Part shown: one piece after another, positions 1-64,000 of the stretch
Layout of the letters: each line of letters starts with the position of its first letter
Numbering within the stretch: position 1 is the first letter of the stretch
Assembly: GCA_963811105.1 (NCBI GenBank)
Contig: CAWEPZ010000011.1
Coordinates: 960,001 to 1,024,000 of the forward strand
Reading direction: 5' to 3'
Source: Candidatus Bathyarchaeota archaeon
GTDB taxonomy: Archaea; Thermoproteota; Bathyarchaeia; Bathyarchaeales; Bathycorpusculaceae
DNA: 64,000 bases
Position numbers and translations under genes: made by a program
Notes under the pieces: generated by a model
Seen by the model: only the letters and a program-made list of their open reading frames with translations
What the model was told of the DNA's origin: nothing
The model's database searches: none

Positions 1-299
1 AAATACTCTTCTTCCAGAAGTTTAGAGATAAAGAACCGAGCATCAGATAAGGGAAATCTCGCTGGGCTCTGAATAGACCACCGCCAGTATTGACTCGATG
101 CAACAAATCCTTTTGGTCTTTTGAAAGTCGCAGTAAATAGCTTAAAATCGTTTTCATCCAGAACCTCGAAAAATGCCTTGCATATATCCTTCCAATAAGG
201 CGCAAGCTCCGTCCATTTAGTCATTGGAACATTTTTGATCCAGCCTTTACTTATTTGGACTGAGAAAAATTCGTTTTTTTCGTCCACAGACAACGTCAT
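1..299 (-). CDS. Hypothetical protein, partial (runs off the left edge)
   Basis: Manual translation from ATG at 299 gives MTLSVDEKNEFFSVQISKGWIKNVPMTKWTELAPYWKDICKAFFEVLDENDF..., open to position 1. It is not in the ORF track because no stop lies in the window. Confidence 0.6.
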   Translation of the reverse strand, partial: MTLSVDEKNEFFSVQISKGWIKNVPMTKWTELAPYWKDICKAFFEVLDENDFKLFTATFKRPKGFVASSQYWRWSIQSPARFPLSDARFFISKLLEEEY

Positions 300-618
300 A
301 CCCCAACTGAAAATTTACTGTTTGAATTGAACAAACAGCTCGCTAAATCTTTTTCTAAAAGTCAAGAATGCGTCTTCTTTCTTTTAACCTGTTTGCATCA
401 GTATGGTTATTGCGCTACTTATTCAAATTATTGTTACCCAAATTGGATGGCGATGTAGAAGTCAAAATGCTTTGTGTTTAAAGTCAAAAGTAGAAAAAAC
501 GGTCATTTTCCCTAATGGGAAGGAGGAGCAAATTTCAAAAAATCCAAGTTTCTGTCCGATTTTGATTATATTGACTTCCCGAAAGCTGTTTTATGGCAAG
601 TGTTTGGAGAGGTTGCAT

Positions 619-1017
619 TTGTGTGAAAAAGCAATAATCAAGTCAACCAATTGGCATATCACAACCAAATGTAACTATAATTGTAAATTCTGTTTTTCGC
701 GGAGATTGGACAAAGAAATCGAGGATTTGAATTCAGCTAAGGACGTGTTAGACCAACTCAAAAACCTGGGAATTGAGCAAATTACCATTACGGGTGGAGA
801 ACCTTTGCTTCACCCTTTGTTCTTTGACATCGCCAAAATAGCAAAAGATATTGGTTTTGTAGTTTCCATGGTATCAAACGGATCTTACCTAAACGCAAAT
901 GTTGTGTCTAGAATATCCCATTTTCTCGATTGGATTGGCCTTTCCATAGACTCTGCGAATGAAATAATTGAAACGGCGCTTGGCAGGGGTTCATTGGACA
1001 GTCGGAGTAAATTATAA
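619..1017 (+). pseudogene. Viperin (RSAD2)-like radical SAM protein, C-terminally truncated
   Basis: STNWHITTKCNYNCKFCF (CxxxCxxC preceded by N-x-H), TGGEPLL, VSMVSNG and LDWIGLSIDS...LGRG match viperin-family motifs. Similarity stops at LGRG (~990), just before the inverted repeat at 1010. Probable TTG start ~619 after GGAGAGG. Confidence 0.75.
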
Positions 1018-1026
1018 TCGGGTTAT

Positions 1027-1524
1027 TTGTGGGGAAAAAACATTGAATCTCAACAGGTGGAATTAAGCTTAATGGCGAGGGGCAAACCTTGGAGTGTTGA
1101 AGAGGAAACGCAGCTTCGACAGCTCTTAACAGAAAAAAAGTCTATGCGCAGCATTGCAAAGTTTCTGGGAAAAAGCCTCACTTCTGTACAAATGAAAGCA
1201 TCTCGTTTAGGCTTAGAAGATGATGATGGGAGTGAAAAAAACACGTCATCATCATCTACCTTTGATAAGTTAGTTTTGCCCCCTGAGTTGCCTTCAATTG
1301 AGGAAGGACTCAAGACTTTAGCTGGAGCCTTGAAAGTGCTTGAAACGCAGAATTTGGATAAGACGGATGTTTTGCGTTTACGCATCATCATCCAGGGCGT
1401 GAAGGTGTACCAGGAGCTCATAGCGCAATATGTCGATTATCGTGGGTTTGAGGCTGAATTGTTAGAATGGAGGGAGAAGTATGCGGATCTTACAAAAGAA
1501 TCCGCGAACCCTCCGGCCAAATAA
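1027..1524 (+). CDS. Myb/HTH-like DNA-binding protein (MARGKPW family), likely start ATG 1072
   Basis: MARGKPWSVEEETQLRQLL...SIAKFLGKSLTSVQMKASRLGL resembles a Myb/SANT-like helix-turn-helix. Paralogous copies lie at 2640-3053 and ~30870-31100. Confidence 0.7.
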   Translation: MWGKNIESQQVELSLMARGKPWSVEEETQLRQLLTEKKSMRSIAKFLGKSLTSVQMKASRLGLEDDDGSEKNTSSSSTFDKLVLPPELPSIEEGLKTLAGALKVLETQNLDKTDVLRLRIIIQGVKVYQELIAQYVDYRGFEAELLEWREKYADLTKESANPPAK

Positions 1525-1805
1525 ATTCGTTGACACCCGAGCCTTGACCCGAGAGGAGTCTGTTTTGTGTGAGTGTGTTTGTGTGTGAATGTATACTGGG
1601 TTTTCTTTTTTTCTTCTTTCTTCTTTCTTCTTTTCACTCCATACACTCATACTCATATATGCACTCTCCTCCTTTTCAGTTAAAGAAAACTTCGTTTTTT
1701 CAAAATAATAGTATTTGTCTGTGAGCTGTTGATTTGCATTTTTTAGGGTTGGTGAAAAATGAATCTCTTCTTGATACGACAGTATTTACACTCATAACAA
1801 CACAC

Positions 1806-2054
1806 TCATACACTCGAAGGTTTCCTAATCTGGTCTTTCTCATGGTCTATTTCGAATTGATCCGCTTCTACTAGGAGAGCAAGGTACTCCATTATTTTCT
1901 CTCTGGTAAGCCCAGTTTCCAGCTCCTGCTTCGCGACGGTTTTCTTCAGAGAAATATACCCCAAATCTTTGTTTTGATAAAGAGCGGATTGTACATTAGT
2001 TGCAATTTTTGCTATCCGTTCCTTTCTTGCTTCAGCGCCGTCTTTTCTAACCAT
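1806..2054 (-). CDS. Small hypothetical, possible winged-helix protein
   Basis: 82-aa ORF, ETGLTREKIMEYLALL...FEID; 2 nt downstream of the 2057-2335 ORF. Confidence 0.6.
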   Translation of the reverse strand: MVRKDGAEARKERIAKIATNVQSALYQNKDLGYISLKKTVAKQELETGLTREKIMEYLALLVEADQFEIDHEKDQIRKPSSV

Positions 2055-2056
2055 CT

Positions 2057-2335
2057 TCAGGTAGCTCCTTTTCTTGAGAGGCTTGCCTGCAGTTTTTCTT
2101 CTTTTTCGTTTTGTTCTTCCAGCTTTAATTGATTTTCAATGTGGCTGCAGAGAATTTTGAGACTTTTGAGAACAAGATTGAGCTTTGTTTTTGAATAGAT
2201 GACTGCTGTTTTTGTGTCGCAGATTAAGTCGAGCTGTTCTCCTAGTTCTTGTCTTACTTCTTTGGGCAGATAGTATTGTCCTTGAGGGTTTGATTTTATT
2301 TGGAATTTTACCATTTTATACATACTCCTGTACAA
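2057..2335 (-). CDS. AbrB/MazE/SpoVT-like DNA-binding protein (likely start MVKFQIK at 2314)
   Basis: KSNPQGQYYLPKEVRQELG matches the swapped-hairpin signature GQxxIPKxxRxxLG. Confidence 0.7.
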   Translation of the reverse strand: MYRSMYKMVKFQIKSNPQGQYYLPKEVRQELGEQLDLICDTKTAVIYSKTKLNLVLKSLKILCSHIENQLKLEEQNEKEEKLQASLSRKGAT

Positions 2336-2505
2336 AAAATATAATGCCCAGACATTACTCCAAGAAAGATGCCCCAGCTTTGCACCGGAACATCTACAGC
2401 CCCACCGTTCATACTACTTTTTCCAGTAGATGCATCACACCAATCAACTGAAATGAGGTCCCCTGGCTTAACATCCTCCAAAAGCTCAAAGTTTTGCTTA
2501 CTCAA
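2308..2505 (-). pseudogene. Truncated hypothetical protein of the element
   Basis: 65-aa ORF (VKPGDLISVDWCDAS...VPVQSWGIFLG) after a GGGGTTGA RBS-like site. It appears to be an N-terminal fragment. Confidence 0.4.
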
Positions 2506-2639
2506 AAGCAGTCAACCCCAGTACACCACTCCTGTAGGATGCTAACGCCTTTTATGTCTTGAGATTGCATTAAGGATACTAGCGCTAATACACCTACAAA
2601 AAAAAGTCAAAAAAAAGGCCTGAACCTAGTTAACTGAGC

Positions 2640-3053
2640 GATCGATAAGTTGTCAGCTTTTCTGCTTCAGATTCAAGGCCTCGATAATCGATGTAATCAG
2701 CTATGGGTCATGGTATACTTTGACGACCCAGATGATGCCTCGTAAGGGCAAAACATCAGTCTTATCCAAATTTGGCGTTTCAAGGCGCGGTTCAACGCTG
2801 CAACTAAGGTCTTGAGTTCTTCCTCAATTGAAGGCAACTCATCTGGCAAAACTAACTTATCAAAGGTAGTTGTTGATGGCGTGTTTTTTTCACCCTCATC
2901 AACAACTACTAAGCCTAAGCGAAATGCTTTCAACCGTACAGCAATAAGGGTTTTGCCCAGGACCTCTGCAATTGAACGCATAGACTTTTTTTCTGTTAAC
3001 CGTTGTCGAAGTTGACGTTCATCCTCAACTGTCCAAGGTTTGCCCCTCGCCAT
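2640..3053 (-). pseudogene. Frameshifted second copy of the MARGKPW Myb/HTH gene
   Basis: Highly similar to 1072-1524 up to LKTL. Homology (LDKTDVL, IDYRGLE) then continues in shifted frames down to ~2640. Confidence 0.75.
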
Positions 3054-3150
3054 TAAGATCTTGTCCAGCTGCAGACTTCTCAGGCAGTTGCTTTTTCGCT
3101 GATGATTCTGTTACCCGTGGTAAGAATCAATGTTTTTTCCCCACAAATAG

Positions 3151-3178
3151 CCCGATTATAATTCCGGTTATGCCTATC
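3151..3178. other. dif/Xer-like recombination site candidate
   Basis: CCCGATTATAA-TTCCGG-TTATGCCTATC has the 11-6-11 layout with an ATAA-N6-TTAT core and overlaps the right inverted repeat. Confidence 0.4.
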
Positions 3179-3352
3179 AACTGTTGTTGCTTGCGAGATT
3201 AGTCATCTATAACTTACTTACTGTATTAAGATAAGATATTTTTTCACTTTCACAGCTCCCTCTCTCCCCTGCATCCGGTAGTCATTTCTCAGATAGGTTA
3301 AAAGCAGTTTTTAGTCAACTCTTGGTTCCCCAATTAAAGTGAGATGATTGTT

Positions 3353-3469
3353 GTGGGTAAAACTGTTGAGTGTTATAGGATGGCTTTAGAAGGAGAAATT
3401 AGCCGTTGGGACGACTTTGCTAGAGCGTTGCGCATTGAGGATCGCTGCTTCAATCGCACTTTCTTGTAA
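3353..3469 (+). pseudogene. Fragment of a small conserved archaeal hypothetical gene
   Basis: GTG start, MGKTVECYRMALEGEISRWDDFARALRIEDR, then an abrupt stop after 38 aa. Confidence 0.4.
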
Positions 3470-3633
3470 AGGTTATTTGTTATTTCTCTAAAATATTCTG
3501 ATGCTTTGCTTTCATCGCTAAATAGGGTTGAAACTCTGGTTTTTTCTTCGTTTTCAATCTCTTCAATAATGTGTATTCAGGATTCTGATGTGATATATAA
3601 GAAGACTCAATATAATAATGTTATTCCAAAAGT

Positions 3634-6600
3634 TTGAGTCACCATATGGAGAATAATAAATTGTTAAACAAAGCAAGTATTGAAAAAGGAATTCACAACA
3701 GACATCAAAAAACAACAAAGACAGTAAGAGTTGCAGGCATCATTGCTGCTATTCTCTTGTTATCCTGTGTTTTAGCATTATTACCTCAATCAACTCAAGC
3801 ATTAACATTGTCTACAACGATACCTGTTGGAAACGGGGTTGCAGGTATAGCGGTAACACCAAACGGCCAGTACGTCTACTCTACAAATTTATTTGATGGC
3901 ACAGTCTCGGTGATAAGTACTTTATCGAATACCGTAGCCACAACTATAACTGTTGGACAATATCCTATGGGTTTGGCAATAACACCTGACAGCGAATTTG
4001 TTTACGTTGCAAATTACGGCGGAAACACAGTTTCAGTAATTAGTACGGCCACAAATACGGTTAATGCAACAATAACCGGTTTTAATAATCCTACAAATGT
4101 GGCAGTATCGCCCGATGGCGAATTAGTCTACATCACAAATTTATCTGATAATTCGATTTCAGTAATTAGCACAGACAACAACACAATAACAGCCACAATA
4201 ACTGGTTTAAACTCTCCAGGAAGTTTGGCAGTAACACCCGATGGTGAATATCTCTATGTTAAAAGCAGCTTTGAAGGCACCCAGGTTTCAGTGATTAGTA
4301 CAGGCAACAACTCGGTAATAGAAACAATACCCATTGGTGATGGCTATTATTACTATTATTCTTTAGGCGGAAGCAGTGAAATAGCAGTTTCACCTAACGG
4401 CGAATACGTTTATGTTACAAGTATGGACTATGACAGTAATTCGGTTTCAGTGATTAGTACAGGCAACAACTCGGTAATAGAAACAATACCCCTTGGCAGT
4501 GGCTATTATTACTATGAATCTGAAGGCGGATCCGGTGGAATAGCAGTTGCACCCAACGGCGAATACATTTACGTTACACGTAATGACTATGATGGTTATT
4601 CGGTTTCAGTGATTAGCACAAGCAACAATACAGTAATAGAAAGCGTGTCTCTTGGCGAAAGCTATGATCCCTACGGAGGAAGTGGCTGTTTAGCATTAAC
4701 ACCCAACGGTGAATACGTCTATGCTGCAAACGGAGGTTGGTCCTACAGCAACTCTATCTCAGTGATAAGCCTAACTCCATCCTCAACCTACGCAATCACT
4801 GTATCTCAGGGTGATCATGGAACGATTGCTCCATCAACAACCACTGTTAATTATGGTGGTAGTCAAGAATTCACTTTTACTCCAGCGACGGGTTACCACA
4901 TCGTTGCAATCATAGTCAACGGAACCACCGTTGCAACCACAAGTCCATACACTGTTTCCACTGTTACAGGAGCGACCTCACTAACAGCAGAGTTTGCAAT
5001 TAACACCTACGCAATCACTGTATCTCAGGGTGATCATGGAACGATTGCTCCATCAACAACCACTGTTAATTATGGTGGTAGTCAAGAATTCACTTTTACT
5101 CCAACAACAGGCTACCACATCATCGCAGTCATAGTCAACGGAACCACCGCTGCAACCACAAGTCCATACACAGTATCAAATGTAACTGGAGCAACCTCCC
5201 TAACAGCAGAATACACGATTAACACTTACGCAATCACTGTTATCCCAGGGCGATCATGGAACCATTAGTCCATGGAACAACCACAGTTAATTATGGCAGC
5301 AATCAAGAATTCACTTTTACTCCAACAACAGGCTACCACATCATCGCAGTCATAGTCAACGGAACCACCGCTGCAACCACAAGTCCATACACAATATCAA
5401 ACGTAACTGGACCAACCTCACCTAACAGCAGAATACACGATTAACACTTATGCAATCACAGTTTCCCAGGGCGATCATGGAACCATCAGTCCAGGAACAA
5501 CCACAGTCAATTATGGCAGCAATCAAGACTTCACCTTTACTCCAACAACAGGCTACCACATCATCGCAGTCATAGTCAACGGAACCACCGCTGCAACCAC
5601 AAGTCCATACACAATATCAAACGTAACTGGACCAACCTCCCTAACAGCAGAATACACGATTAACACTTATGCAATCACAGTTTCCCAGGGCGATCATGGA
5701 ACCATCAGCTCCAGGAACAACCACAGTCAATTATGGCAGCAATCAAGAACTTCACCTTTACTCCAACAACAGGCTACCACATCATCGCAGTCATAGTCAA
5801 CGGAACCACCGCTGCAACCACAAGTCCATACACAATATCAAACTGTAACTGGACCAACCTCCCTAACAGCAGAATACACGATTAACACTTATGCAATCAC
5901 AGTTTCCCAGGGCGATCATGGAACCATCAGTCCAGGAACAACCACAGTCAACTATGGCAGCAATCAAAACTTCACTTTTACTCCAACAACAGGCTACCAC
6001 ATCATCGCAGTCATAGTCAACGGAACCACCGCTGCAACCACAAGTCCATACACAATATCAAACGTAACTGGACCAACCTCCCTAACAGCAGAATACACGA
6101 TTAACACTTATGCAATCACAGTTTCCCAGGGCGATCATGGAACCATCAGTCCAGGAACAACCACAGTCAACTATGGCAGCAATCAAAACTTCACCTTTAC
6201 TCCAACAACAGGCTACCACATCATCGCAGTCATAGTCAACGGAACCACCGCTGCAACCACAAGTCCATACACAATATCAAACGTAACTGGACCAACCTCC
6301 CTAACAGCAGAATACACGATTAACACTTATGCAATCACAGTTTCCCAGGGCGATCATGGAACCATCAGTCCAGGAACAACCACAGTCAACTATGGCAGCA
6401 ATCAAAACTTCACCTTTACTCCAACAACAGGCTACCACATCATCGCAGTCATAGTCAACGGAACCACCGCTGCAACCACAAGTCCATACACAATATCAAA
6501 CGTAACTGGACCAACCTCCCTAACAGCAGAATACACGATTAACACTTATGCAATCACAGTTTCCCAGGGCGATCATGGAACCATCAGTCCAGGAACAACC

Positions 6601-8688
6601 ACAGTCAACTATGGCAGCAATCAAAACTTCACCTTTACTCCAACAACAGGCTACCACATCATCGCAGTCATAGTCAACGGAACCACCGCTGCAACCACAA
6701 GTCCATACACAATATCAAACGTAACTGGACCAACCTCCCTAACAGCAGAATACACGATTAACACTTATGCAATCACAGTTTCCCAGGGCGATCATGGAAC
6801 CATCAGTCCAGGAACAACCACAGTCAACTATGGCAGCAATCAAAACTTCACCTTTACTCCAACAACAGGCTACCACATCATCGCAGTCATAGTCAACGGA
6901 ACCACCGCTGCAACCACAAGTCCATACACAATATCAAACGTAACTGGACCAACCTCCCTAACAGCAGAATACACGATTAACACTTATGCAATCACTGTTT
7001 CCCAGGGCGATCATGGAACCATCAGTCCAGGAACAACCACAGTCAACTATGGCAGCAATCAAAACTTCACCTTTACTCCAACAACAGGCTACCACATCAT
7101 CGCAGTCATAGTCAACGGAACCACCGCTGCAACCACAAGTCCATACACAATATCAAACGTAACTGGACCAACCTCCCTAACAGCAGAATACACGATTAAC
7201 ACTTATGCAATCACAGTTTCCCAGGGCGATCATGGAACCATCAGTCCAGGAACAACCACAGTCAACTATGGCAGCAATCAAAACTTCACCTTTACTCCAA
7301 CAACAGGCTACCACATCATCGCAGTCATAGTCAACGGAACCACCGCTGCAACCACAAGTCCATACACAATATCAAACGTAACTGGACCAACCTCCCTAAC
7401 AGCAGAATACACGATTAACACTTATGCAATCACAGTTTCCCAGGGCGATCATGGAACCATCAGTCCAGGAACAACCACAGTCAACTATGGCAGCAATCAA
7501 GACTTCACCTTTACTCCAGATACGGGCTATCATTTGGCAGATGTTTTGATGAATGGCACCTCAGCATTGAGCAGCATTGCCGATGGGGCGTTCACCGTTT
7601 CTGACGTGACTGGAACAACCACTCTTACGGCGAGCTATGCAATTGATACTTTCTCAATAACTGTTAGTCAGGGTCCCCATGGAACGATTGCTCCTTCAAC
7701 AACCACTATTAATTACGGCGACAGCCAAACCTTCACTATTACTCCAGCGACCGGCTACCACATTTCCTATTTGACAGTTGACGGATCACCAGTAACGATT
7801 GCTTCATCGTTCACTTTCAGCAACGTTCAGGCTACTCACACGATAACAGCAAGCTTTGCAATAGATACTTTCGTAATTACTGTCACTCAAAACGATAATG
7901 GAACCATTACTCCAACAACAACCACCGTAAACTACGGCAGCAACGAAGAATTCACTATAACACCAAATATGGGTTACCGTATTTCCTCTTTAGTTGTCGA
8001 TGGTTCCGCAGTTCCAGTTGCATCAACGTACACTTTCTCAACCGTACAGGATGACCACTCTATCACTGCGAGCTTTACAACTGACACTTTAACTGCAACA
8101 GTAACCACCACATTCGAAACCTACCCCATAGAAATAAACGGAAACATAACTACAGAACAGTTCTCAAACATGACCATTACCCCATATCAAGCCACTAAAA
8201 CAACCTCAGCAGACTTTACTCTAACTGGACCCAGCGGAACAGAGGGCTTCTGCAACTTAACCATTCCAAATATCGCTATAGCCTTTGGAACAAACCCAGT
8301 TGTTTACATCGACGGCATAGTGGCTGAAAACCAATCATTCACCCAAGACTTCGACAACTATTACATAGCTTTCACAACTCATTTCAGCATCCATCAAATA
8401 GAAATCTTGTTTACAACCGAATCATACCCATATATTCCAATACCAATAACCCATTGGTCCCCAAGCCAAACCTCAAATACCTCGCCAAATCCAACAACAA
8501 AACCTACTCCTACAATTCCTCCTACGTCAACAGCTACACCTAGACCAACTACCAATCCAACCTCGGCTCCAGCAACAATGCTTGCAACAATGGGTCAATA
8601 TGTAATCATCGCAGCAGCCATAGTCATTCTGGGAGCAATCATAATTGGGCTAGTGCAAAGAAGAAAGCGCTCACTAGAGCGCCTTTAA
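3634..8688 (+). CDS. Large cell-surface protein/adhesin: signal peptide, YVTN-type beta-propeller, ~15 tandem 73-aa beta-rich repeats, Pro/Thr stalk, C-terminal TM; interrupted by six 1-nt insertions
   Basis: ORFs 3634-5268 and 7534-8688 are in the same frame and joined by the repeat array. IAVTPNGQYVY-type blades are present and the C-terminus reads YVIIAAAIVILGAIIIGLVQRRKR. Insertions relative to the repeat consensus occur at ~5241, 5273, 5420, 5709, 5748 and 5844. Confidence 0.85.
4786..7519 (+). repeat. Coding tandem repeat, 219-bp unit (73 aa), 12 full near-identical copies plus a partial 13th; two diverged copies follow to ~8085
   Basis: Unit starts at 4786, 5005, 5224, 5446, 5665, 5887, 6106, 6325, 6544, 6763, 6982, 7201 and 7420. 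Unit reads TYAITVSQGDHGTISPGTTTVNYGSNQNFTFTPTTGYHIIAVIVNGTTAATTSPYTISNVTGPTSLTAEYTIN. Confidence 0.95.
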
Positions 8689-9020
8689 AATAGAAAAAGC
8701 AAAAGTCAGCAACAACTCTTTTTATAATTTTCAATTTTTCAAGACAACACTTTGAGATAGCTTACGCGTGCAATAAGGTGTACGACAAAATTGTTAACAA
8801 GCACAATGCAATGCACATTGGAGGTCCCGACTTCCTGGAAAAAATCGTGTTATAATACTCGGAAAACTCGATCTTCAAAGCCTTCCAACATTTATCAATA
8901 ACGATATTCACTGCTGCCTTCTCCAACTCAATTTGGAAAGCGACGCTTAATAAACTTGATTTCGTAATCGTAACATCAGGAAAGAAATTTGCTTATAGTT
9001 TTCTGGTCATATTTTTTATT

Positions 9021-9082
9021 AAAAAAGGGAAGAACGGGTGATGTTACCGTACATCCGAGGTTCAAATTCCAGCGGCACACCA
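9021..9082 (+). repeat. Dispersed palindrome + tRNA T-arm repeat, copy 1
   Basis: AAAAAAGGGAAGAAC-GGGTGATGTTACC-GTACATCCGA-GGTTCAAATTCC-AGCGGCACACCA. Confidence 0.55.
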
Positions 9083-9417
9083 TGATAGTCTAAACCTCTT
9101 TATTCATAGAAAACCAAAATCGGTAAGCTCAAAAGAAAAAGAGATGGAAATGACAACATAAAAGGCGGTTGTACAGCAGCGGTTCCCATGGAACACGCTA
9201 TGAAGAAACAGAATTGTTTTTTGAAAAAAATCGTTGCCAAGGGTTGTGGTTTGAACCCAATTGAGACTGTGTGAAAAGTCTCTTTCTCTGGTAGCTATTT
9301 ACCGTTAACCTTAAATCTAGACTAGCCTTAAAGCAATTGAAAAGCTCTACTGTTATGCTTTAAGTATTTAGGAAGGAGACAAGCGTTCAAAAGAATGAGG
9401 CTCTGGGTTTTTTGTGA

Positions 9418-9476
9418 GGCTGGTGGTATTTGAACAGTCTCCGAGTGGTGACACCACCGGCGATTTTCCCTTTTTT
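9418..9476 (-). repeat. Dispersed palindrome + tRNA T-arm repeat, copy 2 (inverted)
   Basis: Reverse complement reads AAAAAAGGGAAAATCGCC-GGTGGTGTCACC-ACTCGGAGACT-GTTCAAATACC-ACCAGCC. Confidence 0.55.
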
Positions 9477-9630
9477 ACAAAAATTCTTATTTATTAAATA
9501 ATGTAATTATTGTCGAAATAAAGTAACATAGCGCGCGCACACAGAGTTTAAAATCGCGCATTACTCAGTAGATTATTTGTAGGACGCTGAACTAATCTCT
9601 TTAGAGCAAGCACACTTGCCAGCATGAGAT

Positions 9631-10566
9631 ATGAAGGAAGAATTAATGGCTGAAAAAAAGAGTTACTACGAGATACTAGGAATTCCAAAGGGCTCGTCCA
9701 AAGACGTGATAAAAGACGCCTACAGGAAACTAGCCATGCAATATCATCCTGACAGAAACAAGTCTCCGGGAGCTGAAGAGAAGTTCAAAGAGATATCTGA
9801 AGCCTATGCAGTGCTGTCGGATGATGAGAAACGAAAACAGTTTGACAATTTGGGTAGCACTGGATTTGATCAAAGATATAGTCGAGAGGACATTTTCCGA
9901 GGGGCTGACTTTGACTCGATATTTCGCGACATGGGCGTCAGCTCTGGCTTTGGAGATCTTTTTAATGTTTTCTTTGATGGTCAAGACTTTCCAGAAAGAA
10001 AAAGAACTATCCGTGGCAGAGACTTGGGCTACGAAGTTTACATAACCCTTGAGGAAGCAACACGCGGCGTTGAAAAGGAAATTGAGGTCCCAAGAATTGA
10101 GAGATCCCAAAAAGGACTTGTAAAAAGGGAGCGAAAGATTACGGTAAAAATACCAGTTGGCATATCTGAAGGATACCAGCTAAGACTTGAAGGACAAGGA
10201 GACGCAGCCCAGGACGGAGGCCCCTCAGGAGATTTATACATAATGATTCACATGATGCCTCATCAATACTTCAAAAGAGATGGCGACGATCTCGTATACA
10301 ATCTATACATTAGCATCACTCAAGCCACATTAGGCGCGGAAGTCACCATACCGGCAATCGAAGGAAAGGCTGAACTGAAAATTCATCCTGGAACACAGCC
10401 TGGACAGATTCTGAGGGTTACAGGCAGAGGCATGCCGAGAATGGGCGGATATGGCAGAGGTGATCTGCGCGTCCGCGTTAATGTGGTTGTCCCTAAAAAG
10501 ATAACTCAACGTCAAAAGACCCTTCTGGAGGAGCTTGCAAAAGAACTAGACCAAAAATCCCGTTAA
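9631..10566 (+). CDS. dnaJ: DnaJ-class co-chaperone lacking the Cys-rich zinc finger (class II/CbpA-like)
   Basis: J-domain (YYEILG, YHPDRN, AYAVLSD), G/F-rich linker and C-terminal DnaJ_C (GDLY, GTQPG, GRGMP). No CxxCxGxG repeats. Confidence 0.9.
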   Translation: MKEELMAEKKSYYEILGIPKGSSKDVIKDAYRKLAMQYHPDRNKSPGAEEKFKEISEAYAVLSDDEKRKQFDNLGSTGFDQRYSREDIFRGADFDSIFRDMGVSSGFGDLFNVFFDGQDFPERKRTIRGRDLGYEVYITLEEATRGVEKEIEVPRIERSQKGLVKRERKITVKIPVGISEGYQLRLEGQGDAAQDGGPSGDLYIMIHMMPHQYFKRDGDDLVYNLYISITQATLGAEVTIPAIEGKAELKIHPGTQPGQILRVTGRGMPRMGGYGRGDLRVRVNVVVPKKITQRQKTLLEELAKELDQKSR

Positions 10567-10695
10567 AGGTGATTTCATTTTTACGGGTAAATTGAAACGG
10601 GGTCCCCTGTTCACCACAATTTTAGAAGCTCGCGCGAAAATTTTAGAAAAAAGGGAAAACCACAATGCTTCCTTAGCCGTGATTTCTGCGGCTCG

Positions 10696-11469
10696 CTATT
10701 TCTTTCGGAATCTCGTTACAAGCAGGGTTAAGACTAGAGCAACAGCTACCAGAGCTGAAGCAGCTTCAGTCAGTACAACTACCGTTTGATTTCCAGCATG
10801 GTTCACGCCTATGCCTACCAATGCCCAGATAATGACGAGGGCGTAGGCTGTGTCTTTTCTGGTCGCCAGCATTAGCATTGTAATTATTAGCGTCACTGCT
10901 ACGACCAAGATTGCCCACGTCGATGGGCTAATTCCGAAACCGTTCCAATTGTACGAAACCAGTGTGGCAGAGACATCTGCTATTGAGGCGACGGTGATCC
11001 AGCCGAGATAAACGCTAAATGGCAGATGCACTGCGAGTTTTTCACGCGGAATAGCATTTGACTTGCCTATTCCCAGACGCACGTAAATTGCGATCAGAGT
11101 TACGAGGAGCGCAAAGATAAGTAAGACAGAAAGGCTCAGGTATTCATATTGCCACGCGAACAGCCAAGCAATGTTTACTATGCTGCTTAAAATGAAGAGC
11201 CAGCTAATTCTGTTTAGGTATTCTTTTCCTTTTTGGCTGGGTAAGGCCTGATAGACGACGAAAATGCCAAGGAGAATATAGATGACTCCCCAGATTGCGA
11301 ATACATAGCCAGCCGGAGTTATCAGAGTGGAGTTTGCGTTGGACACGTCAGCGGTGTTTCTGCCGCCAATAATTTTTGTGCTGCCTGCCAAACTGTTCAT
11401 TATCACCGTTAAGACGAAAAACACGATGTTGGCGTATCTCAGAGCAGTAGAGTTGGTCATTGAAGCCAC
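10696..11469 (-). CDS. Multi-pass membrane protein, TspO/tryptophan-rich sensory-like family
   Basis: About 8 TM segments; ITPAGYVFAIWGVIY, NIAWLFAW and PFSVYLGWITVA motifs. Confidence 0.75.
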   Translation of the reverse strand: MASMTNSTALRYANIVFFVLTVIMNSLAGSTKIIGGRNTADVSNANSTLITPAGYVFAIWGVIYILLGIFVVYQALPSQKGKEYLNRISWLFILSSIVNIAWLFAWQYEYLSLSVLLIFALLVTLIAIYVRLGIGKSNAIPREKLAVHLPFSVYLGWITVASIADVSATLVSYNWNGFGISPSTWAILVVAVTLIITMLMLATRKDTAYALVIIWALVGIGVNHAGNQTVVVLTEAASALVAVALVLTLLVTRFRKK

Positions 11470-11559
11470 AATGAAACCCTCTAATTTAGTTTATCAATGT
11501 TTTTTATATATAAAATAATCGACGGTTTAGAATATAGGTTCATTTATTTTTCTCATTAA

Positions 11560-12111
11560 TTGCATATTGCCGCCAAGCTTATTAGGAAAAACTGTTTGAA
11601 TCCTCGTAGGCGTGTTTGCATGAGTTCTGACCCAGAAGAAACAGAAAAGCGCCTTTCATTTGAAGATCTAAAGAAGCGAATTATAGAGTTTCTTGAAAGC
11701 ACAAACATGTGTGTTCTCGCAACGTGCAGTGATAATGTTCCAAGGGCGACCCCTATTGAGTATCACTCTGAGGGATTGACGATTTACGTTGTTGGTGAAC
11801 CCGGAACGAAGCTTAGCAACATAGCGAAGAATCCTAAGGTAAGTATTGGCGTTTTTCTAACATACGAGGGTTGGGACAGCGCAAAAGGTGCACAAATAAC
11901 GGGGCAGGCACAGATAATCCCAAGATCCAATGTACCTGAATTTAAACGGGGCTTAAAGGCTTACAAATGGGAGCGAGCTGCAAAGGAAATTGGGTTGAAG
12001 GAGTTTCCTAAAACTGTCGAATTAGTTAGAGTTGAGCCGAAGAAAATAGAGTTTGTCGATATGTCCCTAAAGAAAATCGGATTCAGCGCTCGCCAAGTGT
12101 TAGATTTATGA
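11560..12111 (+). CDS. Pyridoxamine 5'-phosphate oxidase-like FMN-binding protein (likely start ATG 11620)
   Basis: CVLATCSDNVPRATP...KLSNIAKNPKVSI split-barrel motif. Confidence 0.8.
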   Translation: MHIAAKLIRKNCLNPRRRVCMSSDPEETEKRLSFEDLKKRIIEFLESTNMCVLATCSDNVPRATPIEYHSEGLTIYVVGEPGTKLSNIAKNPKVSIGVFLTYEGWDSAKGAQITGQAQIIPRSNVPEFKRGLKAYKWERAAKEIGLKEFPKTVELVRVEPKKIEFVDMSLKKIGFSARQVLDL

Positions 12112-12177
12112 GTTAGTCAGTCTAAGTCGCTCGCCTGGAAAATTGGTTATATTAAGCAGAAATAATTCTTTAAATTT

Positions 12178-12717
12178 ATGGTACAAACCATAAAATATGA
12201 AATTATAAGGAAAATAGGCAAGGTTGAGATTCGTCGCTATCCAGAAGTTGTAATTGCTAAAGTATCTAACTACGAGTCAGACAGTTTTGGTCTCCTGTTT
12301 CGCTTCATATCCGGAGACAATAGGACCAAAGAAAAAGTGAAAATGACTGCACCAGTCGTTGAGCAAGATGCCTCACGAGAAATAAAGATGACGTCGCCAG
12401 TTTTGTCAGATTTCTCAAATGAAGGTTACATGGCTTTTGTGATGCCTTCCGAATTCAGGCTTGAAACTACCCCTTCACCCTTGGATAGCCGAGTTAAGAT
12501 AGAAAAGATACCTCAGAGAACAGTTGCTGTTCCGCGTTTCTCTGGAGGCTGGTCTGAAGACCACTTTAAAGAAAAAACGGGAGAGCTACTGCAAGAGCTA
12601 GCCAACGCAGAAGTGAAAACAAAAGGCAGCGTCTTTACAATGCTATATAACCCGCCTTTCACTCCAAGCTTTCTACGAAGAAATGAAGTCGCAGTAGATG
12701 TTGAAGCTGAAAGCTAA
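12178..12717 (+). CDS. SOUL heme-binding protein
   Basis: EIRRYP, LFRFISGDN, KMTAPV, MAFVMP and YNPPFTP..LRRNEV motifs. Confidence 0.9.
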   Translation: MVQTIKYEIIRKIGKVEIRRYPEVVIAKVSNYESDSFGLLFRFISGDNRTKEKVKMTAPVVEQDASREIKMTSPVLSDFSNEGYMAFVMPSEFRLETTPSPLDSRVKIEKIPQRTVAVPRFSGGWSEDHFKEKTGELLQELANAEVKTKGSVFTMLYNPPFTPSFLRRNEVAVDVEAES

Positions 12718-12861
12718 ATAGAAGCACGCTAGTCGCGCTTGTTTAAACCATTCTAGACCAAACAACTCTTTTCTTTTTTAATTAGAAACTGGGCTTGGAT
12801 AAAAAACATAAAAGTATTTGAGGATACTTCTGATTTGTTGATAATTGATTTTGTGGGGTGA

Positions 12862-13752
12862 GTGTGTTTGAGTGAGATGAAAGGGAAAGTCTGCATAATA
12901 ACGGGCAGCAACTCCGGAATTGGGAAAGAAACTGCCACAAGCTTGGCTAAATTGGGTGCTCACGTTGTTATGGTTGTTCGCAATCAAGAGCGAGGCGAAA
13001 AAGCACGGTTGGAAATAGTAAAACAAACCGGAAACAACTCAATCGACCTAATGATTTGCGACTTGTCGTCCATGGATTCAATCAGGCGCTTCGCTGAGGA
13101 ATTCAAGAGGAAATACGACAGAGTCGATGTGCTGGTTAATAATGCTGGAGCTATGTTCAATAAACGAGAGGTTACACCAGAAGGCTTTGAACGGACGCTT
13201 GCCGTCAATTATTTGGGGCCTTTTCTGCTTACACATGAGTTGCTGGATTTGCTTAAATCGAGTGCTCCTTCCCGAATAATTAACGTAAGTTCCGGATTAG
13301 CCAAAGATGGTAAGGTAGATCTTGACGATCTTCAGAGTCAAAAGAACTATGCGGGAACTAAAGCTTACGCTCGCGTGCGAGCACCAGTTTACGCGAACAC
13401 TAAACTAATGTTAATGATGTTTACCTATGAACTAGCGAGGCGTCTAGAAGGTACGGGGGTCACTGCAAACGTCCTTATGCCTGGTTTTGTAGCGACTAAT
13501 CTTGGAAAAAACAGTGGTAGCCTCAGTTCATCTCTTATGTTTAAGATGGTTCGTCCAATGCAGGTAAGTCCTAGGAAGGGAGCAGAAACGTCTGTTTACT
13601 TAGCCTCTTCAAGCGAAGTAACAAACGTAACGGGCAAGTGCTTCGCTAAAATGAAGGAAACAACGACCTGTCCAGAGTCATACGATGAGAACCTACAAAA
13701 ACAGTTGTGGAACAGAACAGAAATCATGCTAGGTTTAACTGGTAAGAAGTGA
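12862..13752 (+). CDS. Short-chain dehydrogenase/reductase (retinol dehydrogenase-like)
   Basis: ITGSNSGIG, NNAG, VNYLGPFLLT and YANTK (YxxxK). Confidence 0.92.
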   Translation: MCLSEMKGKVCIITGSNSGIGKETATSLAKLGAHVVMVVRNQERGEKARLEIVKQTGNNSIDLMICDLSSMDSIRRFAEEFKRKYDRVDVLVNNAGAMFNKREVTPEGFERTLAVNYLGPFLLTHELLDLLKSSAPSRIINVSSGLAKDGKVDLDDLQSQKNYAGTKAYARVRAPVYANTKLMLMMFTYELARRLEGTGVTANVLMPGFVATNLGKNSGSLSSSLMFKMVRPMQVSPRKGAETSVYLASSSEVTNVTGKCFAKMKETTTCPESYDENLQKQLWNRTEIMLGLTGKK

Positions 13753-13891
13753 GAGAAAACAGATACAATTTTCAGCGCCGTTGGTGTAATGAAAAAGTGA
13801 TTGATGCTTAAAGAACTAAATTTTGCCTATTGAAATCAAAAAATAATTTAGCAAATGGTTTATACTCAGAATTGTGAGTGGTGACTGAGGA

Positions 13892-14374
13892 TTGGTTGCT
13901 GTGGGCGAAGAGGCTCCGGATTTTACTTTAGAGACTGATGAGGGAAAGCAAGTTTCCTTGAAGGATTATAGGGGTAAATACGTTGTGCTTTACTTTTATC
14001 CTAAGGATGGGACGCCGGGATGTACGACTGAGGCTCTTGAGTTTAAGGATGTTGCTGAACAGTTTGCCAAAGAAGGCGCGGTTATTTTGGGCATCAGTAA
14101 GGACGACGTTAAGTCTCATCAGAAATTTAAGGACAAGCATCAACTGCCGTTCACCTTGCTTAGCGATCCTAAAGCTAAAGTGTTAAACGAATACGGGGTT
14201 TGGAAGGATAAAGTTCTTTACGGGAGAAAATTCATGGGAACCGAACGAACAACGTTTTTGATTGATGAAAAAGGAATCATAAGAAAAATATACACAAAAG
14301 TCAAGCCAGCAGGGCACGCTCAAATATGTCTATTAGATTTGACAAAAGATACCAAACTATTGTTGCCTAAATAA
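13892..14374 (+). CDS. bcp: Peroxiredoxin, BCP/PrxQ family
   Basis: YFYPKDGTPGCTTEA, LLSD and ERTTFLID motifs. Confidence 0.9.
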   Translation: MVAVGEEAPDFTLETDEGKQVSLKDYRGKYVVLYFYPKDGTPGCTTEALEFKDVAEQFAKEGAVILGISKDDVKSHQKFKDKHQLPFTLLSDPKAKVLNEYGVWKDKVLYGRKFMGTERTTFLIDEKGIIRKIYTKVKPAGHAQICLLDLTKDTKLLLPK

Positions 14375-14546
14375 TGGCTCGGAAAAGAGGTTTTGCAGTC
14401 GCTTGGATATGGAGACGGGCCTTGCTAAGATTTTACTGGTAAAAAGGTGCTGGGATCCCCCTTTCGACGCAATGTTTATCTGAAAATGAGTGTTAATAAT
14501 AATTGGTATATCAATTACCATAAAGCCAACTAATTCTTGGGTATTC

Positions 14547-14592
14547 GGGTGATATCTCCACTTCAGAGGGGGTTCAAATCCCACCTCCTGCA
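14547..14592 (+). repeat. Dispersed palindrome + tRNA T-arm repeat, copy 3
   Basis: GGGTGATATCTCCACTTCAGA-GGGGGTTCAAATCCCAC-CTCCTGCA. Confidence 0.6.
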
Positions 14593-14636
14593 TTTTTATA
14601 AGTGAAAAGCGTGCGCTTCAAGTTAGGTGAGTGTAG

Positions 14637-14795
14637 ATGGTGACTGCTGAAATCTGTCCCTGTCCAAAAACCAAGTGTGTTCGACATGGCAAATGTGAAG
14701 AATGCACACAACATCACTCAGAAAAAGACAAACTACCCTTCTGCAAAAGAACAAAAACTTCTTTGCTTGGGTTTCTGAAAAAAACGCAATCTTAG
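14637..14795 (+). CDS. Small Cys/His-rich putative metal-binding protein (52 aa), missed by the ORF track
   Basis: RBS AGGTGA; MVTAEICPCPKTKCVRHGKCEECTQHHSEKDKLPFCKRTKTSLLGFLKKTQS. Confidence 0.7.
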   Translation: MVTAEICPCPKTKCVRHGKCEECTQHHSEKDKLPFCKRTKTSLLGFLKKTQS

Positions 14796-15078
14796 AATTT
14801 GAACAGATTTCTTTGATTGGATTTTTAAAAAGAATTTAAACCAAAATCTAAACGAATATTTGTTAAACCCTCTCGTATGAATCGCACGGTAGCTTTCTTG
14901 CTTATATTTAATACAACGGAGGTATACGAAATGTCTCAAGCCAGTTAGCGCTTTGCATGGTTTGCTGAAAGCTGACAGAAAAGAGCAAGGTGCTAACAAG
15001 CGTTTTTTTATTAAGGCTTAATGAAGCGCGCTGGGTGAGCCGACAGCTATTTAACTCTATAACAAACAAGTAATCGAA

Positions 15079-15369
15079 TTGGTGAAAGAAGTGAGCAAGG
15101 TTGAGAACGAGTTAAAAGAAAAGATTGAGGAAATAATCAGGCAGAAGGCAGAATCATCTGTAACAGATGAGCTTTCAGACTCAGAACACGGGTATGTAGA
15201 TGCTCTGATATGGCTTAAAGAAGGCTCAATCCAGCTAACTAATGAAGGCATTGGAAAAGAAATTGTGGAGCGAACCTATGCGGACAAAGACTCAAGCAAA
15301 GAATACCGAGATGGCTACGACTCTGCACTTAAACTGGTATTAAAAATGCTAATTGAATTGAAAAAATAG
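15079..15369 (+). CDS. Hypothetical acidic protein
   Basis: 96-aa ORF with an internal repeat (SEHGYVDAL / YRDGYDSAL). Confidence 0.6.
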   Translation: MVKEVSKVENELKEKIEEIIRQKAESSVTDELSDSEHGYVDALIWLKEGSIQLTNEGIGKEIVERTYADKDSSKEYRDGYDSALKLVLKMLIELKK

Positions 15370-15456
15370 TATATTCTAAACGAATCACATTGAAATTTAC
15401 TAACTAAATCGCGTTCATGCCCTTATTTAAAAACTGAAGCGCCAAACTGTTTAAAC

Positions 15457-15518
15457 AAAAAAAGGGAAACGAGGGTGATATCTCCACTGAGGTGAGGGTT
15501 CAATTCGATTCCCCACCT
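15457..15518 (+). repeat. Dispersed palindrome + tRNA T-arm repeat, copy 4
   Basis: AAAAAAAGGGAAACGA-GGGTGATATCTCCACT-GAGGTGA-GGGTTCAATTC. Confidence 0.6.
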
Positions 15519-15584
15519 AAAATGCCGGAAGGTGGACGTTCAATCCCTAACTTCAACACCCTGGTCACGCCTGCGCAGTTAGTT

Positions 15585-16163
15585 TCACCATTTTTCTCGG
15601 TGAACTATCTCTGCGATAGGCTTTCGTTTTCCTCCTCCGACCACTGTTTTTATGAGTTTGCTTCCGAGTCCCTCTTTGTCAGCCGGGTAGCCTACAGGCG
15701 TCATCGCCACGACCTTAATATTCTCTGGAATCCCCAAAGCTTTTTTGATTTTTGCTTCATCAAAGGCTCCTATCCAGCATGTTCCAAGCTCCAAATCGGT
15801 TGCAGCTAAAACCAGCTGCTGCATAGATATCCCCACGTCTACAAGGTAATAATTCATGCCATTGCGGTCGCCGGAGTCTTTGGGGTCAGCGCATGCAACT
15901 ACGATAACGGGTGCCTGTTTGAGCCAGCCGTTTAAGCTACCAGCCAACTCTTGAATTTTGGTTTTGTCTTTCACGACAATATATTTGCAGCATTGCTTGT
16001 TCGCCCACGAAGGCGCCAATCTTGCCACTTCAAGAACTTTAGAAAGCTTTTCATCTTCAACTGGCTTGTCCGCATAGCCGCGAACGCTTTTCCTTGCCAC
16101 TACAACATCCATAAACTCCATAATTATCCCAAAAATCAGTTGAGAAAACCGACTTAAAAGCAT
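15585..16163 (-). CDS. Nitroreductase family protein (likely start MEFMDVV ~16121)
   Basis: RKSVRGY, APSWANKQ, LGTCWIG, GYP and RKP motifs. Confidence 0.92.
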   Translation of the reverse strand: MLLSRFSQLIFGIIMEFMDVVVARKSVRGYADKPVEDEKLSKVLEVARLAPSWANKQCCKYIVVKDKTKIQELAGSLNGWLKQAPVIVVACADPKDSGDRNGMNYYLVDVGISMQQLVLAATDLELGTCWIGAFDEAKIKKALGIPENIKVVAMTPVGYPADKEGLGSKLIKTVVGGGKRKPIAEIVHREKW

Positions 16164-16274
16164 TCAAAAGCTGTCGCAAAACGGGCAATACCGAGACTCA
16201 ATTTGCTATTTTTGTGAATTTTAGCCAGCATCCACTCAGCCCCTTTTTTCCTCAGATGCTTCTTATTTAAGACC

Positions 16275-16335
16275 AAAAAAGGGGAATTGTGGGAGCCATC
16301 TCCACTCATCATAGGGTTCAAGTCAACTTCCTGGC
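16275..16335 (+). repeat. Dispersed palindrome + tRNA T-arm repeat, copy 5
   Basis: AAAAAAGGGGAATTGT-GGGAGCCATCTCCACT-CATCATA-GGGTTCAAGTC. Confidence 0.5.
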
Positions 16336-16376
16336 AGATTTGGCCCCGGGTGAAAAAAGACGCCACCCTAGCCGAA

Positions 16377-16784
16377 CTACCCAAGCTGAGTTAATTGTAT
16401 CAGGTTTCCGCACGTATCGTCGAACACGACAATGGTTGAGCCAGGTGTTTTGGTCGGCTCCGTCGTGAATTTCACTTCAAGCTTCTTCAATCGCTGATAC
16501 TCTTTCTCAACGTCATCAACGAAGAACATAGCGGCGGGGATTCCTTGCTTGTATATGGCTTCCTGGTATGTTTTTGCTGCAGGATTGCCGTTGGGTCCAA
16601 GTTGCAGTTGGGTGCCGTCTGGCTCTTCAGGCGAAACAACAGTTAGCCATCTGAAGTTGTATGCTGTGACATCTGCTTTCTTAACGAAGCCCAAGACCTC
16701 GGTGTAGAACTTGAGAGCCTTGTTTTGATCGTCTACAAATACAGTTGTCAGTTTGATTTTCATAGGAGAACAAACACGTTTCAC
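16377..16784 (-). CDS. VOC/glyoxalase family protein (likely start MKIKL ~16763)
   Basis: VFVDDQNKALKFYTEVLGF, RWLTV and FDDTCGNLIQL motifs. Confidence 0.9.
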   Translation of the reverse strand: MKRVCSPMKIKLTTVFVDDQNKALKFYTEVLGFVKKADVTAYNFRWLTVVSPEEPDGTQLQLGPNGNPAAKTYQEAIYKQGIPAAMFFVDDVEKEYQRLKKLEVKFTTEPTKTPGSTIVVFDDTCGNLIQLTQLG

Positions 16785-16816
16785 ATTCTTAAGACGTTGT
16801 GATTACAGCGTCGCAA

Positions 16817-17290
16817 TCACATGTAACCGCAGCCGTAGCATTTGCCGTCATGCACCGAAACTACGTCGCCGCAGACTGGGCAGGTGTGCTTTTCCGCTTG
16901 CAGTCTGAGAAATTCCGCCATGCCTTTCTCTTTCAGCGTCTTCAGGTTTTCCACCATACTCATGCCGTAGCAGGTTCTGTACCTCCTATCCAGGTGAGCC
17001 AGCTTTTCGCAGGGCATCACGTCGCATTGGCTACAAGACTGGATTTCGCCATGGGTAAGCTTCTTGGTTTTGCAGCCGCGTTTGATATAGCAGTTCTTTG
17101 CTCGGGGGCGGCACCCAGCGCAGTGGGTTACTTTGTTTCTCTGCCGCAGTACCCCATGCACGTAGGCGAGGTAGGCTTTGCATACGCCGCAATTCATCCC
17201 GCAAGGCGCCACAAGTTCAGGGCTGAATGACTTCTGAGTCATACCATGTATTCTGACGGGTTTACGACTTAAGGTTTTGCCGAGCAGCAT
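16817..17290 (-). CDS. DUF3795-like Cys-rich protein
   Basis: APCGMNCGVC, CAGCR, CSQCDVMPC, MSMVENL and CPVCG...CYGC motifs. Confidence 0.8.
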   Translation of the reverse strand: MLLGKTLSRKPVRIHGMTQKSFSPELVAPCGMNCGVCKAYLAYVHGVLRQRNKVTHCAGCRPRAKNCYIKRGCKTKKLTHGEIQSCSQCDVMPCEKLAHLDRRYRTCYGMSMVENLKTLKEKGMAEFLRLQAEKHTCPVCGDVVSVHDGKCYGCGYM

Positions 17291-17345
17291 CCGTCAAAGC
17301 GTTTGCCTTTGGCTGAGTCTACGAGGATAATTCCTAATTATCCAA

Positions 17346-17401
17346 GAAAAAGGAGGAATGCAAGAGATATCGCCACTTGTCCTCGGGTACAAATCCAGTC
17401 C
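17346..17401 (+). repeat. Dispersed palindrome + tRNA T-arm repeat, copy 6 (degenerate)
   Basis: GAAAAAGGAGGAATGCA-AGAGATATCGCCACT-TGTCCTC-GGGTACAAATCC. Confidence 0.45.
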
Positions 17402-17430
17402 GCTGTTTTCTTCATTGGATTCCTTAAATA

Positions 17431-17829
17431 CTATTTCTTCGATATGAAGTGAAGAGCAAACAAGTGTCCTTGATAAGCTACTGGCACCATTATGATCGAA
17501 GCGTCAAAAGTGCTGCCTGTTTTCTTTTTTAGTTTAACATCTATCTTTGAGGCTACCAGTTTCTCCATGGCATTTCGATATGCAGAAACCACAGCTTCCT
17601 GGCTCATTTTGTCAACGCCAACCTCCAGGGGATTTTCAACTTTTGCCCATTCCTCGGGTGAACTAAAACCCTGCCACTCAGCAAACTTCTTGTTACAAAT
17701 CTTGTGGTTATCATCTAAATAGAGGTAAATTGCCTGTTCTGATGAATCAAAGATTTGCTTCAGTTGGTCATGAAATCCTTTGACGAGTTCTTCATGATGC
17801 TCCTCGGGCGTATTCGTTTTTTTCGAAAT
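17431..17829 (-). CDS. PAS-like single-domain protein with a probable non-canonical ATT start, missed by the ORF track
   Basis: 132-codon open frame ISKKTNTPEEHHEELVKGFHDQLKQIFDSSEQAIYLYLDDNHKICNKKFAEWQGFSSPEEW...MVPVAYQGHLFALHFISKK. RBS GAGGTGA lies 6 nt upstream of ATT. Confidence 0.75.
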   Translation of the reverse strand: MSKKTNTPEEHHEELVKGFHDQLKQIFDSSEQAIYLYLDDNHKICNKKFAEWQGFSSPEEWAKVENPLEVGVDKMSQEAVVSAYRNAMEKLVASKIDVKLKKKTGSTFDASIIMVPVAYQGHLFALHFISKK

Positions 17830-17916
17830 CTGTTTTCACCTCTTACAAACCAATCTTAACTATCCTTTTTGAGAGCGTAAGGGTATAAAGTTGTGTGATT
17901 GTATAGCCGTAGTTAC

Positions 17917-17956
17917 AAAAGGAAAAAGAGAATTGTGCGGGAGATATCTCCACTTG
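17917..17956 (+). repeat. Dispersed palindrome repeat, copy 7 (no T-arm)
   Basis: AAAAGGAAAAAGAGAATTGTGCG-GGAGATATCTCC-ACTT, with a perfect 12-bp palindrome. Confidence 0.5.
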
Positions 17957-18040
17957 TGCAAGAAGAAAAGTGCTGAAGCAAATGATAAGTGCTTATAAGG
18001 ATATTTGAACCAACCTTAGAGGGAACGTGAGGTTAGGTAA

Positions 18041-18271
18041 ATGGGTGAATATTCCTCAAGTGACTCAAGTTGCTATCGAGTCAAATTCGACGGTAAAGAA
18101 TTCCTTGAAATAGTAGATATTGCGAAACCAAGGATCATCTACAGACGCAAAAACATGTACTTCTTTGCCTTTGATGGCTTTGTGATGTATTGTGGCCAAT
18201 GCGAAAGCTCGGATTTCACTGCAAGAATTATTGATGCAATTGAGTTCTCAAACTATCAATGGCAAAAATAA
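18041..18271 (+). CDS. Small hypothetical protein
   Basis: 76-aa ORF with an RBS-like GAGGT upstream. Confidence 0.65.
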   Translation: MGEYSSSDSSCYRVKFDGKEFLEIVDIAKPRIIYRRKNMYFFAFDGFVMYCGQCESSDFTARIIDAIEFSNYQWQK

Positions 18272-18297
18272 TCAACGTTAACCGTAAGGGAAAAGAT

Positions 18298-18431
18298 ATG
18301 TCAAGAGTTCTTGATGTACAAATAAAAACACCTGAAAAAACTAATTCCGATGAGCTTCAACAGTACGACTTCATTGACTCGATGCAAACGACCTCAAACT
18401 TGCAGAAGAGTCTGCCAAAAACCTAAAGTGA
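18298..18431 (+). pseudogene. Internally deleted flavodoxin paralog remnant
   Basis: SRVLDVQIKTPEKTNSDELQQYDF aligns with GKVLDAQVKSPQQTNPEELPDYDL of 18911. Another frame gives DLKLAEESAKNLK*, aligning with DLRHAEEFASKLK. Confidence 0.55.
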
Positions 18432-18443
18432 ACAAACTAAGAA

Positions 18444-18914
18444 GTGAATATATATATGTCATTAGAAAAAAACAAAGCCATTGTTCTTGGATTCATTGAT
18501 GCCTACAATGCACGAAAGTTGGATTTAGTGGATGATTTTGTGTCTCCAGACTACATCGACCATGAAAAGAATATTGGTCGAGAAGATCTTAAACAGCTAA
18601 TTGCTATGGGTATTAACGCATTCCCTGACTGGCATGAAACTGTTAAGGATATCATTGCTGAAGGGGACAAGGTGTGGGTTCTTCTCTCTTACACTGGGAC
18701 CCATAAAGGCGAATTCATGGGATTAGCTCCTACTGGCAAAAAAATAACTTCTTCGGCTGTTGACATCTATCGCATAGTTGATGGCAAACTCGCTGAGTAT
18801 TGGAACGTCACCGACAACCTAAATATTTTCAAACAAGTGGGTGCTATTGAAGTAACAGAAAAGGGAAAGCAACTCTTCCCAGAAGAAACACAGGGGAAAA
18901 AGAAGTTGCTATGA
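18444..18914 (+). CDS. SnoaL-like ester cyclase (NTF2 fold)
   Basis: LEKNKAIV, AFPD, IIAEGDKV, GTHKGEFMGLAPTGK and DGKLAEYW motifs. Confidence 0.9.
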   Translation: MNIYMSLEKNKAIVLGFIDAYNARKLDLVDDFVSPDYIDHEKNIGREDLKQLIAMGINAFPDWHETVKDIIAEGDKVWVLLSYTGTHKGEFMGLAPTGKKITSSAVDIYRIVDGKLAEYWNVTDNLNIFKQVGAIEVTEKGKQLFPEETQGKKKLL

Positions 18915-19399
18915 AATGTTTGATAGTTGTATTTTCTCATCATCATAACAACACTCAGAAAATAGCAGAAGTCTTCGGCAAAGTACTCGATGCACAAGTG
19001 AAGTCTCCTCAACAAACTAACCCAGAAGAGCTTCCAGACTACGACTTAGTAGGCTTCGGATCAGGGATAGACTCTGGAAAAAACTACAAAGAACTCCTTG
19101 ACTTTGCAAACACACTACCTCTCGTCACAAACAAGAAAGCATTTGTTTTCTCGACAAGTGGAATGCCAATCGGAATCTCAGGTCAACAACGACTAGAAGA
19201 GTACACACGCAAATGTCACAAAACCCTTAAAGGAACTCTTCAATCCAAAGGCTATACAGTTATTGATGAGTTTGGCTGCGCTGGATTCAACACTAACAAA
19301 TTCCTCAAGTACTTTGGTGGAATCAACAAAGGTAGACCTAACAGCGAGGACTTAAGACACGCAGAGGAGTTCGCCTCAAAACTCAAGAATTCACCCTAA
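18911..19399 (+). CDS. Flavodoxin family protein
   Basis: SHHHNNTQKIA, GFGSGI, FSTSG and GGINKGRP motifs; ATGA overlap with the upstream gene. Confidence 0.88.
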   Translation: MKCLIVVFSHHHNNTQKIAEVFGKVLDAQVKSPQQTNPEELPDYDLVGFGSGIDSGKNYKELLDFANTLPLVTNKKAFVFSTSGMPIGISGQQRLEEYTRKCHKTLKGTLQSKGYTVIDEFGCAGFNTNKFLKYFGGINKGRPNSEDLRHAEEFASKLKNSP

Positions 19400-19746
19400 A
19401 GAGCAACGGTGGCATTGAAGGAAAACACTCAAACGAAAGCGCCATAATTATTCTTCAAGATAATGCCAATTTTTCTTAACATTTTTCTCTTTATTTTCTT
19501 AAAAGGACTTTGTTGACTCTCAAAGGTTAGTAAGAATTGACGAGTGAAAACCACACCCGCAGGTGCGCAAGCGCGTCTACACCTGTACAGTAAACAATTC
19601 TCGATTTGCAGAGGCTTAAAAAATGTTTTGCGTAGGTTGCTTGCTTAAAGTTTTGTGTGCTAAATTAAACCCTAAATTAGAAGTTGGCATTAATTCTGGT
19701 AAAATCTTATATTCACAAAACAGAGGTGTTTTGCTAAGGGGTAATC

Positions 19747-20637
19747 ATGAACTTTAGCCCAAAGAATCTACCAAAAACCTTCTTCTTAGCATTAATGTTA
19801 ACAATATTATTAATAGTCAGCATTAACCTGCAACAATCAAATGCCCAAACGTCAGGAAACATGACTATAAACAATGGAGCAATATACAGTAATTCTACTT
19901 TAGTAAATCTAACTTTATCAGCTACCAACGCCACATTGATGTGTTTCTCAAACGACAACTCTACTTGGTCCACCTGGGAAGCTTACAACACAGCAAAAAA
20001 CTGGACACTTCCCACAGGAGACAGTGTCTACACAGTCTATGTTAAATTCCAAGACAGCGACAATCTAACCGCCTACAATAGCGCAAACATTATCCTAGAC
20101 CAGACCCCTCCAGACCCAGTACCCTATGCCGGTTACTACTCAACGGACTACAAAACATTATACTTTGACGCAACTTCCAGTGTCGACAACACCGGCATCC
20201 AATCCTACACATGGAACTTCGGCGATGGCAACATAACGACCGGCATATCATTGGTCCACACCTTCTCTGCAATCGGCAATTACACAGTTACTTTAACTGT
20301 GCAAGACCTCGCAAACAATACAGCAACAGCCAGTTTCACCGTGCCAGTCCCTGATGTATCAACATTTGCAACGGTAACGCCAATCCCAACAATAACACCT
20401 CAACCCACAGTATACCCCACTATAACACAAGAGCCAACAATAACTCCAACCGTGTCATCAGCTACTGGATTTGAGCCTCTAATAGCTGTGGTTCTTGTAG
20501 TAGCCGTGGGAATAATCATCGTTGTGATATTGACTTTTTTTATGCTTAGAAAAAAACCTAAACCACAAGCAAAGGCACCAGAGCAACAGCAAAGGCCAAT
20601 TGCCGCAACTCCACAAACCCGCGAAAACTCCTCGTAA
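19747..20637 (+). CDS. Secreted, membrane-anchored PKD-domain surface protein
   Basis: Signal peptide, FDATSS...SYTWNFGDG...GNYTVTLTVQD PKD motif, Pro/Thr stalk, C-terminal TM followed by RKK. Confidence 0.85.
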   Translation: MNFSPKNLPKTFFLALMLTILLIVSINLQQSNAQTSGNMTINNGAIYSNSTLVNLTLSATNATLMCFSNDNSTWSTWEAYNTAKNWTLPTGDSVYTVYVKFQDSDNLTAYNSANIILDQTPPDPVPYAGYYSTDYKTLYFDATSSVDNTGIQSYTWNFGDGNITTGISLVHTFSAIGNYTVTLTVQDLANNTATASFTVPVPDVSTFATVTPIPTITPQPTVYPTITQEPTITPTVSSATGFEPLIAVVLVVAVGIIIVVILTFFMLRKKPKPQAKAPEQQQRPIAATPQTRENSS

Positions 20638-20730
20638 TCACCAAAAAACTTATTTTGCCTTATGATTCTGTTGTTGAAAGAAGAAAAAGTTGGTTGGATT
20701 AAGATTTAACCAAATCAACGTTGCCTGCGT

Positions 20731-21318
20731 TTATTTCTCCTGTAGCACCTGAAGTTTAGCCTTGTATTCTTCCTCGGATATTTCTCCTTTAATAAACCTC
20801 ATTTTCAGCTGAACTAATGGGTCTTGAGCAGGTTGAGACTGAATAGAAGTGTTCTGCCTAAAAATCATCTCTGCAGGTTTGTTGAACTCCCAATCCGCTA
20901 TGCCAAGCAACTCTCCTTTATGTTTAATCGACACCGGTTCGACCGCGATGCTATTGTATGAAATTTCTAATGCATCTATGAAGTTTGCCATATCTTTTCG
21001 GCTAACTCTTTCCACGGTATATGAGGTGCCGTCCTCCATTTTAACCGTAACTTCTCCCCACGCAATTGCGCCTTTATGCGCACTTACTTGAAGTACTTTC
21101 TGCAAGGGTAAGGATTTGAAGTCATATCGTCCCAAGTGTTTTTCGTCGAAGTAAATAAGGCGAATGTTCGTAAGTATTATATAATTTGTTAGTTCAGCTA
21201 TCACAAAGCTTTTGAGGTAACTTATGATTTCTTCGCCAGGGGAAAGGTTCTTTTTTAAACTGTTTGGTAGCTTATCGATTAAGCTTTTAGTAGGTTTCTC
21301 GCTCACTTTTTTCACCAT
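20731..21318 (-). CDS. Bacterial PH-domain protein with C-terminal SHOCT domain
   Basis: LSPGEEI...ILTNIRLI PH motif; LKMRFIKGEISEEEY SHOCT motif. Confidence 0.8.
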   Translation of the reverse strand: MVKKVSEKPTKSLIDKLPNSLKKNLSPGEEIISYLKSFVIAELTNYIILTNIRLIYFDEKHLGRYDFKSLPLQKVLQVSAHKGAIAWGEVTVKMEDGTSYTVERVSRKDMANFIDALEISYNSIAVEPVSIKHKGELLGIADWEFNKPAEMIFRQNTSIQSQPAQDPLVQLKMRFIKGEISEEEYKAKLQVLQEK

Positions 21319-21723
21319 CTTACGTTAATTAGTGGTATTTGGCATTCTTATATTAAAAAGTATGCAGATTATGAAAATATTAGCGCACTTCAAAGTCTTA
21401 TGCCGTTTTAGACTATACTCTTACCCCATATTGAACATTGATTATATTACGTGCCTCACCTGGATACATGAAAACTCCAAAACCTTCGTATGAAGAGTTC
21501 AAAAGCTTGTTAAGATAAGTTAAGCTGGGAGAACAACCAATTGAAAAATTTTGTTTGTTGTTCTTCCAACCGCGAAATAATCTTTAGCCAAAACAAGAAA
21601 TTAAAGATCCATGCTTTCTTAGAGAAGGTAATGTTCCGGGTGAAATTTTTAGGTGAAAAACAGCTTCCTTTTTCTTAATCTTCCCTACCGTAGTAGTTAA
21701 AAACAAGAATTAACATTTGGTTT

Positions 21724-23609
21724 ATGGAGATTCTTTTGAAACTTCTGCCATTAACTAAACTAGGTGCTCGTGAAGGACCACTAGGCACTGTTAATTTTGG
21801 AATCTTCTTACCGTGGATATCCTCCGTTGACGGCAACAAGCTTTTCGTCAAAATTATCCACGAGAAAGACCAGTTTCTACAAAATATCCAGCCTCTCAAA
21901 TTTGAATTAGACCACTCAACAGATCCAGATTATGGTGATTACTGGTCAACGAGTCTGGACATACAGTCAATTGCTAAACCTACACCAGATTCAGTCTGGG
22001 GAACCAATGGACGATATGTCTACCGATACTGTTTAGAGAACCCAAACCTTGACGAAAGCAAATACCCCCAAAAACTGCTAGATTGGATTATCGACCCCTG
22101 CGCCAGTGAATTTGGCATAGGCAAACTCTCAGCCATAACCTTAGGCTACAAGCCATACCAATGGAGTCTAAACGAAGCCACCTGGAAAACGCCAGATCTA
22201 GAAGACCTAATAATTTATGAGTTAATGATTAACGAATTTGGCGGAAGCGTCGATCAAACAATAGCCAGATTAGATTACTTAGCAGACTTAGGGATAAACT
22301 GCATAGAGCTAATGCCTCTATCCAATGTTGCAGCAACAATAGATTGGGGTTACCTACCCATCGGCTACTTTGGCGTGGACGAACGCTTTGGAAACAGAAA
22401 AGATATGCAAAAGCTAATTGATGCAGCGCACCAACTTGGAATAGCAGTCATCGTTGACTCAGTATACGCCCACACAGCCGCCGACTTTGCCTACTTCTAT
22501 ATTTACAATGCTCTACAGTATCAGGACAACCCCTTCATAAAAGGAACCGATGAATACGGAAAAACTCCCAATTACGACAAAGCATTCACACAAGATTTCT
22601 TCTACACAGTCAATTACCAATGGCTAAAACAATTCCACGTTGATGGATTCCGCTACGATAATGTACCGAATTTTTGGGACGGCCCCACCGGAAATAAGTA
22701 CGCGGCACTTGCGTACGAAACGTATCAACTTATAAAATCAAAGAAAGATGACTCAGATTGGCAACGATTCTACAATAACGGAACAATCAACCTTATCCAA
22801 TGTGCCGAACAACTAAACGATCCGAAAGGAATTCTAACAGAAAGCTACTCAAACGCGACTTGGCAAGACAAAACCCTTAACGCTGGCGAAAAAATCGTCA
22901 AAGGAAACATGGACGAACTTACAAATTTGGGCTTCATGTTTTGCCTAGACCAATTCCCAAGGGTACAAACCACCAACGGAGACGCTATGCAAAAAACTGC
23001 GCTCCAATACTTTGAGAATCATGACCACTCACGATTCGTCTGCAACTTCAGCAACGTAGAGGGAGATCCGCTAATTTGGCAGGGAAACAGAAGCTCATTC
23101 TATAAACTGCAACCATACCTGATCGGGATGCTCATGGCTAAAGGGATTCCACTGCTTTGGCAAGGCCAAGAATTCGCAGAAAACTATTACCTGCCAAACC
23201 CTCAGACGCCACATCAATGGGGCGTATTCTATTGTTCCGACCAGTACGCTGGGACTACTTCTACGATCAGATTGGCAAATCAACAGTCGGCCTCGTCAGA
23301 AACCTCATTAAAATCCGCAGAAAGAACCTCCAAATAAGACAAGGAGAAGGCTATTTCCATAACGACCAAGCCAACCTACAAAAAAAAGGAATCCTTATTT
23401 TCCACCGTGTCGATGGCCAAAACTTTAGCCTGATAGCATTAAACTTTAGCGACCAAGACCAAAACGTGTCATTCACCTTCAATTTTGCAGGCAACTACAT
23501 CGATGAACTCCCTGGATACCAAGACATAGGCAACATAGCCCAAAGCGAAACACGAATAATTAACGTTCACAGCAACTATGGACGCATCCTCACCCTCAAA
23601 CAACCATAA
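21724..23609 (+). CDS. GH13 alpha-amylase/glycogen-branching-like glycosidase, one frameshift at ~23200
   Basis: IYEL, IELMP, WGY, DSVYAH, DGFRYD, AEQ, ENHDH and GIPLLWQGQEF motifs. The C-terminal domain (GRILLFRPVRWDYF...LNFSD) continues in ORF 23157-23609. Confidence 0.85.
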
Positions 23610-23783
23610 ACACGAGTACAAGGATAAACTGATAGAAAAATGTTAGCAGCCAGTTTTCTACTGTTCATTAATTATAACTTTTTAACCGCATAGAAAACAG
23701 GGTTAACCATGTATCCATGTCTATTGCATTTCTTCTTCTCTCAGTTAACCCGTCTTTTGCTGTTGCAACTTTGATTACAATTA

Positions 23784-24416
23784 TTAAAGCCCAGGTATGT
23801 TTGTATCTACAAGGTTTATGTCCATGTTGTAAGATTGTCCTTCAACTGTTGGAGAGGTCATCACCATTTTGATTGGCCATTGGATGCTGTTGTCAACGTA
23901 GTATGCTGCGCTGATTCCTTCGCTGCTATATTCGTAAACAGTGCATGTTCTTGTTCCAAGCTTCGGTATGGTTATTTGTGTGGTATATGTTTTGTCTAGT
24001 GTTAGGTTTTCTGGCTGGAAATTCATGTTTTCTCTGCTTACCCAGGTTGTGGTTGTATTTTCTGTTCCACCGAAAGGTGTTGACATGTTGTAGTAGGTTG
24101 ATAATTGCATGTGGGTTTGGTTTACATCAACAATTTCCATTCTTGCGTTGAAGGTGATACCCATTGATAAGATTTCAGCTTGGCCTGCATAGGTCGCATA
24201 AGCGCCCTTTTTGATCCAAGATTGTGGGCTGTCCTGATTATTAGTCGATCCGTTCTGATCGTTAGTTTGACTATTGGGTGATTGGTTACCTTCCCTCAAA
24301 AACGCCACAGTAGAGGCGAGTGCAGCAACTGCTATAATAGCTACTATTATGACAATGATTTTTTTGCTAAAAAAAGATTTTTTTGCGACTTGTTGATTGC
24401 TTTCCATTTCGGCCAC
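23784..24416 (-). CDS. Membrane-anchored hypothetical protein
   Basis: N-terminal TM (IIVIIVAIIAVAALA), N/Q/S linker and beta-rich C-domain. Confidence 0.75.
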   Translation of the reverse strand: MAEMESNQQVAKKSFFSKKIIVIIVAIIAVAALASTVAFLREGNQSPNSQTNDQNGSTNNQDSPQSWIKKGAYATYAGQAEILSMGITFNARMEIVDVNQTHMQLSTYYNMSTPFGGTENTTTTWVSRENMNFQPENLTLDKTYTTQITIPKLGTRTCTVYEYSSEGISAAYYVDNSIQWPIKMVMTSPTVEGQSYNMDINLVDTNIPGL

Positions 24417-24652
24417 TGTTTAATTGCACGAATTCTTAATAAACAATATATACCTTATGGAGACAGAGTAAGAACCAGAACTACAATCACCCACCGTACC
24501 CGCATCGTATTTGTTCGAGACTCACGACCAATTCTTTATTCGGTCGGTAAAACAACGACAAAAACAAATTGGGCTATTGTTCTCTTGATACTAAAATGGC
24601 ATTATTGGTTGTTGAAAGAATCCTTATATCCCATCCTCAGCAATAGGCTCGC

Positions 24653-25120
24653 ATGGCAGAACCAAAAAACGGCCGACCAATTTTCTTCCCCCAAAAATTG
24701 GTTCTACTTGGCAACCTCGCCCTTTTTGCATGGATTATTCTTGATGCAATTGCTTTTCTACTGTATGATTTAACGATTGGCATTGTATTTCTTGTGGCGA
24801 CGCTGATCTTAATTTATGGCTTACTGCATCTTCTAGGTTGTCTTCGTCCATGCTACAACTGCATAAAATGCACTCACGGCATGGGACGCTTAGCAGCATT
24901 ATACTTTGGCAAACGCATCTTCAAAGACTACAAATACAGCTACAAACTGCCCACAGCAATACTCTTCACTCTATATATTGGGGCGTTTCCAGCAACATTC
25001 GCACTTTACTCTGCCGCCATAGATTTCACAGTCATCAAAGCAGCGGTTTTTGTAATTCTTTTAGCATTTACAATCTATAGCGGCCTAACGTGGCGAACAA
25101 AAAAACGCTCGAACACATAG
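24653..25120 (+). CDS. 4-TM membrane protein with Cys cluster
   Basis: Hydrophobic helices around CLRPCYNCIKCTHGMG. Confidence 0.7.
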   Translation: MAEPKNGRPIFFPQKLVLLGNLALFAWIILDAIAFLLYDLTIGIVFLVATLILIYGLLHLLGCLRPCYNCIKCTHGMGRLAALYFGKRIFKDYKYSYKLPTAILFTLYIGAFPATFALYSAAIDFTVIKAAVFVILLAFTIYSGLTWRTKKRSNT

Positions 25121-25179
25121 AGGCAAAATTACACTGCAACTGCAAACCCAAAAATGAAGAAATTCTTCAACCAGTTGTG

Positions 25180-25722
25180 CTATGCCTGAGCTGTTTTAAT
25201 CAAGTTAGCAGTATTGAAACCTTTCCCGTTGACAAACTCAATAAGTTCTGAAAAAAGCGACTCAGCCATCTGCGTCGTTCTGCTTAAAATCCAGAGGTAA
25301 TTACGGTCGGGTGTACCGACAACTGCATAGTCATAGTCTTGACCTAACTTAATAATCCAGTAATCACCATGAAATGGCCTAAAGAATGTAACTTTAAGTT
25401 TAGCTCCAGAAGTTTTGTCAACCACCTTAGCCTTGCCTTTTGCCTTTTTATATTTACCATTTTTTGTGCATTCATTCAAAACGGATATACTGCCATCTTT
25501 TAGCAACGAATAAGTAGCTGTTGTGTGGTCACACCCTTCTTGAAATTTAGCGGGAAGACGAGCAATCTCATACCATTTACCTAAATATCTTTCAAGCTCT
25601 ACTTTGGGAACGACCTCAAGCGCAGTATTAGTCAAAATATTCACGCCAATATCAATTAAGAAATATCGCACATTAACTTTTCCTTTTAATTTGTAGTTTG
25701 CCTTGCAGAAAAAAATTCTCAT
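25180..25722 (-). CDS. Lipocalin (Blc-like)
   Basis: RYLGKWYEIAR, GDYWI, YAVVG and YLWILSRT lipocalin motifs. Confidence 0.9.
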   Translation of the reverse strand: MRIFFCKANYKLKGKVNVRYFLIDIGVNILTNTALEVVPKVELERYLGKWYEIARLPAKFQEGCDHTTATYSLLKDGSISVLNECTKNGKYKKAKGKAKVVDKTSGAKLKVTFFRPFHGDYWIIKLGQDYDYAVVGTPDRNYLWILSRTTQMAESLFSELIEFVNGKGFNTANLIKTAQA

Positions 25723-25752
25723 CTCGGTTCAATAGGTCATTAATTAGTTTCC

Positions 25753-26046
25753 TTGCACTGCATGGAAACTATCTTATCTTACTTTAAAGTAGTAATATTT
25801 GGTGAGAGCAATTTGGTGCAGCAATGTGTAACCGTTTCTACAAAAATCCCCAAGCAACTTAAAGAAAAAATTCAGAAATTCAAAATCAAGCCATCCAAGA
25901 TTTTGCGAAAAGCCCTTGAAGATGAAGTAAAGAAAAGAGAAGTGGAAGAGCTAAAATTAGAGATAGACAAGTTAAAGCCAATTCTGGATAAGGTCAGCGT
26001 CGAAGACATCGTGAAAAGCATAAGAGAAGACCGGGACAGCCGATGA
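25753..26046 (+). CDS. vapB: VapB-like antitoxin (RHH/CopG type), likely start ~25813
   Basis: VTVSTKIPKQLKE...IREDRDSR; ATGA overlap with the PIN gene. Confidence 0.8.
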   Translation: MHCMETILSYFKVVIFGESNLVQQCVTVSTKIPKQLKEKIQKFKIKPSKILRKALEDEVKKREVEELKLEIDKLKPILDKVSVEDIVKSIREDRDSR

Positions 26047-26438
26047 AGTCTCTTTTTGATTCATCAGCCATTTTTAGAGCCGTTAAAGAAAACAAAATCG
26101 AGTTTTTGGCTGGAAATTACACGTTAGAGTTAGCAAGATATGAATTGGAAAACATCATTTGGAAAGAATGCGTCTTGCATGCAAAGGTTTCAGAGCAAGA
26201 AGCAAAAATGATCGCGAAAACAATCAATCATACCCTAGACTTAATGGACCTAATAGAAATAGCGGGGAACGAAGATGAAATCTTGGATACAGCAATAAAA
26301 CTCAAAATTACTTTTTATGACGCTTCATATGCTTATTTTGCTAAAACAAAAGATCTTAGATTAATAACAGAAGACGCCCGATTAATCAAAAAGATAACAT
26401 CTACAACAAACGCTACTACGCTAGAGAGCATCAAATAA
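26043..26438 (+). CDS. vapC: VapC PIN-domain toxin
   Basis: LFDSSA, YELENIIWK, ITFYDASY and LITED PIN acidic residues. Confidence 0.88.
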   Translation: MKSLFDSSAIFRAVKENKIEFLAGNYTLELARYELENIIWKECVLHAKVSEQEAKMIAKTINHTLDLMDLIEIAGNEDEILDTAIKLKITFYDASYAYFAKTKDLRLITEDARLIKKITSTTNATTLESIK

Positions 26439-26447
26439 CTCCTCCTT

Positions 26448-26497
26448 ACAGATTGCAGACCTGTCATATATGGGTTCAACTCCCATCCCCGGCTCCA
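26448..26497 (+). other. tRNA-Cys(GCA) 3' half (anticodon arm, T-arm, acceptor 3' strand, U73, CCA); att-like remnant
   Basis: ACAGA-TTGCAGA-CCTGT CATAT ATGGG-TTCAACT-CCCAT CCCCGGC T CCA. No 5' acceptor strand or D-arm upstream. Confidence 0.75.
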
Positions 26498-26566
26498 ATT
26501 GTTTTAACTTGAAATTGCAGAAATCTTCTTACCTTACGCAGTTGTTATACTATTTCGGTAATACCA

Positions 26567-26797
26567 ATGAGTATGGAAGAAACAGTATGCGCCAAGGTTC
26601 CCGCTGGACTCAAAAAAAAGTTATCCAGCCTAGGCGTGAACGTAAGCAAGGTTATACGTGAATCCTTACAGTCAGAAGTAGACCGACTGGAAAAAGAAAA
26701 GCTAGACAAACTTGCCAAAGAGGTATCCGCCATATTCAAAAAAATTCCGCCTGAAGAGTTCGCCCAATCCGTCCGTGCCTCAAGGGACAGCAGATGA
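26567..26797 (+). CDS. vapB: VapB-like antitoxin
   Basis: TVCAKVPAGLKKKLSSLGVNVSKVIR...VRASRDSR; ATGA overlap with the PIN gene. Confidence 0.8.
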   Translation: MSMEETVCAKVPAGLKKKLSSLGVNVSKVIRESLQSEVDRLEKEKLDKLAKEVSAIFKKIPPEEFAQSVRASRDSR

Positions 26798-27234
26798 CAG
26801 AGCTGCGGTTATTGTTTGATGCTAATGCCATATTCAGGCTTATCAGAGAATGCCCTGAAAAAGCTATGGACAAGCTGATGGAAGGGGCAACGATTAGTTT
26901 AGCGTATTATGAGCTTGGCAACGCTTTGTGAAGAGAGACTCATTTGCTTAAGAGGATAAGCATTGAGGAAGCCGAGAAATCGTTGAGCCTAATGTATGCG
27001 ATGCTTGTGCGCATGCAGGTAGTCGAGGTCTATCGCGAACAAGGAATCGAAATACTGCAAACGGCTCATAAGTATAATCTAACGTTTTATGACTCCGCAT
27101 ATCTTGTAGCTGCAAAGAAAGCCAGTAAAATCCTAATAACAGATGACAACAAACTTGCTAAAGCCGCAGAAATCTTGGGCATAGAAACTCTATCAAGCAA
27201 TACATTGACCGCTAACCAAAAACACAAAGGGTAG
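26794..27234 (+). pseudogene. vapC: VapC PIN toxin with in-frame TGA at 26929-26931
   Basis: MTELRLLFDANA...YELGNAL*RETH...LTFYDSAY...LITDD. Paralogs have W (NIIWK, NVLWR) at the stop position. Confidence 0.8.
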
Positions 27235-27281
27235 CCTGCAGAGCGACTCTACATGGGTTCGAATCCCACCCCTGCACTCCA
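27231..27281 (+). other. Second tRNA-Cys(GCA) 3' half; att-like remnant
   Basis: GTAGC-CTGCAGA-GCGAC TCTAC ATGGG-TTCGAAT-CCCAC CCCTGCAC T CCA; overlaps the vapC stop codon. Confidence 0.7.
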
Positions 27282-27514
27282 ATCTGACCCAATCGCATCT
27301 TTGTTGCTGTAGCTTGAAGTTGAAGAGTGGAGGCAGAAAGGATTCTACGTTAGCTCCGATGCTTAAGCGATTGAAGTTTTTAGGAAGATTCATAGCTTTA
27401 GGATTCTTGGATTCAAAGATCCGGATAAGAAGTCGATGCTGCAGACAGTTGGATCTGATTTTTAATGGAAAAGTTTATTATAATACGTTATATGGTGATT
27501 ATAGATGATGTATA

Positions 27515-27748
27515 ATGAGTGAAGAAGAAGCCACCACCATACAGCTTAAGAAATCCACAGTTAAGGAGCTGAAAAACATCAGAAGGTACCCCAGAGAAAC
27601 CTACAACGAGACCATCTCTAACCTGATAAAACTGGCAAAAGAATCCAAAACCCGAAGACAATACGACGAATTCCTCCACAAGATTCAACAATCAAAAATG
27701 AAGGAGTTGTGGGACAACACAGAAGATGAGGCTTGGGAACATGCTTAA
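27515..27748 (+). CDS. Antitoxin-like small protein paired with a PemK/MazF toxin
   Basis: TTIQLKKST...RETYNETI N-terminal DNA-binding motif and LWDNTEDEAW C-terminus; overlaps the toxin gene. Confidence 0.75.
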   Translation: MSEEEATTIQLKKSTVKELKNIRRYPRETYNETISNLIKLAKESKTRRQYDEFLHKIQQSKMKELWDNTEDEAWEHA

Positions 27749-28055
27749 AGCCGGAGACGTTATCGTTGCAAGCGTACAATTTACAGATACTGCTGAAGTG
27801 AAGACCCGACCGGCAGTGGTCCTGTTTGAAGAGTTAGGAAACGTTGTGATAGCAGGGATAACAAGCAATCTCAAAATGAAGGGATTACCACTATCCAAAA
27901 GTGAGGGCGCCATAAAAGACAGCGTAATAAAACTTAACTACATCTTCACCATCTCCAATGAAATGGTTTCTAAAGTCATCTTTCAATTGAGCAAAGAGAA
28001 AAAGCGTCTCATATTCGATGAGCTTGGCAAAAGGCTTGATGGCCTCAAAGCATAA
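27726..28055 (+). CDS. PemK/MazF family toxin (likely start ATG 27741)
   Basis: GDVI...FTD...KTRPAVVL...AGITS motifs. Confidence 0.85.
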   Translation: MRLGNMLKAGDVIVASVQFTDTAEVKTRPAVVLFEELGNVVIAGITSNLKMKGLPLSKSEGAIKDSVIKLNYIFTISNEMVSKVIFQLSKEKKRLIFDELGKRLDGLKA

Positions 28056-28331
28056 CCTTCATTGCTTGTCTTTTCAGGCGGGATGCAAAACCAACATTGC
28101 AAAAGGCTGTTGTTATTTCGTTAACAGTGTCTTCTTTGGAAATCTGTTAAGAAGTAACGCTTACGAACTATTTCTCACAATAACCAACTCTCTCAACAAA
28201 AACAATAAAGTACTAAATTGCCTCCATTCTTCTCTCTATTCGGATCTTTAAGTTCAGAATATTACTGAAGAATTTTCTAAGTAAGTCTTAATAGCAGATG
28301 ACTGTAAAATAGCGGGAAGGGTAAGTTTGGG

Positions 28332-29180
28332 ATGCAGCAGTTAGAGTTACATGATCTTAGCGCAGGATATGGTCTTGAAGAGGTAATTCACAAAATTAAT
28401 CTGAAGCTAACTGAACCATCAATCTACGTCGTATTGGGACCAAATGGTGCTGGAAAAACTACTCTTTTCAGAGCTATTTCGGGTATTTTGAAACCTTTTT
28501 CTGGACAAGTCAGGTTAGATAACTTTGATCTGTTCAATTCTAAAGAAGCAAGGCAGAAGGTGGCTTACCTTTCTCACCTAAATGCTCTTCCGGAAGAAAT
28601 GACTGTCTACAATGCCCTCAAGTACTATGCTGATATTGAAGGTGGAGATGTTGAGCACGTCATTAACGTTTTAAACCTCAATGATCTTCGCAATAAAAAA
28701 TTCTCTTCTCTCTCACAAGGACAGAAAAAAAGGGTTTCAGTCGGCAAGATCTTTCTTAGAGAAAGAGACCTCTACCTTCTTGACGAGCCAACTTCCAACG
28801 TAGACCCAAAAATCTCCAAAGAAATAAGACAATTACTAACTGAACTAAGCAAGGATAAGTTTGTCCTCTACTCTTCCCATAATCTCTATGAAGCAAGAGA
28901 AATCGGCACATATCTAATTGTGATAAAAAATGGTGCATTAACGTATTTTGATAGAATAGAAAATGTAAAGACAAAACAATATCGTGTAGGTTTCAAGACT
29001 CTAAATGATATATCAAAGATGCTTCCAAATTCCAAGCTTGAAAATGGATATTTTGTAATCACTGTCCAAAGCTCTGAGGAGGTAGCTGAGATCGTTGATA
29101 AAGTTGTGGCACAGGGCGCTAAAATAATTGAGCTTCGCGAGCTGGATAATCCATTGCAGGAGTTCTTTGAGGAGGTATAA
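28332..29180 (+). CDS. ABC transporter ATP-binding protein
   Basis: GPNGAGKTT, LSQGQ, LLDEPT and SSH motifs. Confidence 0.93.
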   Translation: MQQLELHDLSAGYGLEEVIHKINLKLTEPSIYVVLGPNGAGKTTLFRAISGILKPFSGQVRLDNFDLFNSKEARQKVAYLSHLNALPEEMTVYNALKYYADIEGGDVEHVINVLNLNDLRNKKFSSLSQGQKKRVSVGKIFLRERDLYLLDEPTSNVDPKISKEIRQLLTELSKDKFVLYSSHNLYEAREIGTYLIVIKNGALTYFDRIENVKTKQYRVGFKTLNDISKMLPNSKLENGYFVITVQSSEEVAEIVDKVVAQGAKIIELRELDNPLQEFFEEV

Positions 29181-29203
29181 GTCTGGGGTTTTGGCAAGTT
29201 ACT

Positions 29204-29893
29204 ATGAAAAGAAGCACGCGGCTAAGCAAAAGTTACATTATCATAGGGATATTTCTAACCATATATGGAGTAGTTCTTTCAAACCTTACGACAATAATTC
29301 CATCAATAATTCCACCTGGAACGAATACCCCTGCGCCCATCGATTTAATAAACAATTTCCCACTCATCTCAATAGCTTTGCTGTCCTTTTCAGCCGTTCT
29401 ATTTGCACTGCCGGCAATAATGCTCTTTGTATACGATAAAAATAACGGAGTCTTAGAATATCTCCTCTCAACAGGTCTTGACCAACTAGACATCTTCAAA
29501 GGCTATGTAAAAGCCTCATTAGTTTTAGCAACATATTTGCTATTCTTTGCAATCATACTAAACACAGCAGTGGGCATTCTACTAGGAACCAATCTGACCT
29601 TGATAGTTAGTATAGCAATTCTTACATTCGCAATCGGTATCTCAGAAGTATTTCTCGTAAGCATCTGCATGATAGCCTTTAGCTCCCTTCAAAAAACACC
29701 TATGGGTGCAAACCAACCATTAGGAGTCATCGTAGGCATCATCCCAATGTTTCCTGCTTTACTACTACCTCTTGCGTTTCCCACATACGCCATATTAGTT
29801 GACTTAACCATTGCCGCTATTACCTTGCTTGCTTCATTAGCTCTGTTACTGTCCACTGGCCGCCTGATCCGCAGAGAAAAACTACTACCCTAA
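29204..29893 (+). CDS. ABC-2 type permease
   Basis: Six TM segments; YDKNNGVLEYLLS motif; follows the ATPase. Confidence 0.8.
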   Translation: MKRSTRLSKSYIIIGIFLTIYGVVLSNLTTIIPSIIPPGTNTPAPIDLINNFPLISIALLSFSAVLFALPAIMLFVYDKNNGVLEYLLSTGLDQLDIFKGYVKASLVLATYLLFFAIILNTAVGILLGTNLTLIVSIAILTFAIGISEVFLVSICMIAFSSLQKTPMGANQPLGVIVGIIPMFPALLLPLAFPTYAILVDLTIAAITLLASLALLLSTGRLIRREKLLP

Positions 29894-29899
29894 AGATGT

Positions 29900-29996
29900 T
29901 ATGGCAGAACCTAAAAACACATGAACCCAAAGAGGCAAAATCATAGTGCAGTTGTAAACCCAAAAAATAGAGAAGTCTTCAACCCGCTTACTTTAA
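29900..29996 (+). pseudogene. Collapsed remnant of a paralog of 24653-25120 plus its downstream sequence
   Basis: ATGGCAGAACCTAAAAAC matches the start at 24653 and is joined directly to sequence resembling 25105-25175 (GAGGCAAAAT...TGCA...AAACCCAAAAA...TCTTCAACC). Confidence 0.55.
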
Positions 29997-30035
29997 TACT
30001 GGATTGATTTCGGATAGGCAGTTGAAAAATTATCA

Positions 30036-30653
30036 ATGGAACATCACATTAATCATCATATTGACCGCGTCAAGTTCTTAATGTCCCAAGAAAGAAAACA
30101 GCAGCATAATCCAGAAACCATTCTAAACGAGGCAAGGGCAACGAAGGGAATGATCATGGCAGACTTGGGTTCGGGACCTGGCTTCTTCACTATACCACTG
30201 GCACAGATGACAGGAGAAAAAGGCCTCGTATACGCCGTCGATAGCAACCAGACAATGCTAAATGGCTTAAGAGAAAACATTGCCAAGTCAGAAGTGAACC
30301 CAAATATCATAAAAATAGTAAATAGTGATGTGTGTCATACAGGAATCCCTAAAGAATCCGTCGACCTTGTCATATTCGCCAACGTTCTACATGAGGTAGA
30401 GGATAAGAAAGCGTTCTTCCAAGAAGTTAGACGTATAGCTAAACCAACAGCTTACGTTGTTGATGTAGACTGGAAGAAGATCCAAACTGAACATGGACCG
30501 CCGTTTAAAGAACGACTCTCGGAAGATGAGGCCAATCGGGCTCTTGTAGAGAACTGTTTCTCTGCCATTAAACAAATTGACATTGGACCATATCATTATG
30601 AGATAATTTGTAGGCCAACAGCTCACTTTCAAGAGTCTCAGCCTCAAGCATGA
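30036..30653 (+). CDS. Class I SAM-dependent methyltransferase
   Basis: ADLGSGPG, VYAVD, VLHEV and DWKK..T.HGPP motifs. Confidence 0.88.
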   Translation: MEHHINHHIDRVKFLMSQERKQQHNPETILNEARATKGMIMADLGSGPGFFTIPLAQMTGEKGLVYAVDSNQTMLNGLRENIAKSEVNPNIIKIVNSDVCHTGIPKESVDLVIFANVLHEVEDKKAFFQEVRRIAKPTAYVVDVDWKKIQTEHGPPFKERLSEDEANRALVENCFSAIKQIDIGPYHYEIICRPTAHFQESQPQA

Positions 30654-30869
30654 ATGGGCAACCTCACTCGAACCGAATGCAACAACCAAATTCAGTTACT
30701 TGGTGCTTCTGATTTGATGGCAGAACAACAACAATACGCTAGCATCTGTTGTTGTTCTTTTGTTAAAATATGAGTGATTGAAAGAAGAAAAAATTGCCTT
30801 TTCGGAAAAATCGATTTTTTCTTCCTGATCTTTCGAATTTTTTTCTTTTTCCTTATGGAATTTGTAAGC

Positions 30870-31100
30870 GGTTCTATTGCAAAGATTCTGAGCAAAGCTC
30901 TGACTTCTATACAAATGAAAACATGTCGCTTAGGCTTAGTGGTTGATGATGAGGGTGAAAAAAACACGCCATCATCATCTACCTTTGATAAGTTAATTTT
31001 GCCATTTGAATTGCCTTCAATTGAGCAAGAACTCAAGACTTTAGCTGGAGCATTGAAATGTCTTGAAACGGCGAATTTAGATAAGACTGATGTCTTTGAT
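30870..31100 (+). pseudogene. Third, internal fragment of the MARGKPW Myb/HTH gene
   Basis: SIAKILSKALTSIQMKTCRLGLVVDDEGEKNTPSSSTFDKLILPFELPSIEQELKTLAGALKCLETANLDKTDV, with both ends missing. Confidence 0.8.
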
Positions 31101-31286
31101 TATTTTGTTGATCAGGCCTATTCCAATTTGAAAAACTAATCAACCGTATCTAAACCGTAAGCTTACAACAATTGAGTCTCAATTAAAAAAGAAAGTTGCA
31201 GAACCTGCGCTTCTACTGATTAGCCGGTTGCTTTTTTCTTGATTACTAGAACAATGAAGCTTAACAACGGAAACGCAAAATTTGAT

Positions 31287-31685
31287 TTATTTCATTTCAT
31301 TTATGGAAATTGCAGCTTTGCATTTCTTGAGTAAGTCATTGTCCGCCGTAACTAATTTGAGGTTTTCTTTCTCTGCCAAATAAACGTAGGATGCATCATA
31401 GAAAGTAAGATGTCGCCCTATCGCAACCTCTAAAACGTCCGCTATTGAATCAACCTCAAATTTTTTAAGAGGAGCCAGGGCTTCAGAGAAAATCCCCGCT
31501 ATCCTCGCTGGATCTTTGAGTTTTTTCTGCTGGTTTTCCCGCCAAAGCACATTCCCAATCTCGTACTCTGTTAGGGAACTCACCGCGCATTCCTCAGCAT
31601 TGAACGGTATGCCAGAAATTAAGAGGGGGTAAAGGGCAGAGGTGTCTATGATGTACTTACATTTCGTGTCTTGTCGCTTTGACAT
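31287..31685 (-). CDS. vapC: VapC PIN-domain toxin
   Basis: YIIDTSA, YEIGNVLW, LTFYDASY and LVTAD motifs. Confidence 0.88.
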   Translation of the reverse strand: MSKRQDTKCKYIIDTSALYPLLISGIPFNAEECAVSSLTEYEIGNVLWRENQQKKLKDPARIAGIFSEALAPLKKFEVDSIADVLEVAIGRHLTFYDASYVYLAEKENLKLVTADNDLLKKCKAAISINEMK

Positions 31686-31905
31686 CGCTTACCCACTCGT
31701 CAACTTTAACATCCATAAGACTGCCGAGTTCTTTGGCCACTTTCTGCGCTTTTGCTTTCTTCTCAGCAACAAGATCCTCTAAAAGCTGCTCCACAGCCAC
31801 TTTTAGATCGACTCCTAGCCTCTCAGCCTCATCTTTGAGACATTTTTTGACCCTTACCGATAAAACCTCAGTCAAAAGTATACACCCAACAAATAATGTA
31901 TACAA
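31657..31905 (-). CDS. vapB: VapB-like antitoxin
   Basis: TEVLSVRVKKCLKDEAERLGVD...WVSDVKATR; overlaps vapC. Confidence 0.8.
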   Translation of the reverse strand: MYTLFVGCILLTEVLSVRVKKCLKDEAERLGVDLKVAVEQLLEDLVAEKKAKAQKVAKELGSLMDVKVDEWVSDVKATRHEM

Positions 31906-32182
31906 GAAACCTATAAAACTTTAACGGAAAATACCTAAAAAAGATAGTTACCACAGACACCACATATACTCCTAACCGAAAAAAAATAACCAGCCTAATC
32001 AATTCGTCCTCAAGCCGTTTGGCTGATTTCAATTTAGCCTCAACAACTGTTTTAGGATTTCGATGTTGCAACTGCTTTTGAATTTCCGTTTCCGATTTTT
32101 TAGAAGAAAAGAACGGATAAGAGGCGTGGTTGATTTCGCCAATCAATTTCTATTCAAACGGAAACTGAGCTTAGCGGCATCG

Positions 32183-32884
32183 CTAAGGCGTAACTGTGAC
32201 GGTTCCCCACATGCCTGCAGCAAAGTGACCAACCACTTGGCAGATGTAATAGTAGTTTCCAGCTTGGGTGGGCGTGAAAGTAACTGTACTGTTCCCAAGC
32301 CCTAATATTATGTTGACACGAGCGCCAAAGACAACGTTTGCTGTAGCTGATTTGGCATCAACCATAGCCCAGTTGTGTTCAGTGGTGGGCATGGTGTTGA
32401 TGAATGTTAGGGTGACGTTGTCGCCGACTTTGAACGTAAACGTTGGTCCGGGGCTTTGAATGGTATCTGCACTATTTCCAAATCCGAAAGCCCCTTGGCT
32501 GTTGACACCCGCATAAATCGTTGCGGTAACTTGTGAAACTGCGGGAGTTGGCGTTGGTGTGGGTGGAATAGTTGGTGTTGATGTGGGAGTTGATGTTGGT
32601 GTTGATATTGGAGTTGGGCTGAATGTAGTAATAGGAGTAGGCGTTGGGGTGAACAAGGTAGTTGAAGTTGGCGATGAAGTTGGAGTGGGATTGATTGTTG
32701 CAGTAGGCGTTGAGACAACTGGTGGAGTTGGAGACGGAGTTGATGAAGGTAGAGGCGGCTGAATCAAGACGTAAATACCGATGATAATAACCACTAAGAC
32801 GATAATCCCTAACAAAATTGCCAGCATTTTTGCTATGCCTGATTTTGAAGACAAAAAATACATTTTCTTGCTTAAACGCTTCAA
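32183..32884 (-). CDS. Membrane-anchored blue-copper (cupredoxin, rusticyanin/sulfocyanin-like) protein
   Basis: N-terminal TM, Pro/Thr stalk and type-1 Cu ligands EHNW ... [17 protein letters not shown]. Confidence 0.85.
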
Positions 32885-32950
32885 TTAGCTGCCCCCTAAA
32901 GTTGTTGAACGAAGAGATTGTTAACAAAAAAAAAGAGGATTTAAAAAAGA

Positions 32951-34303
32951 CTAAGAAGATTTTCTTCTTCTCAAAAGTAGAACTAATCCTGCGACCACAA
33001 CAATCACGATGACAATGCCTAATGCAAGTGCCACAAAGGTTGTATTTGAGCTCGAGACATTCGGAGTTGGAGAAGGAATTACGGATTCGGTTGGTGTTGG
33101 CGAAACAATTGGGCTAAGTGTAGGTGTTGGAGTTGGGGTTGATGTGGGTTTTGGAGTTGGACTTGGAGTTACCGTGTGAGTGGAACTTGGAGAAGGTGAA
33201 GGACTTGGCGTTGGAGAAGGAGTTGGTCGTTGGTAGTTGGCAGTTAGGCGTTGGAGTTGGCGTTGGAGTTGGCGTTGGAGTTGGCGTAGAAGTGATTGGT
33301 TAGCGATTTGTCCTCTGATTTCTCCCCCTGGAAACTGAGTTGTATGCACGTTAACATAGCTCGTTCCATTAATCATCATAGCTATAAGAGTACTAAGAGG
33401 CTGCCCAGCTAAAGACCCGGTGAAGTTGGCTGCATTGAAGTCACCTTCAGCCAGAATTCCTGTGAATGACCCAACTTTTGCCGTAGCTGGAGGAACTGGA
33501 AACAGCAAAACCACGATACCACCATTGACTCCAGCCGCTCCCGCGTGAATATGAGACATAGTTGCATTGACGATGTTTGTAACCTGAACCACATAATGCA
33601 TGGAAAGACCATCTGCGCTAAGTGTAAAGGTAGCTTGACCTGTAGCCGAACTATTCGACGGGGGAACCTCATTATTACCAAGTTGAGCAGTAAAAGTAAT
33701 CGGTGTAACAGCATTACCAATTTGTCCTCTGATTTCTCCCCCTGGAAACTGAGTTGTATGCACATTAACATAGCTCGTTCCATTAATCATCATAGCTATA
33801 AGAGTGCTAAGAGGCTGCCCAGCTAAAGACCCGGTGAAGTTGGCTGCATTGAAGTCACCTTCAGCAAGAATTCCTGTGAATGACCCAACTTTTGCCGTAG
33901 CTGGAGGAACTGGAAACAGCAAAACCACGATACCACCATTGACTCCAGCCGCTCCCGCGTGAATATGAGACATAGTTGCATTGACGATGTTTGTAACCTG
34001 AACCACATAATGCATAGAAAGACCATCTGCGCTAAGCGTAAAGGTAGCTTGACCTGTAGCCGAACTATTCGACGGGGGAACCTCATTATTACCAAGTTGA
34101 GCAGTAAAAGTAATCGGTGCAGCATTAGCGAAGGTTTGGGAAGCAAAATTAATGCTTATAAAAATGCCTGCAAATAAGCCTATCAAAAGCACCATAATCG
34201 ACACTTTTGCCAAGGTTTGCCTTTTGTTTTGTCTGGACAATTCTATATCTTTTTTCCTGAGAGCCAAAAATAAGCTATTAACTGTTTTCATTGAAAAATT
34301 CAC
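32951..34303 (-). CDS. Secreted, membrane-anchored protein with two CHRD domains
   Basis: Two copies of [12 protein letters not shown]...HIHAG...[18 protein letters not shown], then a Pro/Thr stalk (locally out of frame) and a C-terminal TM with RRRK. Confidence 0.88.
33306..34119. repeat. Near-identical tandem duplication (~400 bp, 414-bp offset) encoding the two CHRD domains
   Basis: 33306-33705 versus 33720-34119, with only a handful of substitutions and identical protein. Confidence 0.92.
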
Positions 34304-34746
34304 CAGAATTTTGTTCTTGTTTATGAACTTTCTTTGTCTTTAAAAGAATTGTGTGTAGGCATGACGCTACACTCTTTTTGAATAGCTAAGAACCCGGACC
34401 ATACATTAATATAGCGTTAAGGCTTTCCGCGATATATGCCGCTTCAAGAAATGACTTTGACTCATGGAATATGTTACACCTGAGAGAAGAGTACATGAAA
34501 CAGGCTATTGAAGACCTGGGAATTTTTTGAGAAAAGAGGACCAAATTTTAATCTAACCAACCCAAAGAGTTCACTTACAACTAATACGTACTAAACATCC
34601 AAGTCCTAAGCTAAGCATGCAGGCTACAACTAAAACAACCGGAAAAAGCTCTGATCTTAAATATTCGCTTGTTAGTATGGTCGCTTTCGGCAGCCAATCC
34701 ATAAGAAAAATAAAAAAGAAGAGGAGATAGCGGTCTTTTCCAGACG

Positions 34747-37326
34747 CTATGCTTTTTTCCGTATCGCCATCATTATTAAAGCGCCGATTATAATGACTAT
34801 TATTGCTATTGCGATAACGCCTGCAACTATTGTCAGTGTATAGTCCGGTACTGTTATTGCTGGTCCTGTTGAGGTTGTTGCTGTGGGTGTTGTTTCTGCG
34901 CCAACTGAAACAGCAGTTGCTGCTGATGAGCTGCCGTAGGAGTCGTCCCCTGCAAATGTGGCAATTATCCTGTATGTGCCTTCAGTAGGCGGCGTCCAAG
35001 GCATTTCAAAGGTGCCGTAGTATGCACTTGTAGTTACGGTGCCGATTGTGATGGCGTTGTTGTTAGAGTCTATAGCTGTGAGTACAATTGGCACACCAGT
35101 CATCGTAGCATTGTGGTCAACACCGTCGATTGGATGCTGCATATGCAGATATTCCATCTCAGTAGCCATCGAATCCTTAGAGACGCATGGTGTGTTAGGC
35201 TGAGCAGGAGACAAATCAAGCACTGTGCCCTTTATCAAAACGCCTGTTCCTCGCGCAACCACTGTATCGGGTGCTGTCACTGTTGTAGCGGTTTTTCCTC
35301 TGCCGAAGACATACATGTATCCGTCATAAGAGTTTCCTGCAGTCATGTAGCCATCCGCAGTCGCGCCTGGAGCCATGCTGCCAGTAATGTTCCATATGCC
35401 CTGGCCTGTGGTTATGTTGATCGCGTGTAGCTTGTAGCCTCTGTAAATAGGTTGGTTTGGACTGTGCTCAGTGTTATAGGTGTATAGGACTCCGTCTGCG
35501 ATGACAGAAGTTCCGGTAAACCATGCATAGGAATCAACACCTGTTGCATCATTTGCATACGGTTGTTCATACGGGTATTCTGGCACGTATTGATACAGCC
35601 AGGCTACTTTTCCGTTGGTCCAGTTGTAAGCAGCGACTCCATCGTATTGATTTGCAATTATCATTCCTCCGTAGGATTGTACACCGTAGCAGCCGAAGCT
35701 TCCCCATGGCCAACTTGTCAAATCGCTTACCCATAGCTGTTTTCCAGTGTGGAGGTCCCAGCAATACCAATGTCCATCATTTAAGCGCACAGCGAATTTG
35801 CCGTGATCTGCGACTGAGGTGCTTGCACTGAAGAAGCCCCCTTCCCCCGTCGTTGTATCGGTTGTGATGTTGAATAGTAGTTGTCCTGTCGTCATGCTTG
35901 CTGCCATTATGCCTTGACCATATGCCACAACAAAGCCTGAGCCAACTCCTCCTGTACCCGGAGTAGTTATCGCATATGTGTTAACAGCAATAGCTGATTC
36001 ATAGTCAACAGTGCCTAAACTGCTGAATGGCCATGTAACGTTGCCCAGAACTTGAGGCCGCAGGTTGGTAGCACCTCCGAATCCAACGTCTCCTGTTATA
36101 GTCCAGTTGATAAGTCTATATTGAGTGCCAATAGTCTGTACTGTAAAGAATACAGGCCAACCGTCGGGTGTTTGCGCGTAGAATGTGCCGCTCGTGAATG
36201 GAGAAATTGAGATGTTGGCGATTACTGTTCCAAGCCACGGGTCATACCATATCAGTCGACTACTTCCCACGTACATAAGTCTCACAGACAATCCTGAATC
36301 TTCGGCGCTAGCGCCCGCGACAGTCACAGAAGTCCTTGTAATATAATTAATCATTGTTGGCACCTGGGTGACATTTAATTGGTCCCAATAAACTTGCCCA
36401 GTTTGAAGGTCGTAGCATTCCCAAACAGATTGTGCGTGGCCGTCTATCATTTTAGTCATGGTTTGATAGCATCTTCCGTCATAAATTATCGATGGTGTTG
36501 CTCCCCTGCCCGACAAGGATGTCAGCCCCATTGTTCCACCAATTACACCAGCTATAGCGTCTTGCCGCATCCAAACTACGTGTGCAGTTTTAGGTCCTTG
36601 AACATAAGGAGTGAACAAATAGTTGCTCATGTAGGTGTTTGTGTCTGCTGGCCAGCTTGGGCCGCCTCCAACAATGCCTGTAGCAGGATAGTTGCCCAAT
36701 ATCGACCACCATTCCCTGTTTTCAGGTGACACCGGTCTTGTCCAGTAGTCCGTCGGAAGAGGTGAACCTGGCCAACTTTGAGCAAGCGTATTGGTTACAG
36801 TTATAGTATATGGTCCGTCACTGCTTGGTTTGTAGTATACTGAATTGGTAAAGGTCGTGTTGGTTCCAAACTGGAATGATGCTTCGGTCGTGTTGTAAAC
36901 TCCTGCAGGGAAGTAGGCACCGAGGAAGTCAAATTTGATTGTCCAATTGCCAAGCTGATCCGGTACGTAATTGAACCATGCTGATACATCTCCAGGATAG
37001 GAGTTCAGTGGACCGATAGTATCTTTGGTACCGTCTGGCTTTGTGAATGTCACTACGTAAGCATTTTTCATGTATCTGACGACGTGAACTGGAGGTTGAA
37101 GCCAAAGGTTAACAATTACATTTTGTCCAAGCCCAATGGCATGCGGGTTGAAACTCAAGTGAGCGATTGTCTGGAATGATTCATCTGGAGTAACGCCTGT
37201 TGGTAATGGTATTGATCCGTTATCCTGTAGTGGTAAGCTTTGAGCTTGAATAATAGATGGTGTTGTCAACGCAAATAAAGATATCAAGAAAATAGCAATT
37301 ATAGTTTTCTTTGCTTTTCCAAACAT
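34747..37326 (-). CDS. Large PQQ-like beta-propeller cell-surface protein (paralog 1)
   Basis: Signal peptide, LPTDYWTRP..NREW, WDLHTGKQLW blades, EHSP..RG, PAQPNTPCVS..MEYLHMQ and C-terminal TM with RKK. Confidence 0.9.
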   Translation of the reverse strand: MFGKAKKTIIAIFLISLFALTTPSIIQAQSLPLQDNGSIPLPTGVTPDESFQTIAHLSFNPHAIGLGQNVIVNLWLQPPVHVVRYMKNAYVVTFTKPDGTKDTIGPLNSYPGDVSAWFNYVPDQLGNWTIKFDFLGAYFPAGVYNTTEASFQFGTNTTFTNSVYYKPSSDGPYTITVTNTLAQSWPGSPLPTDYWTRPVSPENREWWSILGNYPATGIVGGGPSWPADTNTYMSNYLFTPYVQGPKTAHVVWMRQDAIAGVIGGTMGLTSLSGRGATPSIIYDGRCYQTMTKMIDGHAQSVWECYDLQTGQVYWDQLNVTQVPTMINYITRTSVTVAGASAEDSGLSVRLMYVGSSRLIWYDPWLGTVIANISISPFTSGTFYAQTPDGWPVFFTVQTIGTQYRLINWTITGDVGFGGATNLRPQVLGNVTWPFSSLGTVDYESAIAVNTYAITTPGTGGVGSGFVVAYGQGIMAASMTTGQLLFNITTDTTTGEGGFFSASTSVADHGKFAVRLNDGHWYCWDLHTGKQLWVSDLTSWPWGSFGCYGVQSYGGMIIANQYDGVAAYNWTNGKVAWLYQYVPEYPYEQPYANDATGVDSYAWFTGTSVIADGVLYTYNTEHSPNQPIYRGYKLHAINITTGQGIWNITGSMAPGATADGYMTAGNSYDGYMYVFGRGKTATTVTAPDTVVARGTGVLIKGTVLDLSPAQPNTPCVSKDSMATEMEYLHMQHPIDGVDHNATMTGVPIVLTAIDSNNNAITIGTVTTSAYYGTFEMPWTPPTEGTYRIIATFAGDDSYGSSSAATAVSVGAETTPTATTSTGPAITVPDYTLTIVAGVIAIAIIVIIIGALIMMAIRKKA

Positions 37327-37394
37327 GTTGTTCTTTCTTCTCTTAAGTTTATGTACAAAGCCGTTAAAGCCTTGTCAAAACGAGTGGTATGCAT

Positions 37395-37631
37395 TCAACT
37401 TGTATTTAAGTTTAGTCCAATCAACCTATTGTCTGGTAATCGACTTGAACATAGGCGATGAAGAAACAGTCGCCAGTTCCCGATGGAATCTACACCCAAA
37501 TCGACCGAATCGAAACACTGTGTTAAATCAACCCGACGCTTAGGAACCAACTTCAAGTAACCCTTCCGCTTAATAAATATGGATTTCTCTGCTTTCACCG
37601 ATTTCCCTGCTTTCACCGATTTCCGCTTCAC
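37395..37631 (-). pseudogene. Probable antitoxin gene fragment
   Basis: LKLVPKRRVDLTQCFDSVDLGVDSIGNW resembles AbrB/VapB C-termini. The N-terminus comes from an 18-bp tandem duplication. Confidence 0.3.
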
Positions 37632-37973
37632 GCCAATCCACAGGGCAGGATAAGACGACCCTTAGAATCCACTTTCCTTAATTCAAAGCCGGTTTCCAAC
37701 TAATCCATCATAAATAAATTACACACCATTCCATAAAGTTCCACCAAAAACATAATAATTAACAACACCCCGCAAAAGATAACCCCCCGAATATTGCAAA
37801 ATGAACAACATGGTACAAATGCAATAAGCGTGCCCCCTATTACTACTAACAATGGAGTAATCCCACGCCAAATTTACCGTCAAGCGCTAATACAGTCGAA
37901 AACTTAGTTACCGACGTTCAATTTGCGCTGCCGCTACCAGTAACCAAATATTTTACTTTTAAATTCCTACTAT

Positions 37974-40625
37974 TTGCAGAATAAAACGAATAATAGAATT
38001 CAAAAATCCTCGGTAAGAAGGATGCTATATATGAATTTGAACAATTTTACCATTAAATCGCAGGAAGCCATTCAGAAAGCCACAGAAATTGCTATAGCAA
38101 AACAGAACCAATCAATTGAAACCTCACATTTGTTGAAAGGCATATTGATGGTGGACGAAAATGTGGTTCCCTATTTATTGAAGAAACTAAATGTAAACTT
38201 TGATGCTTTTTCAAAGGCGCTTGATAAGTTAATTGATTCCTTACCTAAGGTAGAGGGCGGACAACAATACCTCTCATCAAATTCAAATCGAGCCCTCCAG
38301 AAAGCGTCAGAAATAGCTTCAGAATTCAAAGATGAATTCATCTCCATCGAACATCTATTGCTATCAATCTTAACGGTAAAAGATGCAGCATCAAGACTAC
38401 TTGAGAACAACGGAGTCAACGAAAAAGATCTGCAGGCAGCAATCAAACAATTACGTAAAGGATCAACCGTTAATTCTCAAACTGCAGAAGAAACCTACAA
38501 TGCATTAAACAAATACGCATTCAACCTAAATGAATTGGCCAGAAAAGGAAAACTTGACCCAGTCATTGGACGCGACGAGGAAATCCGAAGAGTCCTTCAA
38601 ATCCTATCCCGAAGAACGAAAAACAATCCAATTCTAATCGGAGAGCCAGGCGTTGGCAAAACCGCAATCGCAGAAGGACTAGCTCACCGCATAATCGATG
38701 GAGACGTACCCGAGAACCTGAAATCAAAACAAGTTTATTCACTTGACATGAGTGCTCTTATCGCCGGTGCAAAATTCAAGGGCGAATTCGAAGAACGATT
38801 GAAAAGCGTAGTCAAAGAAGTTGTTTCAGCTGAAGGCGATATAGTCCTATTCATAGACGAGATTCATACTCTCGTCGGAGCTGGCGGCGGCGAAGGAGCA
38901 ATGGACGCAGCAAACATCCTAAAACCCGCACTAGCTAGAGGAGAATTACGTGCCATCGGCGCCACAACATTAAACGAATACCAGAAATATTTTGAAAAAG
39001 ACAAAGCCCTTGAAAGACGGTTCCAACCAGTCATGGTCAATGAACCAGACACACTGGACGCTATCTCTATTCTTCGAGGTCTAAAAGAACGTTACGAAAC
39101 ATATCACCATGTAAGAATCAAAGATGAAGCAATAATAGCCGCTGTGGAACTCTCACAAAGATACATTTCAGACCGATTTCTCCCAGATAAAGCAATAGAC
39201 TTGATTGATGAAGCCGCATCAAAACTTCGACTCGAAATCAATTCAGAACCTGAAGAGCTCGAAGTAAAAGACCGCCGAATCCGTCAACTAGAAATTGAAC
39301 GCGAAGCTATCAAACGTGAAAAAGATCAAGCGAAACTTAAGTCACTCAATGAAGAAATCGCGAACCTAAGCGAAGAACGCAATCAACTACGTGCCAAATG
39401 GCAATCTGAAAAAGACATAGTTGAACAAATTCAGAACAAAAAGAACGACATTGAACAACTAAAGTTTGAAGATGAGAAGGCAAACCGCAATGGCGATCTT
39501 GGACGCGTCGCAGAAATTCGCTACGGCAAAATTCCAGAAGCAGAAAAAATAATTGAAACTCTAAAGAAGAAACTCTCAGAGTTGCAGAAAGATTCAACCA
39601 TGGTAAATGAAGAAGTTGGCGCCGAAGAAATCGCTGAAATAGTTTCTCGCTGGACAGGTATCCCGGTTAGCAGAATGCTTCAAAGTGAACGGCAGAAACT
39701 GCTTAATTTAGAAACAGAACTTCACATGCGGGTTGTTGGACAAGATGAAGCAGTCAATGCAGTGGCAGATGCTATTAGAAGAAACCGCGCAGGGTTGCAG
39801 GATCCCAAACGACCAATCGGATCGTTCATCTTCTTGGGCACCACAGGGGTAGGAAAAACCGAATTAGCAAAAGCCTTAGCAGAATTCCTATTCAACAACG
39901 AAAACAGCATGATCAGAATAGACATGTCTGAATATCAAGAACGACACACTGTTTCAAGACTCATAGGCGCACCCCCCGGCTACGTAGGCTACGAAGAAAG
40001 CGGACAACTAACCGAAGCAGTCCGAAGAAAACCATACTCTGTCTTACTTCTTGACGAAATTGAAAAAGCCCACCCTGACGTTTTCAACATACTGCTCCAA
40101 GTACTCGACGACGGCAGACTAACAGACAACAAAGGCCGAACTGTAGATTTCAAAAACACCATAATCATAATGACCTCAAACATTGGCTCTCACATAATTC
40201 AAGAAAACCTAGAAAAAGTAAATGACCTAAACCGCGAAGAAATCATAAATCAAACACGAAAACAAGTCTTCGATTTACTCAAAAAAAGCATAAAACCAGA
40301 ATTCCTAAATCGCATCGACGAAATAATCATGTTCCAATCATTAACCCGAGAAGAAGTCCGAAGAATAGTAGAACTCCAACTAAAAAACATCCAGAAAATG
40401 CTAGAAAAAAGCTGCATCAAACTCACAATCACCAAAAAAGCCGTAGACTTCATTGCCATCATCGGATTTGACCCCCAGTTCGGAGCGAGACCAATAAAAC
40501 GCGTTATCCAGAAAAACTTGCTGAACGAATTATCAAAGATGATCCTAGAAGAAAAAGTCAACAAAAACTCGGAAATTATTGTCGATGAGAAAAACGGCAA
40601 GCTGGTGTTCAAAAACAAATTATAG
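37974..40625 (+). CDS. clpB: ATP-dependent chaperone ClpB (likely start ATG 38031)
   Basis: Clp N-domain, [21 protein letters not shown], coiled-coil middle domain, [27 protein letters not shown] and FGARPIKR. Confidence 0.97.
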
Positions 40626-40861
40626 ATACTATTTCAATACCCCGCAAGTTCTCAAAAACCATCTTTTTTTGTTTCAAAGATTACTTAGTTTTCTATTTGA
40701 TAAAATCTAATCAATGTTCAACAAGTTCTAAGCTCTGTTAGGTGAAATCAGACAACATGTAAGATTTTAAACCGCTGCAATGTATTCTGGTAAACAAAGC
40801 AGTGTCTCTATGCTAAGAGTTAATATAGCGCCTCGATGATTTTCTCGGCTGCCATTAGAGA

Positions 40862-42361
40862 ATGACCGCCAACAAAATTCTAGGAAAAACTTTAATAATT
40901 TATCAGTTTAAGACATTCAAGGTGGTTTCTTTTTCAGTGCGTAAAATGAGCAAAAAACAACCTAATCAACTTAATCCACTTGCATTTAAAAAACACCCCT
41001 CTGAGCAATTGGACCACCAAAAAATTGCCCAATTAATACTTTCTCCGTTCATCCACTTGTTCAACATTAATGAATCGACGAAGTGTCTTTTCAATTCTTT
41101 AACTCTAAAGAAAGTGTACTTAACCAATGATAATTACACTAAGCTTTTAATAGATCTAAGTATGGGAAAACGTAGTAGAGACGTCAAAAGTTTAATCGAC
41201 TTGAAGTTTATAGTGCCTCTAGGCTTTGATGCGGAAAAAGTGTTTGACAGCGTCGCAAACAGCTTGCTTAGAAAGAAACCTTCGACCAACCTTGCGTACA
41301 TTTTGGTAACTGACTTCTGCAACTTCAGATGCGGTTACTGCTTCATAGAAAACTCTCTAAAGGGTCCTAGCATAGCAATGTCCAAGGATTTGGCAGATAA
41401 AGTCATTAACGTTTTGATCAACGAAGCAAAGCAAGTCCCAGAATATAGAGTTACATTTTATGGAGGAGAACCCCTAAGCATCAGCGAAATAGTCTTCTAC
41501 ATCATCAAAAAACTTGAGCAAGCATCTAAGGACAAATTCAAATTTTCTTGCGTTACAAACGGAAGTCTAGTAACCGAAGATTTAGCTAGAAAACTTAAAC
41601 AACACAACGTTACCGTAGGATTATCGCTAGACGGATGGGCCAACATTGACAAAAACCGTGTTTTTACCAATGGAAAAGAAACCTTTTACTCAGCACTTAA
41701 AGCGTTAGCTCTCCTAAAAGAAGCCGAGGTAAATGTTGGAATATCATGCACAATTACAAAACAGAACTACAAATACGCAGAGGAAATAGTTGAATTTATC
41801 CAAAAATTGGGAATCAGAACCATTGGTTTTAATTTGTTAACTAGACTCCAAGAGCCAAGTGAATTTGAGGTGCCAGACCCAAAACAACTCGCGCACCACC
41901 TCTTTGAAGCGTACTTAAAAGCAAACGAATTGCAAATGTTTGAAGATCGCATAGGCAATAGACGAGCAAACTATTTTTTCAAAGAAATATTTCATTTGTA
42001 CGATTGCCCCGCGTTTGGTCAACTAATATTCTTTTCGCCAGCTGGAACAGTGGGACCTTGCCATGCGTTCTATCCTTCAGGAAAACATCAAATTCCAATC
42101 AAAGATAATCTGAAAGTCCAAGAAGAACCATTGTTTTACAAATGGCTGGAAATTGGCACACTAAAGAATAAAGATTGCATGAGGTGTCCGGCCCTTGGAA
42201 TCTGCGGCGGAGGCTGCGCTTACGATATTTACGTTAAGACCGGTCAGCTTGGCATTAAAGAAGACTACTTCTGCGCTTTCCAGAATGAAATACTCAAGCT
42301 CCTGCTATCTTACAATTTCCTGATAAAACCTCAAAATAAACTTGGAAAAACGAAAAGTTGA
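40862..42361 (+). CDS. Radical SAM/SPASM-domain peptide maturase (likely start ATG 40946)
   Basis: CNFRCGYC, FYGGEP, TNG and SLDG core motifs. Seven-Cys SPASM: CPAF(x)G-TVGP-C ... CMRCPALGICGGGC ... YFC. N-terminal ~100-aa extension, possibly an RRE. Confidence 0.92.
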   Translation: MTANKILGKTLIIYQFKTFKVVSFSVRKMSKKQPNQLNPLAFKKHPSEQLDHQKIAQLILSPFIHLFNINESTKCLFNSLTLKKVYLTNDNYTKLLIDLSMGKRSRDVKSLIDLKFIVPLGFDAEKVFDSVANSLLRKKPSTNLAYILVTDFCNFRCGYCFIENSLKGPSIAMSKDLADKVINVLINEAKQVPEYRVTFYGGEPLSISEIVFYIIKKLEQASKDKFKFSCVTNGSLVTEDLARKLKQHNVTVGLSLDGWANIDKNRVFTNGKETFYSALKALALLKEAEVNVGISCTITKQNYKYAEEIVEFIQKLGIRTIGFNLLTRLQEPSEFEVPDPKQLAHHLFEAYLKANELQMFEDRIGNRRANYFFKEIFHLYDCPAFGQLIFFSPAGTVGPCHAFYPSGKHQIPIKDNLKVQEEPLFYKWLEIGTLKNKDCMRCPALGICGGGCAYDIYVKTGQLGIKEDYFCAFQNEILKLLLSYNFLIKPQNKLGKTKS

Positions 42362-42555
42362 AAGATTCACCCGTCTAAACACCAAAAAGCCCATAAAAAG
42401 CCCTTAGCCAAAAGAATCTAAGCAAACAATTGCTAATCAACAATTCAATAAATGAAAAAAAGATACAGACACATCTGACAGTTAACTTCACCCCAGATTG
42501 CCTGTACAATAAATATAAATAATTGACACTTCATACAACAATGTAGTGATTATTT

Positions 42556-43014
42556 TTGTCAAAAAATAAATCAAATCCTATAGCGCCCTCCAAAAACCCA
42601 TCTATCGCTCTATCAACAAAAAAATTGACCACAGCACAAAGCAAACGTTTACCAACAATCTTGGCACAAATACCACCTATCGAAAAACTGAATCCGGCCA
42701 TGTATGCAAAGCTGCAGTCAACTATACATGATACCGTAGCAAAAGCTTTGCCGGAATATCAGCAATGGATAAGCAAAACTATTGCATCGGATGGCCAGAC
42801 TCCGACTCCAGTGTGTAGCTCATGCGGAAACGACTGCCCAACACCACTTTGCAGTTCATGTGGAAACGATTGCCCCACACCTCTATGTAGCTCATGCGGA
42901 AACGACTGCCCAACACCATCAGCAACTAGAAAAATTGAAGACATGGTCAATGTGGCTGTCAACCAGGCAATGACCACGGCAATTCGTCAAGCTTTGGAAC
43001 AACAATTCAAATAA
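42556..43014 (+). CDS. Putative RiPP precursor with three tandem Cys-rich cores flanked by helical leader and follower
   Basis: TPVCSSCGNDCP TPLCSSCGNDCP TPLCSSCGNDCP; located between two radical SAM genes. Confidence 0.8.
   Translation: MSKNKSNPIAPSKNPSIALSTKKLTTAQSKRLPTILAQIPPIEKLNPAMYAKLQSTIHDTVAKALPEYQQWISKTIASDGQTPTPVCSSCGNDCPTPLCSSCGNDCPTPLCSSCGNDCPTPSATRKIEDMVNVAVNQAMTTAIRQALEQQFK
42805..42918 (+). repeat. 36-bp x3 coding repeat of the precursor cores
   Basis: Units start at 42805, 42841 and 42877. Differences are almost all synonymous (TGT/TGC, AGC/AGT, GAC/GAT, CCA/CCC/CCT). Confidence 0.95.
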
Positions 43015-43124
43015 GAAGCTGTTTTCCAATTGAGAAACGTAAACGCTCAAATGAAGAACAAGCAACAAAAATAGTCTACTGATTTGCACGATAAAAATCA
43101 GCAGCTATTCCAAAAAACAACATC

Positions 43125-43163
43125 AGGTAAGACCAGTTAGGCTGGTCTATTACCTCAGTTTTT
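43125..43163 (+). terminator. Stem-loop with T-run downstream of the precursor gene
   Basis: AGGTA-AGACCAG-TTAGG-CTGGTCT-AT-TACCT, followed by CAGTTTTT. Confidence 0.5.
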
Positions 43164-43328
43164 ATAAAATTAAAAAACGCTTCTCGTTAAATCTAACATA
43201 AAACTTTGGTTGTCCAATCGTTTAATATAGACACTATGATCCATGTTTCGTAATAATAAAGAACTTTAAATCATCCATGAGTGGCTTATTAGGAAGTCTT
43301 CCAAAAAAATATCTTAAAAGGGTTACAA

Positions 43329-44918
43329 ATGCCTGTATTTCTTTGCATCCCTCCAGTTTCTTCGTTGGTTCCTTATCCAGCAATTCCATACTTAACAAGT
43401 AGCCTGAAAGCAAATAATCAAAAGGTAAGTACCTTTGATCTAAACATAAACGCTTTTAATTTAACTCTTTTCCACCAAGGCGTTGATATTAAACCCGGGG
43501 AAATTTTACGTAAGAATAATCATGGAATAAAGGCGAAATGCGCAAGAGTTCCTGAGGCAAATCTTTACTCGACCATGCGAGAAAGCAAAGAAATTTTTGA
43601 ACAAATTATGTTCGAAGAGGCTTCTGATCAATTAAGTTATCCCTATTCGAGTCTACAGTCCAGATATATTATTAGCAAAGAATTAAAGCAGGCAATAATT
43701 TCGGATGTTTGGAAAATTTGTAATAATTGGTTTTTGGAAGTTGCCAATGATTCCAAAGAACAAAGTATTGTAGGATTTCATGTAATAAGTCAAACTGGAT
43801 TGATGTGGAGCATACTTCTTGCACGAAAATTAAAGAAAATTCTGCCCAAAATTTTGACAGTCTTGGGGGGTCCAGCATTCCTCGCATGGGAAGAAGTTCT
43901 CTCAGCCAATCCAGAAATTGACGTAATAGTTCGAGGGGAGGGTGAGGTCACAATTTCTGAGATAGCTAATTTGTATGACGGCAGTTTGGAATCAATAAAA
44001 GGAATCAAGGGAATTTATTACAGAAACGAGAAAGATAAAATTGAAACCAATGCGGATCGCCCATTAATAAAATCTCTTGACGCTTTGCCTTTTCCATATT
44101 ATGGTGATTTACCGTTAAAAGAATATCCTCAGAATAAGTTTGGAATGCCTATAATACCCGTTGTTGGTTCTAGAGGATGTATAGGAAATTGTGTTTTTTG
44201 CGTTGAAAAACGTTTATGGGGTAACACTTATCGGATGCGCTCACCAGAAAACATCGTTTCCGAGTTCAAAAACATTAAAGAAAAATATGGAACTTCTGTT
44301 ATTCGCTTCAATGACAGTTTGATAAATTGTAATATCAAATCTCTAGAAACATTCTGCAATTTATTGATTGAAGATAACATCAGAATGCAATGGATGGGTA
44401 ATGCTCGAATCCGACCTGAAATGACTGATAAATTGCTTGGGAAAATGGGCCAAGCAGGTTGCATAGGATTATGGTATGGCATAGAATCTGGGTCTCAAAG
44501 AATATTGCATAAAATGAAAAAAGGATATAATTTGGAAACCGCTAAAAATGTAATCCACGATACTGCTAGAAACGGCATTCGAGTTCTAATATTTATGATA
44601 GTAGATTTTCCAGGAGAAACACCAAACGATTTTAGACAGTCCGTTGATTTCTTAAAGCAGAATCAAGATTACATTGATCAAGTCAGCATTTCACGCTTTG
44701 GCGTCTTGCATGATTCAGAAATAGCTCTCAGCCCAAAAAAATATGGAATTGAAGTTATTAGAAGAAAAATGGGCGTTAATTACAGTTACATCTATTCACC
44801 TAGACCAGAGAGCAATCGATATGAAATCTTAGATTCAGCCTGGAAGCAATTAAGTATGCTAAAAAAAGCAAACCCAGCTAGAAATAATCGCGCAAAAATA
44901 ATCGTCCCATATTACTAA
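43329..44918 (+). CDS. Cobalamin (B12)-binding radical SAM protein (class B methyltransferase-like)
   Basis: B12 domain (LGGPA, RGEGE), SRGCIGNCVFC, RSPENIVSE, GIESGS and FPGET motifs. Confidence 0.92.
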   Translation: MPVFLCIPPVSSLVPYPAIPYLTSSLKANNQKVSTFDLNINAFNLTLFHQGVDIKPGEILRKNNHGIKAKCARVPEANLYSTMRESKEIFEQIMFEEASDQLSYPYSSLQSRYIISKELKQAIISDVWKICNNWFLEVANDSKEQSIVGFHVISQTGLMWSILLARKLKKILPKILTVLGGPAFLAWEEVLSANPEIDVIVRGEGEVTISEIANLYDGSLESIKGIKGIYYRNEKDKIETNADRPLIKSLDALPFPYYGDLPLKEYPQNKFGMPIIPVVGSRGCIGNCVFCVEKRLWGNTYRMRSPENIVSEFKNIKEKYGTSVIRFNDSLINCNIKSLETFCNLLIEDNIRMQWMGNARIRPEMTDKLLGKMGQAGCIGLWYGIESGSQRILHKMKKGYNLETAKNVIHDTARNGIRVLIFMIVDFPGETPNDFRQSVDFLKQNQDYIDQVSISRFGVLHDSEIALSPKKYGIEVIRRKMGVNYSYIYSPRPESNRYEILDSAWKQLSMLKKANPARNNRAKIIVPYY

Positions 44919-45098
44919 ACGAAGTTTCTTGTAAAGAGAATTTCTCCTTTTGCTTTTTTGTCGCTAAAGATGGTGATAGTTAAGGCAAAACGTACAGGAG
45001 ATTTCTGTTAACCACGTTTTTCAAGAGTCTATTAACAATTTTGCAAATCCTCATAAACATAAATAGCGGTACTTCATAAAAATAGAGTGCGATTATTT

Positions 45099-46272
45099 TT
45101 GTCAAAAGATAAATCCGTAAACAAAGCCCTCTCTAAAAAGTCTACAAGAACTGTTCCTAAGAAAAAATCAGATTCAGCTGGTTCAAAAAAAAGATTAACC
45201 AAGAAACAAAATGAACGCCCACATACACTTTTTGAAAAAAATCAACATTTTGAAAAATTGGATCCCGAATCTTATGCGAAACTGCAATCAACAATACATG
45301 AAGTCGTTGAAAAAACGATGCCCGAATACAAAGAATGGCTAAATTCTGCATTTGGCGAAAAAATTATTCCCGATGATTGTTCCAATGCCCGCCCAACACT
45401 TATCCAAAGGTGCCGCGTCTGTCCAAAAAATTGACGATATTGTAGTTGCTGCTTTCAACAAAGCTATGAAAGCAGTACGTCAAGCTTCGGAAGAAACTGA
45501 GCAAACGGAAATTATGGAAAAATGGTTCAAAAAAAAATTTTTTGACGACGTTTCTGACATACGACCTGAAAGCAGAAACTATTACAAACATTGCGTACAC
45601 AATTTCGTTACTCAATTTTTCTCCAAAGAAAAAATAGCTGGAAAAAGAATCCTCGACTTCGGATGTGGACCAGGATACTATTCCACGATTTTGGCCCAAC
45701 GCGGAGCAGACGTAACTGGAATTGACAGAAGTGCATTTCTTATTTACAAAGCAAACGAACTCAAACAAAAACTAGGACTTAAGAATATAGAGTTTTTTCA
45801 AGAAGATTTTCTTGATTTTGAGACAAATGCAAGGCCCAAAGAGTTTGATTATATCATAGCGATAGACACAATTGTGAGTTTTGACTTTTCCAGACAGAAG
45901 CATAACCATGAGGATTTCACTAAGGCATTGAGCAAAATCAGCAGAATTCTGAAAGATCAAGGTAGATTTTTTATAATTGAGGCGCATCCTTTTTTCGGTC
46001 AATTTGCTAAAGGAATAAAATTCTCAAGCGAAGGACATTTTCATGGTCGTTTATCTCATTATAAAATAGAATATAAGCGTAAAGATAATCCTAATCATTG
46101 GTTTACCCTTGACGAAATGACGAAGGCTCTTAATGAGAACTGTTTGGCAATTTGCAGGATTTATGAGCCTGATCCAAGTGTTGAATTGGAAAAAGAAAAC
46201 GCCCAATTATTCAAGTTTTTCCTGAAGTATCCACACATGATTGTATATGAAATATGCAAAGTGAGAAACTAA
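45099..46272 (+). CDS. Precursor-paralog scaffold fused (via a +1 frameshift near 45398) to a class I SAM methyltransferase
   Basis: ORF 45087-45434 carries the leader homolog EKLDPESYAKLQSTIHEVVEKTMPEYKEW. ORF 45352-46272 carries the follower homolog QKIDDIVVAAFNKAMKAVRQASEE, then ILDFGCGPG, VTGID, LKDQGRF and EAHP. Confidence 0.75.
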
Positions 46273-46535
46273 TTAATGTGCCATGTACTAACCATAGTGA
46301 GTTTTTCCTTTTTTTGCCGAGCAAACCTTTTTGATTTAAGCGGTCTGAATCTCGGAGACACTTCTACAACCGGTTTGAACGTTGCCATCTTAAACATGGT
46401 TCGTGGAAAAATCTTTTTTTAATGCGGAAAAAATGCATAATACCTATTACAGTATCGTGGCGTCGAATGTGATGAATGCAAAAGTTGTAGTTACTCAGAT
46501 GTCTGCGCCCGTGAATGCATAGGAAAACAGACTAA

Positions 46536-47484
46536 TTAGACTATTTTATCAGCCGCCATTTTCATTTTTTCCAAAATGAATCTCACTTTTTCGAGTGATG
46601 TCATTCCAAAGCCGCAATCCGGATGGATATACCTGATATTTTCTCTTCCGGCAGATTTCCTCAATTCTGTTATATCGCTCCATAATTATTCTCTCATCTT
46701 CAACATTGACGTTTGAGATGAACCCTACTCCAAGTTTCTTACCGTGCTCTTCCAGTGATGTCTTTGAGATGATATCCAAATTCTCTTTTTCTTCTTCTCC
46801 GCTAAATCCTAAACTTAAGATTGGAATATCAGAATCTAATAAGACATCATATAGATTCGGAACACTTTTTATTGATCCACAGACGTGACAGCTAACTTTT
46901 TCCTCTTTAATCGAAAAAGGTGGAAGATGCAAAGTAAAATCTTCCAAGATCTTTTTAGCAGACTCAAGAGAAACTCGCCCAGTTGAAAGCAAAGGTTCGT
47001 CAATCTGCACGTAAGCTCCAATATTAAGCGCTTCCTGCACTAGAGGTAAAAGGGCACGAGAAAAATCAGAAAACAAAGATTCTTCTTCGTCTAAATTATA
47101 ATGCTTCATTGTACTTTCCATATCCGCTAAAGCACAAGTAGTACCTAACGTCATTGGACCTGTAATTGTAATTTTGACTTTCACACTCTCTTTTCCTAGG
47201 CTTTCCAGGATTGATTTGACTCTTCTATAATCGTTAATCTTGTAGAACTCATCTATCTTGTCTCGTTTTATGGGTTCAATTTTTCCCACAATCTTCAAGC
47301 CATCGTCGAGTCTTTCTAGACCTGGAATTTGCTCAAAGTACTGAATCATGTTTCTTCGCAGTTCACCATCAGTTATCAGATCGATGCCGTAGTATAATTG
47401 CAAATCAACGATTTCTCTAATCGCATTTTCAAGAGGACGATCTGATTTAGGAAAACTTCCGACAACAGTTGTTTCTATTGGCAT
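46536..47484 (-). CDS. Cobalamin-independent methionine synthase catalytic-domain protein (core MetE-like), 1-nt insertion at ~46652
   Basis: TTVVGSFP, ITDGE, TITGPMTL, QIDEP and CHVCG motifs. Removing one base restores IAGRENIRYIHPDCGFG...MKMAADKIV*. Confidence 0.85.
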
Positions 47485-48055
47485 GAAAATAGTTAAATAA
47501 ACATAAATATTTAAACCGCTTGTGAGCAACTGTTCAGAACTGCTTCAACGTACAGTTTCAAGCTAAATTACACCTTTTGCTCCGTAAGTAGCTCCTGAAC
47601 TTGGCGCTCAATTTGGCATCTGATTTCTCGAACTTGTCTATGGGTTTCCTTTTGGGTCTTCAAGCTTCCATTCGATTGTTGGCCTGAAGAGCATTTTTGA
47701 CCCTCAATTCAAAACCGGCTGCCTAATTGATTATTGCTATCTGAACCTTTTTGACACATGATTGAATTTGTCGCTGACTTCAAAAAACCGGAAATAAAGA
47801 AAAGATCGGGCTTTGTTTTCGATAGATATTGGAAAGTAAGGAACGGGTGTTTGCAAGATTAGAAAAACACATAGCACATCTATCCTAAGATTTCGTTGGC
47901 ACTTATTGATTCCGTTGTCAAAGGCAAAATTATGCAAAGGTAGAAAGAAAGTTGCAGCTATCTATTTCTTAAAGAATACTTGAAAACCTAAGCCTTTTGC
48001 TAAAATTATCTTTGAACAAGAAAAAGAGGGAGATGTAATTTTATTGTTTGGGTGG

Positions 48056-50698
48056 TTATCGTTTTCTGAGTATCAGAATGGCTGTTGCGACTGAGAGGAT
48101 AACTACGATTATTATTGCGATTACTCCGGCGACTATGGTCATTGTGTAGTCTGGTGTTACGGATTGTGAAGCTGCTTGAGAAGGTGCCAATGTTGCTGCT
48201 GGACTAACTGCTATTGCTGTTGCTGCTCCTGAACTGCCATATGAGTCGTCTCCTGCAAATGAGGCAACAATTTTGTATGTGCCTTCTGTTGGTGGGGTCC
48301 AAGCCATCTCAAATGTGCCGTAGTATGCGCTTGAAGTTACTGTTCCGATGTTGATGACTTTGCCAGATGAGTCTATAGCTGTTAGTGTTACTGGTATGCC
48401 AGTCATGGTAACGTTGTGGTACATTCCATCTATTGGAATTTGCATGTGTAGGTATTCCATTTGAGTCGACATTGAGTCTGCGGAAACGCATGGCGTACCT
48501 GGTTGGGCTGGTGATTGATCCATAACTGTTCCTCGTATTAGCACTTGGGTTCCCAATGGTGTAGCGGTGTCGGGTGCCGTCACTGTGGTTTGTGTTAAGC
48601 CTTTGCCAAAGACGTCTAGGTAGCCGTCGTATTCATCGAGGAATGCGAGGTAGCCGTCTGATATTGCGCCTTCGAAGTAGCGTGAGCCTGGTACTCCTTG
48701 ACCCATGGTTATATTCCATATGCCTGCGCCTGTGGTAGCGTTAATGCAGAAGAGTCTCCAGCCTCTTGTAATTGGCTCGCTTGGCGTATGTTCACAGTTG
48801 AAGGTGAAGAGTTTTCCATCAGCCACGTAGCCTGAGCTGTGCCAGGAATAGTTTCCGCCATATGGTGTTTCAAATGGAGGTGCGGGTGCTGTGAAGGTCC
48901 AATCGATCTTGCCTGTGATCCAGTTGATCGCGTGGACTCCTGCGTAGTCATTGTCGAATATGTATCCGTAAGCTGATTGCACATCGTAAGCTCCGAAGAC
49001 TCCCCATGGCCATTCTGACAGCGGGCTCGTCCAAACCAGGTTCCCAGTCTTTAAGTCCCAGCAATCCCAGTCGCCGCCTAACAAGCGGACAGCTGCTTTG
49101 CCGTGATCGACAACCATTGGGGTTCCAAAGGTTTGTCCCCAGCCTGAACTAGTGTCTGTGGTTTTGTTCCAGAGGAGTTGTCCAGTGTATATGTTTGCTG
49201 CTTGTATGAATATGCCAACGTTTACTCCTAAGCCGGCTGAACTGATTGCGCCTGTGGTGACAGCGATTCCTGATTCATAATCAACTGTTCCCAGACTGCT
49301 AAATGGCCAAGAAATGTTGCCCCATATTCTTGCGGTGAAATTGTCAACAACTGTTTGCGCGCCTCCGCCGTGAACTTGCTCAGAGCCTGCGTTATTTGCT
49401 ATGGTCCAGTTGATTAAACGGTAGGTGACAGATGATCCTGAGCCGATTGTTTGTATGCTCAAGACCCATGGGTCTGCGTAGAATGTGCCGGTAGATACTC
49501 CGGAGGGGACTCCTGTGAAGTTTGAAACAACTGTGCCAGTTAAGGGGTCGTACTTGATTACTCGACCTGAATTTGAGCCTGACGCTCCAGTTATCGCTAC
49601 AAAGTATACTGATTCGCCTACTCTTGCTTCTGCGCCTGGAACTTCTGCGCCGCCTCGCTCATAGGTGATTATGGTGGGTATTGTTTCTCCAGTGGCTACT
49701 GGGCGTTCCCAGTATATCTTGCCTGTTTGCAGATCATAGCATCTCCATTCGTTGACTGCGCTAACTGTAGTAGGGTATTGCCATGTGCCGTTGATGTATA
49801 CTGGTTGTGTGGGTTCGCTTATGACTTCATAGCATCTTCCTGAGTAGATGATGGTTGGGTATCCACTTCCCGTTAATCCTCCGGCTGTCCAAGAGAGTTG
49901 TCCTGCTGGTCCACCGATGAGTCCGGCGATGAATGTTGGTCTTTGCCAGACTATGTGTGCTGTGTTTGGTGCTTGGACGTAGGGTGTGAATCTGTAGTTG
50001 CTCATGTATTTGTTGGTGTTTGCTGGCCAGTAGGTGCTTCCTCCAACAACGCCTGTTGGAGGCCAATTGCCTAATATTGGCCACCATTCTCTGTTGAAGG
50101 ATTCAGCTGGTCGTGACCAGTAATCTGTTGGTAATGCTGCTGGAGGCCAAGATGCTACCGCGTTTTGTTGCACTGTTACTGATACTTGAGGTGTTGTTGC
50201 TGGTTTGTAGTAGGCTGAGTCTAGAAATGCAGAACCGGATGTTCCGTTTTCGACGACACTTCCTTGGAGGTAGTATCCTGCGGGGTAGTATTGACCTAGG
50301 AAGTTAAATTGGAATTTGTAGGTACCGGCTGTGTCTGGGGTGTAGGGGAACCATGCTGTTGAGTCGCCTGCGTAGGATGATATTGGGCCTACAGTGGTGG
50401 TTGTTCCATCTGGTTTAGTGATTGTGACTGTGAATGCGTTTACTAAGTCTCTGTTTATGTTGATTGGAGGTTGAAGCCAGATGTTTACAAGTAACTCTTG
50501 CCCAACTCCGATTGGGTTTGGAGTGACATCAAGATAAGCAGTAGGAGTCACAGTAATGCTTGCAGTTACTCCGGCTGGTAAAGGTCCTGCTACTGGTTGG
50601 CTTAATGCTTTTACTGTCATTTTTGTCGTGGTTGCTATTACAGAAGCCATCAAAATGATTATGATAATTGCAGTTATCTTTTCACGATTTATTTTCAT
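48056..50698 (-). CDS. Large PQQ-like beta-propeller cell-surface protein (paralog 2)
   Basis: Same architecture and motifs as 34747-37326 (LPTDYWSRP, NREWW, EHTP..RGW, MEYLHMQ). Confidence 0.9.
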   Translation of the reverse strand: MKINREKITAIIIIILMASVIATTTKMTVKALSQPVAGPLPAGVTASITVTPTAYLDVTPNPIGVGQELLVNIWLQPPININRDLVNAFTVTITKPDGTTTTVGPISSYAGDSTAWFPYTPDTAGTYKFQFNFLGQYYPAGYYLQGSVVENGTSGSAFLDSAYYKPATTPQVSVTVQQNAVASWPPAALPTDYWSRPAESFNREWWPILGNWPPTGVVGGSTYWPANTNKYMSNYRFTPYVQAPNTAHIVWQRPTFIAGLIGGPAGQLSWTAGGLTGSGYPTIIYSGRCYEVISEPTQPVYINGTWQYPTTVSAVNEWRCYDLQTGKIYWERPVATGETIPTIITYERGGAEVPGAEARVGESVYFVAITGASGSNSGRVIKYDPLTGTVVSNFTGVPSGVSTGTFYADPWVLSIQTIGSGSSVTYRLINWTIANNAGSEQVHGGGAQTVVDNFTARIWGNISWPFSSLGTVDYESGIAVTTGAISSAGLGVNVGIFIQAANIYTGQLLWNKTTDTSSGWGQTFGTPMVVDHGKAAVRLLGGDWDCWDLKTGNLVWTSPLSEWPWGVFGAYDVQSAYGYIFDNDYAGVHAINWITGKIDWTFTAPAPPFETPYGGNYSWHSSGYVADGKLFTFNCEHTPSEPITRGWRLFCINATTGAGIWNITMGQGVPGSRYFEGAISDGYLAFLDEYDGYLDVFGKGLTQTTVTAPDTATPLGTQVLIRGTVMDQSPAQPGTPCVSADSMSTQMEYLHMQIPIDGMYHNVTMTGIPVTLTAIDSSGKVINIGTVTSSAYYGTFEMAWTPPTEGTYKIVASFAGDDSYGSSGAATAIAVSPAATLAPSQAASQSVTPDYTMTIVAGVIAIIIVVILSVATAILILRKR

Positions 50699-50719
50699 TT
50701 TTTCTTTGCTCCTTAATTC

Positions 50720-50748
50720 TTTGCAGAGCTAACAAAATGCTCTGCAAA
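50720..50748. promoter_or_regulatory. Perfect 10-bp inverted repeat upstream of surface-protein paralog 2
   Basis: TTTGCAGAGC-TAACAAAAT-GCTCTGCAAA, ~22 nt upstream of the ATG at 50698. Confidence 0.4.
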
Positions 50749-50934
50749 AATTAGTTATCTACTCTGAGCGCTTTTAAGGTTTTAGATAACGCTTTTATAA
50801 AGACAAGATGCTCGAGTTAAAATGCGCTTACATAAACATGAGAAGTCTCGTTCGGAGATAGCCACTCTGGTATGTCACGGTACACAATTTTCCTTAACAA
50901 AGAAAAAGGATTAAGGAGCTTTATTGCTCTGCCT

Positions 50935-51669
50935 TCACTGGATAGAGTCTCTTTGATTAAGCAGTTTTTGAATTTGCTGCAATATATCTTCAGACGAAGA
51001 AGCCTTGAAATGTGCAGGTTCGCGAACTCCCGGTCCGACTTTGGCGTACTTTGCTCCGATTTGTGTCATTCTCTGCGTTAGGCGTAGCTCGGGATATACT
51101 TCGTCTATTACTGACAGCAAGACGGCTTGCTCGGAAGATATGATCTGCCCACCTTCGAAAAACTGAGCAGGCTCGATTGCCGACCATATCATCTCTATCG
51201 TTTTCGCTGAAAGAGCCCCTTGCAACGGTTGATCAATTAGACTTGCAGCTTGATGCGCGGGTTCAATCCATTCATTTGAGAGTTTTAGTTTGAGCGCACT
51301 TAACCACAGCAGATAAATATTGAAAGTTCCTGCAACAACTGTAATCAGTTTCTCTTCATTGATGCCTTTGAGGACTGGCATGAGTTCACTCTCAAACACG
51401 GTACCTTTAAGGTTTTCAGCACCCAAGCTAACTGATTTGACCATTCCGCCATCTACTTCGATTTTGCAAGGCAAGGTGGAGGCAACAACAAAGCCAATTT
51501 GTTTGGATGCACGGTCAAAGGCTGCGTCTATCTTTGTCTGGTATTTCTCTTTAATCAACTGGTAAATCGCAAGCAGGTCTTCTCTGTATTTGATAATCTT
51601 CGGATGCGCGGGTTCCACCCAAGGTCTCTGCTTTCTCAGCATTGTTTCATCTATTCTTTTTTCATCCAA
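50935..51669 (-). CDS. Hypothetical protein with four EPAH/EPAQ motifs; putative substrate of the upstream B12 radical SAM
   Basis: WVEPAH (aa 17-22), WIEPAH (134-139), AIEPAQF (164-170) and VREPAHF (215-221). RBS GGGGTGA; 13 nt after the rSAM stop. Confidence 0.8.
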   Translation of the reverse strand: MDEKRIDETMLRKQRPWVEPAHPKIIKYREDLLAIYQLIKEKYQTKIDAAFDRASKQIGFVVASTLPCKIEVDGGMVKSVSLGAENLKGTVFESELMPVLKGINEEKLITVVAGTFNIYLLWLSALKLKLSNEWIEPAHQAASLIDQPLQGALSAKTIEMIWSAIEPAQFFEGGQIISSEQAVLLSVIDEVYPELRLTQRMTQIGAKYAKVGPGVREPAHFKASSSEDILQQIQKLLNQRDSIQ

Positions 51670-51682
51670 TTTTTCACCCCCT

Positions 51683-53461
51683 TCACAAATTTCTTATTCT
51701 CTTCTTGAATTCGTCATATGGAAGGTAGTTTTGTCCAATTGCAATCATGTTTAGTATCTCGTCAGGGTTCCTTCCTTGAAAAGAATATGAAGTTTCTAAT
51801 CCCACATTGGAACCAGCCGTTATCAAATTCGACGATTCCATAACATCTTCGTCATTCAGAATAGCCTGTGTATCTAATCCCCCGTTTCTATAAGCTTTTT
51901 CAAGGTAGTTGATTATCCGATCGCCTTTCACAAGCAGAACCGCACTTCTTCTGTCGATTCTCTGTCTCATTTCTCTTGCAAAACGATGAATTTTTAGCTC
52001 ATCCTCAACGTTGACCTCAGAGACAAAATCAAAAATACCAGACAATTCTTCAAATGTGTCCAGATTAGTCTCTTTTATGAAATTTCGAACCGCTGCCCTC
52101 AGGCTCTGCGAGAGAATTTCAGGATGGAAACGCCGAAGAATTTGATAGTAAAAATCAACCTGCATGTTAAAGTAGTGCAGACCATTGTCATTGAAATTCC
52201 TGTCGAAAAAGGCATAATTCGCGATCTTGTGGAATACTTCGACCTTTGGGTCTTTTATGCGGTAGTCAAATCCGAAATAGTCGCCGAGCAAGCGTCCCTG
52301 CGTGCGTAGTTTCTCTTCGAGCCCTGTTCCTGCGTAAGCTTCTGCCCGGCAGAAATTAAAGGGATTTTCTATATGGCGTTCCATAAAACGAAGGTTGATG
52401 AGTAAATCGTTCATGGTTGCATCGAGTTCAAACATCAAGAAGTTGAAAGCAACATGAACATCGAAGTCATTGAGAATCTGCAGCGCATTAAGAATGTCCC
52501 CGATTGTTTGTTTGCGGTTTAGGTTTCTCAAGCCGTTCTCAGAAGCATTTTCAACACCCAAGAATACTCGGAAAAGGCCAAGCTCATCAAGAACGGATAT
52601 AGATTCGCGGGTAATGCTGTCAGGTCGAGCCTTCACGGCGATTGCGATTTTTTCAACTCCATTTCTTTTCAGCTCGTCCCGTAATTCCTTGAAGCGTTGC
52701 AGGGTTTGCTGGTTGTCGGCAAGAAAGAAGTTGTCATCGTGGAAGTTGAAAATTCGAATGCCGTATTCAAAATAAAGTTGCTTCATCTCGGCAACGATGT
52801 TTTTTATGCTGCGGACTCTGAACTTCTTGCCTCCTTGGTGTTCATACCATGCGTTTATGCTACAGAAAGCACAGTTCCGCCAGCATCCCCTACTGCTCAG
52901 TATGCCCGCAATCGGCTTGTCGAAGTACTTGTTGAATGTTGTTCTTTTCGGAAATGGCAGTGCGTCCAGGTTTTCCTGCTTAATGCCAGGTGAACATCTT
53001 ATTGTTCCTTCAGTCCCCCTAAAAGCTAAGCCGGGAACATCTTCCAGTCTGTCCAAACTCTGAGCCAGCTTACAAAGCAGCAGTTCGCCTTCGCCCAGGC
53101 CGACCGAACTAAAAGCAGGAAAGTCCTTTAGCAGTCTTTCGTAGTTGAAAGAAGCAAAATGCCCTCCAGCAACTATATGTCCCTTGTAACCTGCGTCCCT
53201 TAGCCTCTGTGCCAGGCTGCAAAATTCTCTTGCTCTGCCTGTAAACACCATGGACAATGCCGTTATTTGCGGGTCTGTCTGAATGATTTTTTCTACTACT
53301 GAGGAAATCTCGGCTTGAGAGTTGAAAGGTACGATTTGTGTCTCTATGCCGACTTGCTCTAATGAAGATGCCATGTACCGAATGCCGATGTTTTCCTCTA
53401 ATTCTGCGCCAACAAGGGCAACTTTCACCTTATCCCCCCAATCAAAGTGTCTAAAGTGCAA
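51683..53461 (-). CDS. Cobalamin (B12)-binding radical SAM protein (likely start GTG 53428)
   Basis: ENIGIRY, AGGHFAS, GEGE, SSRGCWRNCAFC, FHDDNF, RPD and LGVE motifs; long C-terminal extension. Confidence 0.92.
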   Translation of the reverse strand: MHFRHFDWGDKVKVALVGAELEENIGIRYMASSLEQVGIETQIVPFNSQAEISSVVEKIIQTDPQITALSMVFTGRAREFCSLAQRLRDAGYKGHIVAGGHFASFNYERLLKDFPAFSSVGLGEGELLLCKLAQSLDRLEDVPGLAFRGTEGTIRCSPGIKQENLDALPFPKRTTFNKYFDKPIAGILSSRGCWRNCAFCSINAWYEHQGGKKFRVRSIKNIVAEMKQLYFEYGIRIFNFHDDNFFLADNQQTLQRFKELRDELKRNGVEKIAIAVKARPDSITRESISVLDELGLFRVFLGVENASENGLRNLNRKQTIGDILNALQILNDFDVHVAFNFLMFELDATMNDLLINLRFMERHIENPFNFCRAEAYAGTGLEEKLRTQGRLLGDYFGFDYRIKDPKVEVFHKIANYAFFDRNFNDNGLHYFNMQVDFYYQILRRFHPEILSQSLRAAVRNFIKETNLDTFEELSGIFDFVSEVNVEDELKIHRFAREMRQRIDRRSAVLLVKGDRIINYLEKAYRNGGLDTQAILNDEDVMESSNLITAGSNVGLETSYSFQGRNPDEILNMIAIGQNYLPYDEFKKRIRNL

Positions 53462-53757
53462 GGGACAAATGACAGTTCCTCGAGAACAAAGATTGCGTTA
53501 TAAGAATTTTCCGCCGGGTTATTTGTAGATCTCGCGATATTCGACTTTCTGCACATCAACAGGTCTCTCCACAGATAGTAAACATTAGAAATTTCGCCAA
53601 ATCAAAAACCTCACATAAATGAGTGACCGCAAATTGCTTTTCCATATTATCTCTTATTTCATTAGTCATTTGATTAAGGCGTCTCCGAAAATCATCTTTG
53701 CCTCATCGCGTATTTAATAATATGTTGTTGCATTTGCACTGCAACTAACTTCAGTTC

Positions 53758-54123
53758 TTGGTTGAAAAACCTAATATTCGTTTGACATCAAAGAATAAAC
53801 AGGAAACACCTATGTTTGAACCCCATCAAGGAAATGTAAGAATAGATTGCGACTTTGATAAAGTATGGGATTCTTTGAAGATTAAAGGTGAGCTTTCTTT
53901 GCAGACTGAGATAGAAGGGAAACCATTTATTGCAAAGGCAACCGTCGCTACAAAAGGACTTCATTCAGGTGAAAAAGTAATAGTTTTTCTTCACGAAAAG
54001 AATGGAAAACGAATTGAATCTGCAAGAGGGTACGAATGCTGCTGGGGACATTATTATAACTGTTATGGAACCAGAATTGGAATGTACTTTAAAGCATTGG
54101 TTCACTCAATGAGATTTTCATAG
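53758..54123 (+). CDS. Hypothetical protein
   Basis: 121-aa ORF with a YECCWGHYYNCYGTRIG motif. Confidence 0.6.
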   Translation: MVEKPNIRLTSKNKQETPMFEPHQGNVRIDCDFDKVWDSLKIKGELSLQTEIEGKPFIAKATVATKGLHSGEKVIVFLHEKNGKRIESARGYECCWGHYYNCYGTRIGMYFKALVHSMRFS

Positions 54124-54367
54124 TTTGTTTTCTGCTGTTCCGTGCTGTTCCATGTTTGAAATAGCTAAGGAGAAGCAAATTGCCGAAGCCCACAAATGGC
54201 CGATAGAACTATTTTTTAATCAGTGAACTATATGGAGAAAACAAAGCACCTCTATATAGAGGAGTATTATATTCCGAATGGTTCGTGTCCACGGATTAAA
54301 GTACGTAAAACCAGCCATTACTGCAATGACGGATACGATAAGACAACTGTGTTCTGATTAGATTATA

Positions 54368-55279
54368 GTGCCTTCCCAACAAAAATTGGCGATGACGCTG
54401 TTTTTTGGAAAAAGTCCTGCCTGCCGGTTAGAAAAAATTTATAAATATTTTGCCATAAATAGGGAGCGGTTGGCTGATAATTTGGGGAAGGTTACACGAA
54501 CTGTTTCACCCTCAATATTCTTTTTGCTCACATTCATTCTTTCATGGTCTATTTGGATTTCCTTGATTCTTGCTTCTTCCCAGATTTCTGAGGGCTTAAG
54601 CAATATTGTGAGGCTATTTGGCGTTTTGATGCCTGCTATATCTGCTATCATTCTTACAGCTTACTGCGCTGGTCGGTCTGGAATTGGGCATTTATTTTCT
54701 CGGTTGAAGATTTGGAAAGTTGGAGCTAAATGGTGGATAGCTGTCATTTTTGTCTATCCCGTTTTGCTTGTTATAGCTGGTTTGCTTTACAACTTGTCTA
54801 ATCCACCGTCAATGGTAAACCTTCTCCCTATAACCGCCGGCAGTCTCATAGCAAACGGCATTTTCCTTACAATAGCTGCGTTAGGAGAAGAAATCGGTTG
54901 GCGTGGTGTCGCTTTGCCTGCACTGATGAAAAAGCTCTCGCCTCTCATGTCAAGTTTGGTGTTGGGTCTTTTGTGGGCGGCATGGCACTTGCCGTTTTGG
55001 CTTCTTATCGGCACTCTTAGTCAATACGGATGGGCGTATTTCGTGATGAATTTCTTGTTCATTGTTCCAACTACATTCTTCATTACTTGGTTTTTCAATA
55101 ATACCAAGGGAAGTATTCTTCTTCCAGTTATTTTTCACGTTGTTTTTAATGTAGTAAATGTTGCAATCTATCCTGTCACAGGATCAGCTGAGGCTTTCGG
55201 AATCTTTATAATACTTCAGTTTGCAATTATGTTTGCAATTATTCCCTCCCTTAGAAAATCCAAAGCCTCTGACGTTTGA
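54368..55279 (+). CDS. CPBP/Abi (CAAX-like) intramembrane metalloprotease
   Basis: GEEIGWRG, WAAWHLP and FHVVFN motifs; multiple TM segments. Confidence 0.9.
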   Translation: MPSQQKLAMTLFFGKSPACRLEKIYKYFAINRERLADNLGKVTRTVSPSIFFLLTFILSWSIWISLILASSQISEGLSNIVRLFGVLMPAISAIILTAYCAGRSGIGHLFSRLKIWKVGAKWWIAVIFVYPVLLVIAGLLYNLSNPPSMVNLLPITAGSLIANGIFLTIAALGEEIGWRGVALPALMKKLSPLMSSLVLGLLWAAWHLPFWLLIGTLSQYGWAYFVMNFLFIVPTTFFITWFFNNTKGSILLPVIFHVVFNVVNVAIYPVTGSAEAFGIFIILQFAIMFAIIPSLRKSKASDV

Positions 55280-55345
55280 TTGTTAATATGCGGCAACATA
55301 AAAGGAGCGCTTGAGGTTCGGTTTAGTGTCGTCTGTTGCCACTTT

Positions 55346-56775
55346 CAGTAGATGGAAAAGTAGTTTTTGGATATTGATGCTTTGTTTATCCTGTCGTAAC
55401 CGATTATCAAGCGGCAGGGTCTGAGGATTGCTCTTTCATTGCACAGTTTTATATCTTCAGACTTCTATAGCAAATTAACTGGCGGAGTTTAGGGTTCGAT
55501 CTACCCGGATCGGCTTCCTCGAATGCATCCAAGAATGCTTTAGTGTCGAGGTGGCCCTAACCCGCCAATGATAAAGCCTTCAAAGTGCACAGCCAAACGA
55601 GTCAACGTCAAAAGTGGTTTACCAAACTGTTTCTTTAGAGCTCTGCAGAGCAAAAAATTAGCGTAGTGCCAAACATTGTACAGTACCACAGAAGTCATTT
55701 GGTAAATTAGTCTAAGCTTATAGTTGGTGCTTGTAGTTTTAGCCTGGGCATTATCTTGCACACGATAACCCGTTTCTATACCCCACCTGCGCCTGTACTC
55801 AGAAGGAATAAACAATGGCAACTTAATTGCTAATGACCTTGGAAGGTTTGTTGCAAAACCAAAATAGAGGTCAGAAACATTCAGCTTCTTCTTTTTCGGC
55901 AACTGCTCAACTGACCGCTTGTAAAGATACAGGGTAAAGCAGATGCTTTTCCTTTTGTTGCCTAAAATGAAACGTTTAGCTGACTGCTTGTCATCATAAT
56001 TTAGCATCGCTTCTTTGACCGTATCATGCTTAACTGCTGGAATAATAAAATAGACCTCTAACCTCTTGAGCGTAGCTATGACGTCTATTGTGAAGAATGC
56101 TCGGTCAAGCAGTACAATGCTAATGTGTATGCCGCGTGCCCTCGCTTCAAAGATTAGTTTCTCAACGACCTCTGCTTTCTCACTGAACTGGTTAACAGTA
56201 CTAGAATAGACTGTAAGTCTTCTTCCCGCTTCAACAATGTCAATGCTAGCATATGTATAGCCCCAGGTCGTTCCATTCTCCTGTTTGCCACCTATCACGT
56301 TTTTAGCGTCGGGATCACCATAGAAGGGCTGCCTTGTATAGTCGATTGCAACCACCGCTTTTCTTCTAAAGAGGCAGTGGCTTCTTAGGATAAGGAGAAT
56401 CTGGTCGTTGGCTTGGATTAATGCATTGCGAATTTGCTTCTCCGCTAAGCGCTCTATTCTTCCTCTGAAGGTTCTTCCCGTGGGAACCTTGTTTGGTGTG
56501 TTGCATTTTTCTGAGAGGTCAGCTAAGCCACTTTCAGCGTAGCTTTGAGAAAGTGAGAGCTGGATTAGACATTGATTTATGTCGCTGCTGATGTAGAGGC
56601 TGTTTTTAGCTACTGGAAATTGAAGATATTCGTTAAGCAAGTTGGCTGTGAACTTGAAGACTTTGCTGGAAACCTTTCGCTCTTTTGATTTACGTTTTGC
56701 CGTCTGAACACAATATCTCAATTATACGCACTAAGATAATATTATCAAACGTTTAAGGTACTTTTCCATCTACTG
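55346..56775 (-). mobile_element. Complete insertion sequence, ISH3/IS4-like, 1430 bp
   Basis: Perfect 17-bp TIRs CAGTAGATGGAAAAGTA (55346-55362 and 56759-56775); 5-bp TSD ACTTT at 55341-55345 and 56776-56780. Confidence 0.95.
55540..56721 (-). CDS. DDE transposase, ISH3/IS4 family
   Basis: VAIDYT, LLDRAF and YRRRWGIETGYR (Y-REK-type motif). Confidence 0.92.
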   Translation of the reverse strand: MRYCVQTAKRKSKERKVSSKVFKFTANLLNEYLQFPVAKNSLYISSDINQCLIQLSLSQSYAESGLADLSEKCNTPNKVPTGRTFRGRIERLAEKQIRNALIQANDQILLILRSHCLFRRKAVVAIDYTRQPFYGDPDAKNVIGGKQENGTTWGYTYASIDIVEAGRRLTVYSSTVNQFSEKAEVVEKLIFEARARGIHISIVLLDRAFFTIDVIATLKRLEVYFIIPAVKHDTVKEAMLNYDDKQSAKRFILGNKRKSICFTLYLYKRSVEQLPKKKKLNVSDLYFGFATNLPRSLAIKLPLFIPSEYRRRWGIETGYRVQDNAQAKTTSTNYKLRLIYQMTSVVLYNVWHYANFLLCRALKKQFGKPLLTLTRLAVHFEGFIIGGLGPPRH

Positions 56776-56878
56776 ACTTTTCACTCACATTTATTAACTG
56801 TTAAAGCATACTATTTAACACGGAAAGATGATTTAAACGAAACATCTTTTCAAAAAGTACTTTTGAAGGAAACTAAAA

Positions 56879-59497
56879 ATGAAAAACAAATTTTCGACAA
56901 AACTGACAACAATCACTCTGATTCTATTGATGGCTTCAATTGCAGTATCAACAATTCCAATCCATCCAGTTCAAGCTCAAGAAGCATCGCACGGTGGTTC
57001 ACCTGGAGGAGGATATGAAGGACCAACAACAGTTCCAGCCGGTCAGACTGCTGACTACACGATTCAACCCATTGCTTTCCTGAGCGTTTCACCCGCCACA
57101 ATCGGTATCGGTCAAACGCTCCTGGTCAACGTGTGGATTACCTTCCCCTCAGGTGAGGGCAAATATATGGTAGGCTACACGGTGCACATCACTAAGCCAG
57201 ACGGTTCAACAGACGATGTTCCTCTGAAATCGTACGTCGCGGACGGTACAGCCTATTTCACCTACGTGCCTGATCAAACGGGTCAATGGACGTTCTTGTT
57301 CACTTTCGCAGGCGAATATTTCCCAGCAGGATACTATGTAAGCGGACAATACTCCACCAGCCGAACAGGCCAGTTTGCAAACGCGATTTTTAACCCTTCT
57401 GACTACGTTGCACCAGCCACTTCCCAAGTGAGAACTTTAACAGTGCAGAGCGATCTTGTTTCATCTTGGCAGTCACCGCTTCCAACAGACTACTGGACGC
57501 GCCCAATTGAACCGAACAACAGAGAGTGGTCTGCTATCGCAGGAAACTTCCCATTCACCGAAGATATAGGCAGTGCAGAAAGTTGGAGTGATGAATGGTA
57601 CGGTCCCTTCATCACGGCTCCAAATACACCACACATTGTCTGGTTCAACCAAGTAAACGTAGCAGGCATAACTGGAGGAGAAACCGGTCTACAATCCACG
57701 CTTAGTGGTCCCGGAACTCCCAGCGTTATCTATCAGGGAAGATGCTACCAGACCATGACCATTTCCATCAACGGCGTTCCAACGAGTTGCGCAGTATGCT
57801 ATAACCTGCAAACAGGAAAACAATACTACGCCATACCGGGCGGAATCACACCAACACGCATAGCCTACTGGCCACCTGCTGTTGCAGGCGCTACAGGAAC
57901 TGTTCCAGGCGAGGCAGCAGACATTGGTTGGACAATTGACCTCTTCACAATAAGCGGCAGCTTCCTAATCAAAATCAACCCAAACACAGGGGCAGTAAGC
58001 TCGAACATTACACTTCCATCTGGCTTAGGCACCGCTGACATGTTCTACAGGGACGGCTACTACTTGAGCTACCGATCAGTCAGCACCGATAACATGACCC
58101 CCGCCGCCAACGTAACGGTCGCTAGGTCTACAACAGGATACCTAGTAAACTGGACAGAACAAGGCACTTCAACCAACTTCACAACAAGGATACGGAGCAA
58201 CATAACCGTAACAATACCAAACAGCTTGCGAACACTCTATGAAGTTGGTGCCTACGGAGCATTAGGCGCATATGACCCAGACACAGGCATAACCGTCATC
58301 CAGTCCAGGTTCATCTACGGAGGCTTCTACGGATCAAACTTCTGGGCAGTAAACCTAGTAACGGGACAAACGATATGGAACGTAACGACACCTGTTTCCG
58401 CGATCGAAGACGCTTACAGACCTACCAACGCATGGTGCAGACATGGAAGATACATAGCTGAAATGGAGCGAGGATACTTACAAGCATACGATGAATTCAC
58501 CGGTAAATTGCTCTGGACATCATCACCTGGAATTGACGCCTCGATGGGTGATTACCCATGGGGAGAATTTTACCAATACGATGAAGCAGCATACCAGGGC
58601 GTAATCTACGATGTGCAATACACAGGCATCTTCGCTTTCGATGAAACCAACGGCAACATACTCTGGCACTACGTTGATCCAGCCATCCCATTCGAAACTC
58701 CATATAACAGCGCTAATGGTTCAATCCCTTGCTATTCAATCTCAAGCATCAGAATTGCTGACGGAAAAATCTACGCGATGAACAGTGAACACTCACCCTC
58801 ACTACCAGCAACTCGAGGCTGGGGATTAATCTGCCTTAACGTCACCACCGGGGAGAAACTTTGGAAAATTAGCGGTACACAAATGAGCGCAGGTCCTGCA
58901 TCAGATGGCTACATGGTAACCAGCAGCAGCTATGACGGAACACAATACGTGCTAGGCAAAGGTCAAAGCCAAACAACAGTAACAGCACCAGTAAACACAG
59001 TAGCAAAAGACGGTAGCGTGCTAATCCAAGGCACAGTCTTAGACATGTCTCCCGCCCAGCCAAACACAGCATGCATCTCAGACAACACAATTGATACATG
59101 GATGGATTACCTGCATATGCAAATGCCAGTAGATGGACTATACCACAACATAACCGTCACAGGCGTACCAGTACTACTCGTAGCAACAGACTCTAACAAC
59201 AACAACATCAACGTAGGCACAGCAACAAGCGACACAACCGGCAGCTACCAAATCGCATGGACACCACCACACGAAGGCCTATACAAGATCACAGCAATCT
59301 TTTCAGGTACAAACTCATACGGAAGCTCTATTGCAGCAACAGGCCTATTAGTCGGACCAGCACCAACACCTATATCAACCCCAGTGGCAGCGTTACCGAT
59401 TGATACCACAAATACTATTGTAGGCATGGGCATCGCCATAATCATAGTAATAGTGATTATTGGCGCGTTAATCCTCATTCTCATGCGACGAAAGTAA
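56879..59497 (+). CDS. Large PQQ-like beta-propeller cell-surface protein (paralog 3)
   Basis: Same family motifs (LPTDYWTRP, NREW, EHSP..RGW, MDYLHMQ) and C-terminal TM with RRK. Confidence 0.9.
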   Translation: MKNKFSTKLTTITLILLMASIAVSTIPIHPVQAQEASHGGSPGGGYEGPTTVPAGQTADYTIQPIAFLSVSPATIGIGQTLLVNVWITFPSGEGKYMVGYTVHITKPDGSTDDVPLKSYVADGTAYFTYVPDQTGQWTFLFTFAGEYFPAGYYVSGQYSTSRTGQFANAIFNPSDYVAPATSQVRTLTVQSDLVSSWQSPLPTDYWTRPIEPNNREWSAIAGNFPFTEDIGSAESWSDEWYGPFITAPNTPHIVWFNQVNVAGITGGETGLQSTLSGPGTPSVIYQGRCYQTMTISINGVPTSCAVCYNLQTGKQYYAIPGGITPTRIAYWPPAVAGATGTVPGEAADIGWTIDLFTISGSFLIKINPNTGAVSSNITLPSGLGTADMFYRDGYYLSYRSVSTDNMTPAANVTVARSTTGYLVNWTEQGTSTNFTTRIRSNITVTIPNSLRTLYEVGAYGALGAYDPDTGITVIQSRFIYGGFYGSNFWAVNLVTGQTIWNVTTPVSAIEDAYRPTNAWCRHGRYIAEMERGYLQAYDEFTGKLLWTSSPGIDASMGDYPWGEFYQYDEAAYQGVIYDVQYTGIFAFDETNGNILWHYVDPAIPFETPYNSANGSIPCYSISSIRIADGKIYAMNSEHSPSLPATRGWGLICLNVTTGEKLWKISGTQMSAGPASDGYMVTSSSYDGTQYVLGKGQSQTTVTAPVNTVAKDGSVLIQGTVLDMSPAQPNTACISDNTIDTWMDYLHMQMPVDGLYHNITVTGVPVLLVATDSNNNNINVGTATSDTTGSYQIAWTPPHEGLYKITAIFSGTNSYGSSIAATGLLVGPAPTPISTPVAALPIDTTNTIVGMGIAIIIVIVIIGALILILMRRK

Positions 59498-59842
59498 ATA
59501 AAACACAAATAGCCCAAAACTCTATTCTCCTTTTTCTTTTTGTAGTCAATTTCTGTTAATTGACTCTGAGAAATAACTTCTGTTAAACATCTCTGCAAGT
59601 AATTGAACCCAATGAATATCTTCAACGTTTGGTGTGTTTTGGACTTTGAATGCTGCAATTGTGCTGTTGTGGAATTTCACTGGCTTTTTCTAAGCCCTTA
59701 ATCCAGCTCGGTGTTTTCTACGGCTGTTTCGCGACTTTTCCTGAAGGCATTATTCCTCACACAAGTCAAACAAACGCCTCCAACAATAGCAGTCCTGTAA
59801 AATCAAAACTCAAAAAGGATAAAAACTTTCGCTCTTTCGGTT

Positions 59843-60012
59843 AAAAAAAAAGAGGTAGTGTTGTGCGGGGTGATTTTCCCATTTTAACTTCATAAAGGCC
59901 AAAAAAGATTTACTTGGTTTCCGAAGAATGGTTCCCAATGGCTTATTGGAACTGCGAAATCAAACTAATATTTTATGAAAAAAAGGATTGTCGCGAGGGT
60001 GACATCACCAAA
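59843..60012 (+). repeat. Two further partial copies of the dispersed palindrome repeat
   Basis: AAAAAAAAAGAGG...TTGTGCG-GGGTGATTTTCCC (59843-59880) and AAAAAAAGGATTGTCGCGA-GGGTGACATCACC (59978-60009). Confidence 0.4.
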
Positions 60013-60284
60013 AGTTGTGAAACCAAACAATTTTAGATAAATTCTAACCTAACTTTCTTTTACCCAATTCATCAACAGCTTGTTCAACCCAAGCAGCACT
60101 GTATGTTCCCTACTTAAGCCTTCCAAAAGCAGAATCCAAGTACTCAAACCTTAAGCTAATACATTTTAGCAAGATCTGAAACCAACTTTTTATCAACCAA
60201 CAACGCACCAATTCTTTCTCAATAACCAACAAAAACGCCTCAGCATCTGCCATAGAAATATTTTCACTCGAAGCAAGCTTCACA

Positions 60285-61617
60285 CTATGTGTCTTGTGGT
60301 ATGTATACTGCGTATCCTCTTGGGGGTGCATAGAATTCGCCCCGCCCATCTGGTTGTGTCCACTTTTCAATTGGGGCTTCAACATTGTTTTGATGGCTTC
60401 CCCAAGTAACAGCTTTGAACTTCACATTTTTCCATTTTGTTTTGACCCATTTTCCACTCCAAGCGTTTCCAAAGTTGTTGAGGACAAAAATTAAGCCAGT
60501 TTGAGTTGGTGTGCCATTTCTTTGCATGATGTAGACGTTGTCATCAGCATATAGTATTGTGGTTGTGCCTCCAGCGTTTTGCTCATGCATTTTTACTGGG
60601 CCGCTATTCCGTTTTCGCTGTTTTCTTTGCCCAGTTGAAAGTTGAAGAAATCTTGCCAAAAAACACAAGGGTAGCCTTCATGGGTTAGAATAAAAGCGTA
60701 GGCGAGCATTTTATCGTTGACAATGGGATTGCTGAGTGCTATGTCGTGATTTTCTACAAATGTAACAGCTTCTGAAGGTCTGTCTTTTACGAGGGTTCCA
60801 GATATTGCAAGGTTTGTTAAACTGTAACCATAAGAATCACAAACACCTTTCAATCTGTCTCGCAGCGGAAAATCGAAGGCGCCTACAGGGTTATCTGACC
60901 ACTCGTTAGTCGCATTAAGCCAATCATTGATAACGCGGTCACTATCCCAACATTCCCCGACCCCATAAAGCTTAAAATACTGTCCATTCCGTTTTATTCT
61001 TAACTCCTGGATTGAGGTAGCTGTCCAACTTCCATAACCTTTGACAAAGTCGAAGCGAAAACCATCAAAACCTATTGTCTCTACAAGCCAACGGACAATT
61101 TTTAATATGGGTCCATAAACGTAGGGGTTTCGGTGGCACAGATCAGGCATGTCTCCGAACGTTTCACCATCCCATGTTTCATAACTTGAAGGGTGGAAGC
61201 ATTCCCAGTTATGCTTGAACTCTTGACTTTTAGGGTTGAATTTTGTCCACCGCACCATTTGGTCTATTGGGTTAGTCTCTTCTTTGTCGCCGCCGCTGTT
61301 ATGGTTAATGACAAGGTCAGCGTATGCTTGCAAGCCAGCTTCATGAGCAGCTGCGATTAATGAAACTAACTCATCTTTTGAACCAAACCACGTGCGTATT
61401 GAGCCCTTTTGATCAAACTCACCCAAGTCGTAATAATCATACGTCATATCCCATTGAAGGATTGTTAGCTGCTTTACTCGTCAGGAGGCAACCAAAGACC
61501 TGTAAACCCAACCTCTTTCAATGTTGGAATTTTACTCTTAACATGTTCCCACCAATCATAATCTCTTTTTTCCAACTTGGGACAATTCCAATAGAATGCT
61601 TGAAACATTACGCCCAT
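60285..61617 (-). pseudogene. GH13 alpha-amylase (AmyA-like) with ~3 frameshifts
   Basis: MGVMFQAFYW from 61617, WLPP, MGYD, YDYYDLG, DLVINH, DGFRFD, GECW, FVENHD and THEGYPCVFW. Frame breaks occur at ~61480, ~61443 and ~60597. Confidence 0.85.
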
Positions 61618-61827
61618 AATTTTCCACATCCATTAACCAATTTCTTCTAACTTACAAAAACATGATCGAGAAAACGCTGATGCACACTTTAGAAAACTTC
61701 ATAAGCTAAATTCTTACTTAAACCTCAACAAAATTGGATTTGCTTCCTTGATCGATAACACTTTCTTTTCAAGTAATCATCTGATAATTGGCAAGGTTTC
61801 CTATCCTGCCATTTCCACTAGCCATTC

Positions 61828-62100
61828 TTAACGTAAAATGAGATTGCTTTTTTCTCTCTCGCCTTCCAGCGATGCTAGATCCAAAAGCTGCTCTATCAAA
61901 GAGTCTTGGATGCGCTCAAAAGTGGAATTCCTTTTATCAGGAATCCTTTCTTTTTCTCTATGTTTTTCAGCATGAGATTCGATAGCGTGCCCCATCTCTT
62001 TTACGTCTGGGATAACTAAAATCTTTTGGCCGCACTCGCACCTTATGGTTTGTAGTTTACCCCCAAATGATAAATTAGAGAACGTTTCCTTCTTTTGCAT
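61828..62100 (-). CDS. Small hypothetical protein with CxC...HxxxH putative Zn site
   Basis: IRCECGQKILVIPDVKEMGHAIESHAEKH. Confidence 0.7.
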   Translation of the reverse strand: MQKKETFSNLSFGGKLQTIRCECGQKILVIPDVKEMGHAIESHAEKHREKERIPDKRNSTFERIQDSLIEQLLDLASLEGEREKSNLILR

Positions 62101-62205
62101 TGGCTATCAAGGCACACTACGTTGTTTTGTAATATAAGCTTTGCTAGACCTTAGCAACATTGCTCAAAGAGAGCAATATAGAATGACAAGATTTATATCG
62201 CAATA

Positions 62206-62499
62206 TTGGAGTCAGATGTTAGACCTCATATGCAACTTAGCAAACTTGAAGTTTGCGTGGCTATATTGGAAATCCTTAACCAGAAAGGAAAACTACAGTC
62301 ACGCGAGATTGAAGCATCGATTAAAGTAGAAGTTGGCTTGACCAAAAAGTGCATAGACCTCCTCGCACAGCAAGGATTTTTAGAAAAACAGAAAAATCAC
62401 AACAACGACGAAGTCTATTTCAACACTGCACAAGGGCAAAATGTTTTGGAATTCTTCTTCCCTTTTGTTGTAAAATATCAAACGAAACCGCGTTATTAA
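62206..62499 (+). CDS. Winged-helix transcriptional regulator
   Basis: SKLEVCVAILEIL...IDLLAQQGFL...YFNTAQGQNVL. Confidence 0.75.
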   Translation: MESDVRPHMQLSKLEVCVAILEILNQKGKLQSREIEASIKVEVGLTKKCIDLLAQQGFLEKQKNHNNDEVYFNTAQGQNVLEFFFPFVVKYQTKPRY

Positions 62500-62734
62500 C
62501 AAACTACGAAGGCATAGCTGAGAAGAGATCAATTTTTTCAAAGAAGCTTGGATACCTGTTCAACTCTTCTTGTTCAATGGGTTGAATAAATAGGAAACTA
62601 CGTATGTCGTAAATTAACATGTTCAGTTATCAATTAAACCTTTGAGTTAATTGAAGAGTAGAGTGCGCTTGAAAAGTAGGCAGAGAATATACATTGGGGT
62701 TCGTGATAGTTTATTACCTATTTTAAAAGTCCTG

Positions 62735-63562
62735 TTAACGCATAATTATTCTCATAATGGCAACAATAGGTATCCATTCTCCGTCCACCATAAACTCTGC
62801 ATGAAATCTTCGAAGACGCGCATCTAAAAAACAAAATATAATCACATAACTGTAAAGTAAACCAAAAACAAGCGCAGGCAAATACTCAAGAAACAAACCC
62901 ATAAACATGCAGCCTGCGATCCAAATACCAAGAACACTATTTACCGTTAGCAGCAACATTTTAGTTTTTTTGGTCCCTAAAACTATCGGCATTGTTTTAA
63001 CCCCCGAAGCTCGGTCACCTCGCATATCAAGAAAGTCAAAAAGAATCGTGTTCACCAAGAGCTGAATAAATATGTAAATGAAAACCATAAAAGTTTTCGC
63101 AAAAGTCTCCTGCTGCAAAGAAAGCGGCAAAAGCGCCCCATACATTGCCCAGCTGAACGCAACAAAAACACTTTTTGCTCCCACGATTTCCTTCAATCTT
63201 GGCAGCGACTTCGACAATTTCACGCTGTAAAAAAAACCTATGATTATAGGGGTCAATATAGTGAAGAATGCAAACAAATTAATCGAAGCGCCTATTCCTA
63301 GGCTAAAAATCATCGTCGCCACTGATGGGACTACGTAGTAAATTGCTGACCGAGACGCTATTTCTGGTTTATTCACAGAATCTTCTTTTTTATCTGTTGC
63401 CTTGTTCAAGTTGTAAACTGAAAACACCGCAAGAAACGCTGCCAAAAGGACCTCAGGGTTATTTCGAATGCCATAAAGAAAATCGCCAAAAACAACCACC
63501 AGTGAACTATTCAGAGCCAAAAAAATTGATGTTGAAGTTAACAGCTTCAAAAGCTTCAGCAT
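62735..63562 (-). CDS. UbiA family prenyltransferase
   Basis: YNLNKATDKKEDSVNKP and NTILFDFLDMRGDRASGVKTMP aspartate-rich motifs; multiple TM segments. Confidence 0.9.
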   Translation of the reverse strand: MLKLLKLLTSTSIFLALNSSLVVVFGDFLYGIRNNPEVLLAAFLAVFSVYNLNKATDKKEDSVNKPEIASRSAIYYVVPSVATMIFSLGIGASINLFAFFTILTPIIIGFFYSVKLSKSLPRLKEIVGAKSVFVAFSWAMYGALLPLSLQQETFAKTFMVFIYIFIQLLVNTILFDFLDMRGDRASGVKTMPIVLGTKKTKMLLLTVNSVLGIWIAGCMFMGLFLEYLPALVFGLLYSYVIIFCFLDARLRRFHAEFMVDGEWIPIVAIMRIIMR

Positions 63563-63577
63563 AACCTTTTGGGACCT

Positions 63578-64000
63578 CTACCCTAAATCTTCGGTTCCAA
63601 TCCTTCTACTATCTTTGAGAGAGTCAAGAAACAACTCTTCACCCCAAGCTAGGGCTTCTTGGTTAAGCGATATGAGGTCCACGCTGTAATCGTATGCTCC
63701 ATTAAGATCAAAAAGACCTAAGGAGAAATTTTTTTCAGTAACAGTTAAGGCAACTTTCAAATTCTCTTTTAAATAAATTTTCAACCTTTCATCTTCAAAG
63801 TCCTTTTTCAAGGAATCCAATTTTGCTAAACTCAGAGTCTTTTCCAGAACTGCTTTTGTAAGTATTAATTCAACTTGATTACCTTGGCTGAGTAAATGTT
63901 CGATTACCGGCACGTAGTCTGGGTGAAATATTGGAGAGATTCCCCTTATCCGCTTTGACGTTAGTAGAATCTGCAAAAAGGCTTTGTGAACCTTGCTCAA
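63578..64000 (-). CDS. DUF1724/FilR1-type archaeal regulator, C-terminal part (starts beyond the window)
   Basis: GISPIFHP...VELILT...LTVTE..SLGLF..G.YD...ALAWGEELF. Confidence 0.75.
   Translation of the reverse strand: MSKVHKAFLQILLTSKRIRGISPIFHPDYVPVIEHLLSQGNQVELILTKAVLEKTLSLAKLDSLKKDFEDERLKIYLKENLKVALTVTEKNFSLGLFDLNGAYDYSVDLISLNQEALAWGEELFLDSLKDSRRIGTEDLG

Follow-up and report, generated by a model that had tools for sequence, protein, structure and literature searches.

The stretch of DNA analysed here (the window) comprises 64,000 nucleotides of a Candidatus Bathyarchaeota contig, and between positions 40862 and 46272 it carries four genes that all lie on the + strand, as the initial annotation had reported: those of a radical SAM/SPASM enzyme, of a 152-aa protein and of a B12-binding radical SAM enzyme, followed by a precursor-like/methyltransferase gene. 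The identical gene order was found in 22 of 27 independent loci, and the cluster is therefore more than a chance arrangement.

The radical SAM/SPASM maturase is encoded by a 499-aa ORF (40862..42361, + strand), the true start of which is likely at 40946, giving a protein of 471 aa, since most homologues begin at the corresponding methionine (MSKKQS). Pfam recovered its Radical_SAM domain (PF04055, 76.7 bits), and the CX3CX2C motif (C125, C129 and C132 in the 471-aa numbering) is invariant in all 17 aligned orthologues, as are seven C-terminal cysteines (C354, C372, C411, C414, C420, C424 and C443, same numbering). The C-terminal 143 aa matched no Pfam family, even at E ≤ 10, and the SPASM assignment consequently rests on the NCBIfam model TIGR04085, which aligned over positions 1-93 of 93 with 46.5 bits (cutoff 27), and on the orthologue alignment; both bear out the full seven-cysteine SPASM domain first read from the sequence. 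Among the curated NCBIfam families, the enzyme scored best with the FibroRumin maturase (TIGR04136, 179.6 bits against a cutoff of 400, with residues 61-478 of 499 aligned), followed by PapB (NF047865, 149.8 bits against 340), CefB (124), QhpD (108) and SCIFF (99). All of the best matches are peptide or protein maturases, as one would expect from the initial proposal, and thioether-forming families (PapB, SCIFF and QhpD) are prominent among them; since each specific maturase family stays below its curated cutoff, the reaction type is an extrapolation. The anSME families, the chemistry of which is an oxidation and not a crosslink, scored 107 and 68 bits, the former about equal to QhpD and SCIFF, and the cyclophane-forming maturases AmcB, GrrM/OscB, YhhB and FxsB scored 66-106 bits. 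Its score with TIGR04463 (90 bits, cutoff 525) excludes it from the CrpC family. The closest solved structure was 5wgg_A (E 3.9e-22), with anSME chains next; a figure legend names its sister entry 5WHY as CteB (PMC13692751). No RRE or other leader-binding domain was recognised in the N-terminal region: the first 117-146 aa gave no significant Pfam match, the only one listed being Cybc1_Eros (E 0.092, 13 bits, cutoff 27), and the start of TIGR04136, the sole family matching there, did so weakly (13.7 bits, E 0.02); AlphaFold2 modelled this region with a pLDDT below 50. The same genome also encodes a second SPASM paralogue with 71% identity, which has no adjoining precursor.

The 152-aa protein (42556..43014, + strand), which includes TPVCSSCGNDCPTPLCSSCGNDCPTPLCSSCGNDCPTP, is our substrate candidate. 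It consists of a basic N-terminal tail, a conserved helix (PPIEKLxPxxYAKLQ...PEYxxW), an array of cysteine units and a conserved C-terminal helix. The array (42805..42918, + strand) is made of three 12-residue units, CSSCGNDCPTP[LV], with nine cysteines in total (9/152, or 5.9%), and Tandem Repeats Finder detected it at 42817-42918 with a period of 36 and 2.8 copies, in agreement with the three tandem units described at the outset. The initial annotation had not recognised the precursor family, and indeed the protein has no Pfam or NCBIfam model; our searches returned 130 homologues, and the family is narrow, with about 15 clusters in a set of 1.84 billion representatives. In an alignment of 34 sequences (A1) the flanks are invariant and more conserved than the number of units, which ranges from 1 to 5 between homologues. 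The family-wide unit is C-S-[SA]-C-[GS]-N-[DQ]-C-P-[TV]-[PEQ]-[LIV], derived from 276 units in 120 proteins, in which the three cysteines and the proline were fixed by the search pattern. Asparagine is present in 270 of these units and is followed by Asp (211), Gln (62) or Glu (2); C-[GS]-N-[D/Q/E], a repeated C-X-X-D/Q/E motif, occurs in 275 of the 276. Cysteine spacings within the array are regular (2, 3 and 4 residues), and the units abut directly, with no recognisable cleavage motif between them across the same set. No signal-type N-terminal hydrophobic stretch was seen in the translation of the 152-aa protein, judged by eye. An A/T-rich TATA-like box lies about 35 nt 5′ of the precursor start (42508..42522, + strand) and another 5′ of the methyltransferase gene (45053..45066, + strand); the conserved block ATAAA(T/C)ATAAATA is common to the regions upstream of both genes and of an orphan precursor on contig C10 (alignment A6), and these blocks are putative promoters.

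The third gene (43329..44918, + strand) encodes a 529-aa protein that matched both the B12-binding (N-terminal; PF02310, 34.8 bits, cutoff 32.1) and Radical_SAM (PF04055, 60.7 bits) families, and its reading as a B12-binding (class B) radical SAM enzyme stands. The best NCBIfam matches were ApyD (159 bits), HpnJ (149 bits) and the RiPP C-methyltransferase TIGR03975 (147.6 bits, cutoff 281.85), all below their cutoffs. Because HpnJ (hopanoid) and BchE score like ApyD, the enzyme can be tied to no one reaction type.

The fourth gene is more complex than the precursor-like/methyltransferase gene initially described: both parts are present, and the gene is a natural fusion that is split here by one extra base (CC, 45404..45405, + strand; alignment A2). 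The product of ORF 45087-45434 is paralogous to the 152-aa protein over the N-terminal part of the latter (39% identity, E 5e-20), and ORF 45352-46272 overlaps this ORF in another frame. The precursor-like N-terminal domain (45087..45404, + strand, frame 0) ends in ...DDCSNARPTLI and can be aligned with the corresponding N-terminal regions in 14 intact fusions, and in the +1 frame (45406..46272, + strand) follow a homologue of the C-terminal helix, KIDDIVVAAFNKAM, with 46% identity over 28 aa to that of the 152-aa protein, and a class I SAM-dependent methyltransferase (Methyltransf_31, PF13847, 83.9 bits, cutoff 27). In 14 loci the fusion is a single intact ORF of 363-402 aa, with which the frames on either side of 45404/45405 join in register. 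Among these 14 the N-terminal domain is strongly conserved and DFGCGPG, the glycine-rich SAM loop of the Rossmann-type methyltransferase, invariant; the linker is degenerate (KIIGNDxSNGSLQNID) and its cysteine is not conserved. The fused domain is hence unlikely to be a second substrate for cysteine crosslinking, and the linker might conceivably be methylated itself. Of 70 'longer' homologues of the N-terminal domain, 47 carry class I methyltransferase Pfam domains, and none showed another fusion partner. The methyltransferase domain was modelled at a pLDDT of 75-94, and the helices of the N-terminal domain at a low 54-62.

It is conceivable, though we find it rather doubtful, that the split is real in the source genome and not an assembly error, the gene being a pseudogene, a pair of overlapping functional genes or subject to a programmed +1 frameshift. 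One related locus, L006, the proteins of which are 72-84% identical, also has one extra nucleotide in the break stretch, and L029 has two; a methyltransferase translated on its own could begin at a +1-frame ATG (from GATGAT) in the window as well as in L006, and the 0-frame codon AGG occupies the aligned position in the two. However, the fusion is intact in 14 loci, relative to the intact L010 gene the window has 1 nt more at the break (alignment A2), and contigs from two runs of related strains (X2 and X3, loose ends) are 1 nt shorter there and in frame. Past the shift, it is the +1 frame that is conserved between the window and L006, and not the 0 frame. Scattered breaks of the indel type are also common in the records, affecting the SPASM gene in 7 loci, the B12 gene in 5 and the methyltransferase gene in 3, and an alpha-amylase gene elsewhere in the window also looks split.

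The 152-aa family was found in 27 genome loci, 26 of which are titled Candidatus Bathyarchaeota, the hosts being a small group from soil and peat. The SPASM gene lies directly upstream of the precursor in 22 of the 27, at least one such pair is present in each of the 19 genomes, and the family was found only in genomes that also have a SPASM gene (19/19), so the neighbourhood comparison suggested initially did reveal a conserved SPASM linkage. As to precursor homologues lacking radical SAM neighbours, which were raised there as an argument against the proposal, some do exist: no enzyme is nearby in four loci and a fifth retains only a SPASM remnant, against the 22 that are linked. Of the 27 loci, 18 have the B12 enzyme and 19 the methyltransferase, with one further, degraded copy of the latter. 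Among the 22 SPASM-linked loci the two enzymes are missing from four and two, respectively; neither step is therefore obligatory, and methylation by the B12 enzyme would be an accessory one. When ORFs of the 27 loci and the window were clustered, the families common to at least 15 loci were only these genes and their antisense shadow ORFs, and no protease, transporter or exporter family was among those shared. This agrees with the initial observation of no dedicated protease or exporter and favours the accompanying suggestion of a modified protein, which is also likelier than a released peptide because the cysteine units sit between two conserved helices.

Our preferred explanation, held with moderate confidence, is that the module carries out the self-contained maturation of a cytoplasmic cysteine-repeat protein in a few Bathyarchaeota, by thioether formation and methylation, with the product left uncleaved. 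That the 152-aa protein is the substrate is strongly indicated. At about 150 aa, it would present 1-5 units (D/Q-C-P-x-x-x-C-S-S-C-G-N) between its two conserved helices. In each unit, the SPASM enzyme would then abstract a hydrogen from the conserved Asp/Gln (or Asn), at a side-chain carbon, and join that carbon to a cysteine sulfur, leaving ranthionine-type thioether staples in the C-X-X-D/Q motifs; for this chemistry the case is moderate. Where present, the B12 enzyme and the class I methyltransferase could add methyl groups, perhaps to the same protein, although we propose that target only weakly. The methyltransferase's copy of the two flanking helices, with its degenerate Cys-free linker, is most likely a docking or recruitment domain, which might pair with the substrate helices or bind the SPASM enzyme where they do; we put this role forward with weak to moderate conviction. 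The product would remain a protein, neither cleaved nor exported. A bolder version, which we offer tentatively and think more apt to fail than to hold, combines two ideas: the methyltransferase would find its target by substrate mimicry, the helix-linker-helix copy entering a mixed bundle with the substrate helices or competing with them for the dock on the SPASM enzyme, with no need of an RRE, and the product, in the cytoplasm of anaerobic archaea, would be a thioether-stapled, methylated mini-domain flanked by two helices. Its staples would be a covalent substitute for disulfides, and the mini-domain might be a metal-binding module through two free cysteines per unit.

Other explanations are compatible with part of these data. 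The SPASM enzyme could act on the cysteine-repeat protein with another chemistry, such as anSME-like cysteine oxidation, a C-C or C-O crosslink or epimerisation, given that the anSME (107 and 68 bits) and cyclophane-forming families (66-106 bits) fall within the score range of the thioether formers and that the family gives no reaction assignment, all scores being below cutoff. We consider this unlikely, since the units have neither the aromatic residues that cyclophane formers use nor the sulfatase motif C-x-P-x-R. The two best families labelled as thioether or Cys-rich-peptide maturases are moreover PapB (thioether) and CefB (Cys-rich peptides), the top-scoring FibroRumin family having no reaction in its library name, and the conserved residue three after the cysteine (Asp, Gln or Glu) is of the type reported as acceptor for PapB and CrpC (PMC9413430; PMC13692751).

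The tandem identical units, with their number varying from 1 to 5, resemble multi-core precursors, and in a classical multi-core RiPP pathway an unlinked protease would cut the array into identical small thioether peptides for export, for example as antimicrobials or signals. An Rce1/CPBP-type membrane protease is encoded 8 kb downstream in the window (54368-55279), but this gene falls outside the families that the loci have in common, nor is any protease or transporter family conserved across the 27; as the helices before and after the array are also better conserved than its length, and the units abut without recognisable cleavage motifs, this pathway seems quite improbable to us. Alternatively, the 152-aa protein might not be a substrate at all and serve as a metal or Fe-S partner (cluster donor, electron carrier or metallochaperone) of two radical SAM enzymes acting on something else. 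Its CxxCG and C-P motifs, with cysteine spacings of 2, 3 and 4, resemble metal-binding knuckles, and some copies are orphans, located apart from the enzymes. Metal binding is likewise suspected by the CrpA authors for their own modified protein (PMC13692751). We nevertheless judge such a role very unlikely: the family occurs only in genomes with the SPASM gene (19/19), the gene is in the precursor position immediately 3′ of the maturase, and the methyltransferase's copy of the protein flanks makes more sense with the protein as a common target. Metal binding and modification are, besides, not mutually exclusive.

To our knowledge, very few cases of enzymatic thioether crosslinks on whole proteins have been documented. 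The archaeal Crp example was published in September 2026 (PMC13692751). If our preferred reading of a stapled, uncleaved protein is true, the present cluster adds an unrelated substrate family, a different architecture with cysteine units between two conserved helices, and two extra tailoring enzymes. That a domain resembling the substrate is naturally fused to a tailoring enzyme suggests a recruitment mechanism that, as far as we know, has not been described for RiPP-like systems. For Bathyarchaeota, abundant and uncultured archaea of which almost no specialised biochemistry is known to have been characterised, this reading would also supply the function of a conserved set of genes, and the small size of the system (four genes and a 150-aa substrate) makes it directly testable by heterologous co-expression.

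In regards to known systems, ApyD is reported to C-methylate the side chain of a peptide Tyr at C-beta, and its cluster includes a separate methyltransferase as well (PMC10635010). No curated family scored higher with the B12 enzyme, although at 159 bits the match is far below the cutoff of 750. The FibroRumin family TIGR04136 is likewise the best-scoring curated family for the SPASM enzyme but stays under its cutoff of 400, and since we found no paper on this maturase family, the match informs nothing on the chemistry. The borosin methyltransferase belongs to a fold class other than the class I Rossmann type. Borosins of the OphMA type share with our locus the natural fusion of precursor-derived sequence and a SAM-dependent methyltransferase (PMC7878506), but their core is C-terminal to the enzyme and itself methylated. 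In the Bathyarchaeota fusion, by contrast, the precursor-like part is N-terminal, its cysteine is not conserved, the presumed true substrates are encoded separately beside it and the methyltransferase is of the class I Rossmann type. PapB, the second-best curated match of the SPASM enzyme, is reported to link Cys to Asp C-beta or Glu C-gamma and to accept C-Xn-D with n = 0-6, a range that covers the C-X2-D found here, and repeated Cys-Xn-Asp motifs are common to both systems (PMC9413430). PapA, however, is described as a leader-core peptide with C-X3-D (PMC9413430), whereas the Bathyarchaeota substrate has three cysteines per unit, alternates Asp and Gln, carries a conserved follower helix and would yield a protein-sized product.

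The nearest precedent in the literature is CrpA/CrpC of Methanococcus voltae (2026), in which CrpC is reported to modify the protein CrpA at CAVD, PCAGD, CAGM and CPLVL motifs (PMC13692751). CrpA and the 152-aa protein belong to unrelated families. The cysteine units are C-terminal in CrpA, with a 17-aa unit in 10 copies, and lie between two conserved helices here, with 12 aa in 1-5 copies; at 5.9% Cys, the 152-aa protein falls below the 10% filter of the CrpA study (PMC13692751). The Bathyarchaeota cluster also adds the B12 enzyme and the methyltransferase, and the Crp lineage is that of methanogens (PMC13692751). Both systems are nonetheless archaeal, with a seven-cysteine SPASM radical SAM enzyme adjoining a Cys-repeat protein longer than 100 aa, and C-X-X-D/Q and C-P-x-x-hydrophobic motifs occur in both (PMC13692751). 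In both, a second protein shares the N-terminal region of the substrate, CrpB there and the methyltransferase fusion here, and the product is interpreted as a protein bearing modifications, not as a peptide, with a protease or exporter assigned in neither system (PMC13692751).

The four co-oriented genes reported in the initial annotation occupy the + strand between 40862 and 46272 as described, and the second of them (42556-43014, +) encodes the 152-aa precursor, in which TRF (period 36, 2.8 copies) recovered the three tandem cysteine units of 12 residues that had been claimed. Neither Pfam nor NCBIfam gave a match to this protein and an ESM Atlas look-up gave no usable one; a word-seeded search returned 130 homologues (83-266 aa), only two with informative source names, both Candidatus Bathyarchaeia archaeon. 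A profile of the N-terminal domain, built from 39 sequences and run against 1.84 billion representatives, gave 17 matches at E<=0.001; leaving aside two repeat proteins that are unrelated, the family amounts to about 15 clusters at 50% identity. The alignment of 34 members comprises a basic, low-complexity N-terminal tail, the conserved segment PPIEKLDPxxYAKLQSTIxDAVAKTLPEYQQW, one to five arrayed units and, on the C-terminal side, a second conserved segment (AVNEAMxGAIRQAL); the predicted model of a homologous fusion protein shows the two conserved segments as helices, at low confidence. By eye, the precursor translation shows no N-terminal hydrophobic stretch of the signal-sequence type. Over 276 units from 120 proteins the consensus is C-S-[SA]-C-[GS]-N-[D/Q]-C-P-[TV]-[PEQ]-[LIV], with cysteine spacings of 2, 3 and 4 residues; the asparagine is kept in 270 units, and the next position holds Asp 211 times, Gln 62 times and Glu twice. 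Two database representatives of the family, P0124 and P0127, carry variant cysteine cores inside the same precursor flanks.

The gene directly upstream (gene 1, 40862-42361, +; Radical_SAM, 76.7 bits) encodes the SPASM enzyme. Its SPASM domain matched TIGR04085 over the whole model length (46.5 bits, against a curated cutoff of 27), and the CX3CX2C motif together with seven further C-terminal cysteines is invariant in 17/17 orthologues, in agreement with the full seven-cysteine SPASM domain first proposed; the C-terminal part matched no Pfam family. The product is probably 471 aa long, because the Met at 40946 is the start in most orthologues. In order to evaluate gene linkage, as the initial annotation had proposed, we scanned one genome per species and obtained 27 precursor loci in 19 genomes (26 loci titled Candidatus Bathyarchaeota and one Candidatus Sulfotelmatobacter). 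In tblastn searches with the window's proteins, a full SPASM gene was found directly upstream of the precursor in 22 of the 27 loci, the B12-binding radical SAM gene in 18 and the methyltransferase in 19, plus one degraded copy (locus L030), and six loci hold a second precursor gene. Precursors without a radical SAM neighbour, which had been put forward as evidence against a pathway, do occur at four loci (L013, L014, L017 and L028), but each of these genomes also carries a full cluster. At L027 only a SPASM remnant stands beside the precursor, and since all five loci without a full SPASM gene share a genome with a full cluster, a SPASM-linked precursor is present in 19/19 genomes. The SPASM enzyme and its presumed substrate travel together. 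The precursor family was found in none of 300 further genomes from the same class, 14 of them of the same genus (0/300), and the only match to the SPASM enzyme at E<=1e-30 in these genomes was one protein of 32% identity in one genome; this is a sample and does not prove absence, but with nearly nothing found in it the module appears to be rare and patchy.

Some paralogues are arranged differently. On contig C10 of the window's own genome (G000), an orphan precursor of 165 aa with about four units, of the 'KKWLNS' subtype, lies at 53253-53723 (L004:9733-10230, - strand), and about 34 kb away a second SPASM paralogue of 71% identity (18438-19838; L035:6439-7839) stands without a neighbouring precursor and may act in trans on the orphan. 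Locus L025 (1344-4423) has two tandem SPASM paralogues upstream of a precursor, and neither a B12-binding radical SAM gene nor a methyltransferase; it lies on a 10-kb contig titled Candidatus Sulfotelmatobacter, a title that may be a binning error.

Downstream of the precursor, gene 3 (43329-44918, +) has the Pfam domains of the B12-binding radical SAM enzyme that had been predicted. In the 314-nt spacer 3′ of the precursor gene, an inverted repeat read by eye (AGACCAG...CTGGTCT followed by a T5 run, 43128-43175, +) could, given its position, attenuate read-through into gene 3, and the terminator scan gave no call there. Gene 4 had been described as a precursor-like/methyltransferase gene, and both parts are indeed present, but in the window as two overlapping ORFs of a natural fusion: the first (45087-45434, +) is a paralogue with 39% identity to the N-terminal part of gene 2, and the second (45352-46272, +) opens with residues that match the C-terminal helix of gene 2, the remainder being a class I methyltransferase. 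The fusion is a single ORF of 363-402 aa in 14 loci, in which the N-terminal tail is followed by a conserved helix (KLDPEIYAKLQSTIxEVIEKTLPEYKEWLNS), a short degenerate linker (KIIGNDxSNGSLQNID), a second helix (VVSAVNKAM...) and the methyltransferase. Since the linker cysteine occurs in only some members, this precursor-like N-domain is not a conserved crosslink substrate. In a collection of 5.8 billion proteins, 47 of 70 longer N-domain homologues carry class I methyltransferase Pfam domains (mostly at a length of 367 aa) and the other 23 are long precursors, with no further fusion partner. In a weakly resolved tree of the N-domain (76 columns), a supported clade (99/97) unites the cluster-type precursors, and the fusion domains group with the orphan-type precursors. 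The predicted model of the fusion protein has a mean pLDDT of 57.7, the methyltransferase core alone being confident.

The two parts of the fusion do not share a frame in the window, which exceeds the intact gene of locus L010 by 1 nt between DDCSN and KIDD. Contigs from two sequencing runs, X2 and X3, are 1 nt shorter than the window at TTAT-C-CAAAGG; when translated, 45087-45404 (ending ...ARPTLI) and 45406-46272 (starting KGAASVQKIDD...) together line up in register with the intact fusions. The run contigs are short and fragmentary and only those flanking 45404/45405 were used; the runs come from related strains, and none is identified as the window's own, since each reached at most 31% of sampled words; no RNA run was among those listed. 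An A6 run at 45425-45430 was ruled out as the frameshift site, being missing from L006 and spanned without gaps by X1 record 4 (45405-45549). An assembly indel is probably the cause of the split; a genuine lesion or split gene is less likely. The same stretch is also out of frame in L006 (+1 nt) and L029 (+2 nt), and several loci are broken at other places, 7 of them in the SPASM gene, 5 in the B12 gene and 3 in the methyltransferase. The alpha-amylase gene of the window (21724-23609, +) also appears split into two overlapping ORFs, one (21724-23337) with the catalytic domain and one (23157-23609) with the C-terminal amylase domains, and is a second candidate frameshift.

Several other genes surround the cluster. 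A short MetE-like gene (46549-47529, -; cobalamin-independent methionine synthase catalytic domain, 46.3 bits) converges on its end and was set outside it, because it is common only to the near-identical locus L029. Within 50935-53461 (-), a second B12-binding radical SAM gene (51683-53461, -, 592 aa) is immediately followed downstream by the gene of a 244-aa protein with four (W)xEPAH/Q motifs, a pair found near the cluster in L029 and L031 only. The 244-aa protein belongs to no Pfam or NCBIfam family and has 489 homologues in bacteria and archaea, from sources including Geobacter, Syntrophorhabdales and Methanosarcinales; we treated this wider family as a separate system, and the two genes may be another enzyme-substrate pair. 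About 900 nt beyond the second B12-binding radical SAM gene lies an Rce1-like (CPBP) intramembrane protease (54368-55279, +; Pfam, 50.6 bits), followed by a DDE transposase (55540-56721, -). Three paralogues of about 860-880 aa (34747-37326, -; 48056-50698, -; 56879-59497, +) combine PQQ-like beta-propeller and Ig-like domains with a C-terminal hydrophobic anchor. Relatives lie in the neighbourhood of four precursor loci (L013, L021, L027 and L028), and a fragment directly adjoins the C10 orphan precursor, a recurrence that may simply reflect a large paralogous family.

In regards to function, we propose that the Cys-repeat protein would be the substrate of the SPASM enzyme, which would form thioether links within it. 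The proposal rests on the enzyme's curated family matches, in which thioether formers are prominent, on its best solved relative, the CteB entry 5wgg_A, on the C-X-X-D/Q/E of every unit, and on two precedents: PapB links Cys to the C-beta of Asp or the C-gamma of Glu and tolerates C-Xn-D spacings of n = 0-6 (PMC9413430), and CrpC modifies CAVD, PCAGD, CAGM and CPLVL motifs in CrpA, a 28.8-kDa protein (PMC13692751). A grouping with families acting on non-peptide substrates would have spoken for another role; the SPASM enzyme finds its best curated matches among peptide or protein maturases, although all fall below cutoff. Scores alone make another SPASM reaction possible, since anSME and the cyclophane formers lie within the same range. 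A purely metal-binding role for the Cys-repeat protein is also possible and agrees with its CxxCG/CP motifs, but it leaves unexplained both the strict co-occurrence with a maturase and the substrate-like domain on the methyltransferase. The predicted model of the SPASM enzyme has a mean pLDDT of 49.7 (<50 in the N-terminal and SPASM parts), too low for use, and its complex with the precursor, predicted from their family alignments, scored 0.01 against a mark of 0.32, which counts neither for nor against the pairing.

Along with thioether formation, the B12-binding enzyme and the methyltransferase would add methyl groups. The best match of the former is ApyD, which makes beta-methyltyrosine and in whose family many further reaction types exist (PMC10635010). 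The N-domain may recruit the methyltransferase, either by pairing with the substrate helices or by binding the same site on the SPASM enzyme as the substrate. As for the product, in a clustering of all ORFs >=60 aa of the window and the 27 loci, no family beyond the cluster genes and the shadow ORFs antisense to them is common to >=15 loci. Neither a protease nor a transporter family appears, in line with the initial annotation, which saw no dedicated protease or exporter in the cluster, and the Rce1-like protease is in none of the ORF families that these loci share. A released multi-core peptide is possible but finds no support in these conserved neighbours. A modified protein is favoured by the conserved helices on both flanks, by the conserved follower and by the absence of any linked protease or exporter.

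The SPASM enzyme scores below the curated cutoffs of PapB, FibroRumin, CrpC, SCIFF and QhpD, which makes it a SPASM maturase outside any named family; a literature search on FibroRumin / TIGR04136 found no paper. Searches combining Bathyarchaeota or Bathyarchaeia with radical SAM, RiPP or ranthipeptide returned no paper, and further searches gave no description of the substrate family, the only paper relevant by title or abstract among the matches listed being that on the Crp system of Methanococcus voltae. That study screened archaeal proteomes for proteins with >=10% Cys (PMC13692751), a filter that the Cys-repeat protein would miss, since 9 Cys in 152 residues make 5.9%. In the same system, CrpB has the first 47 residues of CrpA and its co-expression led to a higher extent of modification (PMC13692751), a suggestive parallel for recruitment by a fused substrate-like domain. 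We classify the cluster within an already known process, in which a radical SAM/SPASM enzyme matures a Cys-rich protein; its unusual features are the cysteine array held between conserved helices and the methyltransferase fused to a Cys-less copy of the presumed substrate's flanks.

Follow-up and report, generated by a model that had tools for sequence, protein, structure and literature searches.

The DNA analysed here is a 64,000-nucleotide stretch (hereafter the window) of a contig from a Candidatus Bathyarchaeota archaeon. Between positions 40862 and 46272 of its forward strand lie, in this order, genes for a radical SAM maturase, a repeat-bearing precursor and a B12-binding radical SAM enzyme, followed by two overlapping open reading frames (ORFs) that together encode precursor-like helices and a methyltransferase:

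40862..42361, + strand: radical SAM/SPASM peptide maturase, with an N-terminal extension of ~130 aa before the part that aligns with CteB
42556..43014, + strand: precursor of 152 aa, with basic tail, leader helices, three CSSCGNDCPTP core repeats and follower helix
43329..44918, + strand: B12-binding radical SAM enzyme, with ApyD and TIGR03975-type matches that lie below cut-offs
45087-45434, + strand: frame-0 ORF, a paralogue of the precursor tail and leader
45352-46272, + strand: +1-frame ORF, overlapping the frame-0 ORF and encoding a follower homologue and a methyltransferase

The maturase aligns with CteB (5wgg/5why) from residue 131 (E=3.9e-22), and its N-terminal extension may be a leader-binding domain. 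Its best NCBIfam matches remain below the family cut-offs (FibroRumin, 179.6 bits versus 400; PapB, 149.8 bits versus 340). The core of the precursor is encoded by three 36-nt DNA repeats (D1), and structure prediction places helices before, and one helix after, a disordered core region. The B12-binding radical SAM enzyme is probably a C-methyltransferase. No family in Pfam or NCBIfam matched either the precursor or the precursor-like N-terminal domain encoded by the last two ORFs, which is referred to below as the scaffold. The two ORFs can be divided into the following parts, using P0110, the closest orthologue among the proteins retrieved in this study, as the reference:

45071..45115, + strand: promoter-proximal block around the start (ACTTCATA...GATTATTTTTGTCAAAAGATAAATC), also present at the precursor gene, with the conserved TTG start at 45096 inside it
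45096..45404, + strand: frame-0 part of the fusion gene, ending at the last in-frame codon, ATC; 98/107 residues identical to P0110, counting the junction residue
about 45264-45350, + strand: leader-like helix, modelled by AF2 as helix 60-88 of P0110
45372-45398, + strand: core relic DDCSNARPT, the only relic present
45404..45405, + strand: CC dinucleotide with one surplus base (ATC[C]AAA) by comparison with P0110, the frame break
45405..45434, + strand: out-of-frame tail QRCRVCPKN followed by a stop, without homology and a by-product of the break
45406..45513, + strand: follower-like helix in the +1 frame (KGAASVQKIDDIVVAAFNKAMKAVRQASEETEQTEI), matching the precursor follower with E=1e-4; helix 110-150 in the model
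45514..46272, + strand: SAM-dependent methyltransferase domain of class I (Rossmann), which begins at MEKWF, includes DFGCGPG and runs to the stop

Both halves are related to the precursor. The frame-0 ORF, in which a basic N-terminal tail precedes the leader helix, is 39 % identical to the 152-aa precursor over 100 aa (BLASTP, E=5e-20), and the first 48 residues of the +1-frame ORF resemble the precursor follower helix (13/28 identical), a homology that is also visible as DNA repeats D3 and D9. Leader and follower thus both place the scaffold in the precursor family, and a joint profile finds both kinds of protein. The two start regions, 42528-42572 and 45071-45115, share 80 % identity over 45 nt (repeat family D2) with a 25-nt near-identical core, GATTATTTTTGTCAAAA.ATAAATC. 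Repeats of the CSSCGNDCPTP type are absent from the scaffold, which retains the single degenerate relic; relative to the DDCSNDCPT of a closely related locus (L017), the window shows GAC>GCC and TGC>CGC. The scaffold descends from its paralogue, the precursor at 42556..43014. A first-pass annotation, made by reading the sequence, had described a start region mirroring that of the precursor, a leader homologue in one frame with follower and methyltransferase in the +1 frame, and DDCSNARPT as the sole core relic with TGC changed to CGC. Each of these descriptions agrees with the repeat, BLASTP and profile results.

Translation of both genes appears to begin at a shared element. All anchorable precursor and fusion genes in the related loci described below (32/32) use TTG inside TTATTTTTG, and joining the two frames of the window gives a product of 391 aa from the corresponding TTG at 45096, or of 394 aa from GTG at 45087. 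The conserved TTATTTTTG start is preceded by ACTTCATA and an ATAAAyATAAATA box, both in the window (42528-42572, 45071-45115) and in L001-L019. This combination probably represents an archaeal promoter common to both kinds of gene, with a leader that is short or missing.

The enzyme at the end of the gene is a bona fide class I SAM methyltransferase. Its domain matches Methyltransf_31 with 83.9 bits against a cut-off of 27 (E=1.2e-23), also exceeds the cut-offs of Methyltransf_25, _23, _11 and _12, and carries DFGCGPG as its glycine-rich SAM-binding motif. The AF2 model of P0110 shows a Rossmann-like alternation of strands and helices with core pLDDT above 90. Upstream of this core, the model has a disordered tail followed by helix 60-88, then a loop of low confidence and helix 110-150, which runs into the Rossmann domain; the two scaffold helices are predicted with moderate confidence (pLDDT about 57-69). 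The best 30 matches of a Foldseek comparison with the PDB are generic class I methyltransferases, among which CypM, a RiPP N-terminal methyltransferase, ranks 22nd. An ESM Atlas look-up of the scaffold gave no usable match.

Intact orthologues and related loci

We compared the +1-frame ORF with 5.8 billion proteins and recovered 109 homologue clusters, 42 of which are represented by intact fusions of 358-402 aa comprising tail, leader helix, loop, follower helix and methyltransferase. P0110 (394 aa) clusters at 90 % with P0001 (299 aa), the protein annotated for the window itself. Its residues 1-106 are 92 % identical to the frame-0 ORF, with complete identity over residues 63-106, and from residue 107 onward it shows 7 mismatches in 288 positions of the +1-frame ORF (about 98 % identical). 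P0110 reads without interruption across the junction, ..DDCSNARPTLI-KGAASV.. (PTLIKGAASVQKID; ..IIPDDCSNARPTLIKGAASVQKID..). Because this intact protein carries the same DDCSNARPT relic as the window, the substitutions in the relic are unrelated to the frame break.

By the measure of these relatives, window positions 45096-46272 are a single gene, an ortholog of a conserved Bathyarchaeota fusion of ~360-400 aa, and the two ORFs should be annotated as one. The first-pass annotation had suspected that the ORFs are halves of one fusion and had proposed a search for intact leader-follower-methyltransferase fusions elsewhere. Natural examples occur in 42/109 clusters and 14/20 related loci, and P0110 is 92-98 % identical to both halves. 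Its expectation that one base would join the frames into a protein of ~390 aa is borne out in length, but the base belongs at ATC[C]AAA, 6 nt downstream of the site it had named, CCA ACA (C) TTA TCC. It had also pointed out that reads confirming the frameshift, together with homologous methyltransferases starting at MEKWFKKK with no scaffold, would make the upstream part a decayed duplicate; close homologues carry the scaffold, and only distant ones (45-65 % identity) lack it.

A genome scan identified 20 related loci, all from Candidatus Bathyarchaeota archaeon MAGs. The order radical SAM/SPASM gene, precursor, fusion gene is kept in 20/20, the fusion is a single ORF in 14/20, and the gene for the B12-binding radical SAM enzyme lies between precursor and fusion gene in 18/20 as well as in the window. 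Since L014 and L017 lack this enzyme, it appears to be dispensable for a core set composed of maturase, precursor and fusion. A second precursor copy, whole or broken, is situated just upstream of the fusion gene in 8/20 loci. Over 8.7 kb, the DNA of locus L017 and that of the window share 94.9 % identity. In some genomes the whole cluster is present in two or three paralogous copies (L002, L007 and L009 in one MAG; L014 and L015 on one contig).

When a profile built from fusion N-domains and precursors was run against 1.84 billion representatives, only 18 scaffold-containing clusters (50 % identity) came up, and the sole fused partner was the methyltransferase. The scaffold is therefore a narrow family that is fused to this methyltransferase only. 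Distant homologues of the enzyme (45-65 % identity) carry no scaffold, and six of them have their start three residues ahead of the conserved MEKWF tryptophan, which indicates that the enzyme family is older and acquired the scaffold later. An NJ tree (Biopython, 100 bootstraps) groups 18/18 fusion N-domains in one clade that includes no precursors, with a bootstrap value of only 55; the L012 precursor has a fusion-like leader.

Two further proteins depart from the common architecture. P0122 (130 aa), known from its protein sequence, is a stand-alone core-less scaffold with a precursor-like end (..AIRKASFQF) and may represent an unfused intermediate or a natural two-piece form. In the annotation of P0063 (412 aa), which is distantly related to the methyltransferase and lacks the scaffold, the enzyme is preceded in the same chain by the C-terminal SPASM cysteine motifs. 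Either the methyltransferase directly follows a radical SAM/SPASM gene in other lineages too, or this protein is another read-through artefact. Among the papers listed by our searches of the literature on Bathyarchaeota/Bathyarchaeia RiPPs, radical SAM enzymes, ranthipeptides and archaeal RiPP clusters, none describes the scaffold-methyltransferase family; those listed on archaeal RiPP clusters are surveys.

Origin of the frame break

The reading frame is broken at CTT ATC [C] AAA GGT, where comparison with P0110 makes either C45404 or C45405 the surplus base. This base is most likely an indel in the assembly consensus and otherwise a very recent strain-specific mutation, with an artefact roughly twice as probable as a real mutation. 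The break is neither programmed nor a sign of decay, and it is probably trivial.

These two explanations are favoured because every gene of the related clusters can be found with a frame break and because the amylase gene of the window, described below, is broken as well. Breaks affect SPASM genes in 7/20 loci, B12-binding radical SAM genes in 5/18, precursors in 5 loci and fusion genes in 6/20, such that 13/20 loci contain a break of some kind and each gene type of the cluster is hit. Among the database proteins, short forms have intact relatives at at least 90 % identity (P0012/P0114 and P0015/P0115), and several fragments share the out-of-frame ending '..NSSSF..'. The contigs, which reach 2.47 Mb, suggest long-read assemblies.

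A real mutation that the organism tolerates would leave a core-less scaffold of ~112 aa and a follower-methyltransferase protein that restarts at ATG 45373 or at MEKWF (45514), with the pair cooperating or the methyltransferase acting alone. Independent breaks in the same inter-helix loop are one argument for this scenario: L004 has its own +1 break a few codons upstream, L017 is shifted by a net +2, P0075 starts with a frame-shifted loop, and 2/5 single-break cases fall in this loop, which accounts for only about 5 % of the gene length. In addition, GATGAT supplies the +1-frame ATG at 45373, and tolerated real breaks could for this reason give a working two-piece form. Neither half is decayed in the window, the surplus base lies outside any long homopolymer (CC, then AAA), and the remaining genes of the window's cluster are intact. 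The existence of P0122 and of distant methyltransferases that work without a scaffold, including the six that start close to MEKWF, would also fit a divided gene. Set against these points are the intactness of P0110 at 92-98 % identity, the abundance of breaks in the related assemblies and in the window amylase, the lack of an obvious ribosome-binding motif before 45373, and the fact that L017 is broken elsewhere in the gene too. We therefore regard a tolerated mutation as possible, with odds clearly below even.

Programmed +1 ribosomal frameshifting could in principle join the two frames. The direction of the shift is appropriate, and the CTT codon just before the break may resemble known CUU-type +1 slippery sites. 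However, the codon that follows CTT is the common ATC, the frame is uninterrupted in the closest orthologue as well as in 41 further cluster representatives, L004 is broken at another place and L017 by a net +2, and the site has no conservation whatsoever. With neither break nor slippery site conserved among orthologues (42 in-frame representatives), this mechanism is extremely improbable and was rejected. An assembly indel, or failing that a very recent mutation, remains the preferred account of the surplus base.

Constraint on the scaffold and its possible role

Selection was estimated from 13 intact fusion genes of related loci. The dN/dS ratio is 0.13 for the methyltransferase, 0.16 for the leader helix, 0.30 for the loop, 0.41 for the basic tail and 0.51 for the follower helix. 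Thirteen alignment columns are invariant across fusions and precursors, and the leader residues P56, Y59, A60, L62, Q63, P75, Y77 and W80 are shared without exception by fusions and true precursors. Synonymous divergence rises from a dS of about 0.33 in the 5' third of the fusion genes, which encodes tail and leader, to 0.61 in the methyltransferase part; possible causes of the lower value are nucleotide-level constraint or gene conversion with precursor genes.

These values bear directly on the proposal that the upstream ORF is a functionless, decaying duplicate of the precursor and that only the methyltransferase matters. Lost cores, a broken frame in the window and distant homologues without a scaffold speak for it. 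Purifying selection on the leader helix as strong as that on the enzyme contradicts this reading, as do the retention of the fusion in 42 cluster representatives and 14/20 loci and the unchanged residues 63-106 of the frame-0 ORF, and we consider it to have almost no chance of being correct. The first-pass annotation had presented the gene as a duplicated precursor that lost its cores. The paralogy is upheld, but the cores were lost early, in the family as a whole, and not at this locus.

The core relic behaves differently from the leader helix. Among orthologues it appears as DYSNGS, DSSNGS, DASNGS or DFSKDS, in addition to the DDCSNARPT of the window; it is nearly absent from P0022 and P0035, and in most orthologues the loop is only a few residues long. 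Because the leader helix is constrained and the relic is not, a docking or leader-mimic role is indicated for the scaffold, and not that of a cis substrate. A cis substrate, as in fused borosins, would mean that the methyltransferase or the radical SAM enzymes modify the loop of the fusion itself, and some long-loop orthologues do keep core-like segments (DDCSNNCPTP, DDCSSDCPTS or DDCSNDCPT). The near loss of the relic in P0022 and P0035, the variability of its cysteines, the shrunken loop of most orthologues and the absence of special constraint on this loop make such a role, which the first-pass annotation had offered as one option, very unlikely. Docking or leader mimicry is, from the pattern of sequence conservation, a plausible function for the scaffold.

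We infer the following scheme for the binding partner and the substrate of the fusion. The ~140 N-terminal residues of the fusion, with tail, leader helix, one degenerate core remnant and follower helix, are a paralogue of the precursor. This core-less scaffold would act as a recognition module that keeps the contacts made by the leader of the true precursor, and its partner could be the leader-binding part of the radical SAM/SPASM maturase or the helical scaffold of the precursor itself. This would bring the methyltransferase to the true precursor and let it methylate the Cys-rich core repeats there.

Taken as a whole, our preferred reading is that of a single precursor-scaffold/methyltransferase fusion gene in which the break is a consensus indel or a recent mutation and the scaffold is a recognition module; we give it a probability of roughly 0.6. 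A bolder version, which we regard as rather improbable, proposes a natural 'leader in cis' enzyme that arose when a duplicated precursor lost its cores and became fused to a class I methyltransferase. Bearing the recognition scaffold of its own substrate, this enzyme would exploit the leader-recognition machinery or bind the true precursor through helix-to-helix pairing. Its loop would in addition suffer real, recurrent single-base breaks (the window, L004, L017 and P0075) that toggle the protein between a one-piece form and a two-piece form restarting at the GATGAT ATG.

RiPP enzymes normally find their substrates via a leader peptide on the substrate, and chemists fuse leaders to enzymes to remove the leader requirement. 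If the recognition role is correct, evolution would have found the same trick of fusing leader to enzyme, and the fusion would provide a simple, testable model for recruiting tailoring enzymes that have no recognition domain. In that case it would also point to a previously undescribed family of modified Cys-repeat peptides or proteins in archaea. We view the conserved precursor-scaffold/methyltransferase family as a new version of a known idea, with docking as a plausible mechanism.

Comparison with known systems and other features of the window

Borosin methyltransferases have a tetrapyrrole-methylase-type fold, and OphMA is an example of a fused borosin. According to two preprints, split and fused methyltransferase-precursor architectures coexist in this group (bioRxiv 10.1101/2021.12.24.474128, 10.1101/2024.01.09.574750). 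Like the present gene, fused borosins belong to RiPP-type clusters and combine a methyltransferase with sequence derived from a precursor in a single polypeptide. The borosin core is, however, C-terminal and itself the substrate, whereas the scaffold described here is N-terminal and its core degenerate. The fusion matches only class I methyltransferase families, with no match to a domain of the tetrapyrrole-methylase type, and its relic has neither conservation nor constraint of its own; it does not qualify as a borosin. The resemblance to borosin fusions noted in the first-pass annotation is accordingly conceptual. That annotation was right to distinguish the methyltransferase class, but the parallel does not extend to the position of the scaffold or to the presence of a core.

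The closest working parallel appears to be that of engineered leader-in-cis RiPP enzymes, for which passages of PMC13003496 describe a leader sequence appended to a tailoring enzyme. Those proteins are laboratory constructs, whereas the present fusion would be a natural, conserved counterpart; it adds a follower helix and a basic tail to the leader.

Sharing of a leader between two proteins of one cluster is also found in the Crp system of Methanococcus voltae. The relevant passages of PMC13692751 describe an archaeal radical SAM/SPASM enzyme that puts thioether (ranthionine) crosslinks on a Cys-rich repeat protein, report that CrpB has the N-terminal 47 residues of CrpA and suggest that CrpB may aid substrate engagement; they also propose domain-domain contacts beyond the RRE-leader contact. 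The relation between CrpA and CrpB in that description recalls the relation between precursor and fusion scaffold. The immediate cluster as depicted there, however, consists of three proteins (CrpA, CrpB and CrpC), none of them a methyltransferase, and CrpB is another Cys-rich protein rather than an enzyme fusion. CrpC belongs to TIGR04463, which the window maturase matches only below the cut-off (E=1.3e-25), and the precursors of the two systems are unrelated in sequence.

Systems of the ranthipeptide/SCIFF type, with PapB, CteB and the FibroRumin maturase as members, are the nearest to the window maturase and likewise have cores whose short repeats contain many Cys, Asp and Asn residues. They differ in that the NCBIfam scores of the window maturase fall far short of the family cut-offs and in that the window precursor, which is known from sequence, has helices on both sides of its core.

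A GH13 alpha-amylase gene at 60285-61629 on the reverse strand is divided among three ORFs in different frames and thus contains at least two more breaks:

61629-61474, - strand: amylase N-terminus
61447-60593, - strand: amylase middle ORF, matching residues 65-320 of 1mwo_A
60668-60285, - strand: third amylase ORF, matching residues 330-416 of 1mwo_A

A second candidate for a split amylase gene, 21724-23337 plus 23157-23609, has a weak Pfam match (E=7.7e-4), and its second ORF is without a PDB match. The overlap of ORFs 24282-24773 and 24653-25120 does not reflect a frameshift, as a single frame, 24647-25114, accounts for the match to the L001 homologue. Scanning the window for Rfam families and tRNAs gave no matches.

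The cluster is flanked by three paralogous proteins of ~860-880 aa with a PQQ-like beta-propeller (34747-37326 and 48056-50698 on the reverse strand, 56879-59497 on the forward strand). The first two have an additional match to an Ig-like domain, and the C-terminal end of 48056-50698 is hydrophobic; the three are probably surface proteins. A DDE transposase gene (PF01609) is located nearby at 55540-56721 on the reverse strand. Finally, a second B12-binding radical SAM enzyme is encoded at 51683-53461 on the reverse strand, immediately upstream of an ORF of 244 aa (50935-51669, reverse strand) that has no Pfam match and contains four copies of an xEPAH/EPAQ motif. The two genes may constitute another maturase/substrate pair, and a homolog of this radical SAM enzyme is also present in L017.

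Follow-up and report, generated by a model that had tools for sequence, protein, structure and literature searches.

Class B (cobalamin-dependent) radical SAM enzymes (rSAMs) carry out some of the hardest C-H functionalisations known, and for most of their families no substrate has been assigned. Members of this class methylate unactivated carbons of peptides and proteins, such as PoyC in polytheonamide and the Gln C-methyltransferase of MCR; non-methylating chemistry also exists among B12-rSAM enzymes, and sequence cannot say which of the two a given enzyme performs. In the proteusins, the B12-rSAM C-methyltransferases PoyB and PoyC act on the precursor PoyA. Repeated motifs of only three to four residues in a precursor are the targets of other rSAMs, namely the triceptide/3-CyFE cyclophane maturases and the XYG-motif spliceases. 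Mmp10, the subject of PMC8828468, and the MCR glutamine C-methyltransferase are B12-rSAMs that methylate a protein. ApyD, another B12-rSAM, makes beta-methyltyrosine in the RiPP precursor ApyA, as seen from a +14 Da shift when co-expressed in E. coli alongside the btu genes for B12 uptake (PMC11117315).

The locus described here lies in a window of 64,000 nucleotides, the whole stretch of DNA that was analysed, from Candidatus Bathyarchaeota archaeon (assembly GCA_963811105.1, contig CAWEPZ010000011.1, positions 960,001 to 1,024,000 of the forward strand). All features given below are on the reverse strand and are numbered from the first letter of the window. A B12-binding rSAM enzyme is encoded at 51683..53461 (maximal ORF, 592 aa) and is followed by the ORF of a partner protein of 244 aa with four Glu-centred motifs (50935..51669). 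The ORF list places 13 nt between them (51670..51682), the distance claimed in the initial annotation, and the junction reads 'tga agggggtgaaaaa ttg', with the rSAM gene first and the partner gene starting at TTG. The two genes look translationally coupled, because the spacer holds a Shine-Dalgarno-like GGGGGTG 6-7 nt upstream of this TTG. Across 73 related loci the projected gap has a median of 67 nt. In three runs labelled metatranscriptomic, which are probably DNA and therefore no evidence on expression, one 350-nt contig spans the junction. Promoter and terminator scans gave no signal above shuffles, using bacterial-type models on an archaeal host, and neither the window nor 11 loci had a riboswitch or other RNA family associated with the cassette.

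The enzyme has a Rossmann-type B12-binding domain at residues 22-131 of the 592-aa frame (53069..53398; PF02310, E 9.8e-15) and a radical SAM core at residues 189-343 (52433..52897; PF04055, E 1.2e-17). Within this core, translation gives a CxxxCxxC motif (C193, C197 and C200; nt 52862-52885), and all three cysteines of C193-x3-C197-x2-C200 are invariant among 55 homologues. The N-terminal cobalamin-binding domain together with the CxxxCxxC core is what characterises class B in sequence, and cobalamin binding and methyl transfer to carbon or phosphorus, or some other Cbl-dependent radical reaction, are predicted for this protein. Additionally, the host genome contains CobS homologues and 12 B12-binding domains. 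A very highly conserved, family-specific region with dense invariant columns and no Pfam coverage follows at approximately residues 345-530 (51872..52429), and we infer that it forms a substrate-binding cap. The true start is more likely the GTG at 53428, giving a product of 581 aa, because GGGGGA precedes it and a database twin is also 581 aa long.

No NCBIfam model matched the enzyme at its cut-off, and the best scores were all about 50-96 bits. Many homologues carry the JGI name of BchE, the anaerobic Mg-protoporphyrin IX monomethyl ester cyclase (TIGR02026), and this identity was rejected as a generic name transfer since the score was 96.4 bits against an equivalog cut-off of 481.35. The weak likenesses also include HpnR and a ladderane-type B12-rSAM, and a sequence search of the PDB returned only distant resemblance to 9ccb_A and OxsB. 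In this regard, the enzyme differs from the described systems that it most recalls: it scored 75.9 bits against a cut-off of 281.85 for TIGR03975 (rSAM_ocin_1, the RiPP maturation rSAM C-methyltransferase of the proteusin type), 57.9 against 360 for TIGR04014 (the MCR glutamine C-methyltransferase) and 71.5 against 750 for ApyD.

The partner belongs to no known family, as no match was found in Pfam, NCBIfam, PADLOC or PHROGs, and even at E <= 1 no Pfam family appeared in more than 3 of 113 partners. A PDB sequence search with the partner profile and searches of plasmid and phage collections gave no match either, and the best feature matches of the homologue P0059 in the ESM Atlas scored 0.78-0.79, under lead level. 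A known anti-phage defence system was considered and rejected, since PADLOC had nothing for the partner and PHROGs nothing useful; the rSAM itself reached only 37 bits in PADLOC, to the candidate model PDC-M51A. Nonetheless the family is large, with 280 homologues, 141 representative clusters when grouped at 50% identity, and over 130 genome loci. A search for fusions to other domains returned four longer forms, of which three (533-551 aa) merely carry extra repeats. In P0217 (525 aa), the remaining one, the N-terminal region is long and hydrophobic, and the entry may be a gene-call merge.

Four copies of one motif had been reported in the partner, PWVEPAH, EWIEPAH, AIEPAQF and GVREPAHF, in an otherwise non-repetitive sequence, and translation bears this out in full. 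Copy 1 is EPAH at residues 19-22 (E19-H22, in RPWVEPAHP; 51604..51615), where E is conserved in 99%, P in 96%, A in 92% and H in 95% of homologues. Copy 2 is EPAH at residues 136-139 (E136-H139, in NEWIEPAHQ; 51253..51264; E 97%, P 97%, H 93%), and copy 3 is EPAQ at residues 166-169 (E166-Q169, in SAIEPAQFF; 51163..51174; E 98%, P 99%), a degenerate form of a site that has His in 96% of homologues (EPAHWF). Copy 4, read from the sequence, is EPAH at residues 217-220 (E217-H220, in PGVREPAHF; 51010..51021), and its unit is tandemly amplified in homologues. The sites of the window partner fit (W/V)xEPA(H/Q) (n=4) and the consensus of the family is P-(D/E/G)-(W/V)-x-E-P-A-H-(F/W/P), while the family composition predicts only 0.0036 chance occurrences of EPAH per 250 aa. 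Among 876 motif instances in 192 proteins, position +2 is A in 89% and V in 9%, and position +3 is H in 96% and Q in 3%. The idea that EPAH would be the most conserved element of the protein held in part: with 90-99% conservation of E, P and H at the four sites in 113 homologues, the motif is among the best conserved columns, but it is exceeded by the invariant scaffold residues Q44, F51, G59, W122 and A125. The anticipated variation in copy number was evident: among 195 proteins it spans 0 to 15 and is most often 4. Two of these proteins have no motif and five have one, which speaks against a substrate role. For the two motif-less members, P0177 and P0200, no locus was found in genome contigs, and metagenome contigs gave only short contigs of 39% identity. 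Extra copies form arrays of 8-10-aa units, for example PGVREPAH or PWMEPVH, within stretches that are hypervariable and rich in indels.

The linkage between the two genes is near-absolute in both directions, as had been predicted for the EPAH protein and this rSAM subfamily. Starting from the partner, an rSAM orthologue of 52-66% identity was present at 58 of 61 genome loci, and the three misses were two contig ends and one weak partial match. Starting from the rSAM, the partner was found downstream on the same strand at 73 of 80 loci; five of the seven misses had 252 nt of room or less and the other two belong to a clade with a fused tail, described below. Over both directions, almost all misses are contig ends. 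Furthermore, the pairwise identities of rSAM and partner co-vary (Mantel r 0.83, with none of 999 permutations as high). No third conserved gene was found near the pair at 58 loci.

We suggest that the two genes could form a self-contained enzyme-substrate cassette, in which the cobalamin-dependent rSAM would recognise short, exposed Glu-centred motifs on its dedicated partner and modify a residue within or beside them, C-methylation of an unactivated carbon being the likeliest chemistry. On the strength of the sequence patterns we lean slightly towards this reading, with the motifs as the sites that the rSAM modifies and C-methylation as the probable reaction. A variable copy number in hypervariable arrays would be expected of a multi-site substrate and not of a fixed structural subunit. 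The partner could instead be an accessory subunit, scaffold or chaperone, with the motifs as docking sites (short linear motifs) for the enzyme or a third component, and with a small molecule, a lipid or a protein encoded elsewhere as the true substrate. Its conserved globular scaffold with invariant residues would suit such a subunit and would be unusual for a mere substrate, and the same reading could account for the far better conservation of the rSAM (median identity 61% versus 44% for the partner), for the lack of a conserved protease or exporter, and for the weak likenesses to BchE, HpnR and the ladderane-type B12-rSAM, which act on small molecules or lipids. In addition, curated rSAM families with functional C-terminal tail motifs exist, such as the CUAEP/CCAEP-tail family NF040546 (49.7 bits here, under a cut-off of 500). 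But 0 to 15 copies and tandem arrays of 8-10 aa in hypervariable regions are hard to fit to a fixed interface, the surroundings of the pair in 56 loci show no conserved gene for a different substrate or pathway, and the cassette crosses phyla as a two-gene unit, and a subunit role seems to us unlikely.

The reading of the partner as a substrate is also strengthened by a sister rSAM clade that bears a related motif on its own tail and has no partner gene, which is new here. This clade is monophyletic with support 1.0 in a tree of 61 rows, and its enzymes carry a fused C-terminal tail of 100-500 aa with 1-5 Glu-centred motifs and no Pfam match. The most widespread 4-mer of these tails is EMAP, present in 34 of 55, whereas shuffles gave it in 0.36 tails on average and in 3 at most, and no 4-mer of any kind ever occurred in more than 13 shuffled tails; the pattern H..E[MTAVIL][AVMIL] occurs 73 times versus 1.98 in shuffles. 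The form of the motif in the tails is T-H-x-x-E-M-A-P, with the His at -3 instead of +3. In 38 of the 55 tails the motif is preceded by a hydrophobic segment that resembles a signal peptide and ends in a lipobox-like Cys, and the tail looks like an exported lipoprotein. If this segment spans the membrane, the motifs would lie outside the cell, beyond the reach of a cytoplasmic enzyme, unless they were modified before export. Homology between the partner scaffold and the small domain of the fused tails was rejected by profile comparison (hhalign probability 1-2%). In having a C-terminal short motif of its own, this clade of B12-rSAMs recalls the CUAEP/CCAEP-tail family and the RCCLKC-tail ArsL family NF040542 (63.6 bits here against a cut-off of 450), but those have Cys/Sec motifs at the extreme end of a soluble enzyme, unlike the long tails with lipobox-like Cys and Glu-centred motifs.

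E-M-[AV]-P also replaces EPAH in the same repeat frame in some rSAM-adjacent partners (P0087, L081 and L093), and the only positions common to the two forms are the Glu and the Ala/Val two residues later. Because of this, we infer that the modified residue would be the Glu or the Ala/Val at +2. The initial annotation had proposed EPAH as the site of recognition and modification with Glu, Pro, Ala, His or the preceding Trp/Val as targets; the tail motif of the sister clade speaks for such a site, and the candidate residues are narrowed by this reasoning to the Glu and the +2 Ala/Val, leaving out His, Pro and the preceding Trp/Val. A different function for the same residues would be metal binding, with Glu and His, joined by Met and Trp in many arrays, as ligands, the partner as a metal buffer or metallochaperone, and the rSAM either depending on it for cofactor supply or tuning its metal binding. 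His, Met and Trp serve as ligands in periplasmic Cu(I) proteins such as CusF, arrays such as PWMEPVHHM and HMCEMMMEP contain these three residues and Glu in abundance, and the fused-tail form resembles an exported lipoprotein with H-x-T-E-M-A-P sites. Metal ligation, though, would leave the invariant Pro and the +2 Ala/Val unexplained, the His is swapped for Gln or shifted from +3 to -3 between forms, and genes for metal transport or resistance are not conserved near the pair in 56 loci. To our knowledge, other B12-rSAM enzymes need no such partner either, and we regard a metal-binding role as very unlikely.

The neighbourhood of the pair bears on the fate of the putative substrate. As in RiPP clusters, a repeated, conserved core lies in a precursor-type protein beside its candidate modifying enzyme, but no protease or exporter that would release a small product is conserved at 58 loci, where peptidases are sporadic, and for this reason the cassette lies outside the usual definition of a RiPP cluster. 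The optional neighbours, present in a minority of 56 loci, are of peptide-maturation type. A papain-like peptidase lies within two genes at five of the 56 loci (L001, L025, L026, L035 and L054), an S9 prolyl oligopeptidase near the pair in L041 and L043 and a partial PD40/DPPIV_N propeller in L040. Further rSAM genes, of peptide-maturase-like type, occur in L035, L039 and L054; a SPASM maturase-like rSAM neighbour was found in two loci, and a YydG-like one in two, with scores far under its cut-off. Together with the repeat arrays, which resemble multi-core precursors, these genes are what would be expected if the partner were a RiPP-like precursor from which peptidases encoded next door or elsewhere excise the modified 8-10-aa units; this would be one form of the substrate reading, with another end product. 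Such processing appears quite improbable, as the peptidase and maturase neighbours are restricted to that minority and none is found in the window, L040, L041 and L043 are close relatives in the tree and count as one event, a transporter is not conserved, and the positions of the four motif sites are constant, within or between folded segments that are conserved.

Modification of an intact partner would have parallels in each of the described systems without coinciding with any. PoyB/PoyC and PoyA share with this pair the two-component logic of a class B rSAM beside a ribosomal substrate with a large conserved N-terminal part and several sites. Unlike in the proteusin type, the partner matches no NCBIfam model and so lacks an NHLP or Nif11 leader; conserved genes for a protease, an epimerase or an exporter are absent, and the sites are one fixed Glu-centred motif instead of many hydrophobic residues. 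The resemblance to Mmp10 is that of a B12-rSAM with a full-size protein as substrate, here a candidate one, and a short segment as site, but Mmp10 acts on one site of a housekeeping enzyme, whereas the candidate target here is a dedicated partner with 1-15 sites and the cassette is patchy and transferable. The triceptide and splicease systems likewise combine one rSAM and a precursor-type protein with a very short motif of variable copy number, yet the rSAMs there, of SPASM type or otherwise B12-independent, make cross-links or excise atoms, whereas this one is class B with a Glu-centred motif. ApyD also pairs a B12-rSAM with a short conserved motif, Gly-Tyr-Leu-Tyr-Asp, of which one residue is C-methylated; that system has an RRE, a multi-enzyme cluster and a single C-terminal motif, in contrast to the many motif copies, with no RRE or further conserved enzymes, found here (PMC11117315). 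Literature searches of open-access articles returned nothing relevant on the motif or on a pathway that uses it, in agreement with the original annotation, which knew of none described.

The pair has a patchy distribution, since none of 300 genomes of the same class carries it, and the tree mixes phyla and domains. The linked genes occur in at least 12 phyla of Bacteria and Archaea. Carriers include Acidobacteriota, Geobacterales, Methanoperedens/ANME-2, Brocadia, Bathyarchaeia and Myxococcota, which are abundant anaerobes of soil, peat and sediment. Geobacter hydrogenophilus DSM 13691, Geomonas oryzae S43 and Geomobilimonas luticola JCM 17780 are carriers in culture. The cassette is transferable between phyla as a two-gene unit, and this movement fits a self-sufficient module. 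Taken at its widest, our proposal is that a cobalamin rSAM superfamily modifies the Glu or the +2 Ala/Val of E-P-A-H/E-M-A-P motifs, either in trans, on a cytoplasmic partner with 1-15 sites, or in cis, on a lipoprotein-like tail before export, and that this constitutes a new and widespread post-translational modification system yielding a previously unknown residue, possibly metal-binding or cofactor-like, in anaerobes of at least 12 phyla and both prokaryotic domains. We put this wider scheme forward tentatively, as a possibility that may well prove too broad.

What is gained is a concrete substrate hypothesis for a large, uncurated rSAM family, which specifies a protein, a four-residue Glu-centred site and two architectures, in trans and in cis, and in which the partner family has neither a Pfam nor an NCBIfam model. 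If true, it would add both a protein modification and a mode of recognition that are new, and would offer a compact two-gene system in which B12-dependent radical chemistry on proteins could be studied and engineered. The pair has the look of a protein-modification system that is widespread among anaerobes and so far undescribed and, given the abundance of its carriers in soil, peat and sediment, the function of the modified protein could matter to their ecology.

The radical SAM gene, whose maximal ORF spans 51683-53461 on the minus strand (592 aa), encodes a B12-binding domain at residues 22-131 (PF02310) and a radical SAM core at residues 189-343 (PF04055), with cluster cysteines C193-x3-C197-x2-C200 in the translation; by sequence, its product qualifies as a class B enzyme. 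The start is more likely the GTG at 53428, which is preceded by GGGGGA as well, and the identical database protein has 581 aa. No NCBIfam model was reached at or above its own cut-off, the top scores being BchE (96 bits, cut-off 481), HpnR (91, 650), the lipid B12-radical SAM model (86, 360) and the RiPP C-methyltransferase subfamily (76, 282). BchE, the name that JGI uses for homologues, was rejected because the cut-offs of all the curated subfamilies tested were missed. A second, unrelated B12-binding radical SAM gene lies at 43329-44918 (plus strand; best NCBIfam scores ApyD, 159 bits, and RiPP C-methyltransferase subfamily, 148, both below cut-off), and behind it come a Lys-rich ORF of 115 aa (45087-45434) and a class I SAM methyltransferase gene (45352-46272, plus strand); these genes (43329-46272) presumably correspond to the first modification system of the initial annotation.

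The partner ORF (50935-51669, minus strand, 244 aa) begins 13 nt downstream. The junction reads 'tga agggggtgaaaaa ttg', with a strong Shine-Dalgarno-like element 6-7 nt ahead of the TTG start, and the placement of this element in the spacer suggests that the two genes are translationally coupled. The four motif copies previously noticed on this protein were confirmed in the ORFs (E19-H22, E136-H139, E166-Q169 and E217-H220), while 0.0036 EPAH per 250 aa are expected from composition. The partner had no matches in Pfam, NCBIfam, PADLOC or PHROGs, its family profile matched nothing in the PDB by sequence, and neither family nor motif has a Pfam or NCBIfam model. A word-indexed search returned 280 homologues and an exhaustive one, run on cluster representatives, 141 clusters at E <= 0.001, 53 of them at E <= 1e-30; wherever a homologue had any name, it was 'hypothetical protein'. 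A literature search for the partner family, for EPAH together with radical SAM, or for the system, mostly outside subscription journals, gave nothing relevant.

In an alignment of 113 full-length homologues, E, P and H were 90-99% conserved at all four sites. The motif is therefore strongly conserved, as had been expected, but it is not the most conserved element, since Q44, F51, G59, W122 and A125 were invariant. These residues and strongly conserved blocks outside the motifs, including IDxAFDxxSxQIGFVVTTTLP and AIDEVYPEL, argue for a folded scaffold besides the motifs. Such a scaffold would suit an accessory subunit, and to that extent counts against modification of the motifs, as do the few family members without any motif. 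We regard it as unlikely that the partner is a subunit or the motif a docking site. Insertions and variation cluster between sites 2 and 3 and directly before and after site 4, and extra motif copies fall exactly in these places. Copy number varies among homologues as predicted: strict EPAH occurs 0-10 times (mode 4) among 192 proteins no shorter than 200 aa, and EP[AVIPSG][HQ] 0-15 times in 195 proteins, three longer ones included, being absent in two and single in five. Proteins at the upper end of the size range (533-551 aa) contain no further domain; they carry arrays such as PWMEPVHHMPWMEPVHPHTPWTEPVH and repeats of a unit made up of WPGVREPAH and an amphipathic helix. Over 876 instances the consensus was P-(D/E/G)-(W/V)-x-E-P-A(89%)/V(9%)-H(96%)/Q(3%)-(F/P/W), with a smallest spacing of 7-10 residues between motifs; a metal-binding role for this motif seems improbable.

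The two genes proved to be tightly associated. In a partner-first survey of one-genome-per-species contigs, a radical SAM orthologue was present at 58 of 61 loci, with 52-66% identity (96% in L001, the near-twin of the window); two of the remaining loci (L014, L058) are cut upstream by the contig end and the third (L061) is a partial, weak match. The enzyme gene lies directly upstream of the partner on the same strand in 56 of these 58 loci, the exceptions being L009, with reversed gene order, and Geomobilimonas luticola, where a 398-aa lipoprotein-like alpha/beta-hydrolase gene (L025:4649-5845) stands between them. Starting from the enzyme, a partner-family ORF was found downstream on the same strand at 73 of 80 loci; five of the other seven have at most 252 nt of contig remaining, and the enzymes of the last two (L135, L136) are 45% identical to that of the window and belong to a different clade. 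The projected gap between the genes has a median of 67 nt. The anticipated linkage to this radical SAM subfamily thus holds from both sides. Furthermore, pairwise identities of enzyme and partner correlate (Mantel r 0.83, 0 of 999 permutations as high), a value to which shared species history contributes. All-against-all clustering of ORFs from the 61 loci gave only these two families at 58 loci; the remaining large clusters were spurious frames overlapping the two genes, and the next real family reached at most 5 loci.

L135 and L136 lack a partner gene and have a radical SAM frame 250-330 residues longer, and a phylum-wide search added a third such member, L141. Scanning with an alignment of these fused-tail proteins gave 80 loci, 75 of which (L144-L218) were analysed: 55 lack a partner gene and carry a tail of 100 aa or more, 8 encode the partner as a separate gene (weak in L183), and 12 have shorter tails or are cut by the contig end. 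An unbiased count identified EMAP as the 4-mer present in most tails (34/55); in 200 composition-preserving shuffles EMAP occurred in a mean of 0.36 and a maximum of 3 tails, and no 4-mer exceeded 13. The tail consensus (66 instances) was (P)-T-H-x-x-E-M(96%)-A(87%)/V(12%)-P-x-P, H..E[MTAVIL][AVMIL] occurred 73 times against 1.98 in shuffles, and 47 of the 55 tails carry either Glu pattern. In a FastTree phylogeny of 127 radical SAM cores the two groups separated cleanly, with no exceptions inside either clade (partner type, 62 rows, support 1.0, joined by L183 at 0.62; fused tail, 61 rows, support 1.0). No NCBIfam model reached its cut-off in the fused-tail clade, and Pfam found nothing on three tails. 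At the start of 38 of the 55 tails, basic residues are followed by a stretch rich in Ala, Leu and Val and by a lipobox-like Cys; in 30 of these 38 the first Glu motif comes within the next 1-14 residues, and more copies lie near the C-terminus. Because these motifs lie beyond the signal-like segment, modification would have to precede export, which also counts against modification of the motifs. A signal-peptide-like stretch in the middle of frames of 650-850 aa (38/55; e.g. L179:2599-4932, L190:2992-5109) raises the question of whether cleavage of one polypeptide yields a cytoplasmic enzyme plus an exported lipoprotein, or whether an internal start gives rise to the tail as well.

Intermediates connect the two motif forms. 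In some separate partners adjoining the enzyme, E-M-[AV]-P takes the place of EPAH: P0087 carries PGIREMVPFR twice, in the repeat frame of PGIREPAHFR, the L081 partner has GVREMAPVSF and GVREMVPLSF, that of L093 has three HHAEMAPYPL and a single EPAQ left, and P0170 has two PIQELAPLST. The L183 partner repeats ATE(I/V)IAYPSR and ATEMVPYS, the L156 tail has two HMCEMMM(E/R)P, and the L135 tail ends in WERTEPVHRRPGWEQTELVPR, with both forms side by side. Between the forms Pro shifts from +1 to +3 and His from +3 to -3, and the only constants across all of them are Glu and, at +2, a small hydrophobic residue, either Ala or Val. From this constancy we infer that Glu or the +2 residue would be the reactive or key recognition position, which would narrow the candidates of the initial annotation (Glu, Pro, Ala, His or the preceding Trp/Val).

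Pfam analysis of up to two ORFs per side at 56 loci (201 ORFs) showed diverse neighbours. Papain-family peptidases recur in different lineages (L001, L025, L026, L035, L054), S9 prolyl oligopeptidases in L041 and L043, which count as one event with the partial PD40/DPPIV_N propeller of L040 since the three are close relatives, SPASM-type, peptide-maturase-like radical SAM genes in L035 and L039, YydG-like ones in L039 and L054 (75-92 bits, cut-off 300), and LuxR-type regulators in L018, L022 and L025. This minority pattern, absent from the window, is compatible with peptide or protein maturation. A protease or exporter is not conserved, a point against motif modification, and excision of the motif units as a multi-core peptide product appears quite doubtful. 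The gene after the partner in G. luticola encodes a 641-aa fusion of a papain-like peptidase with a hydrolase-like domain (L025:6916-8841). In a Methanoperedens MAG (L039:3059-8409) two further radical SAM genes flank the pair on the same strand, a SPASM peptide-maturase-like one 25 nt upstream and a YydG-like one (92 bits, cut-off 300) about 600 nt downstream, in what looks like a larger maturation cluster. A c-di-GMP-I riboswitch in a Brocadia locus (L028:7853-7946, minus strand) and an Acido-Lenti-1 sRNA in an acidobacterial one (L003:9018-9063, minus strand) are probably unrelated to the cassette, as they lie downstream on the other strand. The window also encodes two paralogues of about 875 aa (48056-50698, minus; 56879-59497, plus) that resemble archaeal surface proteins: each combines a signal-like segment at the N-terminus, Ig-like domains and a PQQ-type beta-propeller with a hydrophobic anchor at the C-terminus. 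Proteins of this kind also border the cassette in L002 and L011.

Carriers are mostly anaerobes of soil, peat and sediment, among them Acidobacteriota, Geobacterales/Desulfuromonadales, Syntrophobacterales, Methanoperedens/ANME-2, Brocadia, Nitrospinota, Chlorobium, Anaerolineae and Bathyarchaeota. The pair has one copy in the genome of the window. Searches for the partner in 60 relatives, 36 of the same genus, and in 300 same-class genomes of at least 80% completeness were negative. The enzyme tree intermingles phyla and domains; Methanoperedens, for example, is placed next to a group of Brocadia and Nitrospinota, and one group of Bathyarchaeota next to an acidobacterium. In addition, synteny with the 95%-identical L001 stops at 53753, 290 nt upstream of the radical SAM gene and close to a DDE transposase. 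The pair was not found among catalogued plasmids and phages. We read it as a patchy, transferable accessory cassette. Past the break, the window (53753-56721) continues with an orphan ORF of 121 aa, a gene for a CAAX/Rce1-like protease and the transposase, and L001 with a Peptidase_C1_2 gene split into two ORFs. Elsewhere in the genome, a short matching frame that contains two in-frame TAG codons precedes a CobS-like frame (C2:145750-146444), which may point to a gene that is split or broken, or else to an artefact of the start site.

Methylation of unactivated carbons in peptides and proteins is the reaction most associated with class B radical SAM enzymes, PoyC and the bottromycin methyltransferases being examples, and for this reason C-methylation would be the favoured reaction; on balance we lean towards covalent modification of the motifs by the enzyme, most likely of this kind. 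Mmp10 (PMC8828468) is another example, as is ApyD, whose product is beta-methyltyrosine (PMC11117315). The pair would function in the manner of a RiPP or protein-maturation system, much as proteusins, Mmp10 and ApyD do, but falls short of the full definition of a RiPP cluster. Strong comparative evidence partly supports the proposal that EPAH is a recognition or modification site. Since the enzyme lineage is invariably tied to the motif while its copy number floats from 1 to 15 in indel-rich segments, the simplest account would be that the motif is the substrate site of the enzyme, carried either on a dedicated neighbouring protein or on its own tail.
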